Source of the DNA: a virus | Lineage: Duplodnaviria; Caudoviricetes | IMG/VR virus record: IMGVR_UViG_3300012663_001055 | Coordinates: 1-53,898 of that record | Strand: one strand, 5' to 3' | DNA length: 53,898 nucleotides | Part shown: positions 1 to 53,898 of the stretch, one piece after another | Numbering within the stretch: the stretch's first letter is position 1 | How the letters are laid out: each line of letters opens with the position of its first letter | The notes under the pieces: generated by a model | What the model saw: only the letters and a program-made list of their open reading frames with translations | Told to the model about the DNA's origin: nothing | Databases searched by the model: none | Made by a program: the position numbers and the translations under genes

Positions 1-62
1 AAGATGTTTCCAAATCCAACAACTAATTTTCTGATGATGCGGTTATAAAATACGTTTGCCAT
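1..62 (-). CDS. gp15: 5' end of T4 gp15-like tail sheath stabilizer/terminator (runs off window)
   Basis: Manual translation from the ATG at 62 (TAATG overlap with the gp14 stop) gives MANVFYNRIIRKLVVGFGNI, resembling the gp15 N-terminus (FY..IR+.V..FG.LF); directly downstream of gp13-gp14. Confidence 0.75.
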   Translation of the reverse strand, partial: MANVFYNRIIRKLVVGFGNI

Positions 63-949
63 TATAGGTTACCAAAAGGATTGGTCTCACTGAAATCTAT
101 AATTGAATTTGCTTGCTGTTCTATGTATAGGTTTTGATAATCATCATTCTTCACATTGTCTTTCAGTGGGTCATACACAACCAATTGGTACTGAGCATTA
201 CTTGATACACCAATAATTCTGCGACCATCAACAAATTCACCAGCAATGTTTGTTACAGTCAATGTATTTGATGTTGGTGTCCATTTTTGTGATACTGCCA
301 CAACTGTTGCATTTGCATGTGTGTTATCTGGTGATTGGTATACAATTTCTTTTGATTGATATGTACCTGAACCTGATGATGGGTTGATATTCAATTCTAA
401 TGTGTATGAATTGTCTGTGACCACGTTGTCGATATCTGCCATACCCGTTTCGATAAGTTCGTGTGAGTACTTGAATTTCTCCAATTCCAATTCATAGAAG
501 AATGGAATCTTACGACCCAAAGTAAAGAAGTCTTTTGTTTGGTTCACAAACTTAATCTCAAACAATTCACCTGTGCCATTTAAGAACGGTACATACACCA
601 AGTCACCTTCACGTGGTCTGGTGAATGAATGTTGTGGTACACGTTGAGAGAATGAACGTTTAGAAAGAATGACTGTAACGTTGTTCTTAATCTCTAAACC
701 AAATTTGGAAAAGAACTCACGTTCACCAGTATATTCCAAAGAACTAGACAGGTAGAACTCAACTGGAAATGCAGAACCAAATTTCTTAACTGGGTCCTCA
801 CCGTACAGTAGGTCACGTGCCAAATCATTATCGTTTGGTAAATAGAACGCATCGAAACCCATAATCTTAATGGATTCAACGATTAAGTCCTCAACGATTC
901 TTTGTTCGTTGAGTGCGTTATAGTTATTGAAATATACCGATGTTGCCAT
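62..949 (-). CDS. gp14: Neck protein, T4 gp14-like
   Basis: EQRIVEDLIVESIKIMGFDAFYLP, LYGED, FFSKFGLEI and RPREGDLVYVP motifs, C-terminal DFSETNPFG; follows gp13. Confidence 0.92.
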   Translation of the reverse strand: MATSVYFNNYNALNEQRIVEDLIVESIKIMGFDAFYLPNDNDLARDLLYGEDPVKKFGSAFPVEFYLSSSLEYTGEREFFSKFGLEIKNNVTVILSKRSFSQRVPQHSFTRPREGDLVYVPFLNGTGELFEIKFVNQTKDFFTLGRKIPFFYELELEKFKYSHELIETGMADIDNVVTDNSYTLELNINPSSGSGTYQSKEIVYQSPDNTHANATVVAVSQKWTPTSNTLTVTNIAGEFVDGRRIIGVSSNAQYQLVVYDPLKDNVKNDDYQNLYIEQQANSIIDFSETNPFGNL

Positions 950-950
950 A

Positions 951-1724
951 TTAGTTTAGATAGAACTCTAACATACCGCCGTAGTTCTTTTCCATGTCCG
1001 ATTCTAAGGTTTTAATTTCTTCCATGGCTTCATCATACGTATCTTTACCATTCAAGGTGATACCACCTGGCAATTGAACGCCACCAAACTTCTTCATGTT
1101 GGCACCCCAAGAACGTTTGATAAGTGCTGTCGCATACTCTTTCAACCAACGGTCGTTCCACATACGTGTGTAAACGTCAGGGTTAAGAGTGCCATAACAT
1201 TCGGCAATAATAACTGTACCAACTGGTGCTTGTTGTTGTCCCCAAGCCCAATCAATGTAGAGTCTTTGTTGATGACGGTTGAAACGTATTGGAACCTCAC
1301 CTGTGAACATCAATTCAAGTGTACGAAGGTGTTGTTGCGTCAATGTGTAATTGATGTAGGACGCTGAGGTGAAGTCATACAGTTCATTCAGACGCAACTG
1401 ATATCTTAGGTCAAACATGTTGACTGTTGTTGATGAATCTGAAACTGGAAATATTCTAGTGACACCCATAATTTCTGTCGAATTATTGGATTGGTCCTTG
1501 GCATCTGAAAGGTCCAAGTACTTGTTTGTTATTTCTTGTTCTCTTACTTTTTTGATGTAATAGATTTTTTGTAGACCATCAAAATGATAATCTTGCCAGT
1601 ATTGAAGTGCATCATCAATGCGGTCTTCCACTTGGTCGTCATCTACGTTGATATCAATGACCGGAAATCCAAGTCTTCTTAGGCAGTAATCTTTAAAGTC
1701 AGCTCTACTTGTTATAGTGGCCAT
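951..1724 (-). CDS. gp13: Neck protein, T4 gp13-like
   Basis: DYCLRRLGFPVIDINVDDDQVEDRIDDALQY..DYHFDG and WNDRWLKEYATALIKRSWGANMKKF..QLPGGITLNG. Confidence 0.95.
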   Translation of the reverse strand: MATITSRADFKDYCLRRLGFPVIDINVDDDQVEDRIDDALQYWQDYHFDGLQKIYYIKKVREQEITNKYLDLSDAKDQSNNSTEIMGVTRIFPVSDSSTTVNMFDLRYQLRLNELYDFTSASYINYTLTQQHLRTLELMFTGEVPIRFNRHQQRLYIDWAWGQQQAPVGTVIIAECYGTLNPDVYTRMWNDRWLKEYATALIKRSWGANMKKFGGVQLPGGITLNGKDTYDEAMEEIKTLESDMEKNYGGMLEFYLN

Positions 1725-1747
1725 TACTAAATCTCCTTATAATAAGG

Positions 1748-1755
1748 TATTTAGT
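1748..1755 (-). promoter_or_regulatory. Putative T4-type late promoter (ACTAAATA variant) for gp13
   Basis: Minus strand AACTAAATACCT upstream of the gp13 RBS (AAGGAG); the same 12-mer recurs at 20194-20205. Confidence 0.6.
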
Positions 1756-1760
1756 TACCA

Positions 1761-2225
1761 TTAAGACCACGATTCACCAGCTGCACCGCCTGTTGTGGAG
1801 AATGCCGTACTGAAAACTTGTAGTACTTTTGGTAAAGAAATGTTTGGTGGTGAAGGTACTTTTTCATCATTAACAATTGTCGTACTTGGATTTATAATTT
1901 TTATTAATTCAGAACCCGTGGCCACAGCAGATACTCTATCAATCACACTTTCGCCAATTAATTGTCCAGATGAAACTGGTTCAAATACAATATTTTTTTT
2001 CAGACCCGTAGAAACACCAGATTTTTTATCAATGACAGATTCGCCAATTAATTGTCCAGATGAAACTGGTTCAAACAATTTAGGTAGTAATGCTGGATAA
2101 CTCGAAGCTTTAGTGCCACCAACTTCTTTGATGCCGGCGGCCGGAAAAACTTTTATTTTATAGTTGTCGCCAAAACCTTGTTTACCATTTATGGTTACAT
2201 GGGTAACACTTAAACTTAGTGGCAT
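1761..2225 (-). CDS. Array family D, copy 2 (unknown, 154 aa), with an internal 30-aa-period duplication
   Basis: N- and C-termini are homologous to 11518..11949 (L.L.VT...ING..G.G....IK / QV..T..ST..G..G.ESW); FEPVSSGQLIGESVID occurs twice. Confidence 0.8.
   Translation of the reverse strand: MPLSLSVTHVTINGKQGFGDNYKIKVFPAAGIKEVGGTKASSYPALLPKLFEPVSSGQLIGESVIDKKSGVSTGLKKNIVFEPVSSGQLIGESVIDRVSAVATGSELIKIINPSTTIVNDEKVPSPPNISLPKVLQVFSTAFSTTGGAAGESWS
1950..2075. repeat. 36-bp exact direct repeat, 90-bp spacing
   Basis: ttcgccaattaattgtccagatgaaactggttcaaa at 1950-1985 and 2040-2075. Confidence 0.9.
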
Positions 2226-2226
2226 T

Positions 2227-3522
2227 TTACACCTTTGGTACCGATAATCCTATGCGTCTTAATGTGCCGTCATACATTGGCCATACAGAATAGGTTATAC
2301 CATCAAAAGTATATTCATCTCCGGGGAAAAAGTCTCCGTTGAAAATATAGAAACCACCTTTTTCTGTAATGTTTCCACCAAAATTGCCAATAGAATGTTT
2401 TTGCCAACTTAAAGGTAAGTGTTGATATGCACCACCGGTCAAATCTGCCGTTGCACCCCTGTAACCATATGATGTTGACATGGCCCCAACTGCATTATAC
2501 ATACTTAATAATGTATTTGATGCAGTTAAACCTTCGTTATTAGCTATACCGCCGCCACTTGTACCATTTCCATCACTCTGTCTGGTTGCAATGATATGAT
2601 TAATTGGTAACATTGTGGAAATTGATGGTTTCACATAAGTTCTGGAACTATACAAACCAATGTTAACGTTTGCGGTGTTCAAAACAAAAAATGGTGACCA
2701 TGTACCAACTTGGCCATGATAGATAGTACCTGCTGTGAAGAACTGGTCGTTTGTTGCATACACAAAATCGTTTGCAGTCAAACCATAACCATCAGCTCTA
2801 GGGTAAGTCATTACTAATGGAATGATACCGTTTGCATTGGTGTTCCAATAATCCCATCTTGTATATTGGGAATAAATGTGTGGTCCAGATTGTGCAGTTA
2901 CTGTGTTGCTTGTTGCTGGCCAACCAGATAGTGTTGCTTGTTGATTGGTTGCCCATATGAATGCTGTATTTGAAACATATGCCCAAAGAGTTCTGATACC
3001 TGTTGTTGATGCACTGGATGCTGCTGATGTTCCTGCAATAAAATTACCAACCGTAGTAACGTCTACTGAGTAACCACCGGTGGTTAATTGTGTTCCAGAA
3101 TAAATGGTGTTAGCATCAGCAACCGATAAACCTAGTTGCGAACTGGCCATGGAACCACCAGTTACCGCCGAACCTAGTGACAAGTAATATGATGTATATG
3201 ACGTATTGTTGTTAGTGTATTGAATGTAATATTTTACACTACTGTCGTCATAGGCACCAAACTCCAACGTCAGTTTGGATGATGTTGTTGAAGGCTGACC
3301 CGAGAAATGCGCCTTGACGCCTGTTGCAGGTTCACTTGTTCTAATAATAAGACTTGCTGCTGGATCAAATCCAGAAATCATGTTCGGTGTGTAACTTGCT
3401 GAATTAGCACGGTTATAAAATGTTGCAGTACTGGTGACGTTTGCTGTATTAATAATATCCGCCAACATGCGGAACACATGAAATAAATTTTTGTTTGTGT
3501 TAAAATTTAACTTGATATACAT
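2227..3522 (-). CDS. Array family A, copy 4 (putative virion/appendage protein, 431 aa)
   Basis: MYIKLNF start, GPHIYSQYTRWDYWN, FNGDFFPGDEY, ends LSVPKV; T/S/G/N-rich. Confidence 0.85.
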   Translation of the reverse strand: MYIKLNFNTNKNLFHVFRMLADIINTANVTSTATFYNRANSASYTPNMISGFDPAASLIIRTSEPATGVKAHFSGQPSTTSSKLTLEFGAYDDSSVKYYIQYTNNNTSYTSYYLSLGSAVTGGSMASSQLGLSVADANTIYSGTQLTTGGYSVDVTTVGNFIAGTSAASSASTTGIRTLWAYVSNTAFIWATNQQATLSGWPATSNTVTAQSGPHIYSQYTRWDYWNTNANGIIPLVMTYPRADGYGLTANDFVYATNDQFFTAGTIYHGQVGTWSPFFVLNTANVNIGLYSSRTYVKPSISTMLPINHIIATRQSDGNGTSGGGIANNEGLTASNTLLSMYNAVGAMSTSYGYRGATADLTGGAYQHLPLSWQKHSIGNFGGNITEKGGFYIFNGDFFPGDEYTFDGITYSVWPMYDGTLRRIGLSVPKV

Positions 3523-3531
3523 TATATGTCC

Positions 3532-4893
3532 TTAACTTTTTGGCACAGCCAAAGCAATTCTTGATTGTGTTCCTGCCGAAACAGTGGCCGCCGACAGCGT
3601 GGCTTGAGGGTACGTATTCATTCCAACAGGTATCAATGCATACGTTATACCACCAACAGTTACTTCATCACCAGGGAAAAAATCACCATTAAACAAATAT
3701 AAACCGGATCTATCCGTTATATTACCACCATTCATATTGAAAAGTGAATTTCTTACACTCAAAGGATATAAAACATATCCATAATAAGATTGTAAATCTT
3801 CTGAGATGTATCTATAATTACTGCGGTCTAGTGCCACTGATTGACCTGATAATGCTGTGTGAGCAAGCAATACAGAATCATAACGATAACTGTTGCTTAA
3901 ACTAGGTTGGCGTATATCAGCAGAAATTTGTCTACCTAGTGGTGTCATGTCTGCCCAACGTGAAATAATTCCTGGAACACCAAGTATATTTGATTGTACA
4001 GCTCTTGTTGTGTATACGTTTGATAAAGTGTTATCAATTCCATTTAAAAACTGAAACGACACATTGTTGTTCCAATATGAAGGGGTGTTACTGTAAATGC
4101 TTTGGCAAAAACCTATTTCAGATTCTCGACTAAAAAGTCCTTCACCATATGATTTTCCTTGGAATGGAAATTGTATCGAAGCACTTGAAGTGTGTTGAGT
4201 AAACACCAATGGTATAATACCATTTGCATCTGTATTCCAATAATCACCTCTGGTGTATTGTGAATAGATGTGTGGACCATTCCAAAAAGTTCTTGCGTCC
4301 CATCCGTTGGCCGGGAAACCAGAAATTGTATATGTGTCTCTGTTTGCTGCCCAAACAAAACACGTGTCGGTTAGATACACCCAAAGAGTGTAAATAGCTC
4401 CACCTGCATCTTTCACACCAGCAGAAAAAACAGGACTTAATGTACCACCAACACCCAATGGACTACCTTGTGAAGTTGATTGTGTAGAGGATGCAGTAAC
4501 ATCCCATTGATTGGCTGCCGTATCACCTGTTGAAGTGCCAACTGTACTATTAAAAAATGTACCAGTTGTTAAAGTTGAATCTAGTTTAACAACATATGTT
4601 GAAGATGCATCATAAACTTTTTGTTTTAAAATAAATTCAAATGCAAAGTTACCCGAAGCAACTGATGGTCTTGCAATGTGACAAGTTGTGTTTGCAGTAA
4701 TATCGGTACTACGAACAATATAACTGGTTGTATCCACTAAACCCTGTAACAAATCCGAGTTGTAACTGGCAGCTGTTTGTCTAACTCTCAAAGCAGCAAT
4801 ACTATTAACTGATGTGTTTTGAATGATATCAGCCACCACACGCCACACTTGTGCGGCAGTTTTAGCTGTTGAATAGTTTAGTTTAATTAACAT
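3532..4893 (-). CDS. Array family B, copy 4 (putative virion/appendage protein, 453 aa)
   Basis: MLIKLNY start, HIARP, QKVYD, GEGLFSRE, DLQSYYGY, FNGDFFPGDE, ends LAVPKS. Confidence 0.85.
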   Translation of the reverse strand: MLIKLNYSTAKTAAQVWRVVADIIQNTSVNSIAALRVRQTAASYNSDLLQGLVDTTSYIVRSTDITANTTCHIARPSVASGNFAFEFILKQKVYDASSTYVVKLDSTLTTGTFFNSTVGTSTGDTAANQWDVTASSTQSTSQGSPLGVGGTLSPVFSAGVKDAGGAIYTLWVYLTDTCFVWAANRDTYTISGFPANGWDARTFWNGPHIYSQYTRGDYWNTDANGIIPLVFTQHTSSASIQFPFQGKSYGEGLFSRESEIGFCQSIYSNTPSYWNNNVSFQFLNGIDNTLSNVYTTRAVQSNILGVPGIISRWADMTPLGRQISADIRQPSLSNSYRYDSVLLAHTALSGQSVALDRSNYRYISEDLQSYYGYVLYPLSVRNSLFNMNGGNITDRSGLYLFNGDFFPGDEVTVGGITYALIPVGMNTYPQATLSAATVSAGTQSRIALAVPKS

Positions 4894-4895
4894 TT

Positions 4896-5156
4896 TTATT
4901 CCGAAGGTTTGTCCGTTGCTTTTTCCACATTGTCTGCAAAGTTATCAGGTAAAGATTCGTCAACAGGCATACAGAAATAGAAATCACCAAATCGCTGTGC
5001 GAAAGGATAACTAGGCAAACCTGGTACATGACTTGCAAAGTAATCTAAAAAGTCTTGGTCGGTTTTTCCACCATTAAATCGCACACGATAATAATCGTGA
5101 GTCTGTGGTGTAGGACCCATAAATTGTACTGTGTCAATAAAATCTTGATATGTCAT
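4896..5156 (-). CDS. Array family C, copy 2 (small acidic/aromatic protein, 86 aa; possible chaperone)
   Basis: Paralog of 14646..14891 (YRV.FN..KTDQ.F.DYF...VP.L..YPF.Q....FY.C.P.D..LP..F); GGAGAG RBS. Confidence 0.8.
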   Translation of the reverse strand: MTYQDFIDTVQFMGPTPQTHDYYRVRFNGGKTDQDFLDYFASHVPGLPSYPFAQRFGDFYFCMPVDESLPDNFADNVEKATDKPSE

Positions 5157-5176
5157 TTTTCTCTCCGATAATCCAC

Positions 5177-5184
5177 TATTTAGT
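5177..5184 (-). promoter_or_regulatory. Putative internal late promoter (ACTAAATA) for the last C-B-A-D module
   Basis: Minus strand AACTAAATA in the intergenic gap between A3 and C2. Confidence 0.5.
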
Positions 5185-6536
5185 TACTGTTTGGGTATAG
5201 CAAGACCTAGTTTGGCCAATGACCCATCATATGTTGGCCATATAGAATACGTTGTTGAACCAATTGTGTATTCATCGGCACCTTGATAGTAACCATTAAA
5301 AAGGTATATGTTTGACAACTCACTAATACTTCCACCCATTGCACCCCAAGAATGTTTGTTCCAACCCCAAGGTATGTGTGCATAAGATTCAGTATTGGTA
5401 CCAGAGTTTGCTATGGATGATACAACATTTGGTGAACCAGTGTAAACATTTGCATTGTATATATTAAACGATGGAAAAAACCAACCAGTTTGTCCCACCC
5501 AGTTGTTTGCACCTTGGTAATTACCAATAGTTGACACGCTAGACGCATTTGTATTTTGTGTTTTCAATATTAAATTCACAACCGGCGCAGAAACGATAGC
5601 GGGTTTAGTAAAACCATAGACAGCAACTTTATAAAATCCAGGTAGAGTTGACGCATCATTAATTGCTGGTAAATTAATTGTGGCAAAAGTTTGATTATAA
5701 CCAGCAGCACCTTGACTTTGTGTGTTATAAGGAAATACATAATCCGTATTGACTGGGTTTGTCCAATCATTGGCTGTGAAACCATAACCATCAGCTTTCG
5801 GTAACGTATACACCATTGGGTATATTGAATTACTTGACTTGTTCCAGTAATCCAATCTTGTTGTTTGTGAAAATATCCAAGGCCCAGCATTACCAGTTGT
5901 AATGTTGTTTGCTGTTGTACTAAACCCTGTTGTAGTTGCTGTATTTTGGTTAGTAGACCACGCAAATGCCGTGTTAGACAAGTATACCCATAAGGTTCTG
6001 ACTGCATTTGATGATGCGGTTGCCGCAGCTGATGTTCCTGCCACACGATAACCAACTTGGTTGTATGACGTTGAATAACCACCTAATGATAAATTGGTAC
6101 CAAAATTACTTCCTAAATTGTCAGCAGTACTAGGTGTTAATTGTGAAGCAGCATTCATACTACCCATGGTAGCACCAGTCATACTGGTTGCCACAGTTAG
6201 GTACCAAGATGGTACGCCGGCCACTAGGTTCGTATACTGAATGTAAATATATTTGCTAGGGTCATCCCACACAGGCATCTCTAATGTAAATTTACCGCTT
6301 TGGCCCAAAGGGTTACCGTACATATGAGCACCTACACCACCGGTTGTTTGTGTTCTAATGATTGTACTATTGGCTGGATCAAAACCACCAATCATAGCGT
6401 TGGTATAAGTTGCTGAGTTTGCTCTGTTATAAAACGATGTAACGTCTGTCACACTTGGTGTATTAATGATATCCGTTAACACACGAAACAAATGCATTAA
6501 ACTTTTATTTGCTGTATAATTTAATTTAATGAACAT
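5184..6536 (-). CDS. Array family A, copy 3 (450 aa)
   Basis: MFIKLNY start; long identical peptide blocks with 8005..9345; ends LAIPKQ. Confidence 0.85.
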   Translation of the reverse strand: MFIKLNYTANKSLMHLFRVLTDIINTPSVTDVTSFYNRANSATYTNAMIGGFDPANSTIIRTQTTGGVGAHMYGNPLGQSGKFTLEMPVWDDPSKYIYIQYTNLVAGVPSWYLTVATSMTGATMGSMNAASQLTPSTADNLGSNFGTNLSLGGYSTSYNQVGYRVAGTSAAATASSNAVRTLWVYLSNTAFAWSTNQNTATTTGFSTTANNITTGNAGPWIFSQTTRLDYWNKSSNSIYPMVYTLPKADGYGFTANDWTNPVNTDYVFPYNTQSQGAAGYNQTFATINLPAINDASTLPGFYKVAVYGFTKPAIVSAPVVNLILKTQNTNASSVSTIGNYQGANNWVGQTGWFFPSFNIYNANVYTGSPNVVSSIANSGTNTESYAHIPWGWNKHSWGAMGGSISELSNIYLFNGYYQGADEYTIGSTTYSIWPTYDGSLAKLGLAIPKQ

Positions 6537-6545
6537 AATAAATCC

Positions 6546-7994
6546 TTAAAGTTTAGGTACCGCAAGACCAAGTCTACTCTCTGCCCCCATAGCATATAAC
6601 CAAGTTGTTATCGTTGCTGGTCTACCCATAGTGAATGGTAATATTTGATATGTAATGCCATCAACAATAATATCATCACCTGCAAAATAATCACCATTAA
6701 AAACATATACACCAGATTTGTCGGTTACATTACCACCAATCCATCCAGCGCTTATCCATCTATGATATATTGGTAACAAAGCATAACCATAATATGATTC
6801 AAGGTCCTCAGCAATCCATCTGGATCCATATTGTGCTATTGAAGGTAAACCCCAATAAGTAGAATAGTTGGTTGCATTTCTAAAACCTTGGCCAAGTGTT
6901 GGGTGGCTGCTTACTGCTAATAAAGATCCGGCCGCTGCATGTGCCAGCGCACCTGTCAAAGCACCTTGTGTGAACCCAGCCAAACCTCCTTCGTCAGACC
7001 ATTTAGTGCCGCCTAATCCTATTGCTGTGTATGGAGCATTGTAATATATTCTCCATGCATTTGGTGATCCGATTTGATTTAATTGGGGATAATTTCCTGG
7101 CGTATTACCAAAACAATTTAACATTTGCAATGAAAGAGTTTGGTATGCTCCATTGCTAGCGTTGTTAACCACTCTCTCATTTGTTGTTGGAACTTGACCA
7201 TGTGTAGCTTCTTCTTCACGACTGAAAAGTCCTTCGCCAGGTCCTTTCATTATAATATAATTAAAATAACTAGAATGATTTGTAAAAACCAATGGTACAA
7301 TACCATTCACATCTGTGTTAAGTAAATCCGCTCTTGTATATTGCGAATAGATGTGTGGTCCATTCCAATTGGCTGGTGAAAAATTTATAGGAAAACCAGC
7401 ATTTGTATACTGTTCTCTATTCATAGCCCACATAAAACACGTGTCTGTTATGTAAACCCAAAGACAATATACACCAGCGTTTGATAAAGAATACATTGCA
7501 GGAAATGCATTTGATGTAGCAATATTGGGTGTACCAATACCTATTGTTGTGCCTTGTGCAATTGTTTGTGTTGTGGATGATGTAACTGGCCATTGAGTTG
7601 AAGTGAAATCACCAGCTGTATTAGATACTTGGGAGTTTGCTGTGCCAATCGCTGTACCGGTTGTACTCAAAGAAATATAGTATTTTGTATTTGATGTTGT
7701 GTCATATACTTTTTGACTGATTATAAATTCAAATGGCACAGCCGAAGAAGTGGCCACAGCTGGTCGAGCAATATGACAATCAACGTTTGCTGGTGTTACA
7801 TTATTGGTTCTGTATATAAAACTTGAAGAATCAACTAAACCCAGTAATAAATCTGGAGCATAACTTGCCGAAATTTCTCTACTTCTTAGGTTAGCAATAC
7901 TATTGATTGAAGGGTTTTTAATAATATCAGCTACAACTCTCCACACCTGTGCAGGAGTTTTTGCAGTGGTATTATAATTTAATTTGATTAACAT
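6546..7994 (-). CDS. Array family B, copy 3 (482 aa)
   Basis: MLIKLNY start; closest to 9356..11518 (APYTAIGLGGTKWSDEGG, LPFTMGRP); ends LAVPKL. Confidence 0.85.
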   Translation of the reverse strand: MLIKLNYNTTAKTPAQVWRVVADIIKNPSINSIANLRSREISASYAPDLLLGLVDSSSFIYRTNNVTPANVDCHIARPAVATSSAVPFEFIISQKVYDTTSNTKYYISLSTTGTAIGTANSQVSNTAGDFTSTQWPVTSSTTQTIAQGTTIGIGTPNIATSNAFPAMYSLSNAGVYCLWVYITDTCFMWAMNREQYTNAGFPINFSPANWNGPHIYSQYTRADLLNTDVNGIVPLVFTNHSSYFNYIIMKGPGEGLFSREEEATHGQVPTTNERVVNNASNGAYQTLSLQMLNCFGNTPGNYPQLNQIGSPNAWRIYYNAPYTAIGLGGTKWSDEGGLAGFTQGALTGALAHAAAGSLLAVSSHPTLGQGFRNATNYSTYWGLPSIAQYGSRWIAEDLESYYGYALLPIYHRWISAGWIGGNVTDKSGVYVFNGDYFAGDDIIVDGITYQILPFTMGRPATITTWLYAMGAESRLGLAVPKL

Positions 7995-8004
7995 AGTTGG
8001 TTAT

Positions 8005-9345
8005 TTATTGCTTAGGTATAGCAAGACCCAATTTGTTAACAAAACCATCATATGGTGGCCAAATAGAATATGTCAAACCATTAACAGTGTACTCATCTGC
8101 TGGTAAGTATATACCATTAAACATGAATATTTTGGATACATCACTCACACTACCACCCATTGCACCCCAAGAATGTTTGTTCCAACCAAAAGGAACATGA
8201 GAGTATGCTTCTGGTCCAGCAGCAGTTGCTATGGAAGTTATCACGTTAGGACTCAACGCATTTAAACCTATTTGTGGCTGATAAAAACCAGTGTAACCAT
8301 ATTGTGAATTTGCATTTATGTAATTCCCGGCAATTGCAATTGGTGAGTTTGAATTTTGATTTGCTAATTTAATAATTGCATTAACCGGTGGACCAGAGAC
8401 TATTGAAGGTGCCGGAAAACCCACAGCTGCAGTTCTATAAAAACCAGAAAAACCAGCCGCAGGATCATTAATTTTTGGTAAATTAATTGTACAAAATTGT
8501 TGGTAACCCATAGCACCTTGTGTTAATGTGCTATAGGGAAAAGTGTAATCTGTATTAACGCCGACCGTGAAGTCGTTAGCAACAAAACCAAATCCATCAC
8601 CACGTGGATGTGTGTATACCATTGGGTATATTGAATTGTTTGACCTGTTCCAGTAATCAAATCTGGATGTTTGACTGAATATCCAAGGACCAGCATTACC
8701 AGTTGTGATGTTGTTTGCAGTCGCACTAAACCCTGTTGTTGAAGTGGTGCTTTGATTAGTTGCCCATACAAATGCCGTGTTAGACAAGTATACCCATAAA
8801 GTTCTAATTGCGGTGGTTGATGCTGTTGATGCCGCACCTGTTCCTGCCACAAAATAGTTTGTGTATGCACTATATGATGATGTATAACCACCAATTGATA
8901 AACTGGTACCAGAATAGAGAGCATAAGAATCGGCCGTACTAGGAACTAATTGTGACGCAACGTTTATACTTCCTGTTGTTGCGCCAGTCTGACTGGTACC
9001 AACTGTTAAGTGATATGATGTAAAAGTTGTGCTTGGATTGTTATACTGTATGTAAATATATTTGGAAGGATCATCCCATACAGGCATCTCTAATGTGAAC
9101 TTAGATGATGTTGTTGTTGGTTGTCCCGAAAAATGAGCACCAACTCCACCTGTTGTTTGTGTTCTAATAATTGTACTATTGGCTGGATCAAAACCACCAA
9201 TCATACCTGCGGTATATGTTGCTGAGTTGGCACGATTATAAAATGATGTAACGTCTGTTACCGAAGGTGTGTTAATAATATCTGTGAGAACACGAAACAA
9301 TTGGAATAAGTTTTTATTTGAACTGAAATTTAATTTGATAAACAT
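8005..9345 (-). CDS. Array family A, copy 2 (446 aa)
   Basis: MFIKLNF start; shares FTLEMPVWDDPSKYIYIQY and GWNKHSWGAMGGS with A3; ends LAIPKQ. Confidence 0.85.
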   Translation of the reverse strand: MFIKLNFSSNKNLFQLFRVLTDIINTPSVTDVTSFYNRANSATYTAGMIGGFDPANSTIIRTQTTGGVGAHFSGQPTTTSSKFTLEMPVWDDPSKYIYIQYNNPSTTFTSYHLTVGTSQTGATTGSINVASQLVPSTADSYALYSGTSLSIGGYTSSYSAYTNYFVAGTGAASTASTTAIRTLWVYLSNTAFVWATNQSTTSTTGFSATANNITTGNAGPWIFSQTSRFDYWNRSNNSIYPMVYTHPRGDGFGFVANDFTVGVNTDYTFPYSTLTQGAMGYQQFCTINLPKINDPAAGFSGFYRTAAVGFPAPSIVSGPPVNAIIKLANQNSNSPIAIAGNYINANSQYGYTGFYQPQIGLNALSPNVITSIATAAGPEAYSHVPFGWNKHSWGAMGGSVSDVSKIFMFNGIYLPADEYTVNGLTYSIWPPYDGFVNKLGLAIPKQ

Positions 9346-9355
9346 AATATTTCTT

Positions 9356-11518
9356 TCAAAGCTTTGGTACAGCTAATGCTAAACGACTATCTGGACCGCT
9401 AGAATATAACCAGTTTGCAATGTTTGGTCCATTGGGTCTACCCATAGTAAAAGGTAACAACATGTATGTTGTGCCGTCTACCACAACTTCATCACCTGGA
9501 TAATAATCACCATTAAAAACATATAAACCAGATAGGTCAGTTATATTTCCACCACTGACACCACCCGAAACCCATCTATGATACATTGGTAACAAAGCAT
9601 AACCATAATATGATTGAAGGTCAGAAGAAATCCATCTTGAACCAATTTGACTAATGCTAGGTAAAAACCAGTTTGCTGGTGCAGTATAACCACCTCGAAT
9701 TGGTGCGGCCGCAGCCGCCGTTTGTGATATTGCTAACAATGAACCTGCAGCTTGTGTTGTAACAGTGGCCGCACTATATGAATATCCACAAAAACCACCT
9801 TCATCAGACCATTTGGTTCCACCAAGACCTATTGCTGTGTATGGAGCAACATAATAATTTCTCCAATTGTTTGTTCTATTTACAGCATTAGAAAATGAAG
9901 GTGCATTTCCTGGAAGATTACCAAAACAATTCAACATCTGTAAAGAAAGGTTTTGGTATGTTGGATTGGTGGATAAACCTGGGTCTCTTTCGTTTGTGGT
10001 AGGAACTTGGGTACAAAATACCTCGTCTTCCCTACTAAACAAACCTTCCCCTGGACCTTTTTGTTGTTGGTATATATTATAACCAGAATGATTATTGAAT
10101 ACCAAAGGAATTATGGAATTTACTTGACTGTTTAATATGTCATTACGTATGTATTGAGAATAGATGTGTGGCCCATTCCAAATATCTGGTCTATAATTAT
10201 TCGTTGCATAGGCAGGTAAACCATATACATTATATGTAACATCTCTGTTAGCTGCCCATGCAAAACTTGTGTCGGTTAGATATACCCAAAGAGTGGATAT
10301 GCCACTGTTAATTGAAGAAGAAAACATCATGGTTTGAGCATTTGATGATGATGCATTACCTGTGGTGCGTAGATTAATTAAAGTACCTTGTGCGGTTGTT
10401 TGTAATGTTGCTGCTGTAATTGGCCATTGTGTTGAAGCCATGTCACCAACAATTGTATTTGAAATTTGTGAATTGGCATTACCTTGCAAGGTACCTGTTG
10501 TACTCAAAGAAATATAATAACGACTATTCAGTGTTGCAGAAAGAGAAAAAGGATAAATCACAGCATTACCAACGGGTGTAACAGCAAAAGCAGAACCTGA
10601 ATTTGCTGATGAACTATCGGAAAATGTTGGTTGTTGGCATGTCAATAAAATGCATTGGCCGGAAGTAATTGGATTGGTGTTGGTTGTGCCGCCACCAGCA
10701 GGTTGTATTGTGATTAATGGTGAAGTCAGTGGTGGTGGTTGAAAGTTTCCACTGTATACACCTACACCTTTTACCACTCTTAAATTTGCAATATAACCAT
10801 TAAGTTGATTGGAACCTCCAAAACCACCGCCAATTAAAACAGGTCCACTAGCTGCATAATTATTGCTATCATTATAACCGGAACTTTGTTGTACACCGTT
10901 AACATAAAGATGTGTTACGGTTGTTATCCTTACGAGCGCAACGTGTACCCAATTTCCAGTAAAATTGAATGAACTGGATACTATCGGTCCAGCGCCTGCA
11001 ACATACAATTGAATTTGATTGGCATTTAAAAAATATATAACTGGATGTAATGAAGTTGAACCAGTTCGGTTATCAAACAGAGTGCCTGAACTACCGCCAG
11101 ACAAATAAATCCAACCTTCAATAGTAAATTGACCTGTACCAAAGTCAAATGCGCCGGTGCTTCTCGGATCAATACTTAAATAATCACCAGTGCCATCAAA
11201 ACTTGCGGAATTAAAAACGTATGATTGTGCATCATAAACCTTTTGACTCAACACAAATTCAAAAGGTGTATTTGAAGATGTTGCAATTGGTGGTCTTGCA
11301 ATATGACTATATGTGTTTGGTGTTATATCATTTGTTCTAATAATATAACTTGTTGAATCTACCAAACCTGTTAGTAAATCGGCCGCATAACTAGCCGATG
11401 TTTCTCTACTTCTTAGGTTGGCAATACTATTAATTGATGGATTGTTAATGATATCACTCACAACTCTCCATGTTTGCGCTGGTGTTTTTTGTGTATTATA
11501 ATTTAACTTGATTAACAT
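9356..11518 (-). CDS. Array family B, copy 2 (720 aa), with an inserted LamG/concanavalin-A-like lectin domain
   Basis: Family B framework plus a ~235-aa insert with FDGTGDYL, FDFGTGQFTIEGWIY, WVHVALVR, LYVNG, GYIANLRVVKG (Laminin_G_3-type signature). Confidence 0.85.
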   Translation of the reverse strand: MLIKLNYNTQKTPAQTWRVVSDIINNPSINSIANLRSRETSASYAADLLTGLVDSTSYIIRTNDITPNTYSHIARPPIATSSNTPFEFVLSQKVYDAQSYVFNSASFDGTGDYLSIDPRSTGAFDFGTGQFTIEGWIYLSGGSSGTLFDNRTGSTSLHPVIYFLNANQIQLYVAGAGPIVSSSFNFTGNWVHVALVRITTVTHLYVNGVQQSSGYNDSNNYAASGPVLIGGGFGGSNQLNGYIANLRVVKGVGVYSGNFQPPPLTSPLITIQPAGGGTTNTNPITSGQCILLTCQQPTFSDSSSANSGSAFAVTPVGNAVIYPFSLSATLNSRYYISLSTTGTLQGNANSQISNTIVGDMASTQWPITAATLQTTAQGTLINLRTTGNASSSNAQTMMFSSSINSGISTLWVYLTDTSFAWAANRDVTYNVYGLPAYATNNYRPDIWNGPHIYSQYIRNDILNSQVNSIIPLVFNNHSGYNIYQQQKGPGEGLFSREDEVFCTQVPTTNERDPGLSTNPTYQNLSLQMLNCFGNLPGNAPSFSNAVNRTNNWRNYYVAPYTAIGLGGTKWSDEGGFCGYSYSAATVTTQAAGSLLAISQTAAAAAPIRGGYTAPANWFLPSISQIGSRWISSDLQSYYGYALLPMYHRWVSGGVSGGNITDLSGLYVFNGDYYPGDEVVVDGTTYMLLPFTMGRPNGPNIANWLYSSGPDSRLALAVPKL

Positions 11519-11949
11519 TATGAAATCCAGGATTCGGCACCACCGGCACCAGTAACAGTCGATAAAGAAGTATTTAGAACTTGTACAGGATAGATTTGTC
11601 TGAGTTGTTGCACACTGGTTTGTATAATTGTATTTGCATATGTTTTATCCGTTGTCGGATTAATAACCATTGCTTCGGTATTTGAATGTATATAACTACG
11701 TTCGACCACAAGTGCGGTGTTAGTACTATAACCCTCAGAAGATAACATTCTTATAGGTTGATATACTTTTGAAGTTACATTTGAACCAAGAAGTGATCCG
11801 GTGTTTGCATTTACAGTTGAGATTACACTATTGGCATTAAAAATTGATGGTATTACTCCACTAGGTAAAACTATTTTTATCGAATTGTTTGTCCCGTATC
11901 CATGTATACCATTAATGTGTATGTTTGTAACCGCTAAAGTTAAAGCCAT
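11518..11949 (-). CDS. Array family D, copy 1 (143 aa)
   Basis: Paralog of 1761..2225; translationally coupled (TAATG) to the downstream B gene. Confidence 0.8.
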   Translation of the reverse strand: MALTLAVTNIHINGIHGYGTNNSIKIVLPSGVIPSIFNANSVISTVNANTGSLLGSNVTSKVYQPIRMLSSEGYSTNTALVVERSYIHSNTEAMVINPTTDKTYANTIIQTSVQQLRQIYPVQVLNTSLSTVTGAGGAESWIS

Positions 11950-11952
11950 TTT

Positions 11953-13251
11953 TTATTCCTTAGGAATGGAAACTCCTATGCGGTTCATCACATTATCAAA
12001 CGTTGGCCACACAACATAAGTTTTTCCAGCAATGGTGTATTCGTCACCAGCATTATATTCACCATTGAAAATGTATATACCACTTTGTTCTGATGCTGTA
12101 CCACCAAAATTGCCCCAGTAATCGCAGTTCCAACCTAATGGTTGATGTAAGAATGATGATGAACCTAAATCGGAAGACCCAGAACGCCATTGTGGTGTCA
12201 ATGCTAATCCTGCTGCATAGTTATTTGTTGCGTTTCCTATACCAACAGCAGCGTTTGCTCCTGAACCAACAGTAAATACTGTGTTTGCCAGACCCAATGC
12301 ACCGTATGAAGATTTTGTTCCAACCATGTGATTAACAAATTGACCATATGATGCTGTTGGTCTTGTGTATTGAATTGTTGCCATACCAAAAGTTGAAGAA
12401 ATTCTATAAGTATTCAATACAATAAATGGTGGCGCCGCACCCGCCAAAGCGGAAACAGTTGTGTAGTTTACGTTTGTTCCATATACAAAATCATTTGCCA
12501 ACAAACCTTGGCCATCAGCACGTGCATTTAAAATCATCAATGGGAATACACCGTTTGAACTTGAATTCCAGTAATCATAACGTGTGTATTGTGACATTAT
12601 CCAAGGTCCGGAGAAGTTGGAAATACCTTGTTGTGCTGGTGATGGCCAACCATTGATGTTGGCAGTTTGATTTGTACACCAAACAAATGCTGTATTGGAA
12701 ACATATGCATATAATGTTCTGATACTGTTTGTAGATGCAGTGGAAGTACCAGAAGTTCCTGCGGTGTATATAGAACCAACAGCTGTGTAATCAAACCCTG
12801 TACCACCAATAGTTAAGTTGGTGCCAAGATAAGTTGTGTTAGCATCAGCAACGTTGTCTGGTAGTTGTGAAGATGTGATTGTACCACCAGTAATTGATGT
12901 GGCATATGCAGCATAGTAACTAATCGAACCTGTTACAGATGGATTAATGTATTGTATGTAACCCTTTGAAGTCGGGTCATCATATGCTGCCATTTCCAAA
13001 GTAAACTTTGATTGTCCTGTTGAATTCTGTCCAGAAAAATGTGCTTTTGTTTGAGATGGATTAACTGTTCTAATAATGGTACTGTTAACAGGATCAAAGT
13101 TACCAATCATACTCGATGTATAACCAGCTGAGTTTGCAGCATTATAGAAAGAAGTTACATCAACAATATCTGGTGTGTTGATTATGTCCGTTAACACACG
13201 GAACATGTGGTACAATGATTTGTTTGCAGTAAAGTTTAATTTGATGTACAT
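11953..13251 (-). CDS. Array family A, copy 1 (432 aa)
   Basis: MYIKLNF start, GPWIMSQYTRYDYWN, FNGEYNAGDEY, ends VSIPKE. Confidence 0.85.
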   Translation of the reverse strand: MYIKLNFTANKSLYHMFRVLTDIINTPDIVDVTSFYNAANSAGYTSSMIGNFDPVNSTIIRTVNPSQTKAHFSGQNSTGQSKFTLEMAAYDDPTSKGYIQYINPSVTGSISYYAAYATSITGGTITSSQLPDNVADANTTYLGTNLTIGGTGFDYTAVGSIYTAGTSGTSTASTNSIRTLYAYVSNTAFVWCTNQTANINGWPSPAQQGISNFSGPWIMSQYTRYDYWNSSSNGVFPLMILNARADGQGLLANDFVYGTNVNYTTVSALAGAAPPFIVLNTYRISSTFGMATIQYTRPTASYGQFVNHMVGTKSSYGALGLANTVFTVGSGANAAVGIGNATNNYAAGLALTPQWRSGSSDLGSSSFLHQPLGWNCDYWGNFGGTASEQSGIYIFNGEYNAGDEYTIAGKTYVVWPTFDNVMNRIGVSIPKE

Positions 13252-13255
13252 AATG

Positions 13256-14632
13256 TTATACCTTTGGAACTGCTAATGCAACACGTGATTGGCTGCCTTG
13301 TGAAGTGCCGTAACCTAAATTGGTATTCACGGCTGTTGCCATAAGACCAGGAATTAAAGTGTATGTTATACCACCAACAGTTATTTCATCACCAATAAAA
13401 TAGTCACCATTAAACAAATACATACCAGACTTATCTGTTATGTTACCACCATTAGAATTGTAATGTGGTGTTCTAAATGTCATTGGGTATAGAATGAATC
13501 CATAATATGATTGTAAATCTGATGCAACAAACCTATAATTTGTAAATGCATGAGTGTATGTTGCGGATGTATATAAGAATACAATGTTACCATAAGACCT
13601 TGCAATCGCACTTGTTGATGGTTGTGCTGCAGATGTAAAGTTTTCTGCGGCCGCCGCCAAATTTCTTTGGTCTGAATACACAGTAGAAATACCCAAACAA
13701 GTATTTGCATGTGCAACAATTGTTCTAGGTGTAATGTTGTTTGTCAATACATTGTTTGCAACATGCATTACTTGCAAAGAAATATTTGTGTTGTTGAGTC
13801 CTTGTGGCAATTGTACCGCCGACAATTCTTCAAAGCGACTTAGGAATCCTTCACCTTGGCCTTTTGTTAAATTGGAAAATGTTTGCACTGATGCACCAGT
13901 AATGTTCGGATGGTTTGTATACACCAAAGGTATAATACCATTTGCATCTGTATTCCAATAATCACCTCTTGTGTATTGGGAATAGAAATGTGGACCTTGT
14001 TGGTTCAAATTTTGTGCTACTGGCGTTGCAGTGAATGATGTTGGGTGACCAGGTAAATTGTAAGATTGTGTGTTACAATTCCACATAAAACAGGTATCAG
14101 TTATGTAAACCCAAAATGTAAACAAACCTAGACCACCTGCATTGTATGCACCAAAGGCATTTGAGGTCGTACCACCAACACCCAATGGACTGCCTTGGAT
14201 TGTTGTTTGTGTGGTTGAGGTTGTAACATCCCATTGTGAAGTTGATACGTCACCTGATGTTGAACCAATTTGTGATGTAACCAAATAAGATGCTGCAACA
14301 ATATTACTTAATGAAACGTAATAAGAGGTACCTGCCGAGTCTAATACTTTTTGTTTCAAAATAAATTCGAACACAGAATCGGAAGAAGTGGCCACGTTTG
14401 GTCGTGCAATATGAGCAACAGTGTTTGCTGTTGTTAAGTTGCTTGGGTTACGAACAATAAAACTGGTAGAATCTACCAAGTTGGCCAATAAATCTGCGTT
14501 ATAATTTGCAGCAGTAGCACGTGCTCTAAGAGCAGTCAAGTTATTCACGCCGACATTATTGATAATATCCGCAAGTATGCGGAAGCAAGCCGCAGGTGAT
14601 TTTCTACTACTGAAATTTAATTTGATTAACAT
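13256..14632 (-). CDS. Array family B, copy 1 (458 aa)
   Basis: MLIKLNF start, HIARP, SQYTRGDYWNTDANGIIPLV (identical to B4), ends LAVPKV. Confidence 0.85.
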   Translation of the reverse strand: MLIKLNFSSRKSPAACFRILADIINNVGVNNLTALRARATAANYNADLLANLVDSTSFIVRNPSNLTTANTVAHIARPNVATSSDSVFEFILKQKVLDSAGTSYYVSLSNIVAASYLVTSQIGSTSGDVSTSQWDVTTSTTQTTIQGSPLGVGGTTSNAFGAYNAGGLGLFTFWVYITDTCFMWNCNTQSYNLPGHPTSFTATPVAQNLNQQGPHFYSQYTRGDYWNTDANGIIPLVYTNHPNITGASVQTFSNLTKGQGEGFLSRFEELSAVQLPQGLNNTNISLQVMHVANNVLTNNITPRTIVAHANTCLGISTVYSDQRNLAAAAENFTSAAQPSTSAIARSYGNIVFLYTSATYTHAFTNYRFVASDLQSYYGFILYPMTFRTPHYNSNGGNITDKSGMYLFNGDYFIGDEITVGGITYTLIPGLMATAVNTNLGYGTSQGSQSRVALAVPKV

Positions 14633-14645
14633 TGTTGTGTCTCAA

Positions 14646-14891
14646 TTATTCCGCTTTTTCCAGGAAGTCACAGAAGTCTTCTGGTAGTTGTGTGTCTTTT
14701 GGTACACACACATAAAACTGGTCCATTTTTTGAAAGAATGGATAGTGATCCAAACTAGGAACTTTTACGTAGAAATAGTCAAAGAATTCTTGGTCAGTTT
14801 TTGGTGTATTAAATGTGACACGATAGAAATCCCATTCTGCCGGTTCTTTATTACCAAAAACTATAACTTTTTTAAATTCATCGTATGTCAT
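14646..14891 (-). CDS. Array family C, copy 1 (81 aa)
   Basis: Paralog of 4896..5156; GGAG RBS. Confidence 0.8.
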   Translation of the reverse strand: MTYDEFKKVIVFGNKEPAEWDFYRVTFNTPKTDQEFFDYFYVKVPSLDHYPFFQKMDQFYVCVPKDTQLPEDFCDFLEKAE

Positions 14892-14903
14892 TTATTTTCT
14901 CCA

Positions 14904-17900
14904 TTAAATATATGTAAATGTTGCATAAAGGTCAGCAGAACCGGTGCCTGCTGTCAGAATGTCAACAGTAATATAATCGTTTGTTGTTATAGGAATATAT
15001 GGGTTTGTAGTTACGCTTTGCACACCCGCATTGAGTGTGGTGTTGTTTACTACTGTACCATTTTTCTTAACTGCAACAGTTGTTGCTGTTGATCCTGCTG
15101 TCACTAAATTGAACTGAATTGCAACAATAGATGCGGGGTTAGTAATATATAGTCTCTTAGAACCAACGTTTATTGTTAATGTACCAGAATAATTGTAGGT
15201 ACGAATCGCATTAGATAAACCAGTTGATATAGCGGTGTTTGAAGACACAGAAACAACACGGCCATATTGGTCAACTTGCAAGTTTGCGGCAGTGTATGTA
15301 CCTGCAACGTTGTTTGCTATCGGTGCAAGACCAACTTGAATTCTACCAAAAGATGTGTTGGTAGTAATTTGTCCAGTGTTTGCAAACAGTTGTGTATTGA
15401 CTGCCATTCCAACGGTAGAAACTCTACCATTTGCCATAACTGTAAAATACGGTACAGTTTTACCTTCGGAATCACCTAGTAGTGTATTTATTCCAAGGTT
15501 AATATTTGTTACGTCAGTGTTTGCACGGTCGAAAGCTGCTTGTGCCAACACGTTTGCACTATTAGCCTTATTAAAACCTGTCTGTGCAGAAATTGTTGCC
15601 GCATTAGCCTGTGCATAAGCTTGTGTTACTGGTGCATTATTTGCAGTATTGTAAGCAGACTGTGCCAAGTTGTTGGCAGCATTCGCTTGGTCGTAACCTG
15701 CCTGTGCAAATGTCAGTGTTGAATTTGAATGACCAAACGCCGCATTAGCCTGTATGAAGGCACCATTCGCACGATTGAAACCAAATTGTGCAGAGTTAAT
15801 TGCCGCATCAGCAGTTGATTGTGCATTGAAGGCTGCATCAGATGCATTGTTTGCCTGTCCAAATGCTGCGTTAGCCTTAATGAAGGCACCGTTTGCACGG
15901 AAGTAAGCCGCTTGTGCTGAATCGGTCGCAGCATTTGCCTGTGCGTATGCTGGTGTTGCAACGTTTGCCTGTTCAAATGATGCATTGGTCTTAGCAAAAC
16001 CTGCACTTGCATAATCTAAAAGGTTAATATTGTTTGCAACAACATAAGTTGCAATTACATTACCTTTGAAGGTCTGTGCTTGAACATTTGCTCTACGGAA
16101 AGACGCATCGTTAATGTTTATTTCATTGTTTGCAACAATTTCTGGTGTATAATTATCAAAGAAAATGTATTCTTTTTCTGATGCATCACGGAACAAACCA
16201 GTATGTGCATTTGCAATATCATTATAATGTGCCACAAAACCAATGTCTAATGCATCAGTTGTGTAGTTGTTGTTTGCAAGGAAAATTAACGAGTCATTAA
16301 TTTGCAATGATGAAGTGGTCAATATGGTTGAGTTACCATATACGGCCAAGTTACCAGTAATTACAACACTTCCTGAAATCGTACCACCAGTAGATTGGTA
16401 TGCACTGTTAGCTTTATTGTATGCTGACTGTACGGAATCCACACTAGCATTAGCAACCGCAAAAGCTGAATTGGCCTGTATGAATGCTAAGTTTGCTCTG
16501 TTATATGCAGTTGATGCAGAGTTAGTCGCAGCATTTGCTTGGTCGTAACCTGCTTGTGCAGAGTTAGTTGCAGCATTCGCCTTTGCAAAACCTGAGGTTG
16601 CATATTGATTAGTTGCATTAGCTTGGTCATAACCAGCCTGTGCTGAGTTAATGGCAGCGTTTGCTCTGGCATATCCAGAAGTTGCATACTGATTGGTTGC
16701 ATTTGCCTGGTCATACGCTGACTGTGCTGAATTGGTTGCAGCGTTGGCCTTAGCGTAACCAGATTGAGCATACTGGTTGGTTGCATTTGCAAGAATGTAT
16801 GCACTAGAAACAAAATTGTCAACAGCAGCAATGCGTGTGTTCTGTGTTACATCCACACCTTGTGTGTAGATGGTATTACCAGATGCAGTATTTGCCAATT
16901 CAAAAGAAGCATTAGAATATGACCATGGTGCTGATGCAGTTCTTTGAGTTGTACCATCACCAGTAAATGTTACTGTACCAGTGGTGATTGAACTTGCGTT
17001 CATGTAGTTAAAGTAACCTACATTCCAACGACTTGCATTATTACCAAAATTAGATGTACCAGTAACATATAAGTTACCAGTAAATGTGTTACCAAATACA
17101 ATTAAGTTTTCACCGATGTATGTGTTACCCACAATACCTGCACCACCAGCAGAAACAATTGCACCAGTAGTTGTATTAAATGATGGTGTATTTGAAGATG
17201 CGAAAATATTATCTGAACCAACTTGTGTATCACCTGCGGTACCAGAAACACTAAACGATGCACCTGTATCTGATGTTAACGAAACAGAACCAGTTTCTGC
17301 ACCAATCAACGCACCACCCAAGTCAATCGTGTTACCAGAAATGTAGAGTTTTCTCCAACGTCTTGTTGGAGAACCTAAATCGTAACCGCCACCACCCACA
17401 GCGTTGGCTGCTGGTAATAGGTGAGATGTATATACGTTACCTGTTGCAGAACCCAAGAACGCATTGGCTGCCACAGTTAATGTGCCAGTCATTGTGTCGC
17501 CAGTTTTTAATACTGTACTGAACGCACGTGCATTTGCAGTATTAGCCTGTGCATACGCACCAACTGCAAGACTATCTGTTGCAGCAGTGTTAAAGAACAA
17601 TGTAATCAGTGAGGTGTTCTGACTATCATTAACGGCCTGCATATTAATAGAGGTGGTATATGCAGTGTTTGCCCTATTAAATGCCGCTTGTGTTGAGATG
17701 GCACCACTTAAAATATTTGCTCTTGCGGCCGAGTCATTTGCAGAACCAGTTGACATTGTGTTAGCAAAATCAAACGCTGCATTAGCATGAATGTATGCAG
17801 CATTAGATGTACCTCTAACCCATCCATCAATCGCATTAGTACCAGTGTTTGCCTTGTTGAAGGCTGCTTGTGCTAGTACGTTTGCAGAGTTTGCTTTCTC

Positions 17901-19604
17901 AAACGCAGCATTGGCCTGAATAAATGATGCGGATACTGGACTTGAATTTGCTTTGTTGTAAGCAGCTTGAGCAGAATCTGTTGCCGCATTTGCTTGGTTG
18001 TATGCAGATACTGCAAAATTATCCAAGATTGCAATGACTGTATTCTGTGCAACGTTAACACCAAGAGCATAACTGATATTGCCTGCCGCAGTATTTGCTT
18101 GGTTGTAAGCAGACTGTGCCAAGTTATTGGCAGCATTGGCCTGATTGTATGCGTTGCCTGCAAATACACCAGTTGTATTACCTTTGTCCCATGCACCAGA
18201 TGCTGAGTTGGTTGCAGCATTTGCTCTTACATATGCAGAATTTGCCAAAGAATCTGCCGCATTAGCACGTGCATATGCGGAACTTATTAGAGAATCTGCT
18301 GAGTTCGCTTTATCGAAACCTGCTTGTGCGTATGTTAATACATTGTTTGAACCATCGTATGCATTTTGTGCAAAAGCAAATGCAGAATTTCCTTTTTGGA
18401 ATGCAGAAGAACCAACAATCAAGGCCGCATTGGCAGCACCATATGCACTAGATACATATGGTTCAATACTTAAACCTTTGACAACAACAATATCACTTAT
18501 CAAATTACCTTTGAAGTAATTTGAAATTACGTTTGCTGTTTGAAAACTTGGATGTAAACCGTCAATCAGGTTGTTTGAACTAATTGTTGGTGTGTAACCT
18601 TTAAAGAAGATGTATTCTTTTAATGTTGGTTCACGGAACAAACCAGTGTATTGGTTGTTACCATCTTTATATTTACCAACAAAACCAATGTCAATTGCAT
18701 CGGTCACGGTGTTATTGTTTGCTAATACAAGTAACGAATCACCAACTTCAACTGTGGTTGTTTGTAAAGTGGTGGATGTACCCAACACATACAAGTTACC
18801 TGTAATATTTACATCTTTGGAGAACGTTGCGTTGTTTGCAACAGTGCCACCATTTTGAACAAAATTGGCACCAACGTTTGCAGCGGTGTATGCACCAGTC
18901 ATTAGGTTTTCTAATGAACCTATTCTAGTGTTCTGTGTGGTGTTTACACCTTGTATGATTAGAACACCGTTTGCTCTTTCATATGCTGATTGAGCAGAAT
19001 CTGTTGCCGCATTTGCTTGGTTGTAACCAGATTGTGCGAGATTGTTTGCAGCATTAGCACGAGTATGTGCCGACTGTGCCAGTATGTTTGCAGAGTTTGC
19101 TTTGTTGTATGCTGACTGTGCCGAATTAACACCTGCGTTTGCAGTATCATATGCGGATACGGCAAAAGTTAATGAACCTGCCAAGTTGGCACGATTGAAT
19201 GCTGCCTGTGCAGATATGGTTGCAGCATTGGCCTGACCGAAACCTGAGGTTGCAAGGTCATTTGCTGCATTTGCTTTGTTGAAACTAGATTGTGCTAAGT
19301 TGTTTGCAGAATTGGCTTGTGCATATGCACCGTTGGCAGTTCTAAATGCAGGTTGAATCTGTGGGAATACATTGTTAGCAGCAACATATGCTGCATTAGC
19401 TATTGTATTTGCACTGATTGCAAGTTCGTAGGCTGTATTGGCCAATTGTACCAGTGTATTACCACCAATGTAAATTGGATTACCGCCAATATCACCGATG
19501 AATAACTTTCCAGATTTATAAGAGAACGCTAATTGTCCGTCACGTAATGATAACGGAGAATTATTGGCTCTGGAACGTAATTGCTGTTGTGCTGTATTTG
19601 CCAT
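14904..19604 (-). CDS. Very long fibre protein (1566 aa) with Ala/Asn-rich coiled-coil repeats and a duplicated globular knob
   Basis: N-terminal P..L.DGQLA......KLFIG fibre-attachment-like motif; many A..AY/F..AN.A repeats (7/14/28-aa period); the LANNN..TDA.DIGFV..Y....TGLFR....KEYIFF..YTP domain is present twice. Confidence 0.8.
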   Translation of the reverse strand: MANTAQQQLRSRANNSPLSLRDGQLAFSYKSGKLFIGDIGGNPIYIGGNTLVQLANTAYELAISANTIANAAYVAANNVFPQIQPAFRTANGAYAQANSANNLAQSSFNKANAANDLATSGFGQANAATISAQAAFNRANLAGSLTFAVSAYDTANAGVNSAQSAYNKANSANILAQSAHTRANAANNLAQSGYNQANAATDSAQSAYERANGVLIIQGVNTTQNTRIGSLENLMTGAYTAANVGANFVQNGGTVANNATFSKDVNITGNLYVLGTSTTLQTTTVEVGDSLLVLANNNTVTDAIDIGFVGKYKDGNNQYTGLFREPTLKEYIFFKGYTPTISSNNLIDGLHPSFQTANVISNYFKGNLISDIVVVKGLSIEPYVSSAYGAANAALIVGSSAFQKGNSAFAFAQNAYDGSNNVLTYAQAGFDKANSADSLISSAYARANAADSLANSAYVRANAATNSASGAWDKGNTTGVFAGNAYNQANAANNLAQSAYNQANTAAGNISYALGVNVAQNTVIAILDNFAVSAYNQANAATDSAQAAYNKANSSPVSASFIQANAAFEKANSANVLAQAAFNKANTGTNAIDGWVRGTSNAAYIHANAAFDFANTMSTGSANDSAARANILSGAISTQAAFNRANTAYTTSINMQAVNDSQNTSLITLFFNTAATDSLAVGAYAQANTANARAFSTVLKTGDTMTGTLTVAANAFLGSATGNVYTSHLLPAANAVGGGGYDLGSPTRRWRKLYISGNTIDLGGALIGAETGSVSLTSDTGASFSVSGTAGDTQVGSDNIFASSNTPSFNTTTGAIVSAGGAGIVGNTYIGENLIVFGNTFTGNLYVTGTSNFGNNASRWNVGYFNYMNASSITTGTVTFTGDGTTQRTASAPWSYSNASFELANTASGNTIYTQGVDVTQNTRIAAVDNFVSSAYILANATNQYAQSGYAKANAATNSAQSAYDQANATNQYATSGYARANAAINSAQAGYDQANATNQYATSGFAKANAATNSAQAGYDQANAATNSASTAYNRANLAFIQANSAFAVANASVDSVQSAYNKANSAYQSTGGTISGSVVITGNLAVYGNSTILTTSSLQINDSLIFLANNNYTTDALDIGFVAHYNDIANAHTGLFRDASEKEYIFFDNYTPEIVANNEININDASFRRANVQAQTFKGNVIATYVVANNINLLDYASAGFAKTNASFEQANVATPAYAQANAATDSAQAAYFRANGAFIKANAAFGQANNASDAAFNAQSTADAAINSAQFGFNRANGAFIQANAAFGHSNSTLTFAQAGYDQANAANNLAQSAYNTANNAPVTQAYAQANAATISAQTGFNKANSANVLAQAAFDRANTDVTNINLGINTLLGDSEGKTVPYFTVMANGRVSTVGMAVNTQLFANTGQITTNTSFGRIQVGLAPIANNVAGTYTAANLQVDQYGRVVSVSSNTAISTGLSNAIRTYNYSGTLTINVGSKRLYITNPASIVAIQFNLVTAGSTATTVAVKKNGTVVNNTTLNAGVQSVTTNPYIPITTNDYITVDILTAGTGSADLYATFTYI

Positions 19605-19825
19605 TAAAAGAATCCGCTATCTATAACCCCTGCGTCAATCGCCACAGGACCTAAAATGAAACTGTTTGTATTTGCTTGATATATAATTGGGTACCCGTCA
19701 ACAGCACCTGCGATACTTAAATCGGTTGCACTTTTTAGAGTTCTAGAACCGTATCCAATACTTGTTACAGTTGGATTGTTCTGACCAATGGTAACTTTGA
19801 CGGTTGATGGTGGATTTGTTGCCAT
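19604..19825 (-). CDS. Small hypothetical virion protein (73 aa)
   Basis: Tightly packed in the operon, TAATG-coupled to the fibre gene; ends IDSGFF. Confidence 0.65.
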   Translation of the reverse strand: MATNPPSTVKVTIGQNNPTVTSIGYGSRTLKSATDLSIAGAVDGYPIIYQANTNSFILGPVAIDAGVIDSGFF

Positions 19826-19828
19826 TTA

Positions 19829-20179
19829 TTACCTCGATATTCTTGGTGAAACATCCACGGTGCCTTCCAGAATACGAATAACAGTATTAGCTGCACCTAG
19901 AACACCAGGAAAAGAAATGGTTGTGTCGTATAGATAACGACCTGCTCTGATATTGGCAGTGTTTGTCCAGTCCAATGATAGTGTTATTATGCCGTTAATA
20001 GAATCTACGCTAGGAGTAAATACTGCAACCGTGTTGGAAGAATAATATGATTTTCTGATTTGACTTTTAACAGTTGCACCCGACAAATCATACACATCAC
20101 CATACACATCATCTAATGTGATGGATACGGAGAATGATGTGCCTTGTTCTAAGTATAAGTTTTGGTATCCTGCTGCCAT
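19829..20179 (-). CDS. Conserved T4-like virion beta-sandwich protein (possible fibre adaptor, BppU/LtfC-like)
   Basis: NLYLEQGTSF...YDLSG...SQIRKSY...GRYLYD...RILEG.V.VSP pattern typical of a small structural family in large myoviruses. Confidence 0.6.
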   Translation of the reverse strand: MAAGYQNLYLEQGTSFSVSITLDDVYGDVYDLSGATVKSQIRKSYYSSNTVAVFTPSVDSINGIITLSLDWTNTANIRAGRYLYDTTISFPGVLGAANTVIRILEGTVDVSPRISR

Positions 20180-20196
20180 GTTTTACCTTTTTTAGG

Positions 20197-20204
20197 TATT
20201 TAGT
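20197..20204 (-). promoter_or_regulatory. Putative late promoter (ACTAAATA) driving the adaptor-fibre-array operon
   Basis: AACTAAATACCT on the minus strand, 17 nt upstream of the 20179 ATG. Confidence 0.6.
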
Positions 20205-20211
20205 TGACTAA

Positions 20212-20832
20212 TTAACGTAATTCTACCCAACTATTTAACGTGGCATCAGATGATGTTACCCTATATGTTTGTCCATTAGGAATAATTATACTACCTACAC
20301 AATAGTTACCACCGCCAGAGTTGGAACCATAAGCAAACGTAAATGCTGCTCCGCCATCCACTGAAATTTGTAACGAAGCGGTAGAAACACCACCACGTGT
20401 CGCAAATATGATAAGCATAATAGGTTTGCCTGTGCTATTTGTGTATGTGGTGGAAAATGCTCTGGTTGATGTTACGTTTACATAACTTTGGTTATAACCA
20501 ATTGCATTTGTGGAACCACCAGTTGTATTGGCATAATTAACCGATTGCAATGCAATGTTGGTGTCAGTTATAAACGATGAACCATCACCCGCATTTGTTG
20601 CTCTTGCTGCTGTGCCAGAAATACTAATGTTATATGTTTTAGTATTTGCAATTTGCTGCGGTGTTATTAAACCCGTAATCTGTGTGTTGGCTACACTAAC
20701 ACCGGTGTTAGATGCTGATGTTATACGGCCTTGTTGGTCGATGGTAACAATTGGAATTGATTGTCCACCACCGTAGGTTCCAGGTGTAACTGCGGTATCT
20801 TCCAGTGTTGATGGTTTAATCTTTGTTGTCAT
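20212..20832 (-). CDS. Short tail-fibre-like protein (206 aa)
   Basis: VTPGTYG....P..TIDQQGRITSAS fibre motif; C-terminal NVTSTRA..TTYTNSTGKPI...IIP.G.TY.V...W.ELR domain seen at fibre tips. Confidence 0.7.
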   Translation of the reverse strand: MTTKIKPSTLEDTAVTPGTYGGGQSIPIVTIDQQGRITSASNTGVSVANTQITGLITPQQIANTKTYNISISGTAARATNAGDGSSFITDTNIALQSVNYANTTGGSTNAIGYNQSYVNVTSTRAFSTTYTNSTGKPIMLIIFATRGGVSTASLQISVDGGAAFTFAYGSNSGGGNYCVGSIIIPNGQTYRVTSSDATLNSWVELR

Positions 20833-23243
20833 TTAATTTGTCCTTTTAGTTCATCAACTTGGTCTTTAAGTTCTTTGATTGCTTCAATCAACAAAGGAAC
20901 CAATCTTTCATAACGAACTGTTAGGTACTTATCACTCACTGGTGCGTGTGTAACTGCTTCTGGTTGTACTGCTTGAACTTCTTGTGCGGAGACACCGACT
21001 TCTCTACCCTCACGTGAGTAAAGTCCTAATTCATTTGCAACCTCATTCAGTTCATAATAGAAACCAGAAAGTTGTGTTACTTTATCTAAGGCATTTTCAA
21101 TGTTGCCTAGTTTAATTTTCAATCTCTCATCAGAAACGTATGCAGTGATGTTACCAACTGCCTTAATTTCATTGCCTGTATGTGTTGGTGTACCCGAACC
21201 AACCCACAAGGCGTTCATTTGGTAATTGTTTCCGGTTGTCAAAGAACCAGCCTGAGATACGACACCACTAATTTTTGTACCAGCAAGACCTGTTATCCAT
21301 GCAGGGTCATTGTAAGTGCCGTTGTTATAAACACCGTTAGTTACTGTTGCAGCATTGAGTGCGAAACTTTCACTTGCACCCAATACGTTTCTAACATATG
21401 CAGTTGTTGCGAAGGCCGTATTGGATGCCGCAGTGGCAACAGTCAGTCCTTTAACTAGACCAGTAAAATCTGCACCAGACAAAGCAGCCTTACGTGCTTC
21501 AACGTTATCAATTGCCAACTGAATTGTGTTTGCAGTTCCTGGAATTGCACCAGAAGGTGCAGTGAAACTAATATTGTTTGCGTAGTATGGTGTTAGAATA
21601 TAACCATCCACTTCAATCAAAACAATATCACCTGATGAAGAAGCAGTTCCTAATGTAACAGAAACGTTTGATGTTTCTGTATATTCAGAGTTCATTTGAC
21701 GAACACCGTTTACATACACACGTAGTTGTGATGAACCTGGAATGTATGTTGGTGTGGTATATAATGTTTGACCATTATTAACTGTTGGGAACAAACGTGT
21801 TGAGTTGATGGATGTTCCAGGTGTTGCACCACCGCCACCTCCTGAACCACCAGGAGACCAATAGTATGTGCCTAGACCACCTGTGGTCAGTACATAACCT
21901 GCAACTGTTCCGGATGGTAATAGGTTTGTTAATGCTCCGCCTGCCGATGTGGCATTTGTACCACCTTGTGTAAGTGCCAAAGGTGCAGTCAATGATAGAC
22001 TTGCAAATGTTGGACTTGCATTAACTTGCAAGTTTTGTGGTGTTGCAATGTTAATTGTGTTTGAGGTTGCTGTTGCTGTTACACCCCAGTTACCTGTGAA
22101 ACGAATGACACCTGCATTAGCACTTGCAATTGTACCTGTTGTACCAACAAATGTATTTGAAGAAGTGTTTGCACGTGAGTAAGCAGGAACAACACCAGTT
22201 GCAATCGTATTTGTTAATGAGTTTGCAAGCGCACCAATACTTGTAGAAAGTGCGGTGTTAACAGATGTGATACGGTTGTTTAATGTAACTGTCGTGTCTG
22301 TTAATGTTAATACTGAGTCGTATAATGAATTTGCCGCAGCAGATGAAGCGATACGTGAACTGTCGGCCAACAATACCGAATCACTAATTAAGTTTGCAGT
22401 TAATATCTTTGAATAACTTAGTGATTGGTTGGTATTATTTACATCTCTTAGGTCCCAATATTTTGCAGTTTCATTCCAACGAATTTCTGCATTAGCACCA
22501 GAGAATCCACGGTTGACCGCATATGTACTTGTTGCACCGTATGCATTGTTTGCATTGAGTGAGAAAGAATTTGCATCGTATACTGTTTGGCCACTAATAA
22601 TAAAGTTGCCGCCAATTAATAATTGTCCGTATATTGAAGCACCATTATTAAGTGTTGTAGAACCGTCAACAATCAAAGTGTTGGTTTTAATTGAGGTACT
22701 ATATTGGTCTTGGTTGTAAATGTCACCGTCAACCTGTAAGTCTCGATGCATTGCCACGTTGGCATCAAATACGGATGATTGTAATACGGTTAATGTGTTT
22801 TGTAATTGCGTGGATTTGGTTACAATTAACGTGTTACTTACAGTAGTTGCACCTGCAACACTCAATGTACCACCAAGTACTGTATTATTTGCAACAGAAA
22901 GACCTAAACCGGATGCATTTGCTGATAATTTACCTGCAACTTGTACATCACCTGATGCAACCATACTCAAAGATGTATTTTCTAGGTAAGTTTGCCCACT
23001 AACTCTAATGTTGTTTTGAATGTAGGCAGATGAACCAATGCCTTGAACTTGTAATTGACCACCAATAATCGCAACGTTCGCAACTTGTAGACCTAGGAAA
23101 GGGTCACTTAGATACAATGTACCTGTATCTTTAACATAGTTTGCTTTACCAAGTGTGTTGTTCTCTGCCGCTAGATTATTTGTGGCAACAACCCAATCAC
23201 CAAAGGTGTTTGCATTATTTAAATAGGATACGGTATTAGCCAT
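20829..23243 (-). CDS. Tail fibre with C-terminal intramolecular chaperone (Peptidase_S74)
   Basis: SDERLK...NALDKV...GVSAQEVQAVQPEAV...VRYERLVPLLIEAIKELK; N-terminal NTFGDW...TN motif; beta-rich shaft. Confidence 0.88.
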   Translation of the reverse strand: MANTVSYLNNANTFGDWVVATNNLAAENNTLGKANYVKDTGTLYLSDPFLGLQVANVAIIGGQLQVQGIGSSAYIQNNIRVSGQTYLENTSLSMVASGDVQVAGKLSANASGLGLSVANNTVLGGTLSVAGATTVSNTLIVTKSTQLQNTLTVLQSSVFDANVAMHRDLQVDGDIYNQDQYSTSIKTNTLIVDGSTTLNNGASIYGQLLIGGNFIISGQTVYDANSFSLNANNAYGATSTYAVNRGFSGANAEIRWNETAKYWDLRDVNNTNQSLSYSKILTANLISDSVLLADSSRIASSAAANSLYDSVLTLTDTTVTLNNRITSVNTALSTSIGALANSLTNTIATGVVPAYSRANTSSNTFVGTTGTIASANAGVIRFTGNWGVTATATSNTINIATPQNLQVNASPTFASLSLTAPLALTQGGTNATSAGGALTNLLPSGTVAGYVLTTGGLGTYYWSPGGSGGGGGATPGTSINSTRLFPTVNNGQTLYTTPTYIPGSSQLRVYVNGVRQMNSEYTETSNVSVTLGTASSSGDIVLIEVDGYILTPYYANNISFTAPSGAIPGTANTIQLAIDNVEARKAALSGADFTGLVKGLTVATAASNTAFATTAYVRNVLGASESFALNAATVTNGVYNNGTYNDPAWITGLAGTKISGVVSQAGSLTTGNNYQMNALWVGSGTPTHTGNEIKAVGNITAYVSDERLKIKLGNIENALDKVTQLSGFYYELNEVANELGLYSREGREVGVSAQEVQAVQPEAVTHAPVSDKYLTVRYERLVPLLIEAIKELKDQVDELKGQIK

Positions 23244-23463
23244 TTGAATCTTTTTCCAGTAGTTTTACCAATAAATGTTTGATTTCAGTCATATCAGTTT
23301 TGATATTGTTGATTTCTTCCTTTACGGTATTTATTTCGTTTTTTTGAGTGGTAATAAGTTTTCGTTTGAAATTATATTCCTCTCGACCAGTAACATCACC
23401 ATTGATAAGAGCCATTGTTTCCGTATCACGTAAAAAATTGGTACCATCCACTTTGACCAACAT
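23236..23463 (-). CDS. Conserved small coiled-coil protein following the DUF4815/VrlC-like gene
   Basis: KVDG...L.RD..T.ALIN...Y...EI..IK.DM.EIK.LL pattern; synteny as in T4-like cyanophages. Confidence 0.7.
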   Translation of the reverse strand: MLVKVDGTNFLRDTETMALINGDVTGREEYNFKRKLITTQKNEINTVKEEINNIKTDMTEIKHLLVKLLEKDSNG

Positions 23464-23464
23464 A

Positions 23465-25123
23465 TTATAGGCCTGTTCCAGATGGTAAGGCCAATGTTCT
23501 CATGTCTTTTAAGAATGGTGAGAATGTTGGGTCGTTTGAAGTCATCACAATCTTAATCATGTATTGATAGAATTTGGTGTATGATAGACCAGTTTTTGTA
23601 CTTGTGTACGACACTTGGTTGTCTGCTGCACCACCTGAACCAGGTGCTGCCTCATATTCATAGATATCATTTCTACTGATTGAGTACTTCGAATCACCAT
23701 TGACAAAGGTCATTAGTTGCCAGTTGCCTTCTTCAATTGGTTGTATATCATCACGTGAAACAATTTTGTAATACACGTGTATGTTGGTGCCAACTGGACG
23801 ATATGCGGTAAAGAATACACGCAAGTCACCAGAGTCATTGTTTGTTCCTAGTGTGATTGGTCGTGTGATGTATCTTGTCCAACCATTACCACCTGATGCA
23901 GATGTTTCACCAGTGGCAACCACTTGTGCAGCTGAGGTGTTCGTACCAATTACACTGATTGTTGGTGTGGAGATGTATCCTGCACCCTCGGTCGTCACAT
24001 ACACACTAACAATATTACCTGAAACAACGTTAGCTGAAACGTATGCTTGTGTGCCTGTCGTACTTGTTGGTGCCGACACGGAAATATTCGGGTAAATTAA
24101 TGTGCCATTTGCACCACCCAAATAACCTTGGCCGCCTGCAACGACAGTAATATCCGTGTTGGACAATCCCAAGTTATTAATTCTGAAACGAGTTGTGTAG
24201 ATAGTTAAACCATCATCAGAAATTACTGGTGAAACTGCATCTGAAACAGTCCTTAATGTGGCATCTAATTTGAATGATGTGTTTGTTGCATAGTCCAACA
24301 CACGTTGACCTAGGTTGTCATCCAAATATATGTCTTCAGCTGAAGGTGTACCAAATTTACCAGGATTAAATCCGTAAGGACCATCTGTTGTACCTGAACC
24401 CTTTAATGTGGTTGTGTACTGATAATCAATTGTTGTACCTGGCGGTGTAAAATCTGTGGTCGCAACGTTGAACAAATCGTATGTTGCATTAGATGTTGCT
24501 GTTGCGGTGTTAACATCAACCTGTGTTCTCTCTGGTAGACCTCTTGGAACAACAAATGGTACCACAGGATTGTATGATGTGACAAATTTACATCTGTTCA
24601 TAACGAACATAAGGTCTTGTGTTTGGTCCGCAGTCCATGTGATGGAGTTTTGCGATTCAAAAATGTCACCAACGTATGGTGTAGTTACAATTTTTGTTGC
24701 TGAGGTGGGGTTAACATCTGTGTAGTTTGCTTTTGATGTTGACAACAACGCACTGTCACCTTGTTTAGCACACCACAAATTATATTCACTTGAAGAAGAA
24801 GTCAAACAGAAAGCATACAATTGATTTGGATTGATGTAAACTGGAAAATCAAACGTGAATTTGGTTGCTGTTGCTGCATTTTTATAGTGCGGAGTCTCAG
24901 ACACATTGACCTTATCCACATTTAGATATACAATTGAGTGGTCTAGGGACGTGCCAGTAGGATATCCATTAATAGTTGGTAGAATATACAACTGAATAGG
25001 AATATTTGTAGTTGGTTTTGTTCTAAAAAACAAACTAATGGAGCTTAGAAAAACTCCGTTTGGAAAGTTAGCGCCATCAATAATAAATGACTGTGCTAAA
25101 GGATCAATAATTGTGCTTGCCAT
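23465..25123 (-). CDS. C-terminal half of a DUF4815/VrlC-like large structural protein
   Basis: Begins MASTIIDPLAQSF..GVFLSSI.LFF; FESQNSITWT..Q..DL.F, SPVI, YITRPITL; own RBS (AAGGAAG). Confidence 0.8.
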   Translation of the reverse strand: MASTIIDPLAQSFIIDGANFPNGVFLSSISLFFRTKPTTNIPIQLYILPTINGYPTGTSLDHSIVYLNVDKVNVSETPHYKNAATATKFTFDFPVYINPNQLYAFCLTSSSSEYNLWCAKQGDSALLSTSKANYTDVNPTSATKIVTTPYVGDIFESQNSITWTADQTQDLMFVMNRCKFVTSYNPVVPFVVPRGLPERTQVDVNTATATSNATYDLFNVATTDFTPPGTTIDYQYTTTLKGSGTTDGPYGFNPGKFGTPSAEDIYLDDNLGQRVLDYATNTSFKLDATLRTVSDAVSPVISDDGLTIYTTRFRINNLGLSNTDITVVAGGQGYLGGANGTLIYPNISVSAPTSTTGTQAYVSANVVSGNIVSVYVTTEGAGYISTPTISVIGTNTSAAQVVATGETSASGGNGWTRYITRPITLGTNNDSGDLRVFFTAYRPVGTNIHVYYKIVSRDDIQPIEEGNWQLMTFVNGDSKYSISRNDIYEYEAAPGSGGAADNQVSYTSTKTGLSYTKFYQYMIKIVMTSNDPTFSPFLKDMRTLALPSGTGL

Positions 25124-25132
25124 TTTCTTCCT

Positions 25133-25552
25133 TTATATGTTATATTCTTTTTCAAGAACGCTTAACATATTATTTATCAACTGTTTTGCATCTTCGGTTT
25201 TGTTATCAGACAATGCAGAAACAACGTTTCTTATGTGAATGTAATTAATTCTACTGAAAATTGAATGTTGTTCGTAGTATGGTTTGTCCATCAAACCCAT
25301 TTCTTCTATCAACCGTTCACCTCGTACATAATATTCCACATTTTCTTCATCAGGTAAATTGTTTCGCATGTCTCTTAACATCTTCACTTCATTTGGTGTA
25401 TACTCACCAATTCTATCGTGTATGATACTATAAACGAAACAATTTTCCTTACGACTTAACAATGTGGTTACACAATGTTCTTCGGTACCATGTTCTGCAC
25501 AGTGAGAACAAGCCTCTTTCTGTGCAAAATATTCAGCTACACTTATACCCAT
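25133..25552 (-). CDS. 139-aa protein with an N-terminal Cys/His cluster and a CFI-box-CTERM-like helical domain
   Basis: ATG at 25552, one base after the upstream stop; CSHCAEH..EHC, then NCFVYSII...EVKMLRDMRNNL.....EYYVRGERLI. Confidence 0.65.
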   Translation of the reverse strand: MGISVAEYFAQKEACSHCAEHGTEEHCVTTLLSRKENCFVYSIIHDRIGEYTPNEVKMLRDMRNNLPDEENVEYYVRGERLIEEMGLMDKPYYEQHSIFSRINYIHIRNVVSALSDNKTEDAKQLINNMLSVLEKEYNI

Positions 25553-25553
25553 A

Positions 25554-28500
25554 TTATTTGTACAGGCTAGTCCAACATTTCTTGGCGAATCTAGTTGTGA
25601 CCAATGCACCAACTGTCATCCACACTGCAATCCAAGCGACAGAGTTTGGTATAGATAGTGGGTTGAACTTCTTACCCATCACCATGTTTGTACCATTTGT
25701 CCATGCCCAATTCGCATAAGCACTAAACCACTTACTACGTAGTGCAGGCACCAACAACTTAGAACCAATAACTTGGTAACCACGGCGGAAGCATTCACCC
25801 AACATCTTGTTGTGTAGATACTTTTCACACCATGCAATCAAGGTATCTTTTTGTTCTTGTTGCCATAGACCTTTGTCTGTGAGTGCAGTTGCAATCACAC
25901 AACATCCACCGCCACCACCTGATGCAGTAACTGAGGTGACGTTTGTAACAAAACCTGCCTGTGTTTGAATAGTTGTCTGTGTATTCTTTGCAGTAGAAAT
26001 AGATGCAGAGTAATCAATTTGTTGTGAACGAGTTGACAAACCTTGTGCATAGAATGATGCCTCAGCAAAAGTATTTTCTGTACCTGTTGAGTATCTAAAT
26101 TCATTTTCAGTTTGATTAATGATTCTGTCATCAAGTCTGAACACACGTTCACCAGAGTGGAAGTAACCACCTGGTAATGTGAACACACCAGAAATGGAAC
26201 CAACTTCATTGGTTACCAATGAACCAATTGAGTAACCATCTCCTGCCAAGTATGTAATACTTCTATCCAATGTCACTGTCTTGGTATTTGTATTGTATCC
26301 GGTAACAGTTGCTTTGTAACCCTTAGGTATAGATGCAACACCTGTTGGTGAACCAGTTACAATCTTAAACTCTTGACCAGTATAGATATCAGTTGAAGAT
26401 GCCAGTGCAGACAATGTAACGTTTGCAGTTGTTGTACCATTCGTTGCAATCTTACCAGACCAATGTGTCTGTGACGCCATTGTACCTTGTGCAGTACTTG
26501 TTTGATATACACCACTTGTGTTAAAGAATGAGTTAACAATCGTGCCAGTAGAGGTGTAGTTGGTTGTATCAAGGTCACCAATCACATACAAACGAACGTT
26601 GCCGTTAGGATATGTGTAAACGTCAGACAAATAACCTGCATAACGGAACACAGAACTAGAAACATAACCAATGGTGTCACCTCTTGTGAACTTACCTGTA
26701 CCGGATACGTTAGTCAATTCAATGATGTTTGGTTTTCTAATCAAACGAGACACACGTTTGCCATCAAAGAAAGCATTCACCGCTGTCTTGAACAACATAC
26801 CGTCCGCTTGGAACATAATGTATTGACCACGGATGTAAGGCAGAATACTTACGTTAGTCAAGTAGTTACCAACTTGGTTGTAAGATTGTGACCAGTAACC
26901 GTATGTGTATTGGTTTTCTTTTGTGACTGTGGTTGTTGTGGTTGTTGTACGACCGTCAACAACAGCAGTATCTTTTTGTGTACCTGGAATAGTCTTCCAG
27001 TCACCAACTGCCAGTGTTGGGTTACCTTCCAACAAGTTCAGTGAACTGGATGGGTTGTATACTTTCAAGTTAGGGTCAACGAACAACAAATCTGGTTCAG
27101 CAGTGTTGTCAACCCAATTGTCCATTGGTGGAGTTAATGTGATGTTACCAGTTGATTTAACAACTGAGAATGGATTAGCATTGAGTACTCTACTTGCCAA
27201 TGGTTGTGCAACCAATTGAACTTCTTCATATGGTAGTGTGTATAGTGCAGAAGAACCTGTAAACTTAGGGTAATAATTTAAGTTGTTTAGTGTTGTCTGA
27301 GAAAGATTCTTAGCACTCAACAAGTTCAAGTTCTTCAATGAGTAGTTCTTAACCAACAATGCAGGTGTCAAGTACTGCAAACGAGTATTGATAGCAGCAG
27401 AGAAGTCTTTATTGGTTGTATCACCAACGGAGAAGGTTGAGAAGTCATCAACCATAATACCGTTTTTAAATCTATTCAGACCATTGTTGTCTGGAATTTG
27501 TAGACTTGCGGCATTCTGTTCAATCAAACTCAATGAGGTGTAGTATTCAAGATTGTTAACACGTGTTTGAAGGTCAGTAATGTCACTGAACGCCCAACGT
27601 TTGTGTAGAACTGGTTGAATAAAGATGTTGGATGGTTGACCAACTGTTTCACCTGGTAAATTTGCAGTGTATGGATCCAATGTAATATTGGCCAACAACA
27701 ATGCGGATGATGGTGTGACAGGTGCTACTGGTTTGGCTGAAGGTTGACCTGTAACAATCTTGATAGATTTATCTTTGTCAATAACAAGAATGTCTTTTCT
27801 ACCAAGGTAGTATGTGTAGTCACAAACAAAAGTGGACAAGTCAACTGGTATCAATGCACCAGAGAAGTTTGTTGTTGTTGGTGTTGTTCTGTACTTATAT
27901 GTAAATTCAGTCTGAGCATTCAATACAACAGGTCTAAAATCCAAACAGTCTTTCAAACTATATGTCGTGCCTTTTTTGGCCTTGTATGTTGGTCTATCTG
28001 TGAAAGTACTGCCTGCATACGATTGTGCAGAAAAATAACCATCACCACCTGAGTGTGAATAGAAGTCAAACAGAATCAGAATGTTGGTTGGTTTTGAGTA
28101 ACCAGGTTTCAATGTGATGTATGAATGACCGTAGTAACTATCTGTTTGTCCATCATTGAATTCATAACGGTCAGTTACATCATATGAGTTGTCGACCAAC
28201 ATGTTATTTGTTGGTAAAGAGCCTTTACAGTCAATGATTTTTCTAATTCTACGAACGTCAGAAACATACAATGATTGTTTTGAACCGTATTGTGCAACAT
28301 AACTTTGAGTAACATACAATTGACCGTTGTTTAGGTCAAGATAGTTACCAAAGTTAATGATGCCATCAGGTCCAGTGTAGTTTACATAGTTTGTATTAGC
28401 AGTAATTAATGTTTTGGTTTTTAACACATAGTTGGTGTCGTTACCATTTGTAACACTAACCTTGGCATAAATTGTTGCAGTGAATGGTGATAAATCTAAT

Positions 28501-30587
28501 GCAGTAAATATTACGGAATTTTTTGATGCATCAACAGCAACACTTCTGTTAGCAACGGAGAATGATATCACATCACCAACGTTGATAGATGAGTTGATAC
28601 CCTTATCAGTAACAACAACCATCCAGTTTTGTTTCAACGCATCGGCAGTTTCAGTTGAACCTGTTCTGAGGAAGTCAAAAGAACCTGTTGCGGAAATGTC
28701 CAATGACAATGTACGTTGTGAACCAGTTGAGTACAAACCAAATGTTTGACCTCTAAATTCTTGTGTGGTTGTGTATGAAGAATCACTGATTGAGTTTGCA
28801 TAAGGAATACCTAATGGCAAAATCAATTCTGGTGTTGTCTGATTGAACAACACTGTGTCGCCAGTAATCAATTGGTCGGTTTTACCAACGTTATTGATTG
28901 CAGCACTACCGTAGATAGTGAATGCTGAGTTTGAAAAGTATGTTAATGCTTCAACGTCTTTGGTACCAAATCTCAGAGAGAATGTGTCTGCTGCTGATGG
29001 TGTCAATGCAAAAGGCACATCAACTTTAGCAGTCTTTGTTGAACCATTATAGTCCACAATCTTTCTGGTGTCACCAAGGTCTGAACCCGAATCAATAGTC
29101 ACAGTCACACCAAGGTATGCATTAGCAACTGAACTGAATTTACCATTTGTATCGGTGAAACTAATGTGAGTTGCGTTCGCAGAAGCAATTGAACCACTTA
29201 GAACTTTGTTTGCAACATCATACACATAGGCTTTATATACCCATGTTCTGGTATTAGAATCACTTGTGCTTGATGTGTACACTAAGTTTCTAATGTAACC
29301 AGTACCAGCCAAAGTGGAATTGTACACAGTGGTGTTGGATGTTTTAAGGTTCTCAACTCGTACAGTATGCAAGTCAACTGGTGTTGATGTTGTTGGTCCA
29401 AAGAATGAACCGTTGGCACCTTTAACAGTGTCAACTAAGAAATATGAACCGTAGTCCACAAAACTTGTATTATTTTGTACAGTTTCTGTTGTTCTAGAAC
29501 GGTCTGAATCCAAACGTACAGTAGATTGGTTCTCTACTCTGTAACCTTGCACGTATGCTTTACCTGGACCAACAGTAAGAATATATTTGTCGCCGTTGAT
29601 GGTGTTGGCTGATGGTGTTAACTTGAAGTCTTGTACAATGTAGTCACCACTGGTTTCATAGGTTCTTTTTGCAAAGTAATCATCAATAGATGAGTACACA
29701 GAACCATCAACTTGTTTAGATACTGCACCATCTTCAATGCGAACCAACTCAATAAACTGGTCATCGTTACCAATATCTAATGGCAAAGCAGTTAATTGTA
29801 GTTCAATGTAGTAACGGTCTGCACCAGGAGCCTGATAGTTGGATGCACCAACTGCTGGGTCAAGCAATGTCTTGTCACCAATGGCATCAACCACGGTTTC
29901 GGTAATAAACAAACCAACACGATATGATGGTGTGCTACTATATTTGTTTAGAATGATTGTCTGTGGCAATACGGATACAAAATTGCCAACCGAATACTTT
30001 GTGTATGTGCCATCTGTATTCTGTACACTAGATTGAGAATAACCATTCACAACATAGAACACACCTTCAGCAATAGAAGCTGTGGAAGATTTACCTGTAC
30101 ATGTGGTACCGCCTGCAACACCAACTGTTGTTGCGTTCAAAGAAGAACCATCAACTGGATAAAGGTGCATCGCATCGGTGAATCTGTCACCAGAAAGGTA
30201 AGAAACAATCAATGTTGGTGGGTCACCAGCTGCAACGTCTGTACCAGTTGCTTCTGCTGTTGCAATAACCTTGGCAGTAATTGCACCTGTATCATCCGAA
30301 ATAATCTTGTTTAGAAAATCTGCAGCTGCAATATTCTTATTGTTGTACTGTCTATTTAATTTGATGTAGTAACAATTGAAATTGGATGTAACCTTACCGC
30401 CAGAGACAGGAGTATTCTGTGTGAAGATGTGGTTTGCAAACTTGGAAATTTGATCCTGAATGATGGTCTGAGACTGTGTTAGTTCTCTCGCCTGCACCGC
30501 ATAACCTGGTTTGAACAGTATGCGGTGGAAATTTTTCGATGGGTCAAAGTCATCGTAGTATGGTTCAACGTTAAAATTCAGAGCCAT
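25554..30587 (-). CDS. N-terminal part of a DUF4815/VrlC-like large structural protein, with a foreign C-terminal domain
   Basis: FNVEPYYDDFD..K.FHRILFKPG.AVQARELTQ.Q, NY.APGADR, AKRTYETSGDY, GKAYVQGY, RVNNLEYYTSLSL, RFKNG..VDDF; ends GGGGGCCVIATAL plus ~110 aa. Confidence 0.88.
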   Translation of the reverse strand: MALNFNVEPYYDDFDPSKNFHRILFKPGYAVQARELTQSQTIIQDQISKFANHIFTQNTPVSGGKVTSNFNCYYIKLNRQYNNKNIAAADFLNKIISDDTGAITAKVIATAEATGTDVAAGDPPTLIVSYLSGDRFTDAMHLYPVDGSSLNATTVGVAGGTTCTGKSSTASIAEGVFYVVNGYSQSSVQNTDGTYTKYSVGNFVSVLPQTIILNKYSSTPSYRVGLFITETVVDAIGDKTLLDPAVGASNYQAPGADRYYIELQLTALPLDIGNDDQFIELVRIEDGAVSKQVDGSVYSSIDDYFAKRTYETSGDYIVQDFKLTPSANTINGDKYILTVGPGKAYVQGYRVENQSTVRLDSDRSRTTETVQNNTSFVDYGSYFLVDTVKGANGSFFGPTTSTPVDLHTVRVENLKTSNTTVYNSTLAGTGYIRNLVYTSSTSDSNTRTWVYKAYVYDVANKVLSGSIASANATHISFTDTNGKFSSVANAYLGVTVTIDSGSDLGDTRKIVDYNGSTKTAKVDVPFALTPSAADTFSLRFGTKDVEALTYFSNSAFTIYGSAAINNVGKTDQLITGDTVLFNQTTPELILPLGIPYANSISDSSYTTTQEFRGQTFGLYSTGSQRTLSLDISATGSFDFLRTGSTETADALKQNWMVVVTDKGINSSINVGDVISFSVANRSVAVDASKNSVIFTALDLSPFTATIYAKVSVTNGNDTNYVLKTKTLITANTNYVNYTGPDGIINFGNYLDLNNGQLYVTQSYVAQYGSKQSLYVSDVRRIRKIIDCKGSLPTNNMLVDNSYDVTDRYEFNDGQTDSYYGHSYITLKPGYSKPTNILILFDFYSHSGGDGYFSAQSYAGSTFTDRPTYKAKKGTTYSLKDCLDFRPVVLNAQTEFTYKYRTTPTTTNFSGALIPVDLSTFVCDYTYYLGRKDILVIDKDKSIKIVTGQPSAKPVAPVTPSSALLLANITLDPYTANLPGETVGQPSNIFIQPVLHKRWAFSDITDLQTRVNNLEYYTSLSLIEQNAASLQIPDNNGLNRFKNGIMVDDFSTFSVGDTTNKDFSAAINTRLQYLTPALLVKNYSLKNLNLLSAKNLSQTTLNNLNYYPKFTGSSALYTLPYEEVQLVAQPLASRVLNANPFSVVKSTGNITLTPPMDNWVDNTAEPDLLFVDPNLKVYNPSSSLNLLEGNPTLAVGDWKTIPGTQKDTAVVDGRTTTTTTTVTKENQYTYGYWSQSYNQVGNYLTNVSILPYIRGQYIMFQADGMLFKTAVNAFFDGKRVSRLIRKPNIIELTNVSGTGKFTRGDTIGYVSSSVFRYAGYLSDVYTYPNGNVRLYVIGDLDTTNYTSTGTIVNSFFNTSGVYQTSTAQGTMASQTHWSGKIATNGTTTANVTLSALASSTDIYTGQEFKIVTGSPTGVASIPKGYKATVTGYNTNTKTVTLDRSITYLAGDGYSIGSLVTNEVGSISGVFTLPGGYFHSGERVFRLDDRIINQTENEFRYSTGTENTFAEASFYAQGLSTRSQQIDYSASISTAKNTQTTIQTQAGFVTNVTSVTASGGGGGCCVIATALTDKGLWQQEQKDTLIAWCEKYLHNKMLGECFRRGYQVIGSKLLVPALRSKWFSAYANWAWTNGTNMVMGKKFNPLSIPNSVAWIAVWMTVGALVTTRFAKKCWTSLYK

Positions 30588-30596
30588 TTTTTTCCT

Positions 30597-31991
30597 TTAA
30601 TAACCTATTACAATTTTGAACTGTTCAATGCCGTCTGCACTTCTAGTAATTGTGCTTCTATTTTCTATATATGTTAGATATCCAGAAGGTAAAACTATGT
30701 CAGGTTCTGTAACAGTTAGTAGTGTTCTTGTTGTTCTTGAAACTGCGGCATACAATGGTGCGTTCACCGAATAAGTGCCTGTTTTATTTATGACTCTCAG
30801 CACGTTGGATCCTGTGTCGTGTGACAAAGCAGTTGCGACAAATGTTGCTGTCTCTAATGAACCACCTTGAAATACAGTTTCGCCAGAGATGTATGTACCA
30901 TAACCAGCAGCAATTAAAAGTTCTGTTGAGGCTTTGTATACGGTATTATTTGCAGGCAATGGACTCAGTGACTTGGAAACGGGGTTGATTACGATACCAA
31001 CTTGGTGATAATCAATGTCTATTGGTACCAAACCACTTTCTGAACCATCAAACTCCACGTTGTACATAACATGTGAACATCCTAGTTCGGATACGTTATC
31101 GAATCCGTGGCCGCCAATTGGGGAGACGGGTGCGATTGCATGAGCACCAAAACCAATTGCGGATGAAATGATTACGTTTGCCCAATTGTAATCTTTACCG
31201 GCATCCGTCACAATAATGTCGGTGATTTCACCATTGGGTGCAACTGTTGCATATCCTGCCGCTGTTGTTCCTGGTACACCGTTTGCAGCAGTACCATCAC
31301 CAACAATACGTACAGAGATGGCCGCATTGGATAAGTCATACAAATAACCATGTTCTACTACGTTGATAACGTCAATGTTACCTACACCTGACTTAGATAC
31401 CAATGGATTCACCAAGTTTGGATCGACCGGCACTGGCATCCAAGAATCGTCCATGAATTTTACTTTGGAGAATGTATCAATGGTGTATAGATATTTCCAT
31501 TTGTAACCATCTGAACCATTGAACACCAAATTGGAACCAAAACTGCCTGGTTCCAAGAACGGTTCGTAGTTAGAACGTTCTTCGTTATTGTTCCATACAC
31601 ATTTAAAAACCTGGTCGTATCGGTTCTTGACGTAGAATTTGTTTAATAAGAAACCATTATCATCTTTAGCTAACATATCTTCTGTGTCGTTATAGAAAGA
31701 GTAGACCGTATTTGCAGTCCAGTCAATACGTTCTGCAACAGGAGAAATATCTGCCGTTGTAATGTGCTTAGCTGCAATGGCATTCTTAAAGAACAATCTT
31801 TCTTCTAATGTGGATTGTGAAATCTCTGGAAGATTGTCGTTATCTGGCCAAGGATTAACCTTTGCGATAACAAAATAAGAGGTTGCTAAGTTCACACCAT
31901 AGTTTGGTGGAATAACCGCAGACGGTGCATAGTAGTTCAACAACGAAGCGTTAACTTTTGCGTTGTGTGTTAATAATGTTTTCTTTGCCAT
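30597..31991 (-). CDS. gp8: Baseplate wedge subunit, T4 gp8-like
   Basis: RIDW, FYV....QVFKCVWNN, DGYKWKYLYTI, SPIGGHG.D...ELG, YIENR..ITR..D..E..KIVI. Confidence 0.9.
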   Translation of the reverse strand: MAKKTLLTHNAKVNASLLNYYAPSAVIPPNYGVNLATSYFVIAKVNPWPDNDNLPEISQSTLEERLFFKNAIAAKHITTADISPVAERIDWTANTVYSFYNDTEDMLAKDDNGFLLNKFYVKNRYDQVFKCVWNNNEERSNYEPFLEPGSFGSNLVFNGSDGYKWKYLYTIDTFSKVKFMDDSWMPVPVDPNLVNPLVSKSGVGNIDVINVVEHGYLYDLSNAAISVRIVGDGTAANGVPGTTAAGYATVAPNGEITDIIVTDAGKDYNWANVIISSAIGFGAHAIAPVSPIGGHGFDNVSELGCSHVMYNVEFDGSESGLVPIDIDYHQVGIVINPVSKSLSPLPANNTVYKASTELLIAAGYGTYISGETVFQGGSLETATFVATALSHDTGSNVLRVINKTGTYSVNAPLYAAVSRTTRTLLTVTEPDIVLPSGYLTYIENRSTITRSADGIEQFKIVIGY

Positions 31992-32004
31992 AGTCTTCTA
32001 TTTA

Positions 32005-33747
32005 TTAAACGTTTACAACGGAAACGAAAGTGTTTGCTAAGTCACCATCAAGACTAAAATATTTTAGATGAGCACACGAAGTTGCTTGCAATACAAATGA
32101 CACTGCGTTCTTTGTTGAGTTTGTTGCAAAACAACCATGTGTAATTGTTCTATTGAATGCTCCTGCATTTATTAACCACACCTCAACAACTTTACCTGGA
32201 ACATAGTTGGATAATGTTATAGACATATCATTTATTAAGTTCGCTTTAACCATCGAATCATTTGCAAAATCTACTGCAAGGGTTGTTTGATTGCCCGCAA
32301 GAATTCTTGGTGTATAAATGAAACCTTTTTCTGGTTTGACCACACCAAGAAAGTCAGCAGAGTCACCATTCAAAGTGAGAATGTTTGTCAGTGTGTTTGA
32401 ACCAATTGCACAGTTCCAGAATTTGATTTGTGAACCTGTGTTTGCATCTGTGTAATTTTCAGTAGCAACAAAGTCGATACGGCTTGTACCAAATGTTGCA
32501 AATTTTGTTGTGCCATATCCGTTGCCAGAAAATCTTGCAATTATATCACCTGATTGTAATCCTGATGGACTTGTTACTGTTCCTCTTGCTGTTCGACTTG
32601 CAAACAATCCATACGCATTGGTTCCGTATGAGTCATTGACAATGCGAGAAGGAATATCTGGTTTGCCAGAAATATGAATCATGTAACCATCATTTGATGG
32701 TATAGCCACTGTCGGTGTTGCAGAAATAGTTAATCCAGATTCTGTGGCCGCAAAGCTTGTATTGGCCAAGAAAACTATACCATTAACTCTCAGGTCATCA
32801 TCAAGAGTTACTGGACTTGATATGCGAGTTTTGTCACCAGGATTTGTGGCCAAAATGTGTACACTGCCTGATACGGTCAAGTCACCACCAAAAATTGCAC
32901 CTGATGTATTTGCAAGTGCATTGTTTGCTCTATTAAAAGCACCTTGGGCCAAGTTGTTTGCAGCAACTACGAAACCAAATGTACCTTGAATGTTTGTTGC
33001 GTTTGTATTTGACTGTGCAAAACCTGCATTAGCATATGCCATGGTTGCATTAGCAAATGCATAACCACTGACCGCATAATTGTTTGTGGCATTCGCCTGT
33101 GCATATGCAGATTCAGCATAAGAACCTACCGCATTGGCCTTGGCAAACGCAGAGTTGGAATAATTTCCACTCTTAATGGCTGTGCCATCGGGGAAAGTGA
33201 TGTAACCACCAGCAATCAGTGCGATACCCTTCTTGGTAATGTAACCAATGATGTTGCCTGCCTCTGTACCACCAATCGTCAACACAATATTTGCACCAGC
33301 AGATGCAGTACCGATGACTAGGTTACCTGTGTTGCTTGTGTGAGATGGTCCATGTACATAAAGATAACCATCGTATGGACGCATAGAATTAAATGCAGCC
33401 TCATAGTAATCTTTACCATTGATACCCATGTCAATGTAACTATTTGCACCATTACTATCACTAGCTGATGCAACAAAGTCGGATGAACCACCTGAATTGA
33501 AGTTTTGTAAGTTAACTTGTAGGTATGGTGAACTGTTGCCTGCAAATTGACCAATCACATTGTCGTAAACAACTGGATTACCACCAACATTTAGTACGTT
33601 GTTGGCATACAGATACCTTGCAAGTGTGGTGCCAGTTATTTTACCTGTTATGGAATTGGCCAAGTCCACACCCACAAATACCGTAGCACTTGTGTTTGCA
33701 CCAAGGTTTGGAATTTCATTCAGTTGTGATATTTTTATCGTTGACAT
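32005..33747 (-). CDS. Baseplate-associated fibre-like protein (580 aa)
   Basis: N-terminal KISQL motif, beta-rich body and a central Ala/Asn coiled-coil repeat shared with the 1566-aa fibre. Confidence 0.65.
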   Translation of the reverse strand: MSTIKISQLNEIPNLGANTSATVFVGVDLANSITGKITGTTLARYLYANNVLNVGGNPVVYDNVIGQFAGNSSPYLQVNLQNFNSGGSSDFVASASDSNGANSYIDMGINGKDYYEAAFNSMRPYDGYLYVHGPSHTSNTGNLVIGTASAGANIVLTIGGTEAGNIIGYITKKGIALIAGGYITFPDGTAIKSGNYSNSAFAKANAVGSYAESAYAQANATNNYAVSGYAFANATMAYANAGFAQSNTNATNIQGTFGFVVAANNLAQGAFNRANNALANTSGAIFGGDLTVSGSVHILATNPGDKTRISSPVTLDDDLRVNGIVFLANTSFAATESGLTISATPTVAIPSNDGYMIHISGKPDIPSRIVNDSYGTNAYGLFASRTARGTVTSPSGLQSGDIIARFSGNGYGTTKFATFGTSRIDFVATENYTDANTGSQIKFWNCAIGSNTLTNILTLNGDSADFLGVVKPEKGFIYTPRILAGNQTTLAVDFANDSMVKANLINDMSITLSNYVPGKVVEVWLINAGAFNRTITHGCFATNSTKNAVSFVLQATSCAHLKYFSLDGDLANTFVSVVNV

Positions 33748-33756
33748 TTATTACCC

Positions 33757-36567
33757 TTACAATACGATTATTAGGTCGTCTTCTGTTGTTATTGTTCTAT
33801 CTTCCTGGTCAGTTACCAATACTGCAATGTGTTGATAGTCAATTTCGTTATACACATGCACATCTGTTGTATTAATATTTCTTCTTACAGAGATGGTTGA
33901 ATTGGCATTTGCACTCAATGTACCATTGATTGTTATTGTGCCAGTACTATAATTTATACCGCTAACCGACTTCTCGGTGTTGTTTGCAACCAAAACATAG
34001 TCTCCAACATATACAATATCTTTTAGTGGGTATGCAGTGTTACTATACGCACCGTTGTTGAATATGTTGTAGGTGTTTGTTAGTGATGTTATATTTATGA
34101 CGTTCGACCCAGCATTTGCGGTGACGTATGCTACGTTTGCAAAAGTTAGATATACATTGTCACGTAATGTTACTGTGTTGGCAGAGTTGTCGATTGCAAT
34201 AATTGTGGAACGAATCTGTGGTGCGACTGCTGGACCAACTCGTAATATAGAAGTGTTCGCCACCATTATACTTGTCAAATTACCACCGGCCATATTGGTA
34301 ATTGTAACCTTATTTGTACTCGGTTGTGTGAAACTTGTCACCACATTGGCGCCAGATGCATTATATCCTGTCAAGTATTGTAGTGGTTTACCTCCTAAGA
34401 AACCAGAGGTACTACGCATAACATAATCAGTATTAGAATTCAAACGATACTTACCAATTGCCTGCAAACCAATTGGGTGCAACAAGTTCAATAAGATTTC
34501 TCTGTACTTAGAGATTTCTTTTTCAACTGTTAAGATGTATGTGAAGTTGTTATAGTCTTGGCTTTGCAGCACACTATATGAACTAGGGTGTCCGTTTTTA
34601 TCCAAGTATTGGCCTTCACCAACAATCAAACCATTTAAGAACTGTGCGGTTGCCTTGGCAGTTCCGTCACCAAAGTTTCTTAGACCAGGTGCAGTACTAT
34701 AAACAGTTTCATAACCTGCTGGTGTTCCAGTCATGGTCATTTGAATTAAGGTGTTTGCCTTTGTGTATTTTAATTTCTTTTCTGGTACTGGATTTCCATC
34801 ATAATTAAATACTCTCAAATTATATTGTGAAAGACTTTGGTCACCATTACGTACCAATAAACTAATAGAATCTACAACTGATTTGTATGTTGCTGTTGCA
34901 AAAGTATCACCTTGCCAAAGTATATCATCTCTTTTTGGTAACAATGAAACGTTTACGTTAGCAACAACAATGTCTTGCACACTCAACGAAACTTGTGGAC
35001 GTGATTCATAATCTTCACCTGCGGTGTTAACAAGAATATTATTAATAGAACCCACACGGTCCACAATCACAGAGAACGTTGCACCCTCACCTAATATTCC
35101 AGGTACCTTAATTACTGCGTTCGCTGCAGCAGGATTTGTCGATGAGATTGTTACTTGTGGTACAGAGTCACCTTTGTAACCCATTCCACCTCTGGAATAT
35201 AAATTATTGCGTTGTATATATTCAACGTTTAAAATTTGGCCAGATATGCCGACTTGGGTGATGTTTGCATACACACCACGACCTGTACCGCCGGTGAAAA
35301 TGATTGTGTCATTGACTGTGTATCCTGTACCAGCATTTTCAATTACCATTGGTGCCAAAATACCTAGAGCTCTAATGTCTGAGTAACCAAATGTGTCTGT
35401 GACATACAATGAGTTGGCAGAAACTTGTGGAATTAAAGAAATACCACCGCCGCCATTTGTTACACTGATAGATGACAATGGATACAAAGAAAAGGACAAA
35501 AATGACAATGCATTTGCCAACGTGGTATTGGTATTTGATACTGCAATATTACTAAAATTATAATTTGCAGCACCGAGTTGTACGTTTACTTTTGGTCCAA
35601 TTGTATCAGATGGAATAAATGATACGTTTGCTGTCTTGGATTGGTCTGGATCAATGTCTACGACCTCGGCAGTCGCACCTGCTGCATTGGTTATACCAAT
35701 TCGTGTGAGTGTATTAGCTGAACCATAACCATAACCATAACCACCTTTAACAACATTGATACGTTGTACTTGTCCTTTGGTAGTAGTTTCAACCGAGGCA
35801 GTTGCGCCAATTGGGTTTGCAATGTTGGCATTAAGACCACCATAAACAATTACGGGGTCACCAGGTTGGTACAATAGACCTCTGTTGCCAGCGTCAACAT
35901 CAATCTTACTAATCGCACCTACAATCTTTGCTCGTAATGGTTGTCCTTGAACCAAAACGGTTTGATTTAAGTTGTCTACGATAGTTACGTATTCACCAGA
36001 ATTAAACAGACGTTCGATATTAGAAATGAACACCTCAATTTTATCACCCGTTAATATTGAGTTTTCAATTGTGGCAATAGATTTAGTTGTTTCACCTAAA
36101 ATTCTATAATTTTTAATGCTCAACCATCTAGTGTCATTTGTGGATAGTTTTAAACTTCTTGGTACAAACCAATTACCACCAGAGGCCTTGAATACAGCCT
36201 CTTTGGTGTAAAATATATCTACGTTTGAGTTGTATAGAATACGGAACAAAAACTTATAAGATGCGGGTGTGCCTTTACTATTGTAAATCTGGCGTGCAAC
36301 TTTGATAGCCTCATTTCTACTGATGAGAGAACCCTCAGGGAAATAAGGCATGAAATCGTCCGTAAAGTAACGTAAGAATTCATCCGTTGTTTGGTCAATA
36401 TCTTTGTAACTTAAAAGGTTCTTTGCTCTGTCTGTTACATTGCCTTCTTGTTCTAACCATTCGTAATATGCTTCTAAGAACAGAACAAAGTTGGCATAGT
36501 CTGGATTATCCCTAACAAAACCAGGGAGCTGAGACTTAATTAAAACTGAGGTCTTGTGGTCTATCAT
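33757..36567 (-). CDS. gp7: Baseplate wedge initiator, gp7-like
   Basis: SQLPGFVRD..Y..FV.FLEAYYEWLE, YNSKGT..SYKFLFRILYN, LLHPIG; between gp6 and gp8. Confidence 0.8.
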   Translation of the reverse strand: MIDHKTSVLIKSQLPGFVRDNPDYANFVLFLEAYYEWLEQEGNVTDRAKNLLSYKDIDQTTDEFLRYFTDDFMPYFPEGSLISRNEAIKVARQIYNSKGTPASYKFLFRILYNSNVDIFYTKEAVFKASGGNWFVPRSLKLSTNDTRWLSIKNYRILGETTKSIATIENSILTGDKIEVFISNIERLFNSGEYVTIVDNLNQTVLVQGQPLRAKIVGAISKIDVDAGNRGLLYQPGDPVIVYGGLNANIANPIGATASVETTTKGQVQRINVVKGGYGYGYGSANTLTRIGITNAAGATAEVVDIDPDQSKTANVSFIPSDTIGPKVNVQLGAANYNFSNIAVSNTNTTLANALSFLSFSLYPLSSISVTNGGGGISLIPQVSANSLYVTDTFGYSDIRALGILAPMVIENAGTGYTVNDTIIFTGGTGRGVYANITQVGISGQILNVEYIQRNNLYSRGGMGYKGDSVPQVTISSTNPAAANAVIKVPGILGEGATFSVIVDRVGSINNILVNTAGEDYESRPQVSLSVQDIVVANVNVSLLPKRDDILWQGDTFATATYKSVVDSISLLVRNGDQSLSQYNLRVFNYDGNPVPEKKLKYTKANTLIQMTMTGTPAGYETVYSTAPGLRNFGDGTAKATAQFLNGLIVGEGQYLDKNGHPSSYSVLQSQDYNNFTYILTVEKEISKYREILLNLLHPIGLQAIGKYRLNSNTDYVMRSTSGFLGGKPLQYLTGYNASGANVVTSFTQPSTNKVTITNMAGGNLTSIMVANTSILRVGPAVAPQIRSTIIAIDNSANTVTLRDNVYLTFANVAYVTANAGSNVINITSLTNTYNIFNNGAYSNTAYPLKDIVYVGDYVLVANNTEKSVSGINYSTGTITINGTLSANANSTISVRRNINTTDVHVYNEIDYQHIAVLVTDQEDRTITTEDDLIIVL

Positions 36568-36569
36568 TT

Positions 36570-38654
36570 TTATATTGTTGTTACGTTAACTGTAACAGAA
36601 CCGATATCGTATGGGTCGATAGTGATAATCTTATTGAAAGATGATGTTAATAATTTTGTTGCTGGGTTAACTGTAATGGACAATTGACCTAATGGATCAT
36701 TAACATCCAATGGTGAGAAAGTATTGAGTGTCAATATACCTTCTTGGTAGTCAATTGTACCTGCATTTTCATTCAATACAACCTTAACAAAGTTGTTTGC
36801 ATCGTTGTAATATGTTCTCAACGAACCATAACGACCTTCTAGTGTTGCCACAGCAGATGCTGATTGACCACCTTTGTCGTTAACATCGTTAGTAATTTTT
36901 ACAATCGCACTTGTGTAACCAGTACCTTTTTTAGATACAATAATAGTTTTGATTGTGTTGTTAACGTCAAGTACAGCATATGCTTCTGCACCAGAACCAT
37001 CACCTTCAATGGTAATTTTTGGTGCATACAAGTAATTGTAACCTGCGTTCAACAATTGAATAGATTCAATACCACCAGTTGATGTTGGTATTTCTTCTAA
37101 GAATACACCATCAATTTCTAATGATGCATTAGATGGATTTCTAAACTTCATGGTTGGTGTACTAGAAATACCTGTGAGGAACAAACCTCTTTCAAGTGGC
37201 ACACCAAAGTTCATTGTGTATGTTTTAGGCACAGTCAAGTTCAAAATGATTTTCTTTTGAATTCTTAACGACACATCATTGGCCACAATAGACCTGTTGG
37301 AGTTTTGAATTGCATTAATTAACTCTGAATACTGGAACGTGGAGTTAAAAGTATTCAATGTTTTATCTGCAAATGCATACACCGCATCACTAATAATTTG
37401 TTTAATTTCTGCTGCTGTCGATGTGGTTTTCTTTGGATCGTATACAGCACTAACATTCAATTTTAAGTAAGTGTAATCTGGATCAACAATATTTGGTGTC
37501 ACAGTCAACACGGAGATTGGTTTAATAACTTCATTAATCAATCTTAATTTTTGTGTGTCTGTCAATAAGTAAGAACCTCTTGGCTTCAATGCAACAAATA
37601 CTTGACCATAAGATGGTGTTGCATTGTCTTGACCACCCCATACACTCACTGCTTCGATAGGAATATCTAAACTGTTTTGTTGAATTGCAGTAATGTAGTC
37701 GTCTTTTGTTACTGCACGGCGCTGTGCTGAGTATGCCTTAGGTGCTTGATATTTAATCGAATCAATAGATTCTTTATCTGAACCTTTGGTTGTTGATGAG
37801 ATACTTGTAATGGTTGTGGAAGAATACCCACCAACTGGTTCTTGCAAAGTGAAATTGTTTGCACCAAATGAGCCAGAACCTTTTGTAATCAAGTAGTTAA
37901 CAGAAACAATGTTGCCGTCAACCAATGCTTTACCAAGAGTGCCATCACCAAAATATACCTCATAGTTACCATTCAATCCTTCTTGTAAGAAGTATACCTT
38001 AGATGTGTTTGTCAAATAAAGATTGTCTGATGCTAGACTATAAATTTCTGCATAGTTGTTTGAAGATGATTGTCTTACTGATATAGTGAGTGTTGTTGTA
38101 TCAATATTAGAATCAGGCAATTCAAATAGAGTTTTTGGATTTGCCGTGGTGTCTACTGTATATGCATACGTTACAGGTTCACCTTGTTTCAACACTACTT
38201 CATTGAAGGTTGCAGTGTGTGCAATCAAATCAGTTTCAATGGTTGCGGAAGAAGTGGTGACAAAAGTATAGTTAACTCCGTCAATGGCTTCTGAAATAAA
38301 CCTTGTGTTCTTTGGTAGTGTTAGTGTTGTATCATATACATTGTTGAACACCACATTGACTCTGGCTGATGGTGCCAGTGCAGATTTTGGTACGTAGTTC
38401 AACAACTTTGCATGTGAAACTACTGAACTTCTTTTCAGTGCGGTGTCCATGAACATTTCATTTGCGACCATGTTCAAGTAATATGCATTGAATTGTGTGT
38501 TGACTGCTAAAACATCCAACAATACAGAAAGTGCTGAACCTTCATAGTTGTAATCTTTTAGTGTGTCCTGAGATTTCAGAAATGTTTTTAAACTGCCTTT
38601 GATGGAGTCAAAATCTAAGTCTGTTAATTGGATTGAGGAATTTGCACCCGCCAT
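36570..38654 (-). CDS. gp6: Baseplate wedge subunit, gp6
   Basis: LDFDSIK..LK.FL, DYNYEGS.LSVLLDVLA.NT, SVVSHAK.LNY.PKS, YEVYFGDG, ES..SIK..AP..YSAQ.RAVT..DY. Confidence 0.95.
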   Translation of the reverse strand: MAGANSSIQLTDLDFDSIKGSLKTFLKSQDTLKDYNYEGSALSVLLDVLAVNTQFNAYYLNMVANEMFMDTALKRSSVVSHAKLLNYVPKSALAPSARVNVVFNNVYDTTLTLPKNTRFISEAIDGVNYTFVTTSSATIETDLIAHTATFNEVVLKQGEPVTYAYTVDTTANPKTLFELPDSNIDTTTLTISVRQSSSNNYAEIYSLASDNLYLTNTSKVYFLQEGLNGNYEVYFGDGTLGKALVDGNIVSVNYLITKGSGSFGANNFTLQEPVGGYSSTTITSISSTTKGSDKESIDSIKYQAPKAYSAQRRAVTKDDYITAIQQNSLDIPIEAVSVWGGQDNATPSYGQVFVALKPRGSYLLTDTQKLRLINEVIKPISVLTVTPNIVDPDYTYLKLNVSAVYDPKKTTSTAAEIKQIISDAVYAFADKTLNTFNSTFQYSELINAIQNSNRSIVANDVSLRIQKKIILNLTVPKTYTMNFGVPLERGLFLTGISSTPTMKFRNPSNASLEIDGVFLEEIPTSTGGIESIQLLNAGYNYLYAPKITIEGDGSGAEAYAVLDVNNTIKTIIVSKKGTGYTSAIVKITNDVNDKGGQSASAVATLEGRYGSLRTYYNDANNFVKVVLNENAGTIDYQEGILTLNTFSPLDVNDPLGQLSITVNPATKLLTSSFNKIITIDPYDIGSVTVNVTTI

Positions 38655-38655
38655 T

Positions 38656-39048
38656 TTATCTTGTTCTCTCTAAAAGAATTGTTGCTGTTGTAGCCATCGT
38701 AGCATTCTCAATAAAGAATGTGACTGTCACATAATATGCATTTTTAGTTTCGTCTGCACTAACCTTCACACTTTGTAGTCTGGCTCTTGGTTCATAATTG
38801 TTTATGATATTATATACTTGTGTTTCCACATAAGATGCCATGGAAGGTGAAACGTTTTCAAACAAAACGGCTTCTAATTGATTACCCAAATCTGGATTAA
38901 AAGGTCTATCGTAGTGTGTTGTTTGTAACAAGTTTCTAATGGAACGAATTACTGCCTGAGTATCATAACTCAGTGACACATCTCCAACCACCGGTTTCTT
39001 GGTGAAAGTGAAGTCTATATCAGAGTATATTTTTTGTAGTGTGGCCAT
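38656..39048 (-). CDS. gp25: Baseplate wedge subunit, gp25
   Basis: YSDID, AVIRSIRNL..T...RPFNP.LG, NYEPR. Confidence 0.93.
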   Translation of the reverse strand: MATLQKIYSDIDFTFTKKPVVGDVSLSYDTQAVIRSIRNLLQTTHYDRPFNPDLGNQLEAVLFENVSPSMASYVETQVYNIINNYEPRARLQSVKVSADETKNAYYVTVTFFIENATMATTATILLERTR

Positions 39049-39052
39049 CTTT

Positions 39053-39060
39053 TATTTATA
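39053..39060 (-). promoter_or_regulatory. T4-type late promoter TATAAATA
   Basis: Exact consensus, 4 nt upstream of the gp25 ATG. Confidence 0.75.
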
Positions 39061-39138
39061 CGCTAGGAGTGGATTCGCTTTTTGGACTTTTGGAGCTGTC
39101 GGAGAAAATTCTTGAGCCGGAACACAAAATTTCGAATT

Positions 39139-39966
39139 TTAGGAATTGAGTCTGGACAACAATTTGTCAGAGCCGATGAAATTTGTCAGTAAATACGTTT
39201 CAGACGAACCCATGCGATTAAACTGTTTAACTGTGTGGTAGTCATTTAACACAGACTGTGAATTGTAATAAAAGTTCTCATCCGAAACTCTGCGGCCGTC
39301 CATTATACCAATAATTGCATATAAATTGTTGGTAAATGTCACAATTTGAGAATTTGACAGGTTTGTTGACCATGTGGTGGTCACAATACCACCACCGTCA
39401 GTTACACTATTTGAACTAATACTTGCCGCTATTGTTGCTGGATACACAATAATAGTGTTATACAAGGCATTTAGTTGGTTCGCAGTCGTTAAACTTGTGA
39501 AATTACCCATTATAGTTGAATTATTTGTAATTCCATCAGATTGACTGGTCAAATACAACAACATTTGACCGTTATTGAGAGCGGAAGCCAAATGTGGTAA
39601 CGTGGAAGTAGTTGCCAATGGCTTCACTACACCAGATATTCTATCGGTGTGTAGTTGAAAGTTTTTGGCTGTTGACGATGCAATAGTGTTTGCTGCAACG
39701 TACAAATAATTCAGGTTTGCGACACTTGTTATACCACTAATAGCAATAATGCTGTTGGCCGTAGACCAAATACCTCTATTTACTGTATCTACTGGATTCT
39801 TGTAATAACCAGAAGTATTGGCATCAGCGATATCCTTCAATTGCCAATCATTATCCACCAATTTTGGCAGTGTTTTTACAAAATTGTTTGCTGATGCAGA
39901 TAAATCAGTTACATTATTACTTTGGTAAGTCGAATCATAACCTAATCTGCCATAAATCGTATTCAT
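39139..39966 (-). CDS. Hypothetical protein (275 aa) in the gp5-gp25 interval
   Basis: Long ORF with AAGGA RBS, co-oriented in the baseplate operon; no recognised motif. Confidence 0.7.
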   Translation of the reverse strand: MNTIYGRLGYDSTYQSNNVTDLSASANNFVKTLPKLVDNDWQLKDIADANTSGYYKNPVDTVNRGIWSTANSIIAISGITSVANLNYLYVAANTIASSTAKNFQLHTDRISGVVKPLATTSTLPHLASALNNGQMLLYLTSQSDGITNNSTIMGNFTSLTTANQLNALYNTIIVYPATIAASISSNSVTDGGGIVTTTWSTNLSNSQIVTFTNNLYAIIGIMDGRRVSDENFYYNSQSVLNDYHTVKQFNRMGSSETYLLTNFIGSDKLLSRLNS

Positions 39967-39977
39967 TAATTCATTCC

Positions 39978-40814
39978 TTAAATCATTGGACCAATTGCTG
40001 GTGACGTTGGACCATACGGTGCAATATGTATGTGTGTATCATATATTGCTGTGTTTATCACGTCCGTCATCAGAATTGATTCCATAACACCAAAACTACC
40101 GAGTGGAGCATTCATGGATGCACCTGCATTGATTGAAATGCCAGCAATAATGTTGGTCGAACAGATAATTTGTTGTGGTACTGCTGCAGGTATACCAACA
40201 GCCACACCGCCAAGCATTGTAACAAAACCTAATGGTCCTGCTCTCATGCCAGTACCTGCATCAACACGTGTTTCAGAAAATATTTTTGATGCTTGAATTT
40301 CACCGTCCACGGTCAAATCTGAATTCATGTGTACGTGACTACCGCATGAAATCATTAACGCACCGCCGCCAAAAGCACCAGCAGTAAGGTGCATATCTTG
40401 CACAGTGCTCATGTTAGTAATGCCTTCCACCACTTGGGTGAAATTACCTTTGATGTATTGTTCGTAGTTTCCGTCAATTTGTTCAATTTTGTCACCAATC
40501 ACATGCATAACACAGTCACCTTCTACGGTGATGTTCATTTTGCCTTTGACAAGAATGTTTCTGTCTTTGATTGTGATTTCATAACCATCACCATACACCT
40601 TATGTACCTCATCACCATTAGGATGCATTTCAATGAATGTTCCTGAACGGTGCGACAATCGTACACGTTCACGGTCACGTGTGTCATCCATTTCAAATAC
40701 GTGACCAGATTCGGTCTGCAACACGTGGTTGAATGGATATTTTGGTTGAAAATCGGTATTTGCAGCCGATTCAGGTTCTGTCCAACCTGTATAAAAACTT
40801 GGTTTATCTGCCAT
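39978..40814 (-). CDS. gp5: Baseplate spike, gp5 C-terminal part (beta-helix, HxH tip)
   Basis: YPFNHV..TESGH.FE.DDT...ER....HRSGTF.E.HP.G; V.GD/GN repeats; ends DTHIHIAPYGPTSP. Confidence 0.85.
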   Translation of the reverse strand: MADKPSFYTGWTEPESAANTDFQPKYPFNHVLQTESGHVFEMDDTRDRERVRLSHRSGTFIEMHPNGDEVHKVYGDGYEITIKDRNILVKGKMNITVEGDCVMHVIGDKIEQIDGNYEQYIKGNFTQVVEGITNMSTVQDMHLTAGAFGGGALMISCGSHVHMNSDLTVDGEIQASKIFSETRVDAGTGMRAGPLGFVTMLGGVAVGIPAAVPQQIICSTNIIAGISINAGASMNAPLGSFGVMESILMTDVINTAIYDTHIHIAPYGPTSPAIGPMI

Positions 40815-40826
40815 CGTATAGTTCCA

Positions 40827-41981
40827 TCAAGGAGATTGTAAAGCCAATCGAACGTATTGATTGTCTACTGTCGTTTGTTGTATTGCCAGATTGGCATTAT
40901 ATCTTTCAGTTTCGAAAAATATAGTTAAGGTGTCTGTTTGAGTCTGAGTTGGTGTTGTAGAATTCAAAATATCTTGCAATTCTGCTGGTAACGTGGTAGT
41001 TTCCTGTTCACCAATTTTATCATTAATTAATCCTTCAGCAACAGTTTTCAAATCCCCAACCGCTTGCTGAATTTCAGATGCAATTTGACCTGGAATTGCT
41101 TTAACTTGGTCTGCCAAGTTTGTGATGGAATTTTGGAAATCCAAAAGACATTGTTTTATCAATGCTTTGATTCTGTCTGGTAGACTGTTCAAATAATCAA
41201 TTAATTGTTTAATTTCTTGTACCAAATAGATATAAAATGCAATGTCTTCAATGTATTGGGCAATCTTCTTTATGTAATAGTTGATTGTGTTGATAATTTT
41301 TTTGGCTTGTGAGAAAGCATACGACCATTCACCACTAGGATCAAATCCAATGGCTTTCAGTATAGCTTTCAATGCGAGTCTTAGCTTATCATTAATTTGT
41401 TGTAGGAAACTGCGTATCAATGCTGCCGCCTTCAATTTGCCATTGCGGATGGCCTTTGAGAATTCTGCGGCAGGATTCAATAAACCACCAAATAAGAAAC
41501 TAAAATTAATTTGGAATTTAAAATCGCAAACGTGTTCTAAGTTGGCATTTGCACGTGCAATTGCACTGGCCTTCAATTCACCATATGCAGTCGGCGCAGT
41601 AGTTGGTTTGCCCAATTCACCACCCAACATGTCAGGTGACTTAGGATAATCTGCTATAGGTATTGTACTGCCAGATTTATCGGGTAATGTCGTATTAATA
41701 CCAGGCAACAATCCAGCCATAATTGGCACTTGACTGCTTTGTTGGTCCATAAAGAATCCCCAAACAAAATCACCTTCTTTTGGTGTATTGAACATTCGGG
41801 AACCATTAATTGATTCTGTCGCTGCCGTCCATGGCAAGCTTGCGGTTGGTAACTTGACTTTATCCTCGTCATGTAGACCAACAATTCTAACTTTACAACG
41901 ACCTAGTCTTAATGGGTCATTTCTATCTTCAATGACGCCCATCCACCAATTGAAATATTTTGCAAAAAAACCTTGACTCAT
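40827..41981 (-). CDS. gp5: Baseplate hub gp5 N-terminal OB-fold protein with a helical extension
   Basis: WWMGVIEDRNDPLRLGRCKVRIVGLH...LPWT...EGDFVWGFFMD...Q.P. Confidence 0.85.
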   Translation of the reverse strand: MSQGFFAKYFNWWMGVIEDRNDPLRLGRCKVRIVGLHDEDKVKLPTASLPWTAATESINGSRMFNTPKEGDFVWGFFMDQQSSQVPIMAGLLPGINTTLPDKSGSTIPIADYPKSPDMLGGELGKPTTAPTAYGELKASAIARANANLEHVCDFKFQINFSFLFGGLLNPAAEFSKAIRNGKLKAAALIRSFLQQINDKLRLALKAILKAIGFDPSGEWSYAFSQAKKIINTINYYIKKIAQYIEDIAFYIYLVQEIKQLIDYLNSLPDRIKALIKQCLLDFQNSITNLADQVKAIPGQIASEIQQAVGDLKTVAEGLINDKIGEQETTTLPAELQDILNSTTPTQTQTDTLTIFFETERYNANLAIQQTTVDNQYVRLALQSP

Positions 41982-43321
41982 GCTGTTATAACTCCATCTA
42001 TTACACCATCATTGTAATTTGGTGCTGAATATGCTTCTGCCACACTCTCTTTTGCTACTTCCAATACAGTTAAAAATACTGATGGTGCTTTGACTAAATG
42101 GTGTACGGCTGTCACCAAATATTTACCTGAATTATACTTATCACTCTCTTGGCCAATACCTTGAAGTGATGGTACTAAAAATTCTATTGTCATACCTGCT
42201 TGAATCTCTGTATCTCCAGGTATTAACAATTTTAATAGTGTGTAATTTGCTAATGCAATCTGAGCAATTCTATTTGGCACATAAGTTTCTGCTGCAATAT
42301 CATGTGCATCTGAACCTGGATTTTGTTTAATCCAATCTACTTCTTGGTGACTAGAATTGGAGAAAGTGATACTCACCACACTCTCAGGAGAACTCATCTC
42401 AGTATTGCCGAATCTATCTTTTAAACCAGTGAATGGTAAATTACCATTTAAAGTTTTAGAATCTTTTGAGTAAGTATCTAGGTTGAATGTATTAGACTTA
42501 ATTGTTCGTGTCAATGGGTCTATTGATATTACTTTGTTGGCAAAGGTGCCAGTACTTATATCATGCAATACATCAAAAGGTTTTATGAATTCATAATTCA
42601 AAACGGTTGTGTGTTGGTCTTCAAATTTTGTATCAGAAATGTTTTTTGCTTGGTATTTGTAAGTTGCATAAACATCTTGTGCATACATTGATTGAAGTGA
42701 TTTAAAATTATAACCTTTTTGAGTTTCATAAAAAATCATATCAGCACCTTTTGCACCTGTTGCTGCTGGCCGAGCATATATCGACAACCAGTTAATTGCT
42801 TCAAAAGGCTTCAAACGAGGAATGACAAAATCATACATTCCAGTTGTACTTTCAATTTTGTTTATTTTGTCAGTATCAACCTTCAATTCACTCAAAATGT
42901 CTTTGACCATAAAGTCAATTTTTTTACCACTATATGATTTCTTTATTTTTGTTTGTTCAGATAATACCATTTCTTGCGAACAGAAATGTAATTTGTAGGC
43001 AAAGGAGTTTCCACTTGACATTGGACCTAAATTGCCAACTTTAAAAAGTCTAAACGTTCTATTTAATCCTACCGGTGCACCTTCATATTTTCTCAAATCT
43101 ATTTGTATAAATTCGTTACCACGAACTTTTAATAGTTCTATGTAACCATATGAGTCCACAATATCTATACTGCCAGATACAGAATAACTATAAATGTCTT
43201 CAAAAAAAGAAAAACTCGTCACCAACAATTTAATGTCAATTTCACCCGAACCTGTTATAAGATTTGCGGCTTGTAAACTATATGATTGTGGATGATAAGC
43301 GCCTTGAAATAAATCGGCCAT
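41978..43321 (-). CDS. Baseplate hub protein (gp27/GPD-like position and motifs)
   Basis: FEDIY....SG.I...DS, PFEAINW, FYET..GYNFKSL, PGD....AG..I, SGKYLVTAVHH; between gp53 and gp5. Confidence 0.7.
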   Translation of the reverse strand: MADLFQGAYHPQSYSLQAANLITGSGEIDIKLLVTSFSFFEDIYSYSVSGSIDIVDSYGYIELLKVRGNEFIQIDLRKYEGAPVGLNRTFRLFKVGNLGPMSSGNSFAYKLHFCSQEMVLSEQTKIKKSYSGKKIDFMVKDILSELKVDTDKINKIESTTGMYDFVIPRLKPFEAINWLSIYARPAATGAKGADMIFYETQKGYNFKSLQSMYAQDVYATYKYQAKNISDTKFEDQHTTVLNYEFIKPFDVLHDISTGTFANKVISIDPLTRTIKSNTFNLDTYSKDSKTLNGNLPFTGLKDRFGNTEMSSPESVVSITFSNSSHQEVDWIKQNPGSDAHDIAAETYVPNRIAQIALANYTLLKLLIPGDTEIQAGMTIEFLVPSLQGIGQESDKYNSGKYLVTAVHHLVKAPSVFLTVLEVAKESVAEAYSAPNYNDGVIDGVITA

Positions 43322-43322
43322 A

Positions 43323-43919
43323 TTATTTACTCATTAAATTTTTAAATTCTTTTTCAATTTGATACACAAAATCAACATTCAAAATTTTGATAATTCTTTT
43401 AGAATCATTCAATTCACTTTCGTAATCATAATTTGACACCATTCTTTTTGTTATGATTGATTTAACATCACCAGTTGGTAATGAATATGTTCGTTCACTT
43501 TCGAGTGTTGTATTGAATGTTGATTGGTCTGTTACGATTACATCTTTGGTTAATGTTCCACTACCAAAATCGTATGTTGAAATTATCTTTTCATAGTGAT
43601 GTGGCAAATTTCTTTGTTGATTGGTATATTTTGATTGAATGAATCTTTCGAATGTTGCACCGTTCATTGGCCAATCCCATTGAGGATCAACAATTTCATT
43701 CGCCAATAATACTATCCAAAAACGATATGGATCATTGTAATATTTGTGTGCAATGATTTCCGGTGTATCATCTTCTTTCACATCATATGTATAATACAAC
43801 ATAGGATTTTGCAAAATTTTAGATTTAATTGTTGCACGAGTTGTTAAATCCGTCAACATTGATGAATAACCATACTCATCAGTTCTTATTATTTTTGGTA
43901 GATTGGAAAAATATTTCAT
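43323..43919 (-). CDS. gp53: Baseplate wedge subunit, gp53
   Basis: MKYFSNLP, Y.V...DTPE.IA.KYY......WIVLL.N.I.DP..DWP, NYDYE..LN..KR.IKIL. Confidence 0.9.
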   Translation of the reverse strand: MKYFSNLPKIIRTDEYGYSSMLTDLTTRATIKSKILQNPMLYYTYDVKEDDTPEIIAHKYYNDPYRFWIVLLANEIVDPQWDWPMNGATFERFIQSKYTNQQRNLPHHYEKIISTYDFGSGTLTKDVIVTDQSTFNTTLESERTYSLPTGDVKSIITKRMVSNYDYESELNDSKRIIKILNVDFVYQIEKEFKNLMSK

Positions 43920-44981
43920 TTAATATCCGTGTGTTCCTCGAGCCTGACCTGCAATAGTTCCCGATTCTGGTGAACTGGTTGGATCAATGTCGGTTGAATC
44001 TATGATTTCTATTTCTTTGAAACCTATTGTTAAAACAGTTTGTACAGGCATACCATCATTATGTGTTGCGTATCCGTTTGGTGCATAATTCACATCAATA
44101 CTTTCAATTACAGACCTTTTCAATCTACTGATATTTTCATTAACTGCACCATCAAATCTGAATGATATATCAAAAACACCAGGTGGCACCATTAAGAAAC
44201 CAGCAGTACCGTTTACAATTGTTGGAGAAGCATATCGCTTAAATGTTTGTATAATTTTACCTACTTCATCTGCTTCTTTTTGTGAGTGTGGAGTAAAAAC
44301 AAAAGACATTTGATATGTTCTAAAATCAACGCCACGGAACAATAATTGTTGTTGTGGGTTAATTGCATAACCTGCTGACTGCATACCCAATCTAGCCAAA
44401 TCTTTAACACCAGGAATAGAAGCTATCGCACCTTTTAGACGACCGATACCAGGTAATTTATCCAATGCACCACTAATTGCATCTAAGGCTAATTCTGTTG
44501 CACTTAAATCATTGTATGAAAAGTTATAGGTAAAATTTAAAGTTTCTGGTATGTAAAGTTCAATTTGAGTTGTTGTGTTGACTGGTGGAGCCATGAATTG
44601 CAATTTTCGTATATTACCCGAATCTGATTTTTGCATATTTGCAATTTGCGCTTCACCAAAATCAACAACAGAACCAGCAATACTACTAGCCTTTTCAGCC
44701 AAGGTGCTTCCACCAATTTCAAATTTGGCAGGTTGAATTCGGTATATGTTGAAATGTACGACATGACCTCTTTTACCACCAGCAGTACCTAAATCCAAAG
44801 GATATTTTAGTGTTTGTCCTTCATATTTGTTTTTGTCTAACGCACTTAATGAATTACTAACAGTATTAACCTGTTTTTGTGCAGCATTAACCGCAGTATT
44901 GAAAGCTGAATTGATTACTCGACCATATTGGTCGACAGTTCTACCAGCTTCATCCTTCATTTCTACGATTGTTGCAGCCAT
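43920..44981 (-). CDS. gp48: Baseplate tail-tube cap, gp48
   Basis: YPLDL, I.LYIP, AINP...LLF.GVDFR.Y...F.F.P.S..EA, I.VNYAPNG, L...FKE. Confidence 0.85.
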   Translation of the reverse strand: MAATIVEMKDEAGRTVDQYGRVINSAFNTAVNAAQKQVNTVSNSLSALDKNKYEGQTLKYPLDLGTAGGKRGHVVHFNIYRIQPAKFEIGGSTLAEKASSIAGSVVDFGEAQIANMQKSDSGNIRKLQFMAPPVNTTTQIELYIPETLNFTYNFSYNDLSATELALDAISGALDKLPGIGRLKGAIASIPGVKDLARLGMQSAGYAINPQQQLLFRGVDFRTYQMSFVFTPHSQKEADEVGKIIQTFKRYASPTIVNGTAGFLMVPPGVFDISFRFDGAVNENISRLKRSVIESIDVNYAPNGYATHNDGMPVQTVLTIGFKEIEIIDSTDIDPTSSPESGTIAGQARGTHGY

Positions 44982-45012
44982 TTATAATCTCTCTAAAAAG
45001 TGTTATACATAG

Positions 45013-45020
45013 TATTTATA
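45013..45020 (-). promoter_or_regulatory. T4-type late promoter TATAAATA for the gp48 operon
   Basis: Exact consensus in the divergent gp48/gp4 junction. Confidence 0.7.
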
Positions 45021-45454
45021 TGGCATATTCAGGATTATTTCGACCAACAAACCCCAAAAAATACGTAGGGGACTATAAAAACATTGTATATCGCTCTTCG
45101 TGGGAAGCAAGAGTGATGAATTGGCTCGACAAAAATCCAAGTGTGGTATCGTGGGCGTCAGAAGAATTGACGGTACCGTATATATCACCTGTTGACCAGA
45201 GATGGCACAGATACTTTCCAGATTTCTTAGTCAAAGTTCAGTCCAGAGATGGTTCAGTGAAGACTATGATGATTGAAGTCAAACCAAAATATCAAACCAA
45301 AGCGCCAGAACAAAAGAAACGAGTCACCAAAAGATATATTAATGAGGTGACAACATGGGGTGTCAATCAGGCCAAATGGAAAGCAGCAGAAGAATATTGC
45401 TTAGACCGTGGTTGGGAGTTTAAAATTGTCACAGAAGACCATCTAGGACTCTAA
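45020..45454 (+). CDS. gp4: Head completion protein gp4 (TnsA-like nuclease fold)
   Basis: MAYSG.F.P.NP.KY.GD...IVYRSSWE, WASEE..VPY.SP.D..HRYFPDF, IEVKP, NQAKW.AA. Confidence 0.93.
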   Translation: MAYSGLFRPTNPKKYVGDYKNIVYRSSWEARVMNWLDKNPSVVSWASEELTVPYISPVDQRWHRYFPDFLVKVQSRDGSVKTMMIEVKPKYQTKAPEQKKRVTKRYINEVTTWGVNQAKWKAAEEYCLDRGWEFKIVTEDHLGL

Positions 45455-45461
45455 CTAAATA
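45454..45461 (+). promoter_or_regulatory. Putative late promoter ACTAAATA for gp2
   Basis: Same variant as the other sites; 4 nt upstream of the gp2 ATG. Confidence 0.55.
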
Positions 45462-45465
45462 AGAG

Positions 45466-46083
45466 ATGACCAATCCATCCGTACTAACAACACTAACAGA
45501 CGAAAAGATTGCGGCTCAACATAAGACGATGAGCCGTGATTCAATACGTTGGTTAATGAAACGTATTGTAGAGTTGAGAAATCCTCTTGCAATGGTGAAA
45601 CCTTTAACCAGAGAAAAAGAACGTTTCACACGACCAAACGATAGACAAAAGTTTATGATTGGTGCGATGTACTTCTTTGTGTATGACCCAAAGGGTAAAG
45701 ATTCGTTACCATATTATGACAGATTCCCGTTGGTGATACCACTTAAACGTGAAGGTGATGGGTTCATGGGACTCAATATTCATTACTTACCACTCAAAAT
45801 GAGGGTATTGTTTATGAGAAAGTTGTTGCCACTTGCAATCTACAATGATGAAGATGAAATCAAACGTTTGCGTGTCACCTATCCAATCCTGGACGCCACC
45901 ATGCGTTACAAAGAGTTCAGACCTTGTGTACGTAAGTACCTTTATTCACATATGAGGTCTAGGATTCTAAAAGTGGAACCTATTGAGTGGGACGTTGCTA
46001 TGCACTTACCAATCCAACAATTTAAGAAAGCCAAACCACAAGAGATTTGGCAAGAAACTGTGCAAGAAATAAGGAATTCTTAA
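45466..46083 (+). CDS. gp2: DNA end protector protein gp2
   Basis: G.MYFF.YDPK.K..LPYYDRFPLV, GF.GLN.HYLP, PC...YL..H..S. Confidence 0.92.
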   Translation: MTNPSVLTTLTDEKIAAQHKTMSRDSIRWLMKRIVELRNPLAMVKPLTREKERFTRPNDRQKFMIGAMYFFVYDPKGKDSLPYYDRFPLVIPLKREGDGFMGLNIHYLPLKMRVLFMRKLLPLAIYNDEDEIKRLRVTYPILDATMRYKEFRPCVRKYLYSHMRSRILKVEPIEWDVAMHLPIQQFKKAKPQEIWQETVQEIRNS

Positions 46084-46601
46084 TGCCAACTTTTACAATT
46101 AATGATTTTGCAAAAAGTTTTAGAGGCGACATTGCTAGACCTAACCGGTTTGACGTTAAGATTTTTCGTCCAGCCGGACTAAATGCATTTATTGCCAGCG
46201 AACAGTTAACTTATCGTTGCGAAAGCACAAATTTACCAGGTAGAACGTTTGCAACAATGGACCAACAAACATATGGTCCTACCGAAAAGTTTCCATATCA
46301 ATCAACATATCAAGATATTGATTTGACCTTCATTGTTGATGATGATATGATTCAAAAACGTTTCTTTGACCAATGGATGGAGTTTATCAATCCAACCAAA
46401 ACATACAATTTCAATTACAAAAGTGAATATGCATCACAGATAATTATAACACAGTATGATGTGAAGAATTTTTCCACATATGAAGTTACTTTATTTGAAG
46501 CATATCCAATTGCAATAAATCAGTTAGACCTTGATTGGTCTTCTGATGGTTATCATAAATTGACAGTTACATTTGCTTACACCTACTGGGAAGGTGTTTA
46601 A
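46083..46601 (+). CDS. gp54: Tail tube initiator / gp19-family protein (gp54-like)
   Basis: ARPNRF.V, CE...LPG, F..WM..I, EAYP, L.VTF.Y; true start likely MPTFTIN at 46083 (TAATG). Confidence 0.75.
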   Translation: MPTFTINDFAKSFRGDIARPNRFDVKIFRPAGLNAFIASEQLTYRCESTNLPGRTFATMDQQTYGPTEKFPYQSTYQDIDLTFIVDDDMIQKRFFDQWMEFINPTKTYNFNYKSEYASQIIITQYDVKNFSTYEVTLFEAYPIAINQLDLDWSSDGYHKLTVTFAYTYWEGV

Positions 46602-46618
46602 TATATTAAGGAGTTATT

Positions 46619-47347
46619 ATGGCTTTACCAAAACTTGATGTGCCGACATATGATGTGGAATTACCACTATCAAAAAAGAAAATTAAATATCGTCCGTTCT
46701 TAGTTAAAGAACAGAGAAACCTTTTGATGGCTATGGAGTCTAATGATTCCGATTCTATTCAGAATGCTATCAAACAGATTCTACACAACTGTACTTTGAC
46801 GGAAGGTATTGAGATTGATAACCTTCCAATCATTGATGTGGAGTATTACTTCATTCAATTGAGAGCCAAATCTGTTGGTGAAATGGTTGAATCTAAGTAT
46901 CGTTGTACCAATATTATTGAAGATGATAAGGTGTGTAACAATACAATGGAAGCAAGTTGGAATTTGAATAATATCAAACCAACAGTTCCAGAGGGTTTGA
47001 ATCCTGAAATTCAAATCACGGACAAGATTACAATTAAATTAAAATATCCCGAATTTGGTTTTGTAAAAGATTCAATGGAGATGGATGACCTAGCAGAAGC
47101 AACATTGAGTCTTGTTGCTAAATCTATTGAGTATATCTATGATGGTGACCAGTTTTATTATGCACATGAAACTGACCCACAAGAGATGCAGGAGTTTGTT
47201 GACAATTTGAACCAAGACCAATTCAACAAGATTGAAGAATTCTTTTCGAATTTACCTAAACTTAAAGAGAAACTTGAAATAACCTGTTCTAAGTGTGGAT
47301 TCCATCACGAGTTGGAGGTGGAGGGCCTCGAAAATTTTTTCGGCTGA
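46619..47347 (+). CDS. gp26: Baseplate hub assembly protein, gp26-like
   Basis: MALPK...P.Y...LP......YRPFLVKE, DVEY.F..LRAKSVGE, KYP, FF...PKL, C..C, EGL.NFF. Confidence 0.9.
   Translation: MALPKLDVPTYDVELPLSKKKIKYRPFLVKEQRNLLMAMESNDSDSIQNAIKQILHNCTLTEGIEIDNLPIIDVEYYFIQLRAKSVGEMVESKYRCTNIIEDDKVCNNTMEASWNLNNIKPTVPEGLNPEIQITDKITIKLKYPEFGFVKDSMEMDDLAEATLSLVAKSIEYIYDGDQFYYAHETDPQEMQEFVDNLNQDQFNKIEEFFSNLPKLKEKLEITCSKCGFHHELEVEGLENFFG
47314..47341 (+). other. Putative programmed -1 ribosomal frameshift signal (internal SD plus T TTT TTC)
   Basis: GGAGG at 47314-47318 and 47320-47324; heptamer T-TTT-TTC at 47335-47341 in the gp26 frame; the -1 frame is open into gp51. Confidence 0.7.
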
Positions 47348-47529
47348 TACTTCGTTATGATAACCTGAAAAACTATTATAGGACAAATTTCTCGCTTATG
47401 CAGTTTCATAAGTATAGTTTGTCTGAACTTGAAAACATGATGCCTTGGGAACGTGATATCTATATTGCTATGTTGGTGCAATATTTGGAACAAGAAGAAC
47501 AAAAACTTAAAGAGCGTCAAAGAAGATAA
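47335..47529 (+). CDS. gp51: Baseplate hub assembly catalyst gp51-like (probably expressed as a frameshift extension of gp26; first in-frame ATG at 47398)
   Basis: NYYRTNFSLMQFHKYSLSELENMMPWERDIYI..L. Confidence 0.8.
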   Translation, partial: FFRLILRYDNLKNYYRTNFSLMQFHKYSLSELENMMPWERDIYIAMLVQYLEQEEQKLKERQRR

Positions 47530-49247
47530 TGGCAGAAAAATTAAAGGTTTCGGAAAAGGTTAAAGATACCGTTTCCAGATTGGCAAATAAATTTAAGATA
47601 TCTTTTTCCTCATCACCTGAGGAAGAAAAATTAAATACGCCTACTGAAACTCTTGGTGCAATTTATAAGTTGTTAGTTGAGAATCGTCAAACAGCCAAAG
47701 ACATTCACAACATGGAGAAGAAAGAACATAAGTCTATTTTAAATCAAAGTAGATTGAGACAAAGGGAACTAATTAAGGCTCTTTCTTTTAAGCCGAAAAA
47801 ACAACCAGTTGTTCAGACTCAACCAACAACTCCAAGTACAACACCAACACCAAAGCCAAACACTGGTGTTGGTAATAAACCATCTGGTGCCAATCAACAA
47901 TCGCCAGCTGGAAAACCTGCTAATCAACAGCAAGCACCTGCTAAAGAAGTAAAGAAGGAAGCACCTGCTAAAGAAGTAAAGAAGGAAGCACCTGCTAAAG
48001 AAGCACCTCCAAAAGAAGCACCTAAGAGAGAATCACCTCCAAAAGAGGAACCTAAGAAGGAAGCTCCTAAGAGAGAAGAACCTAAAAAAGAAGCACCTCC
48101 AAAAGAAGCACCTAAGAAGGAAGAACCCCCAAAAGAGGCACCTAAAAGAGAAGCACCTAAGAAGGAAGAACCTAAGAAGGAAGAACCTAAGAAGGAAGAA
48201 CCTAAGAAGGAAGCTCCAAAAGCTGAAAAGCTTAAAAAAAAGAAGCCTGACAAAAAAGTTGAAAAAGAAACACCTGCACCTCCAGCTGCAACCGGTGCAT
48301 CTACTGCGGCCAAAGTAGTTGTTGGTGCTGGCGCTGTTGTGGCCGGATCAAATGCATTGGCTGGATCAAACACAGCCGAAAGTATTGCAAAATATGAAAG
48401 TAAATCTTCTTCTCCACGAAAAGGTGCAAGAAAATGGAAAAATGATTCTGAGTATAATGCATATAATAAAGGTACAATAGGGAATAAAACGGTTGGTGCA
48501 GATTTCGTGAACGGTGAATCTGTAATTGATTTTTCTCAAATAACTATTGCAGAATATTTGAGAAGAAGTGCATTGAAAGATGAAAATAAATTATTTGCTG
48601 TGGGTCGTTACCAAATTATTCCAGATACAATGAAGGGTTTATTAACACATCATCCAGAAATTGATATCAATACAACAACATTGAGTCCTGCAACACAAGA
48701 TTTGTTATTTGGAACACTAATAAGCAAAAGTAATAAATTGGTGCAGGATTACATAGATGGTAAAAATGTTTCAAGAGATGATGCTGTAATGCAATTAGCT
48801 AGAACTTTTGCATCCATTGGTGTTCCATATAGAGTATGGAGAAATGAAAATTCCAGAACAGATAAAAACGGAAACAAAAAGATAATATGGGATGCTAGAT
48901 GGATTGAAAAAGGTGAATCGTATTATAGTGGTACGGGTGGTAACAAAGCCCATAATTCACCAGAAGAAATGGGTGCAGCATTAGATAGAGACCGTGAAAA
49001 CACCCTAAAAAATAAAAAAGCACAACCAGCTGGCGGTAATCAAAATGGTCAAAATTTACAGTCTCAATCTGTATCAACTAATGATGCAAAACAGAAAGAA
49101 ATGCACGACAGATGGGTTGCTTGGAAAAATCAAAATGATAGAACTGTGAATGTTACCAATCAAAAATCAAATGGTGCAACACCAGTTCAGAATACAGAAC
49201 ATGATGACAGACCTGCCATATTAAAGAAAGCTGGAAATGCCAAATAA
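47529..49247 (+). CDS. Tape-measure-position protein with a Pro/Lys/Glu linker and a lysozyme-like muramidase domain
   Basis: (E/A)PKKE repeats, a hydrophobic stretch, then IAKYES..YNAYN..TIAE..AVGRYQIIPDTMKGL..SPATQD (lysozyme-like signature). Confidence 0.72.
   Translation: MAEKLKVSEKVKDTVSRLANKFKISFSSSPEEEKLNTPTETLGAIYKLLVENRQTAKDIHNMEKKEHKSILNQSRLRQRELIKALSFKPKKQPVVQTQPTTPSTTPTPKPNTGVGNKPSGANQQSPAGKPANQQQAPAKEVKKEAPAKEVKKEAPAKEAPPKEAPKRESPPKEEPKKEAPKREEPKKEAPPKEAPKKEEPPKEAPKREAPKKEEPKKEEPKKEEPKKEAPKAEKLKKKKPDKKVEKETPAPPAATGASTAAKVVVGAGAVVAGSNALAGSNTAESIAKYESKSSSPRKGARKWKNDSEYNAYNKGTIGNKTVGADFVNGESVIDFSQITIAEYLRRSALKDENKLFAVGRYQIIPDTMKGLLTHHPEIDINTTTLSPATQDLLFGTLISKSNKLVQDYIDGKNVSRDDAVMQLARTFASIGVPYRVWRNENSRTDKNGNKKIIWDARWIEKGESYYSGTGGNKAHNSPEEMGAALDRDRENTLKNKKAQPAGGNQNGQNLQSQSVSTNDAKQKEMHDRWVAWKNQNDRTVNVTNQKSNGATPVQNTEHDDRPAILKKAGNAK
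47930..48225 (+). repeat. Coding tandem repeats (27-bp and 15-bp units) encoding EAPAKEVKK and EEPKK
   Basis: agcacctgctaaagaagtaaagaagga twice; cctaagaaggaagaa three times plus a partial copy at 48156-48213. Confidence 0.9.
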
Positions 49248-50580
49248 AAACGAAATGAATTACTTTCAAGCTAGAAGGATCCGTAACACCGGATTTTCGA
49301 AACTTTTGGCCGACCAGCTTATTCTAAACAGAAAACAAGGCATATTCAAAAACATTGGTAAAGCCATGTCTTTGTCTGCACAGGCAAAAGTAAAAGGTTA
49401 CAAAGAGAAATTTGATCCATTAAATATTGCCAAGTTTATGACTGGCGGTTCGAGTCTTGGACCGGCACTATTGGGTAGAATGTTGGGTCGTTCATCCAAA
49501 GACATTGAATACTTTTCTGGTCGTGCTAGACCTATTAGTACCGCCACACGCATTGGTAAAACTCCTGGTGAAGGAGAAGGTGGTGATTTAGAAGGTATCA
49601 ATTCAATGTTGCGTAAGATTTATTCCTACATGAAAGATACTCAAAAGGAAGAAACAAAGCGTAGAGAATTGGAAAATAATTTCAAAGAAGAACTTAGTGC
49701 AGAAGAAGAAAGACGACACAAAGAATTCTTGGCAGCAATTAATAGATTGATGAAAAATAACCAACAGGTACAAACTGCTGTACCTGTTCAACAGCAACCT
49801 AGTATGATGGATTATGTTCTTGAAGCATTTGCTCTAGGCCGTGCAGCGTTACCTATATTGGGCCAAATTGGTAAATTCTTTCTAAGAAATCCTATTGGTA
49901 TAGGCCTTCTTGCTGGTTACACATTACTTGAATTGTTAAACAATCAAACACCCGAACAAGCTGCGGAAACATCAAAAATGATTGGTAATGCTGCTAATCC
50001 AGATGCAGCTATGGCTGAAGCAATATTGGGAAATACGGATGTTATTGGAGGTAGAAGAAGTAAAATATTAAGTGAAAGAACCGGTGATGATTGGACTCTC
50101 AATCCATTTAAAGATGGAGAATTACAAAAAAAATATTTGAAAAAAATTGGTTGGGATGATAACACTGGTACCACAGCAGCTGAAAGAGCTCAAGGTTTTA
50201 CTGGCCTCGATGATGAAGGTAATTTAGTAAAACCAAAGCCAAAAACAATTCCAACTCCTGTTCTAATTCCAAAAACGGCACCCAATACAGAAAAAACTGG
50301 AAGTGCTGATGGTGCTGTACCTGCATCGCAGCCTGTTGCTTCTGCACCTAGAAATGAAAGTATGCCACAGGAACCGGTTAGTGCAAAAGTTGCAACAGCT
50401 TCACGTTCTGTGAATAATCTAATGGAAAGTCAACAACTTGCTTCATTAGAATCATCCATTAATTCATCATCAACTACTGTACAGAAACCAGATACAGTAG
50501 AAAGAACCGCAATACCAAACGTGCGTAATCCAGACGCAACATATCAACGTTTGATTATGGATTCTACTAGACTTGTTTAA
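49237..50580 (+). CDS. Second tape-measure/hub-position protein (gp29-like, 447 aa)
   Basis: Position after gp26-gp51; coiled coil plus hydrophobic helices; shares an L..IY...R..E...A helix with the upstream ORF. Confidence 0.55.
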   Translation: MPNKNEMNYFQARRIRNTGFSKLLADQLILNRKQGIFKNIGKAMSLSAQAKVKGYKEKFDPLNIAKFMTGGSSLGPALLGRMLGRSSKDIEYFSGRARPISTATRIGKTPGEGEGGDLEGINSMLRKIYSYMKDTQKEETKRRELENNFKEELSAEEERRHKEFLAAINRLMKNNQQVQTAVPVQQQPSMMDYVLEAFALGRAALPILGQIGKFFLRNPIGIGLLAGYTLLELLNNQTPEQAAETSKMIGNAANPDAAMAEAILGNTDVIGGRRSKILSERTGDDWTLNPFKDGELQKKYLKKIGWDDNTGTTAAERAQGFTGLDDEGNLVKPKPKTIPTPVLIPKTAPNTEKTGSADGAVPASQPVASAPRNESMPQEPVSAKVATASRSVNNLMESQQLASLESSINSSSTTVQKPDTVERTAIPNVRNPDATYQRLIMDSTRLV

Positions 50581-50585
50581 CCAAT

Positions 50586-50609
50586 AAAAAACCCCGCACT
50601 AGGCGGGGT
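50586..50609 (-). terminator. Rho-independent terminator between convergent operons
   Basis: Stem accccgc/gcggggt (50591-50597, 50603-50609) followed by a U-run on the minus strand. Confidence 0.8.
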
Positions 50610-50640
50610 CTAAACAATGTTCTGAGAAAGGAGCGATTGT

Positions 50641-51534
50641 TTATTCGTCAGCTAACTTCGCAAAGTAAGCCATGTCATCATCATCTTCACTTGCAACAGC
50701 AAACGGTGCATCTTCTGCAACCGGTTTTGCCTTAGGTGCAGCCTTAGCTTGTTCGACTGTGGTACGTGCTCGTGGAGCATCACCTTCATCATTCAAACCA
50801 AGAACTTTATCCAAACGAGTTTTCAAAGTGTCATAAGACTTGAATTCTTTGTCATCAGTCAACTCTGTCAAAGAGAATTCTGATTTCCAAATCTTTTCAA
50901 GTTCTTCATCATCTTCTTTCAATGGTGCTGATGCCATAAACTCTGACTTATCATAGTTTTGGTAACCTGCTACCTTTGTAATCTTCAACTTGAAGTTAGC
51001 ACCCTTCCACAAATCGAATGGGTTGATTGCAACCTCATCTTCAAAGGATGGGTTCATTGCACCAGTAATCTTCTCAAAAATCTTGGCACCAAACTTGAAC
51101 AACTTAACTTGTCCTTCGTTCTCTGGATGTTTTGGATCCGATACGATGTACACGTTAGCGATGTAGTTTAGTTTACGTTTTTGTTTACGTACAATGTCTT
51201 TGTTGGCTTCGATGCCAGAGTTCCACAATTTGTTGTTGTGTTCACACACAGGACATTGCTGATTCTTGGTAGTCAAACAGTTGTCGATAAGCCAACCGCC
51301 TGGTCCTTGAAAGCCGTGAGAAAAGATTTTAACCCATGGGAGTCCATCTTCACCATCTTTCGGTGATGCAGGTAGGAATCGAATGGTTGCCATGCCGTTA
51401 CCAGCTTTATCCACTTCTGGACGCCAGTAATTATCTTTGTCGGATTTGCCTTCTGTTGAGCTGTTGAGTTGCTCGATGGCTTTAGTGAGTTTATCCAGAT
51501 TGCTGGATTTTTTCAGTTTTGAAAAGTCTGTCAT
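50641..51534 (-). CDS. gp32: Single-stranded DNA-binding protein gp32
   Basis: W.PEVDKAGNG.A.IRFLP, HGFQGPGGW.I.NC.TT...CPVCE.N, NPFDLW.GANFKLKI, NYDKSEF, acidic tail DDDMAYF. Confidence 0.97.
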   Translation of the reverse strand: MTDFSKLKKSSNLDKLTKAIEQLNSSTEGKSDKDNYWRPEVDKAGNGMATIRFLPASPKDGEDGLPWVKIFSHGFQGPGGWLIDNCLTTKNQQCPVCEHNNKLWNSGIEANKDIVRKQKRKLNYIANVYIVSDPKHPENEGQVKLFKFGAKIFEKITGAMNPSFEDEVAINPFDLWKGANFKLKITKVAGYQNYDKSEFMASAPLKEDDEELEKIWKSEFSLTELTDDKEFKSYDTLKTRLDKVLGLNDEGDAPRARTTVEQAKAAPKAKPVAEDAPFAVASEDDDDMAYFAKLADE

Positions 51535-51607
51535 TGTATTTCCTTATTAAACGGAGTATTGAACGGATTATCCACTTTATTCATTATATGGTCCTATTTA
51601 GGCACAT

Positions 51608-52093
51608 TCAAAGATACATATTCAATTGTGCCAGAGTGGAAGGCACATCCTTATGCCAAATTGCCACTCCACCTGCTTTACGCCAATCTTCAATAACACT
51701 CAATGTGTCATCAATGATTATGGTGTCTGGTTTTGCCCATTTGTACTTGTGGTGTTTACCAGGTACTAAGTTGGGAGTAAATGTGATGCCATGTGTCTGC
51801 AACCAAATCAATTTTTGTTTGGAAACATCCTCATGGTAATTTTCTCTTGCTGTAGAGGAAAGAATTTCTGTTGGTATTGGTGCCTTGCGTAGATATTCAA
51901 TCAGTACCATGGCATCAGGCATCAAGTCTAATGTACTGAATAGGCCACGTGCAATGAAGTCACCAAAATTAGCCTCAAAATGTTTTCTACGTTCACTCTC
52001 TGAAATGTCACCGTAGATTTCTCTGTAACGTCCATTAAAGTCGGCAATAACGCCGTCCATGTCCAAATAAATGCAAGAGGGCATGTTATGCAT
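51608..52093 (-). CDS. HAD-family 5'(3')-deoxyribonucleotidase-like protein
   Basis: IYLDMDGVIADF, ILSS, K..WL, IIDD......W..AGG..I. Confidence 0.85.
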   Translation of the reverse strand: MHNMPSCIYLDMDGVIADFNGRYREIYGDISESERRKHFEANFGDFIARGLFSTLDLMPDAMVLIEYLRKAPIPTEILSSTARENYHEDVSKQKLIWLQTHGITFTPNLVPGKHHKYKWAKPDTIIIDDTLSVIEDWRKAGGVAIWHKDVPSTLAQLNMYL

Positions 52094-52700
52094 GTTCTTC
52101 CAATCCTTCTTTCAAAATGGCCTTAAACTTGGCCTTATCATATACCACGAATGGTGTGTATTTCAAACATCTTCTTTCCCATGATGGCCATATGATTGTA
52201 TCACTAATCTTATTGTGCCACATCGGAAAGAAATTCATAATATCATTTAGAATCACCAACGTTTCGATAGTGATAGTACCTTGCATTACCTCTTGTAGTA
52301 ATACTGGATATTGTCCATCTCTCACCACCAATAAATCATTTGGTGTTGGTACCGCAGTGAATAGACCAATTATATCTTGTTCGAACTGGTAAGTCAAGCG
52401 TTGATTTCTTGTTTGCCATTTCTTATAGTTTTCTTCACCTTCAATACCAGTCATATCACCAACCCATCCAACGTCCATCACTAGGAAGTTAGCAATATAG
52501 AACGAACGTAATTCATCTATATTGTACTTTCTAGAAAGTTTATAGAACGAATACTTGTCTTTGCGGTTGGCAAAGTTGGTCTTGGTAACGTTTGTCTTGC
52601 CGTTGTATTTGATGTAGTCGTAACTATCGGATGTGAAGTGTAGTTTCAATGCATTGAACAAAGCAAATGCACTGAATCCAGTTGTTTCTTCCATAATCAA
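52086..52700 (-). CDS. gp59: Helicase loader gp59
   Basis: ALKLHFT...YDY.KY.GK, F..RKDKY.F.KL, I..ETLVIL, KY.PF. Confidence 0.88.
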   Translation of the reverse strand: MIMEETTGFSAFALFNALKLHFTSDSYDYIKYNGKTNVTKTNFANRKDKYSFYKLSRKYNIDELRSFYIANFLVMDVGWVGDMTGIEGEENYKKWQTRNQRLTYQFEQDIIGLFTAVPTPNDLLVVRDGQYPVLLQEVMQGTITIETLVILNDIMNFFPMWHNKISDTIIWPSWERRCLKYTPFVVYDKAKFKAILKEGLEEHA

Positions 52701-52918
52701 ACAGGCAGTTTAGAGCTCTTCTTTAATAGGTTTAAGTCTTGTGATTCTTCTCTAATCTTGGCCTTCAATGCAGCCGAAATTAAAGAAGATGCCAAATCAA
52801 TTTCCAGACCAGTCTGTTCACAATAACTTACGATTGCATCCACTCTGGTTGTTTTGTTTGTTCTGGCACTTTCTTCAATCATCAAACTAAATTCACTAAT
52901 CTCATTTTTTGTAGGCAT
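52697..52918 (-). CDS. gp33: Late transcription co-activator gp33
   Basis: FS..IE, DAIV.YCE...LE....LIS..LK.KI..E...LNLL; adjacent to gp59. Confidence 0.85.
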   Translation of the reverse strand: MPTKNEISEFSLMIEESARTNKTTRVDAIVSYCEQTGLEIDLASSLISAALKAKIREESQDLNLLKKSSKLPV

Positions 52919-53406
52919 TATGCTCTCGTGTAAAATAAATGGTTACCAATCTTTACAACATACTTTAATTTCCACGCCGGATTTACCGAGGTGTTGTGAT
53001 AGTACATTGCCTGTGTTTTATAGATTGTATCATGTAATTTACGTTCTGTCAAGGCTTTTCTTGCAACAATTAGGCATTCTTCCCATGCATACTTGTTTCT
53101 GATTTCACTAACTCTTTCACCAACCCAACTGAATTGGTATGTGCTGCCTGTTTTTTGGTATACTACCTCACAGACAGTTGATGGGAATTTGGAACTATTT
53201 GCACGGTTCATTGTTACCTGTGCTACTGCTAGTTTACCTTCAAAAGATTCACTTGCAGCTTCATAGTAGAGGTTTTTGGCCATGCAAAGGACTTGCTTGG
53301 CGATATCAGCTGACACATTCTGTTCAAGTGAAATAGTTTGTTCGTGTGCTGATAAAGGTACACTTGTAATTAAAGCGATTGACAACAAAGTTTGTAAAAA
53401 CTTCAT
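52918..53406 (-). CDS. SleB-like cell wall hydrolase (Hydrolase_2) with N-terminal signal peptide
   Basis: CMAKNLYYEA..E...GKLAVAQV..NR....FP..VC.VVYQ....QFSW, YYH...V.P.W, IGNH.FY. Confidence 0.9.
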   Translation of the reverse strand: MKFLQTLLSIALITSVPLSAHEQTISLEQNVSADIAKQVLCMAKNLYYEAASESFEGKLAVAQVTMNRANSSKFPSTVCEVVYQKTGSTYQFSWVGERVSEIRNKYAWEECLIVARKALTERKLHDTIYKTQAMYYHNTSVNPAWKLKYVVKIGNHLFYTRA

Positions 53407-53425
53407 TTTTTCTCCTTGTGTGTGT

Positions 53426-53444
53426 AAAAGGGACCTAAGTCCCT
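53426..53444 (-). terminator. Small hairpin / weak terminator
   Basis: AGGGAC-TTAG-GTCCCT followed by TTT on the minus strand. Confidence 0.5.
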
Positions 53445-53449
53445 AATCC

Positions 53450-53734
53450 TCAGGAAGTTCGTTTGCTTAGAACTTTTGCAGCCGGTTCAGACGGCTGAAT
53501 GTTAGACACGAAACCGTTTAAGGTTGCTGCCTTACTAATGATATCTGTTTCTGAGGGGATTGATGGCAAGGCTGGATGTTCAGGTGGTGTTTCACCTTTG
53601 TTCCTTGCTGTGTCACACTTGATGTTCCAATCTTGTGTGATTTTGTCACGTTCTGCATTATAAGAATCATATAACATATCTTTTGCCATTTTTAAAAGCT
53701 CAAGACGAATTTCAAAAGGTGTCATGTTTGACAT
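53450..53734 (-). CDS. Hypothetical phage protein (94 aa)
   Basis: TPFEIRLELLKMAKDML...P..P....II.KA..LN.FVS; CAGGAG RBS. Confidence 0.75.
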   Translation of the reverse strand: MSNMTPFEIRLELLKMAKDMLYDSYNAERDKITQDWNIKCDTARNKGETPPEHPALPSIPSETDIISKAATLNGFVSNIQPSEPAAKVLSKRTS

Positions 53735-53812
53735 AGTTTTCTCCTGTGTTGTGTAAAGTGTGTTGAGGTTTTTAATGTGGTTGCCTCAACCACAATCCAT
53801 TAATGGATGATT

Positions 53813-53820
53813 TATTTATA
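53813..53820 (-). promoter_or_regulatory. T4-type late promoter TATAAATA
   Basis: Exact consensus upstream of a structured leader and the 53734 ORF. Confidence 0.65.
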
Positions 53821-53824
53821 CGTA

Positions 53825-53896
53825 TTAGAAACTACGTGTGTATTGTAGACGCCATGCATCTTTTTCTTCGTCACCATATGAACGGCTCCAACGAAC
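53825..53896 (-). CDS. 3' end of an upstream gene; C-terminus resembles an outer-membrane beta-barrel signal
   Basis: Manual translation gives VRWSRSYGDEEKDAWRLQYTRSF-stop. Confidence 0.4.
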   Translation of the reverse strand, partial: VRWSRSYGDEEKDAWRLQYTRSF

Positions 53897-53898
53897 TG

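Follow-up and report, generated by a model that had tools for sequence, protein, structure and literature searches.

In the freshwater, T4-like phage whose DNA makes up the window (the whole stretch analysed, 53,898 nucleotides), the gene for the large baseplate protein VrlC is divided into two by a two-gene cassette, which occupies a domain boundary lying six codons upstream of DPLAQSF. The first cassette gene is read in frame with the VrlC N-half, to which it adds a glycine linker and a Cys-led tail; the second, ORF2, is a separate small gene whose ATG (25552) lies one base past the N-half stop (Table 1).

Table 1. Features of the divided VrlC region and its upstream neighbour (positions in the window)
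Feature	Position	Strand	Basis
gp8-like wedge gene, directly upstream of the N-half	30600-31991		phrog_438 match
N-half ORF including Gly5 and tail, 1677 aa	25554..30587	-	
VrlC/DUF4815 N-half proper, residues 1-1556	25920..30587	-	Pfam, PHROG, phiM9 alignment
Gly5 linker	25905..25919	-	read directly
Cys-led helical C-terminal tail (candidate cap), 116 aa, subfamily A	25557..25904	-	homologues, AlphaFold
N-half stop codon	25554-25556	-	read directly
ORF2, 139 aa, four invariant Cys	25136..25552	-	alignment A2; stop 25133-25135
Spacer, 9 bases, with AGGAAG ribosome-binding site (25127-25132), before the C-half ATG	25124..25132	-	read directly
VrlC/DUF4815 C-half, 552 aa, starting 6 residues before DPLAQSF	23468..25123	-	stop 23465-23467

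The N-half matched Pfam DUF4815 (E 1.6e-64) and positions 5-1405 of the 2056 in phrog_358 (E 4e-237), while the C-half (N-terminus MASTIIDPLAQSF; ORF with its stop, 23465..25123) matched phrog_358 from position 1422 on (E 2.1e-85). The original prediction, made from the letters alone, held that this protein is normally one polypeptide. In support of this, VrlC is a single gene, directly after gp8, in phiM9 (1737 aa), phiM12 (1802 aa) and Syn19 (2430 aa). Residues 1455-1530 of the N-half aligned with residues 1140-1207 of the phiM9 protein, and the C-half, from its residue 7, with phiM9 residues 1256-1734; in Syn19 VrlC the C-half alignment begins at residue 1667. Alignment with the unsplit proteins revealed that no family sequence has been lost at the split. 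The predicted exit from the family was confirmed in the sequence (...VTSVTAS, then GGGGG, then CC, with the first Cys codon at 25902-25904), as was the restart of the C-half from a ribosome-binding site and ATG of its own. The proposed 800 bp or so of foreign sequence correspond to 781 bases that separate the first Cys codon from the ATG of the C-half; rather than a single extension, this interval comprises the tail plus a gene that had been overlooked, ORF2. All four segments of this region, N-half, tail, ORF2 and C-half, are under purifying selection.

A full-length VrlC would be restored if the cassette were removed at the RNA level, as an intron, or skipped by recoding. We regard this as scarcely credible, and found no support for it: a search of 24800-26300 on both strands against Rfam gave no match at E ≤ 1 and hence no intron model, both the tail and ORF2 show conservation at the protein level, and the C-half carries its own translation start. 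Moreover, a contig from an RNA library bridges the ORF2/C-half junction and contains no joint that skips the cassette, although this evidence is weak because contigs show only what is present.

The cassette could also be selfish mobile DNA, a homing-type element or what is left of one, merely interrupting the gene and playing no part in the particle. That unrelated carriers have the cassette, and that it occurs at two positions within VrlC, would fit this idea, as would the existence of unsplit relatives at 36-45% identity and of Hint-type elements at the same site. However, the tail matched no nuclease family, and neither did ORF2 (GIY-YIG, HNH, LAGLIDADG or similar; Pfam, NCBIfam, PHROG and PDB profiles). 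Patchy presence among close relatives was not seen: 17/17 of the loci that we call VrlC type A contain the cassette, which diverges in step with its host gene, and both of its genes are under the purifying selection noted above. An independent contig from a pond metagenome was colinear and had no joint skipping the cassette; note that contigs cannot prove absence. A selfish origin of this kind is thus very unlikely.

The tail is Trp-rich and helical, with a hydrophobic segment, as had been predicted. It contains 8 Trp among its 116 residues and a hydrophobic stretch, and then continues ...RFAKKCWTSLYK to end in SLYK-stop. AlphaFold modelled six helices and no strand (pLDDT 85, pTM 0.73), with the hydrophobic helix packed within a single compact bundle, an arrangement that is compatible with a soluble domain too. 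Five positions are invariant in alignment A1 (G5, C7, V8, T11 and A12), and the dN/dS of the tail against five relatives was 0.06-0.28, with dS saturated. The identity of the tail is 54-84%, compared to 47-66% for the N-half. These data support the tail as a conserved module, not read-through junk.

This tail domain belongs to a large, undescribed and almost phage-only superfamily, which has no entry in the copies of Pfam, NCBIfam and PHROGs that were searched. It comprises 271 representative clusters (E ≤ 1e-3, 50% identity) in four subfamilies, all of which have an invariant Cys as domain residue 1. Wherever it was found, the domain forms the very C-terminus of a virion-type protein. Its carriers include VrlC N-halves, fibre-like proteins rich in glycine, and proteins of podoviruses, among them CRP-1 gp49, which has a third subfamily. 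The tail is strictly C-terminal and follows poly-Gly in all 73 longer homologues, as it does in the 51 IMG/VR loci described below, and the Gly run has 2-10 residues in the relatives. Subfamily B, confirmed in 253 viral stretches, is related to subfamily A with an hhalign probability of 99.8%, and 65/69 carriers have its Cys at a distance of 100-101 residues from the end. The fourth subfamily starts G6-C-x-IICTKL and has a terminal hydrophobic segment. A pattern-limited scan of 185,579 species genomes of cells yielded 0 and 2 confirmed matches.

The 51 subfamily A loci found in IMG/VR consist of 17 VrlC type A, 13 VrlC type B and 21 with other carriers. The type B genes, a second VrlC clade, are cut about 130 residues earlier than the gene in the window and lack ORF2. 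The carriers other than VrlC lie within tail-fibre clusters, with Gly_rich_2; in the cluster of the window itself, a neighbouring 804-aa fibre gene has fibre PHROG matches at its C-end.

ORF2 homologues occur only directly behind tail-type domains: in 34/34 loci the preceding gene ends in one. The reverse does not apply, since ORF2 is downstream in 17/17 type A loci and in 22/51 subfamily A loci overall, and many other carriers, like type B, are without it. Four Cys are invariant in ORF2 (C15, C18, C27 and C38; alignment A2), and its AlphaFold model has a pLDDT of 82. ORF2 belongs to no family in Pfam, its NCBIfam and PHROG matches were at chance level, and a search against PDB profiles gave nothing relevant. 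In the tail tree, the ORF2-linked tails of fibre-like carriers nest among the VrlC type A tails.

The original prediction proposed looking at what else occupies this boundary in homologues, and this was informative: Hint-type domains were found there in two of them. In one (L138), the boundary holds poly-G and a Hint-like domain starting G-C-F-I-A-D-T, followed by a coupled ORF of 154 aa ahead of the C-half; in the other (P0126), VrlC is followed by two Hint domains (50 bits, above the cut-off), G6 and then the tail. A third locus (L139) has VrlC split at this point but contains no module there. In P0126, P0129, P0153 and P0164 the tail is immediately preceded by a Hint domain, a rare architecture (4/212 proteins; 0/69 subfamily B carriers). 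Since Hint and tail stand in tandem in these four proteins, neither is simply an exchangeable copy of the other.

Is the tail itself an autoprocessing domain? The prediction had likened it to Hint-type modules, a resemblance that did not hold: the modelled fold is all-helical, neither the tail nor the whole N-half matched Hint, Hom_end_hint or Vint at E ≤ 1, and there is no terminal Asn with a following nucleophile, the tail ending as given above and the C-half starting with an ordinary Met-Ala. The Cys at position 1 is present. A non-Hint autoprocessing domain, whose first Cys would attack the Gly-Cys bond and release the N-half, which in the strong version would then be joined to the C-half, is decidedly unlikely. 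The invariance of this Cys across the subfamilies would agree with it, as would the Hint-like domain at the equivalent position in L138 and the first residues of the tail, C-V-I-A-T, which we take to resemble the first Hint block. Against it, no autoprocessing fold was matched, Foldseek returning nothing at E ≤ 0.001 and the best VIA Z being 4.7; no invariant His or Lys that could partner the Cys as a general base was found in alignment A1; and the residue preceding the Cys varies, being C in 84, G in 81 and S in 12 of 194 proteins, and so is not always Gly. Ligation of the two halves, also part of the original prediction, is unsupported and would not be needed: nothing suggests it, one VrlC is split here with no module and type B is cut elsewhere.

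We tentatively favour the reading that the tail is a cap that works only as a C-terminus, associates with a membrane, has a dedicated partner and is probably detached on maturation. The stop and restart inside VrlC would then exist because the acquired domain functions solely as a C-terminus, and the two VrlC halves would assemble as separate subunits. The domain would be a candidate membrane-associating cap, tethered through the flexible linker; ORF2 would handle it, as a chaperone or metal cofactor protein; and the cap would probably come off the mature N-half close to where Gly meets Cys, in the way that the rare relatives would achieve with the Hint domain just upstream. Note that several findings speak against this reading: the rarity of the Hint-Gn-tail architecture, the variable residue before the Cys, the lack of an invariant His or Lys, the compact AlphaFold bundle, the borderline hydrophobicity, and the missing ORF2 in type B and many other carriers. 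The hydrophobicity was measured as the 19-residue Kyte-Doolittle (KD) peak, which was 1.48 for the tail of the window, 1.63 on average in subfamily A (at least 1.6 in 9/19 members), 1.24 on average in subfamily B and 1.64-2.0 in the ICTKL subfamily, where the segment lies 1-2 residues from the end. Tail-anchored membrane proteins have a single transmembrane helix no more than about 30 residues from the C-terminus; judged by KD peaks, a membrane segment of this kind in the tail is a borderline prediction.

It is also possible, though doubtful, that the tail remains part of the virion as a working domain, a soluble bundle of helices that would bind the host envelope, or insert into it, during infection, with ORF2 as its assembly chaperone, as for the tail-fibre assembly protein behind a fibre tip. 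The buried hydrophobic helix of the compact model is in line with this, as is the baseplate or fibre-like nature of the carriers, whose genes lie in tail-fibre clusters; among podoviruses, the CRP-1 carrier gene adjoins the portal gene, and in L055 and L058 the ORF just downstream of the carrier has a match to the 'DNA ejection protein' of PHROG. The strict adjacency of tail and ORF2 mirrors cassettes of fibre tip and chaperone, and the tree indicates exchange of the cassette between carriers. However, the Hint domain upstream of the tail in the four tandem proteins would cut it off the virion protein, the tail is unusually conserved for a tip that contacts the host, ORF2 has no match to tail-fibre assembly proteins in PHROG or Pfam, and most tails have no ORF2.

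A more far-reaching possibility, which we consider unlikely, is that the cap with its leading Cys works together with the four-Cys partner as a phage-specific, non-Hint processing system, interchangeable at this site with Hedgehog-like Hint modules. The first Cys would form a thioester with the Gly run or be modified (lipidated, for example), and the baseplate or fibre protein would be membrane-tethered during assembly and then be released, or leave with a modified C-terminal glycine.

The prediction had also pointed to CFI-box-CTERM domains, and a true sorting signal of this type would be recognised and cut by a sorting enzyme of host or phage. The layout is shared (a C-terminal position, a Cys-led motif, a helical part, a hydrophobic segment and a basic end), and the match to NF041770, weak as it is, covers nearly the full profile (positions 1-67 of 69). 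Nevertheless, membership was rejected: the scores were 12.2, 12.0 and 12.7 bits against a cut-off of 40, and only 3/19 tail family members matched at E ≤ 10 (best E 0.019). In addition, the motif and the hydrophobic segment lie about 85 residues apart, the carriers are cytoplasmic phage structural proteins, and no gene for a sorting enzyme lies nearby, so this explanation is highly improbable. A literature search on the CFI-box-CTERM family found no paper.

VrlC is a hallmark of the double-layered baseplates of cyanophages, pelagiphages, rhizobiophages and numerous phages that infect Gram-positive bacteria, and its function is still described as not established (PMC4621102, PMC7029224). One VrlC domain boundary is a hot spot that has repeatedly hosted a cap with ORF2, Hint-like domains or a bare split, and it offers a concrete handle on the maturation and assembly of the protein. 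The cap and its strictly linked four-Cys ORF2 form a small, testable two-protein system, from which a novel mechanism may emerge by which virion proteins are tethered, chaperoned or cut. The finding also matters for annotation, in which VrlC genes that are split, like the tails they encode, are presently labelled 'hypothetical'.

How does this arrangement compare with known systems? As occurs in Hint, bacterial intein-like (BIL) and Hedgehog-type proteins, the tail begins with a Cys after a Gly-rich linker and terminates the polypeptide, and it occupies the same place in VrlC as the Hint-like domains of L138 and P0126; it differs in its predicted all-helical fold, in matching no Hint HMM and in having no terminal Asn. 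With CFI-box-CTERM domains it shares a strictly C-terminal position, a motif of the Cys-hydrophobic-Ile-Ala-Thr-Ala type, helices, a hydrophobic segment and basic residues, but those are found on secreted prokaryotic proteins, not on phage structural proteins, and the score is far under the cut-off. A polymorphic-toxin layout would place a releasing domain, such as Hint, ahead of the C-terminal domain and a small cognate immunity gene right behind it; here, Hint is upstream of the tail in 4/212 proteins and ORF2 is downstream in 22/51 subfamily A loci. The Peptidase S74 intramolecular chaperone of phage fibres and spikes is likewise a C-terminal module of fibre or baseplate proteins in the same gene clusters, and its first residue is the nucleophile; no relation of the tail to it was found in sequence or fold (no Pfam match to the S74 chaperone profile), and cleavage of the tail is putative. 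In fibre tips of the P2, Mu and lambda type with Tfa, a C-terminal domain and the small gene directly behind it travel together between carriers, as tail and ORF2 do according to their co-inheritance and the tree, whereas ORF2 has no Tfa match and the tail is conserved rather than hypervariable and cuts a baseplate gene in two. Finally, T4-like phages have 'genes in pieces' generated by homing-endonuclease insertion, such as Aeh1 nrdA/mobE, in which inserted DNA splits an essential gene and the halves work as separate polypeptides; here, by contrast, the insert, which encodes no recognisable nuclease, adds a conserved domain to the upstream half and is fixed throughout the clade.

Our results show that the VrlC/DUF4815 baseplate protein of this virus is made as two separate proteins, the N-half and the C-half. 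The N-half carries a DUF4815 match (Pfam, E 1.6e-64) and covers positions 5-1405 of PHROG 358 (2056 positions), and the C-half matches from 1422 on; since they match successive parts of PHROG 358, the two halves correspond to one family protein. As had been read in the sequence, the N-half departs from the family at ...VTSVTAS and runs into Gly5 and then Cys-Cys, the start of the 116-aa domain that ends it (the tail, or cap). The ATG of ORF2, a four-Cys gene, lies one base past the N-half stop, and the C-half is preceded by an AGGAAG and ATG of its own. The original prediction of inserted sequence held, but the insert is not a single extension, since the tail and ORF2 belong to two genes. Alignment with unsplit homologues placed the insertion point six codons ahead of DPLAQSF: N-half 1455-1530 corresponds to phiM9 1140-1207 and C-half residue 7 to phiM9 1256, and the C-half begins at residue 1667 of Syn19 VrlC. 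Because the linker that precedes DPLAQSF in the unsplit proteins stays in the N-half, no family sequence has been lost.

Features of the split genes in the window
Feature	Position	Strand	Length and content
N-half ORF	25554..30587	minus	1677 aa; DUF4815 + PHROG 358
Gly5	25905-25919	minus	after ...VTSVTAS
Cys-Cys	25899-25904	minus	after Gly5; 114 further residues behind
ORF2	ATG at 25552, stop at 25133-25135	minus	139 aa
C-half ORF	23465..25123	minus	552 aa; PHROG 358
gp5-like ORF 1	40830-41981	minus	384 aa; phrog_430 positions 17-130
gp5-like ORF 2	39981-40814	minus	278 aa; phrog_430 positions 327-465

The genes around the split form a T4-type baseplate/tail module (gp6-, gp8-, gp25-, gp5-, gp48- and gp54-like genes and a tube gene), and the N-half lies behind the gp8-like gene, as does VrlC in phiM9 (one gene, 1737 aa), phiM12 (1802 aa) and cyanophage Syn19 (2430 aa). 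Note that the gp5-like hub protein is likewise encoded by two adjacent ORFs (window 39981-41981). At 2230-14632 on the minus strand, between the neck genes and the fibre genes, lie seven ORFs (2230-9345 and 11956-14632; 431-482 aa) for which PHROG gave nothing at E<=1e-5; these could represent paralogues arrayed in the host-recognition region.

Near-identical DNA was found in pond, lake and freshwater metagenome runs, and a 16.6-kb contig from one such metagenome is colinear across the whole stretch. In the assemblies of four runs we found no joint skipping the cassette (tail plus ORF2), all of these being contigs, which show only what is present and are uninformative where they give no cover, and Rfam matched no family at the insert region. 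An intron, whose removal would restore a continuous VrlC reading frame, is therefore an improbable reading of the insert. In the cultured-phage collection, neither the window DNA nor the last 327 N-half residues had a match. The literature passages retrieved on DUF4815 and on VrlC with baseplate (supplements not included) describe neither a split VrlC nor the tail domain, and a term search in one paper on HMO-2011 virion mass spectrometry gave nothing relevant.

The tail represents a conserved domain family that is strictly C-terminal and to which a partner gene is strictly linked. The homologue search recovered 73 longer proteins carrying it at E<=0.01, all 73 with the tail at the extreme end and behind a Gly run; 36 of them contain DUF4815 and six Gly_rich_2. 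Profile A1, built from 19 tails of the window tail's own group (subfamily A), matched 271 representative clusters at E<=1e-3, 38 of them at E<=1e-30. In IMG/VR, 51 tail loci were confirmed and classed by BLAST and HMM. VrlC is cut as in the window in 17 (type A), all with ORF2, and about 130 residues earlier in 13 (type B), from which ORF2 is absent; the remaining 21 carriers are not VrlC, and ORF2 is adjacent in five. The type B C-half (720 aa) opens with the block that corresponds to window N-half 1424-1552. In the tail tree, for which identical rows had been collapsed to 36, the type B tails come out as one clade (support 100/97). The tail family is fixed at one domain boundary within VrlC and, in another clade, at a second. 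Seven tail-bearing proteins (P0023, P0030, P0031, P0033, P0038, P0041, P0044), encoded on contigs of up to 58 kb, are constantly about 475 aa long, and what precedes the tail in them is the VrlC N-half end (...AQGL...); VrlC may be divided in yet another manner here.

The non-VrlC carriers that we scanned are Gly_rich_2, fibre-like proteins within tail-fibre clusters. We rejected the idea that the cassette also splits Gly_rich_2 proteins, as the carriers downstream have no Gly_rich_2 match. In L021-L028 (5539-12208), a single Cys leads the tail of a 274-aa protein and a 509-aa ORF comes next, behind which (scanned in L021 only) lie two ORFs matching a radical-SAM PHROG.

The linkage was also evident from the side of ORF2. 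Thirteen homologues share M1, G2, Y8, C15, C18, C27, T29, L32, S33, R34 and C38, among other residues, and a search with ORF2 confirmed 34 loci. In all 34, the gene just upstream ends in a tail-type domain, of subfamily A in 21 and of another subfamily (ICTKL-type) in 13. Moreover, where tails of fibre-like carriers are linked to ORF2, the tail tree places them with the type A tails (support 86/90). From this linkage and the tree, we conclude that tail and ORF2 have travelled between carriers as one unit; that the unit is a homing element, as its mobility might be read, is unlikely. Values of dN/dS against five relatives were 0.06-0.29 for N-half, tail, ORF2 and C-half, and are only rough because dS was saturated. 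In two loci a single ORF2 is flanked by two tail-type proteins, both with subfamily-A tails in L020 (4313-6381), and ICTKL-type first and subfamily-A second in L029 (4106-5194). In L169, L170, L173 and L178-L183 (about 2321-3340), ORF2-like sequence lies inside an open frame of about 300 aa behind an ICTKL-type domain. Several of these frames hold two stretches matching the ORF2 HMM, which suggests a duplicated or extended ORF2 in them.

Tails of subfamily B (Gn-CVIATHAV...) appeared as weaker matches of the A1 profile search, and hhalign relates them to A1 with 99.8% probability (E 1.2e-28). We confirmed 253 viral stretches and kept 80. In 65 of 69 carriers found by pattern, 100-101 residues separate the Cys from the end, and the distance to the next gene is only a few bases; two of seven ORFs scanned downstream matched the PHROG 'DNA ejection protein'. 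A third subfamily ends gp49 (716 aa, adjoining the portal gene) of the cultured Roseobacter phage CRP-1, the only match of the window tail in the cultured-phage collection (tblastn, E 0.4); there the subfamily-B tail had no match and the CRP-1 tail matched only itself. The fourth, ICTKL-type subfamily starts G6-C-x-I-I-C-T-K-L, and its hydrophobic stretch ends one or two residues before the stop. A pattern-limited scan of 185,579 species genomes confirmed no subfamily-A tail (16 pattern matches) and two subfamily-B tails, on a 102-kb Roseobacter sp. genome contig (L186) and an Alphaproteobacteria MAG contig (L185), which may be prophage or phage contigs.

Neither the tail nor ORF2 has a convincing solved relative. 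AlphaFold predicts six helices for the tail (pLDDT 85, pTM 0.73) and a helical ORF2 whose Cys-rich start is of low confidence. Foldseek against the PDB gave no match at E<=0.001 for the tail, nor did it for ORF2. With VIA, none of 48,161 chains reached Z>=5 for the tail (best Z 4.7, IpaH C-terminal domain 3ckd_A, rmsd 3.0, 71 aligned), and the best for ORF2 (Z 6.0, 6qs0, rmsd 3.2, 97 aligned) is within the chance range for helical bundles. PDB sequence profiles yielded nothing at E<=5 for the tail, and designed proteins and chance rows only for ORF2. The ESM Atlas clusters nearest to the tail are unnamed viral ones, and it held no usable match for ORF2. In BFVD, the best structural matches are unnamed phage proteins (query-normalised TM 0.73, 0.71 and 0.63; none at E<=0.001), one of which (TM 0.71-0.73) has 715 residues, about the length of gp49, a likeness by length alone.

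The tail had been compared with Hint-type modules and with CFI-box-CTERM, and neither assignment survived. The window protein has no match to any Hint model, and the predicted fold is six helices. The CFI-box-CTERM match spans the full length of that profile but scores only 12 bits where the cut-off is 40, and only 3/19 members match at E<=10; in 14 control genomes nothing exceeded the cut-off, and a literature search for 'CFI-box-CTERM' found no publication. We therefore consider true CFI-box sorting, in which the tail would act as such a signal, unlikely.

We propose that the tail domain would need a free C-terminus, and that because of this VrlC would stop and restart. The tail may associate with membranes via its terminal hydrophobic segment, on borderline evidence: over 19 residues, the Kyte-Doolittle peak in the window reaches 1.48, against means of 1.63 (subfamily A) and 1.24 (subfamily B) and values of 1.64-2.0 for the ICTKL type. 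ORF2 could chaperone the tail or supply a metal site. The main rival to a cap that is separated from the mature protein is a cap retained by the particle, where it would act on the host envelope and ORF2 would have served as its assembly chaperone.

Separation of the cap is suggested only by position, Hint domains occupying this site in other phages, and by the rare Hint-tail fusions. Looking for other occupants of the VrlC boundary, as the original prediction had anticipated, we surveyed C-half relatives (13 loci) and N-half-end relatives (12 proteins). VrlC is unsplit in L140-L146, L148-L150 and P0228, and in L139 it is cut at this point without any module. The L138 N-half closes with a Gly-rich run and then a Hint-like domain starting C-F-I-A-D-T-L-I, followed by a helical extension, a 154-aa ORF coupled by GTGA, and the C-half. 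This domain is sub-threshold for three Pfam Hint models (best 18.5 bits vs 29.7), and its best row among PDB sequences is 6y75 (150-residue chain; 125 residues aligned, E 0.35), which we take to be a BIL domain. The helical extension matched nothing at E<=10 with the tail HMMs. The 154-aa ORF (2515-2979), whose GTG start overlaps the upstream TGA, matched neither Pfam (E<=0.1) nor PDB sequences (E<=1); its SHV... and ...CSEF motifs presumably resemble those of permuted papain-like (NlpC/P60-type) enzymes. P0126, a distant VrlC protein, carries two Hint domains (50.3 bits with Hom_end_hint, which exceeds the cut-off), then K-G6 and a subfamily-B tail. Such a Hint-Gn-tail order is rare (4/212 stored proteins; 0/69 subfamily-B carriers). 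Ligation of the VrlC halves is unlikely, L139 being split without any module and type B at another place, and in the window the C-half is a gene with its own start.

The passages of PMC4621102 dealing with VrlC describe it as an abundant structural protein whose function is not established, and localise the homologue of Listeria phage A511 to the baseplate. In the part of PMC7029224 concerned with this gene, VrlC replaces T4 gp7 in pelagi- and cyanomyophages.
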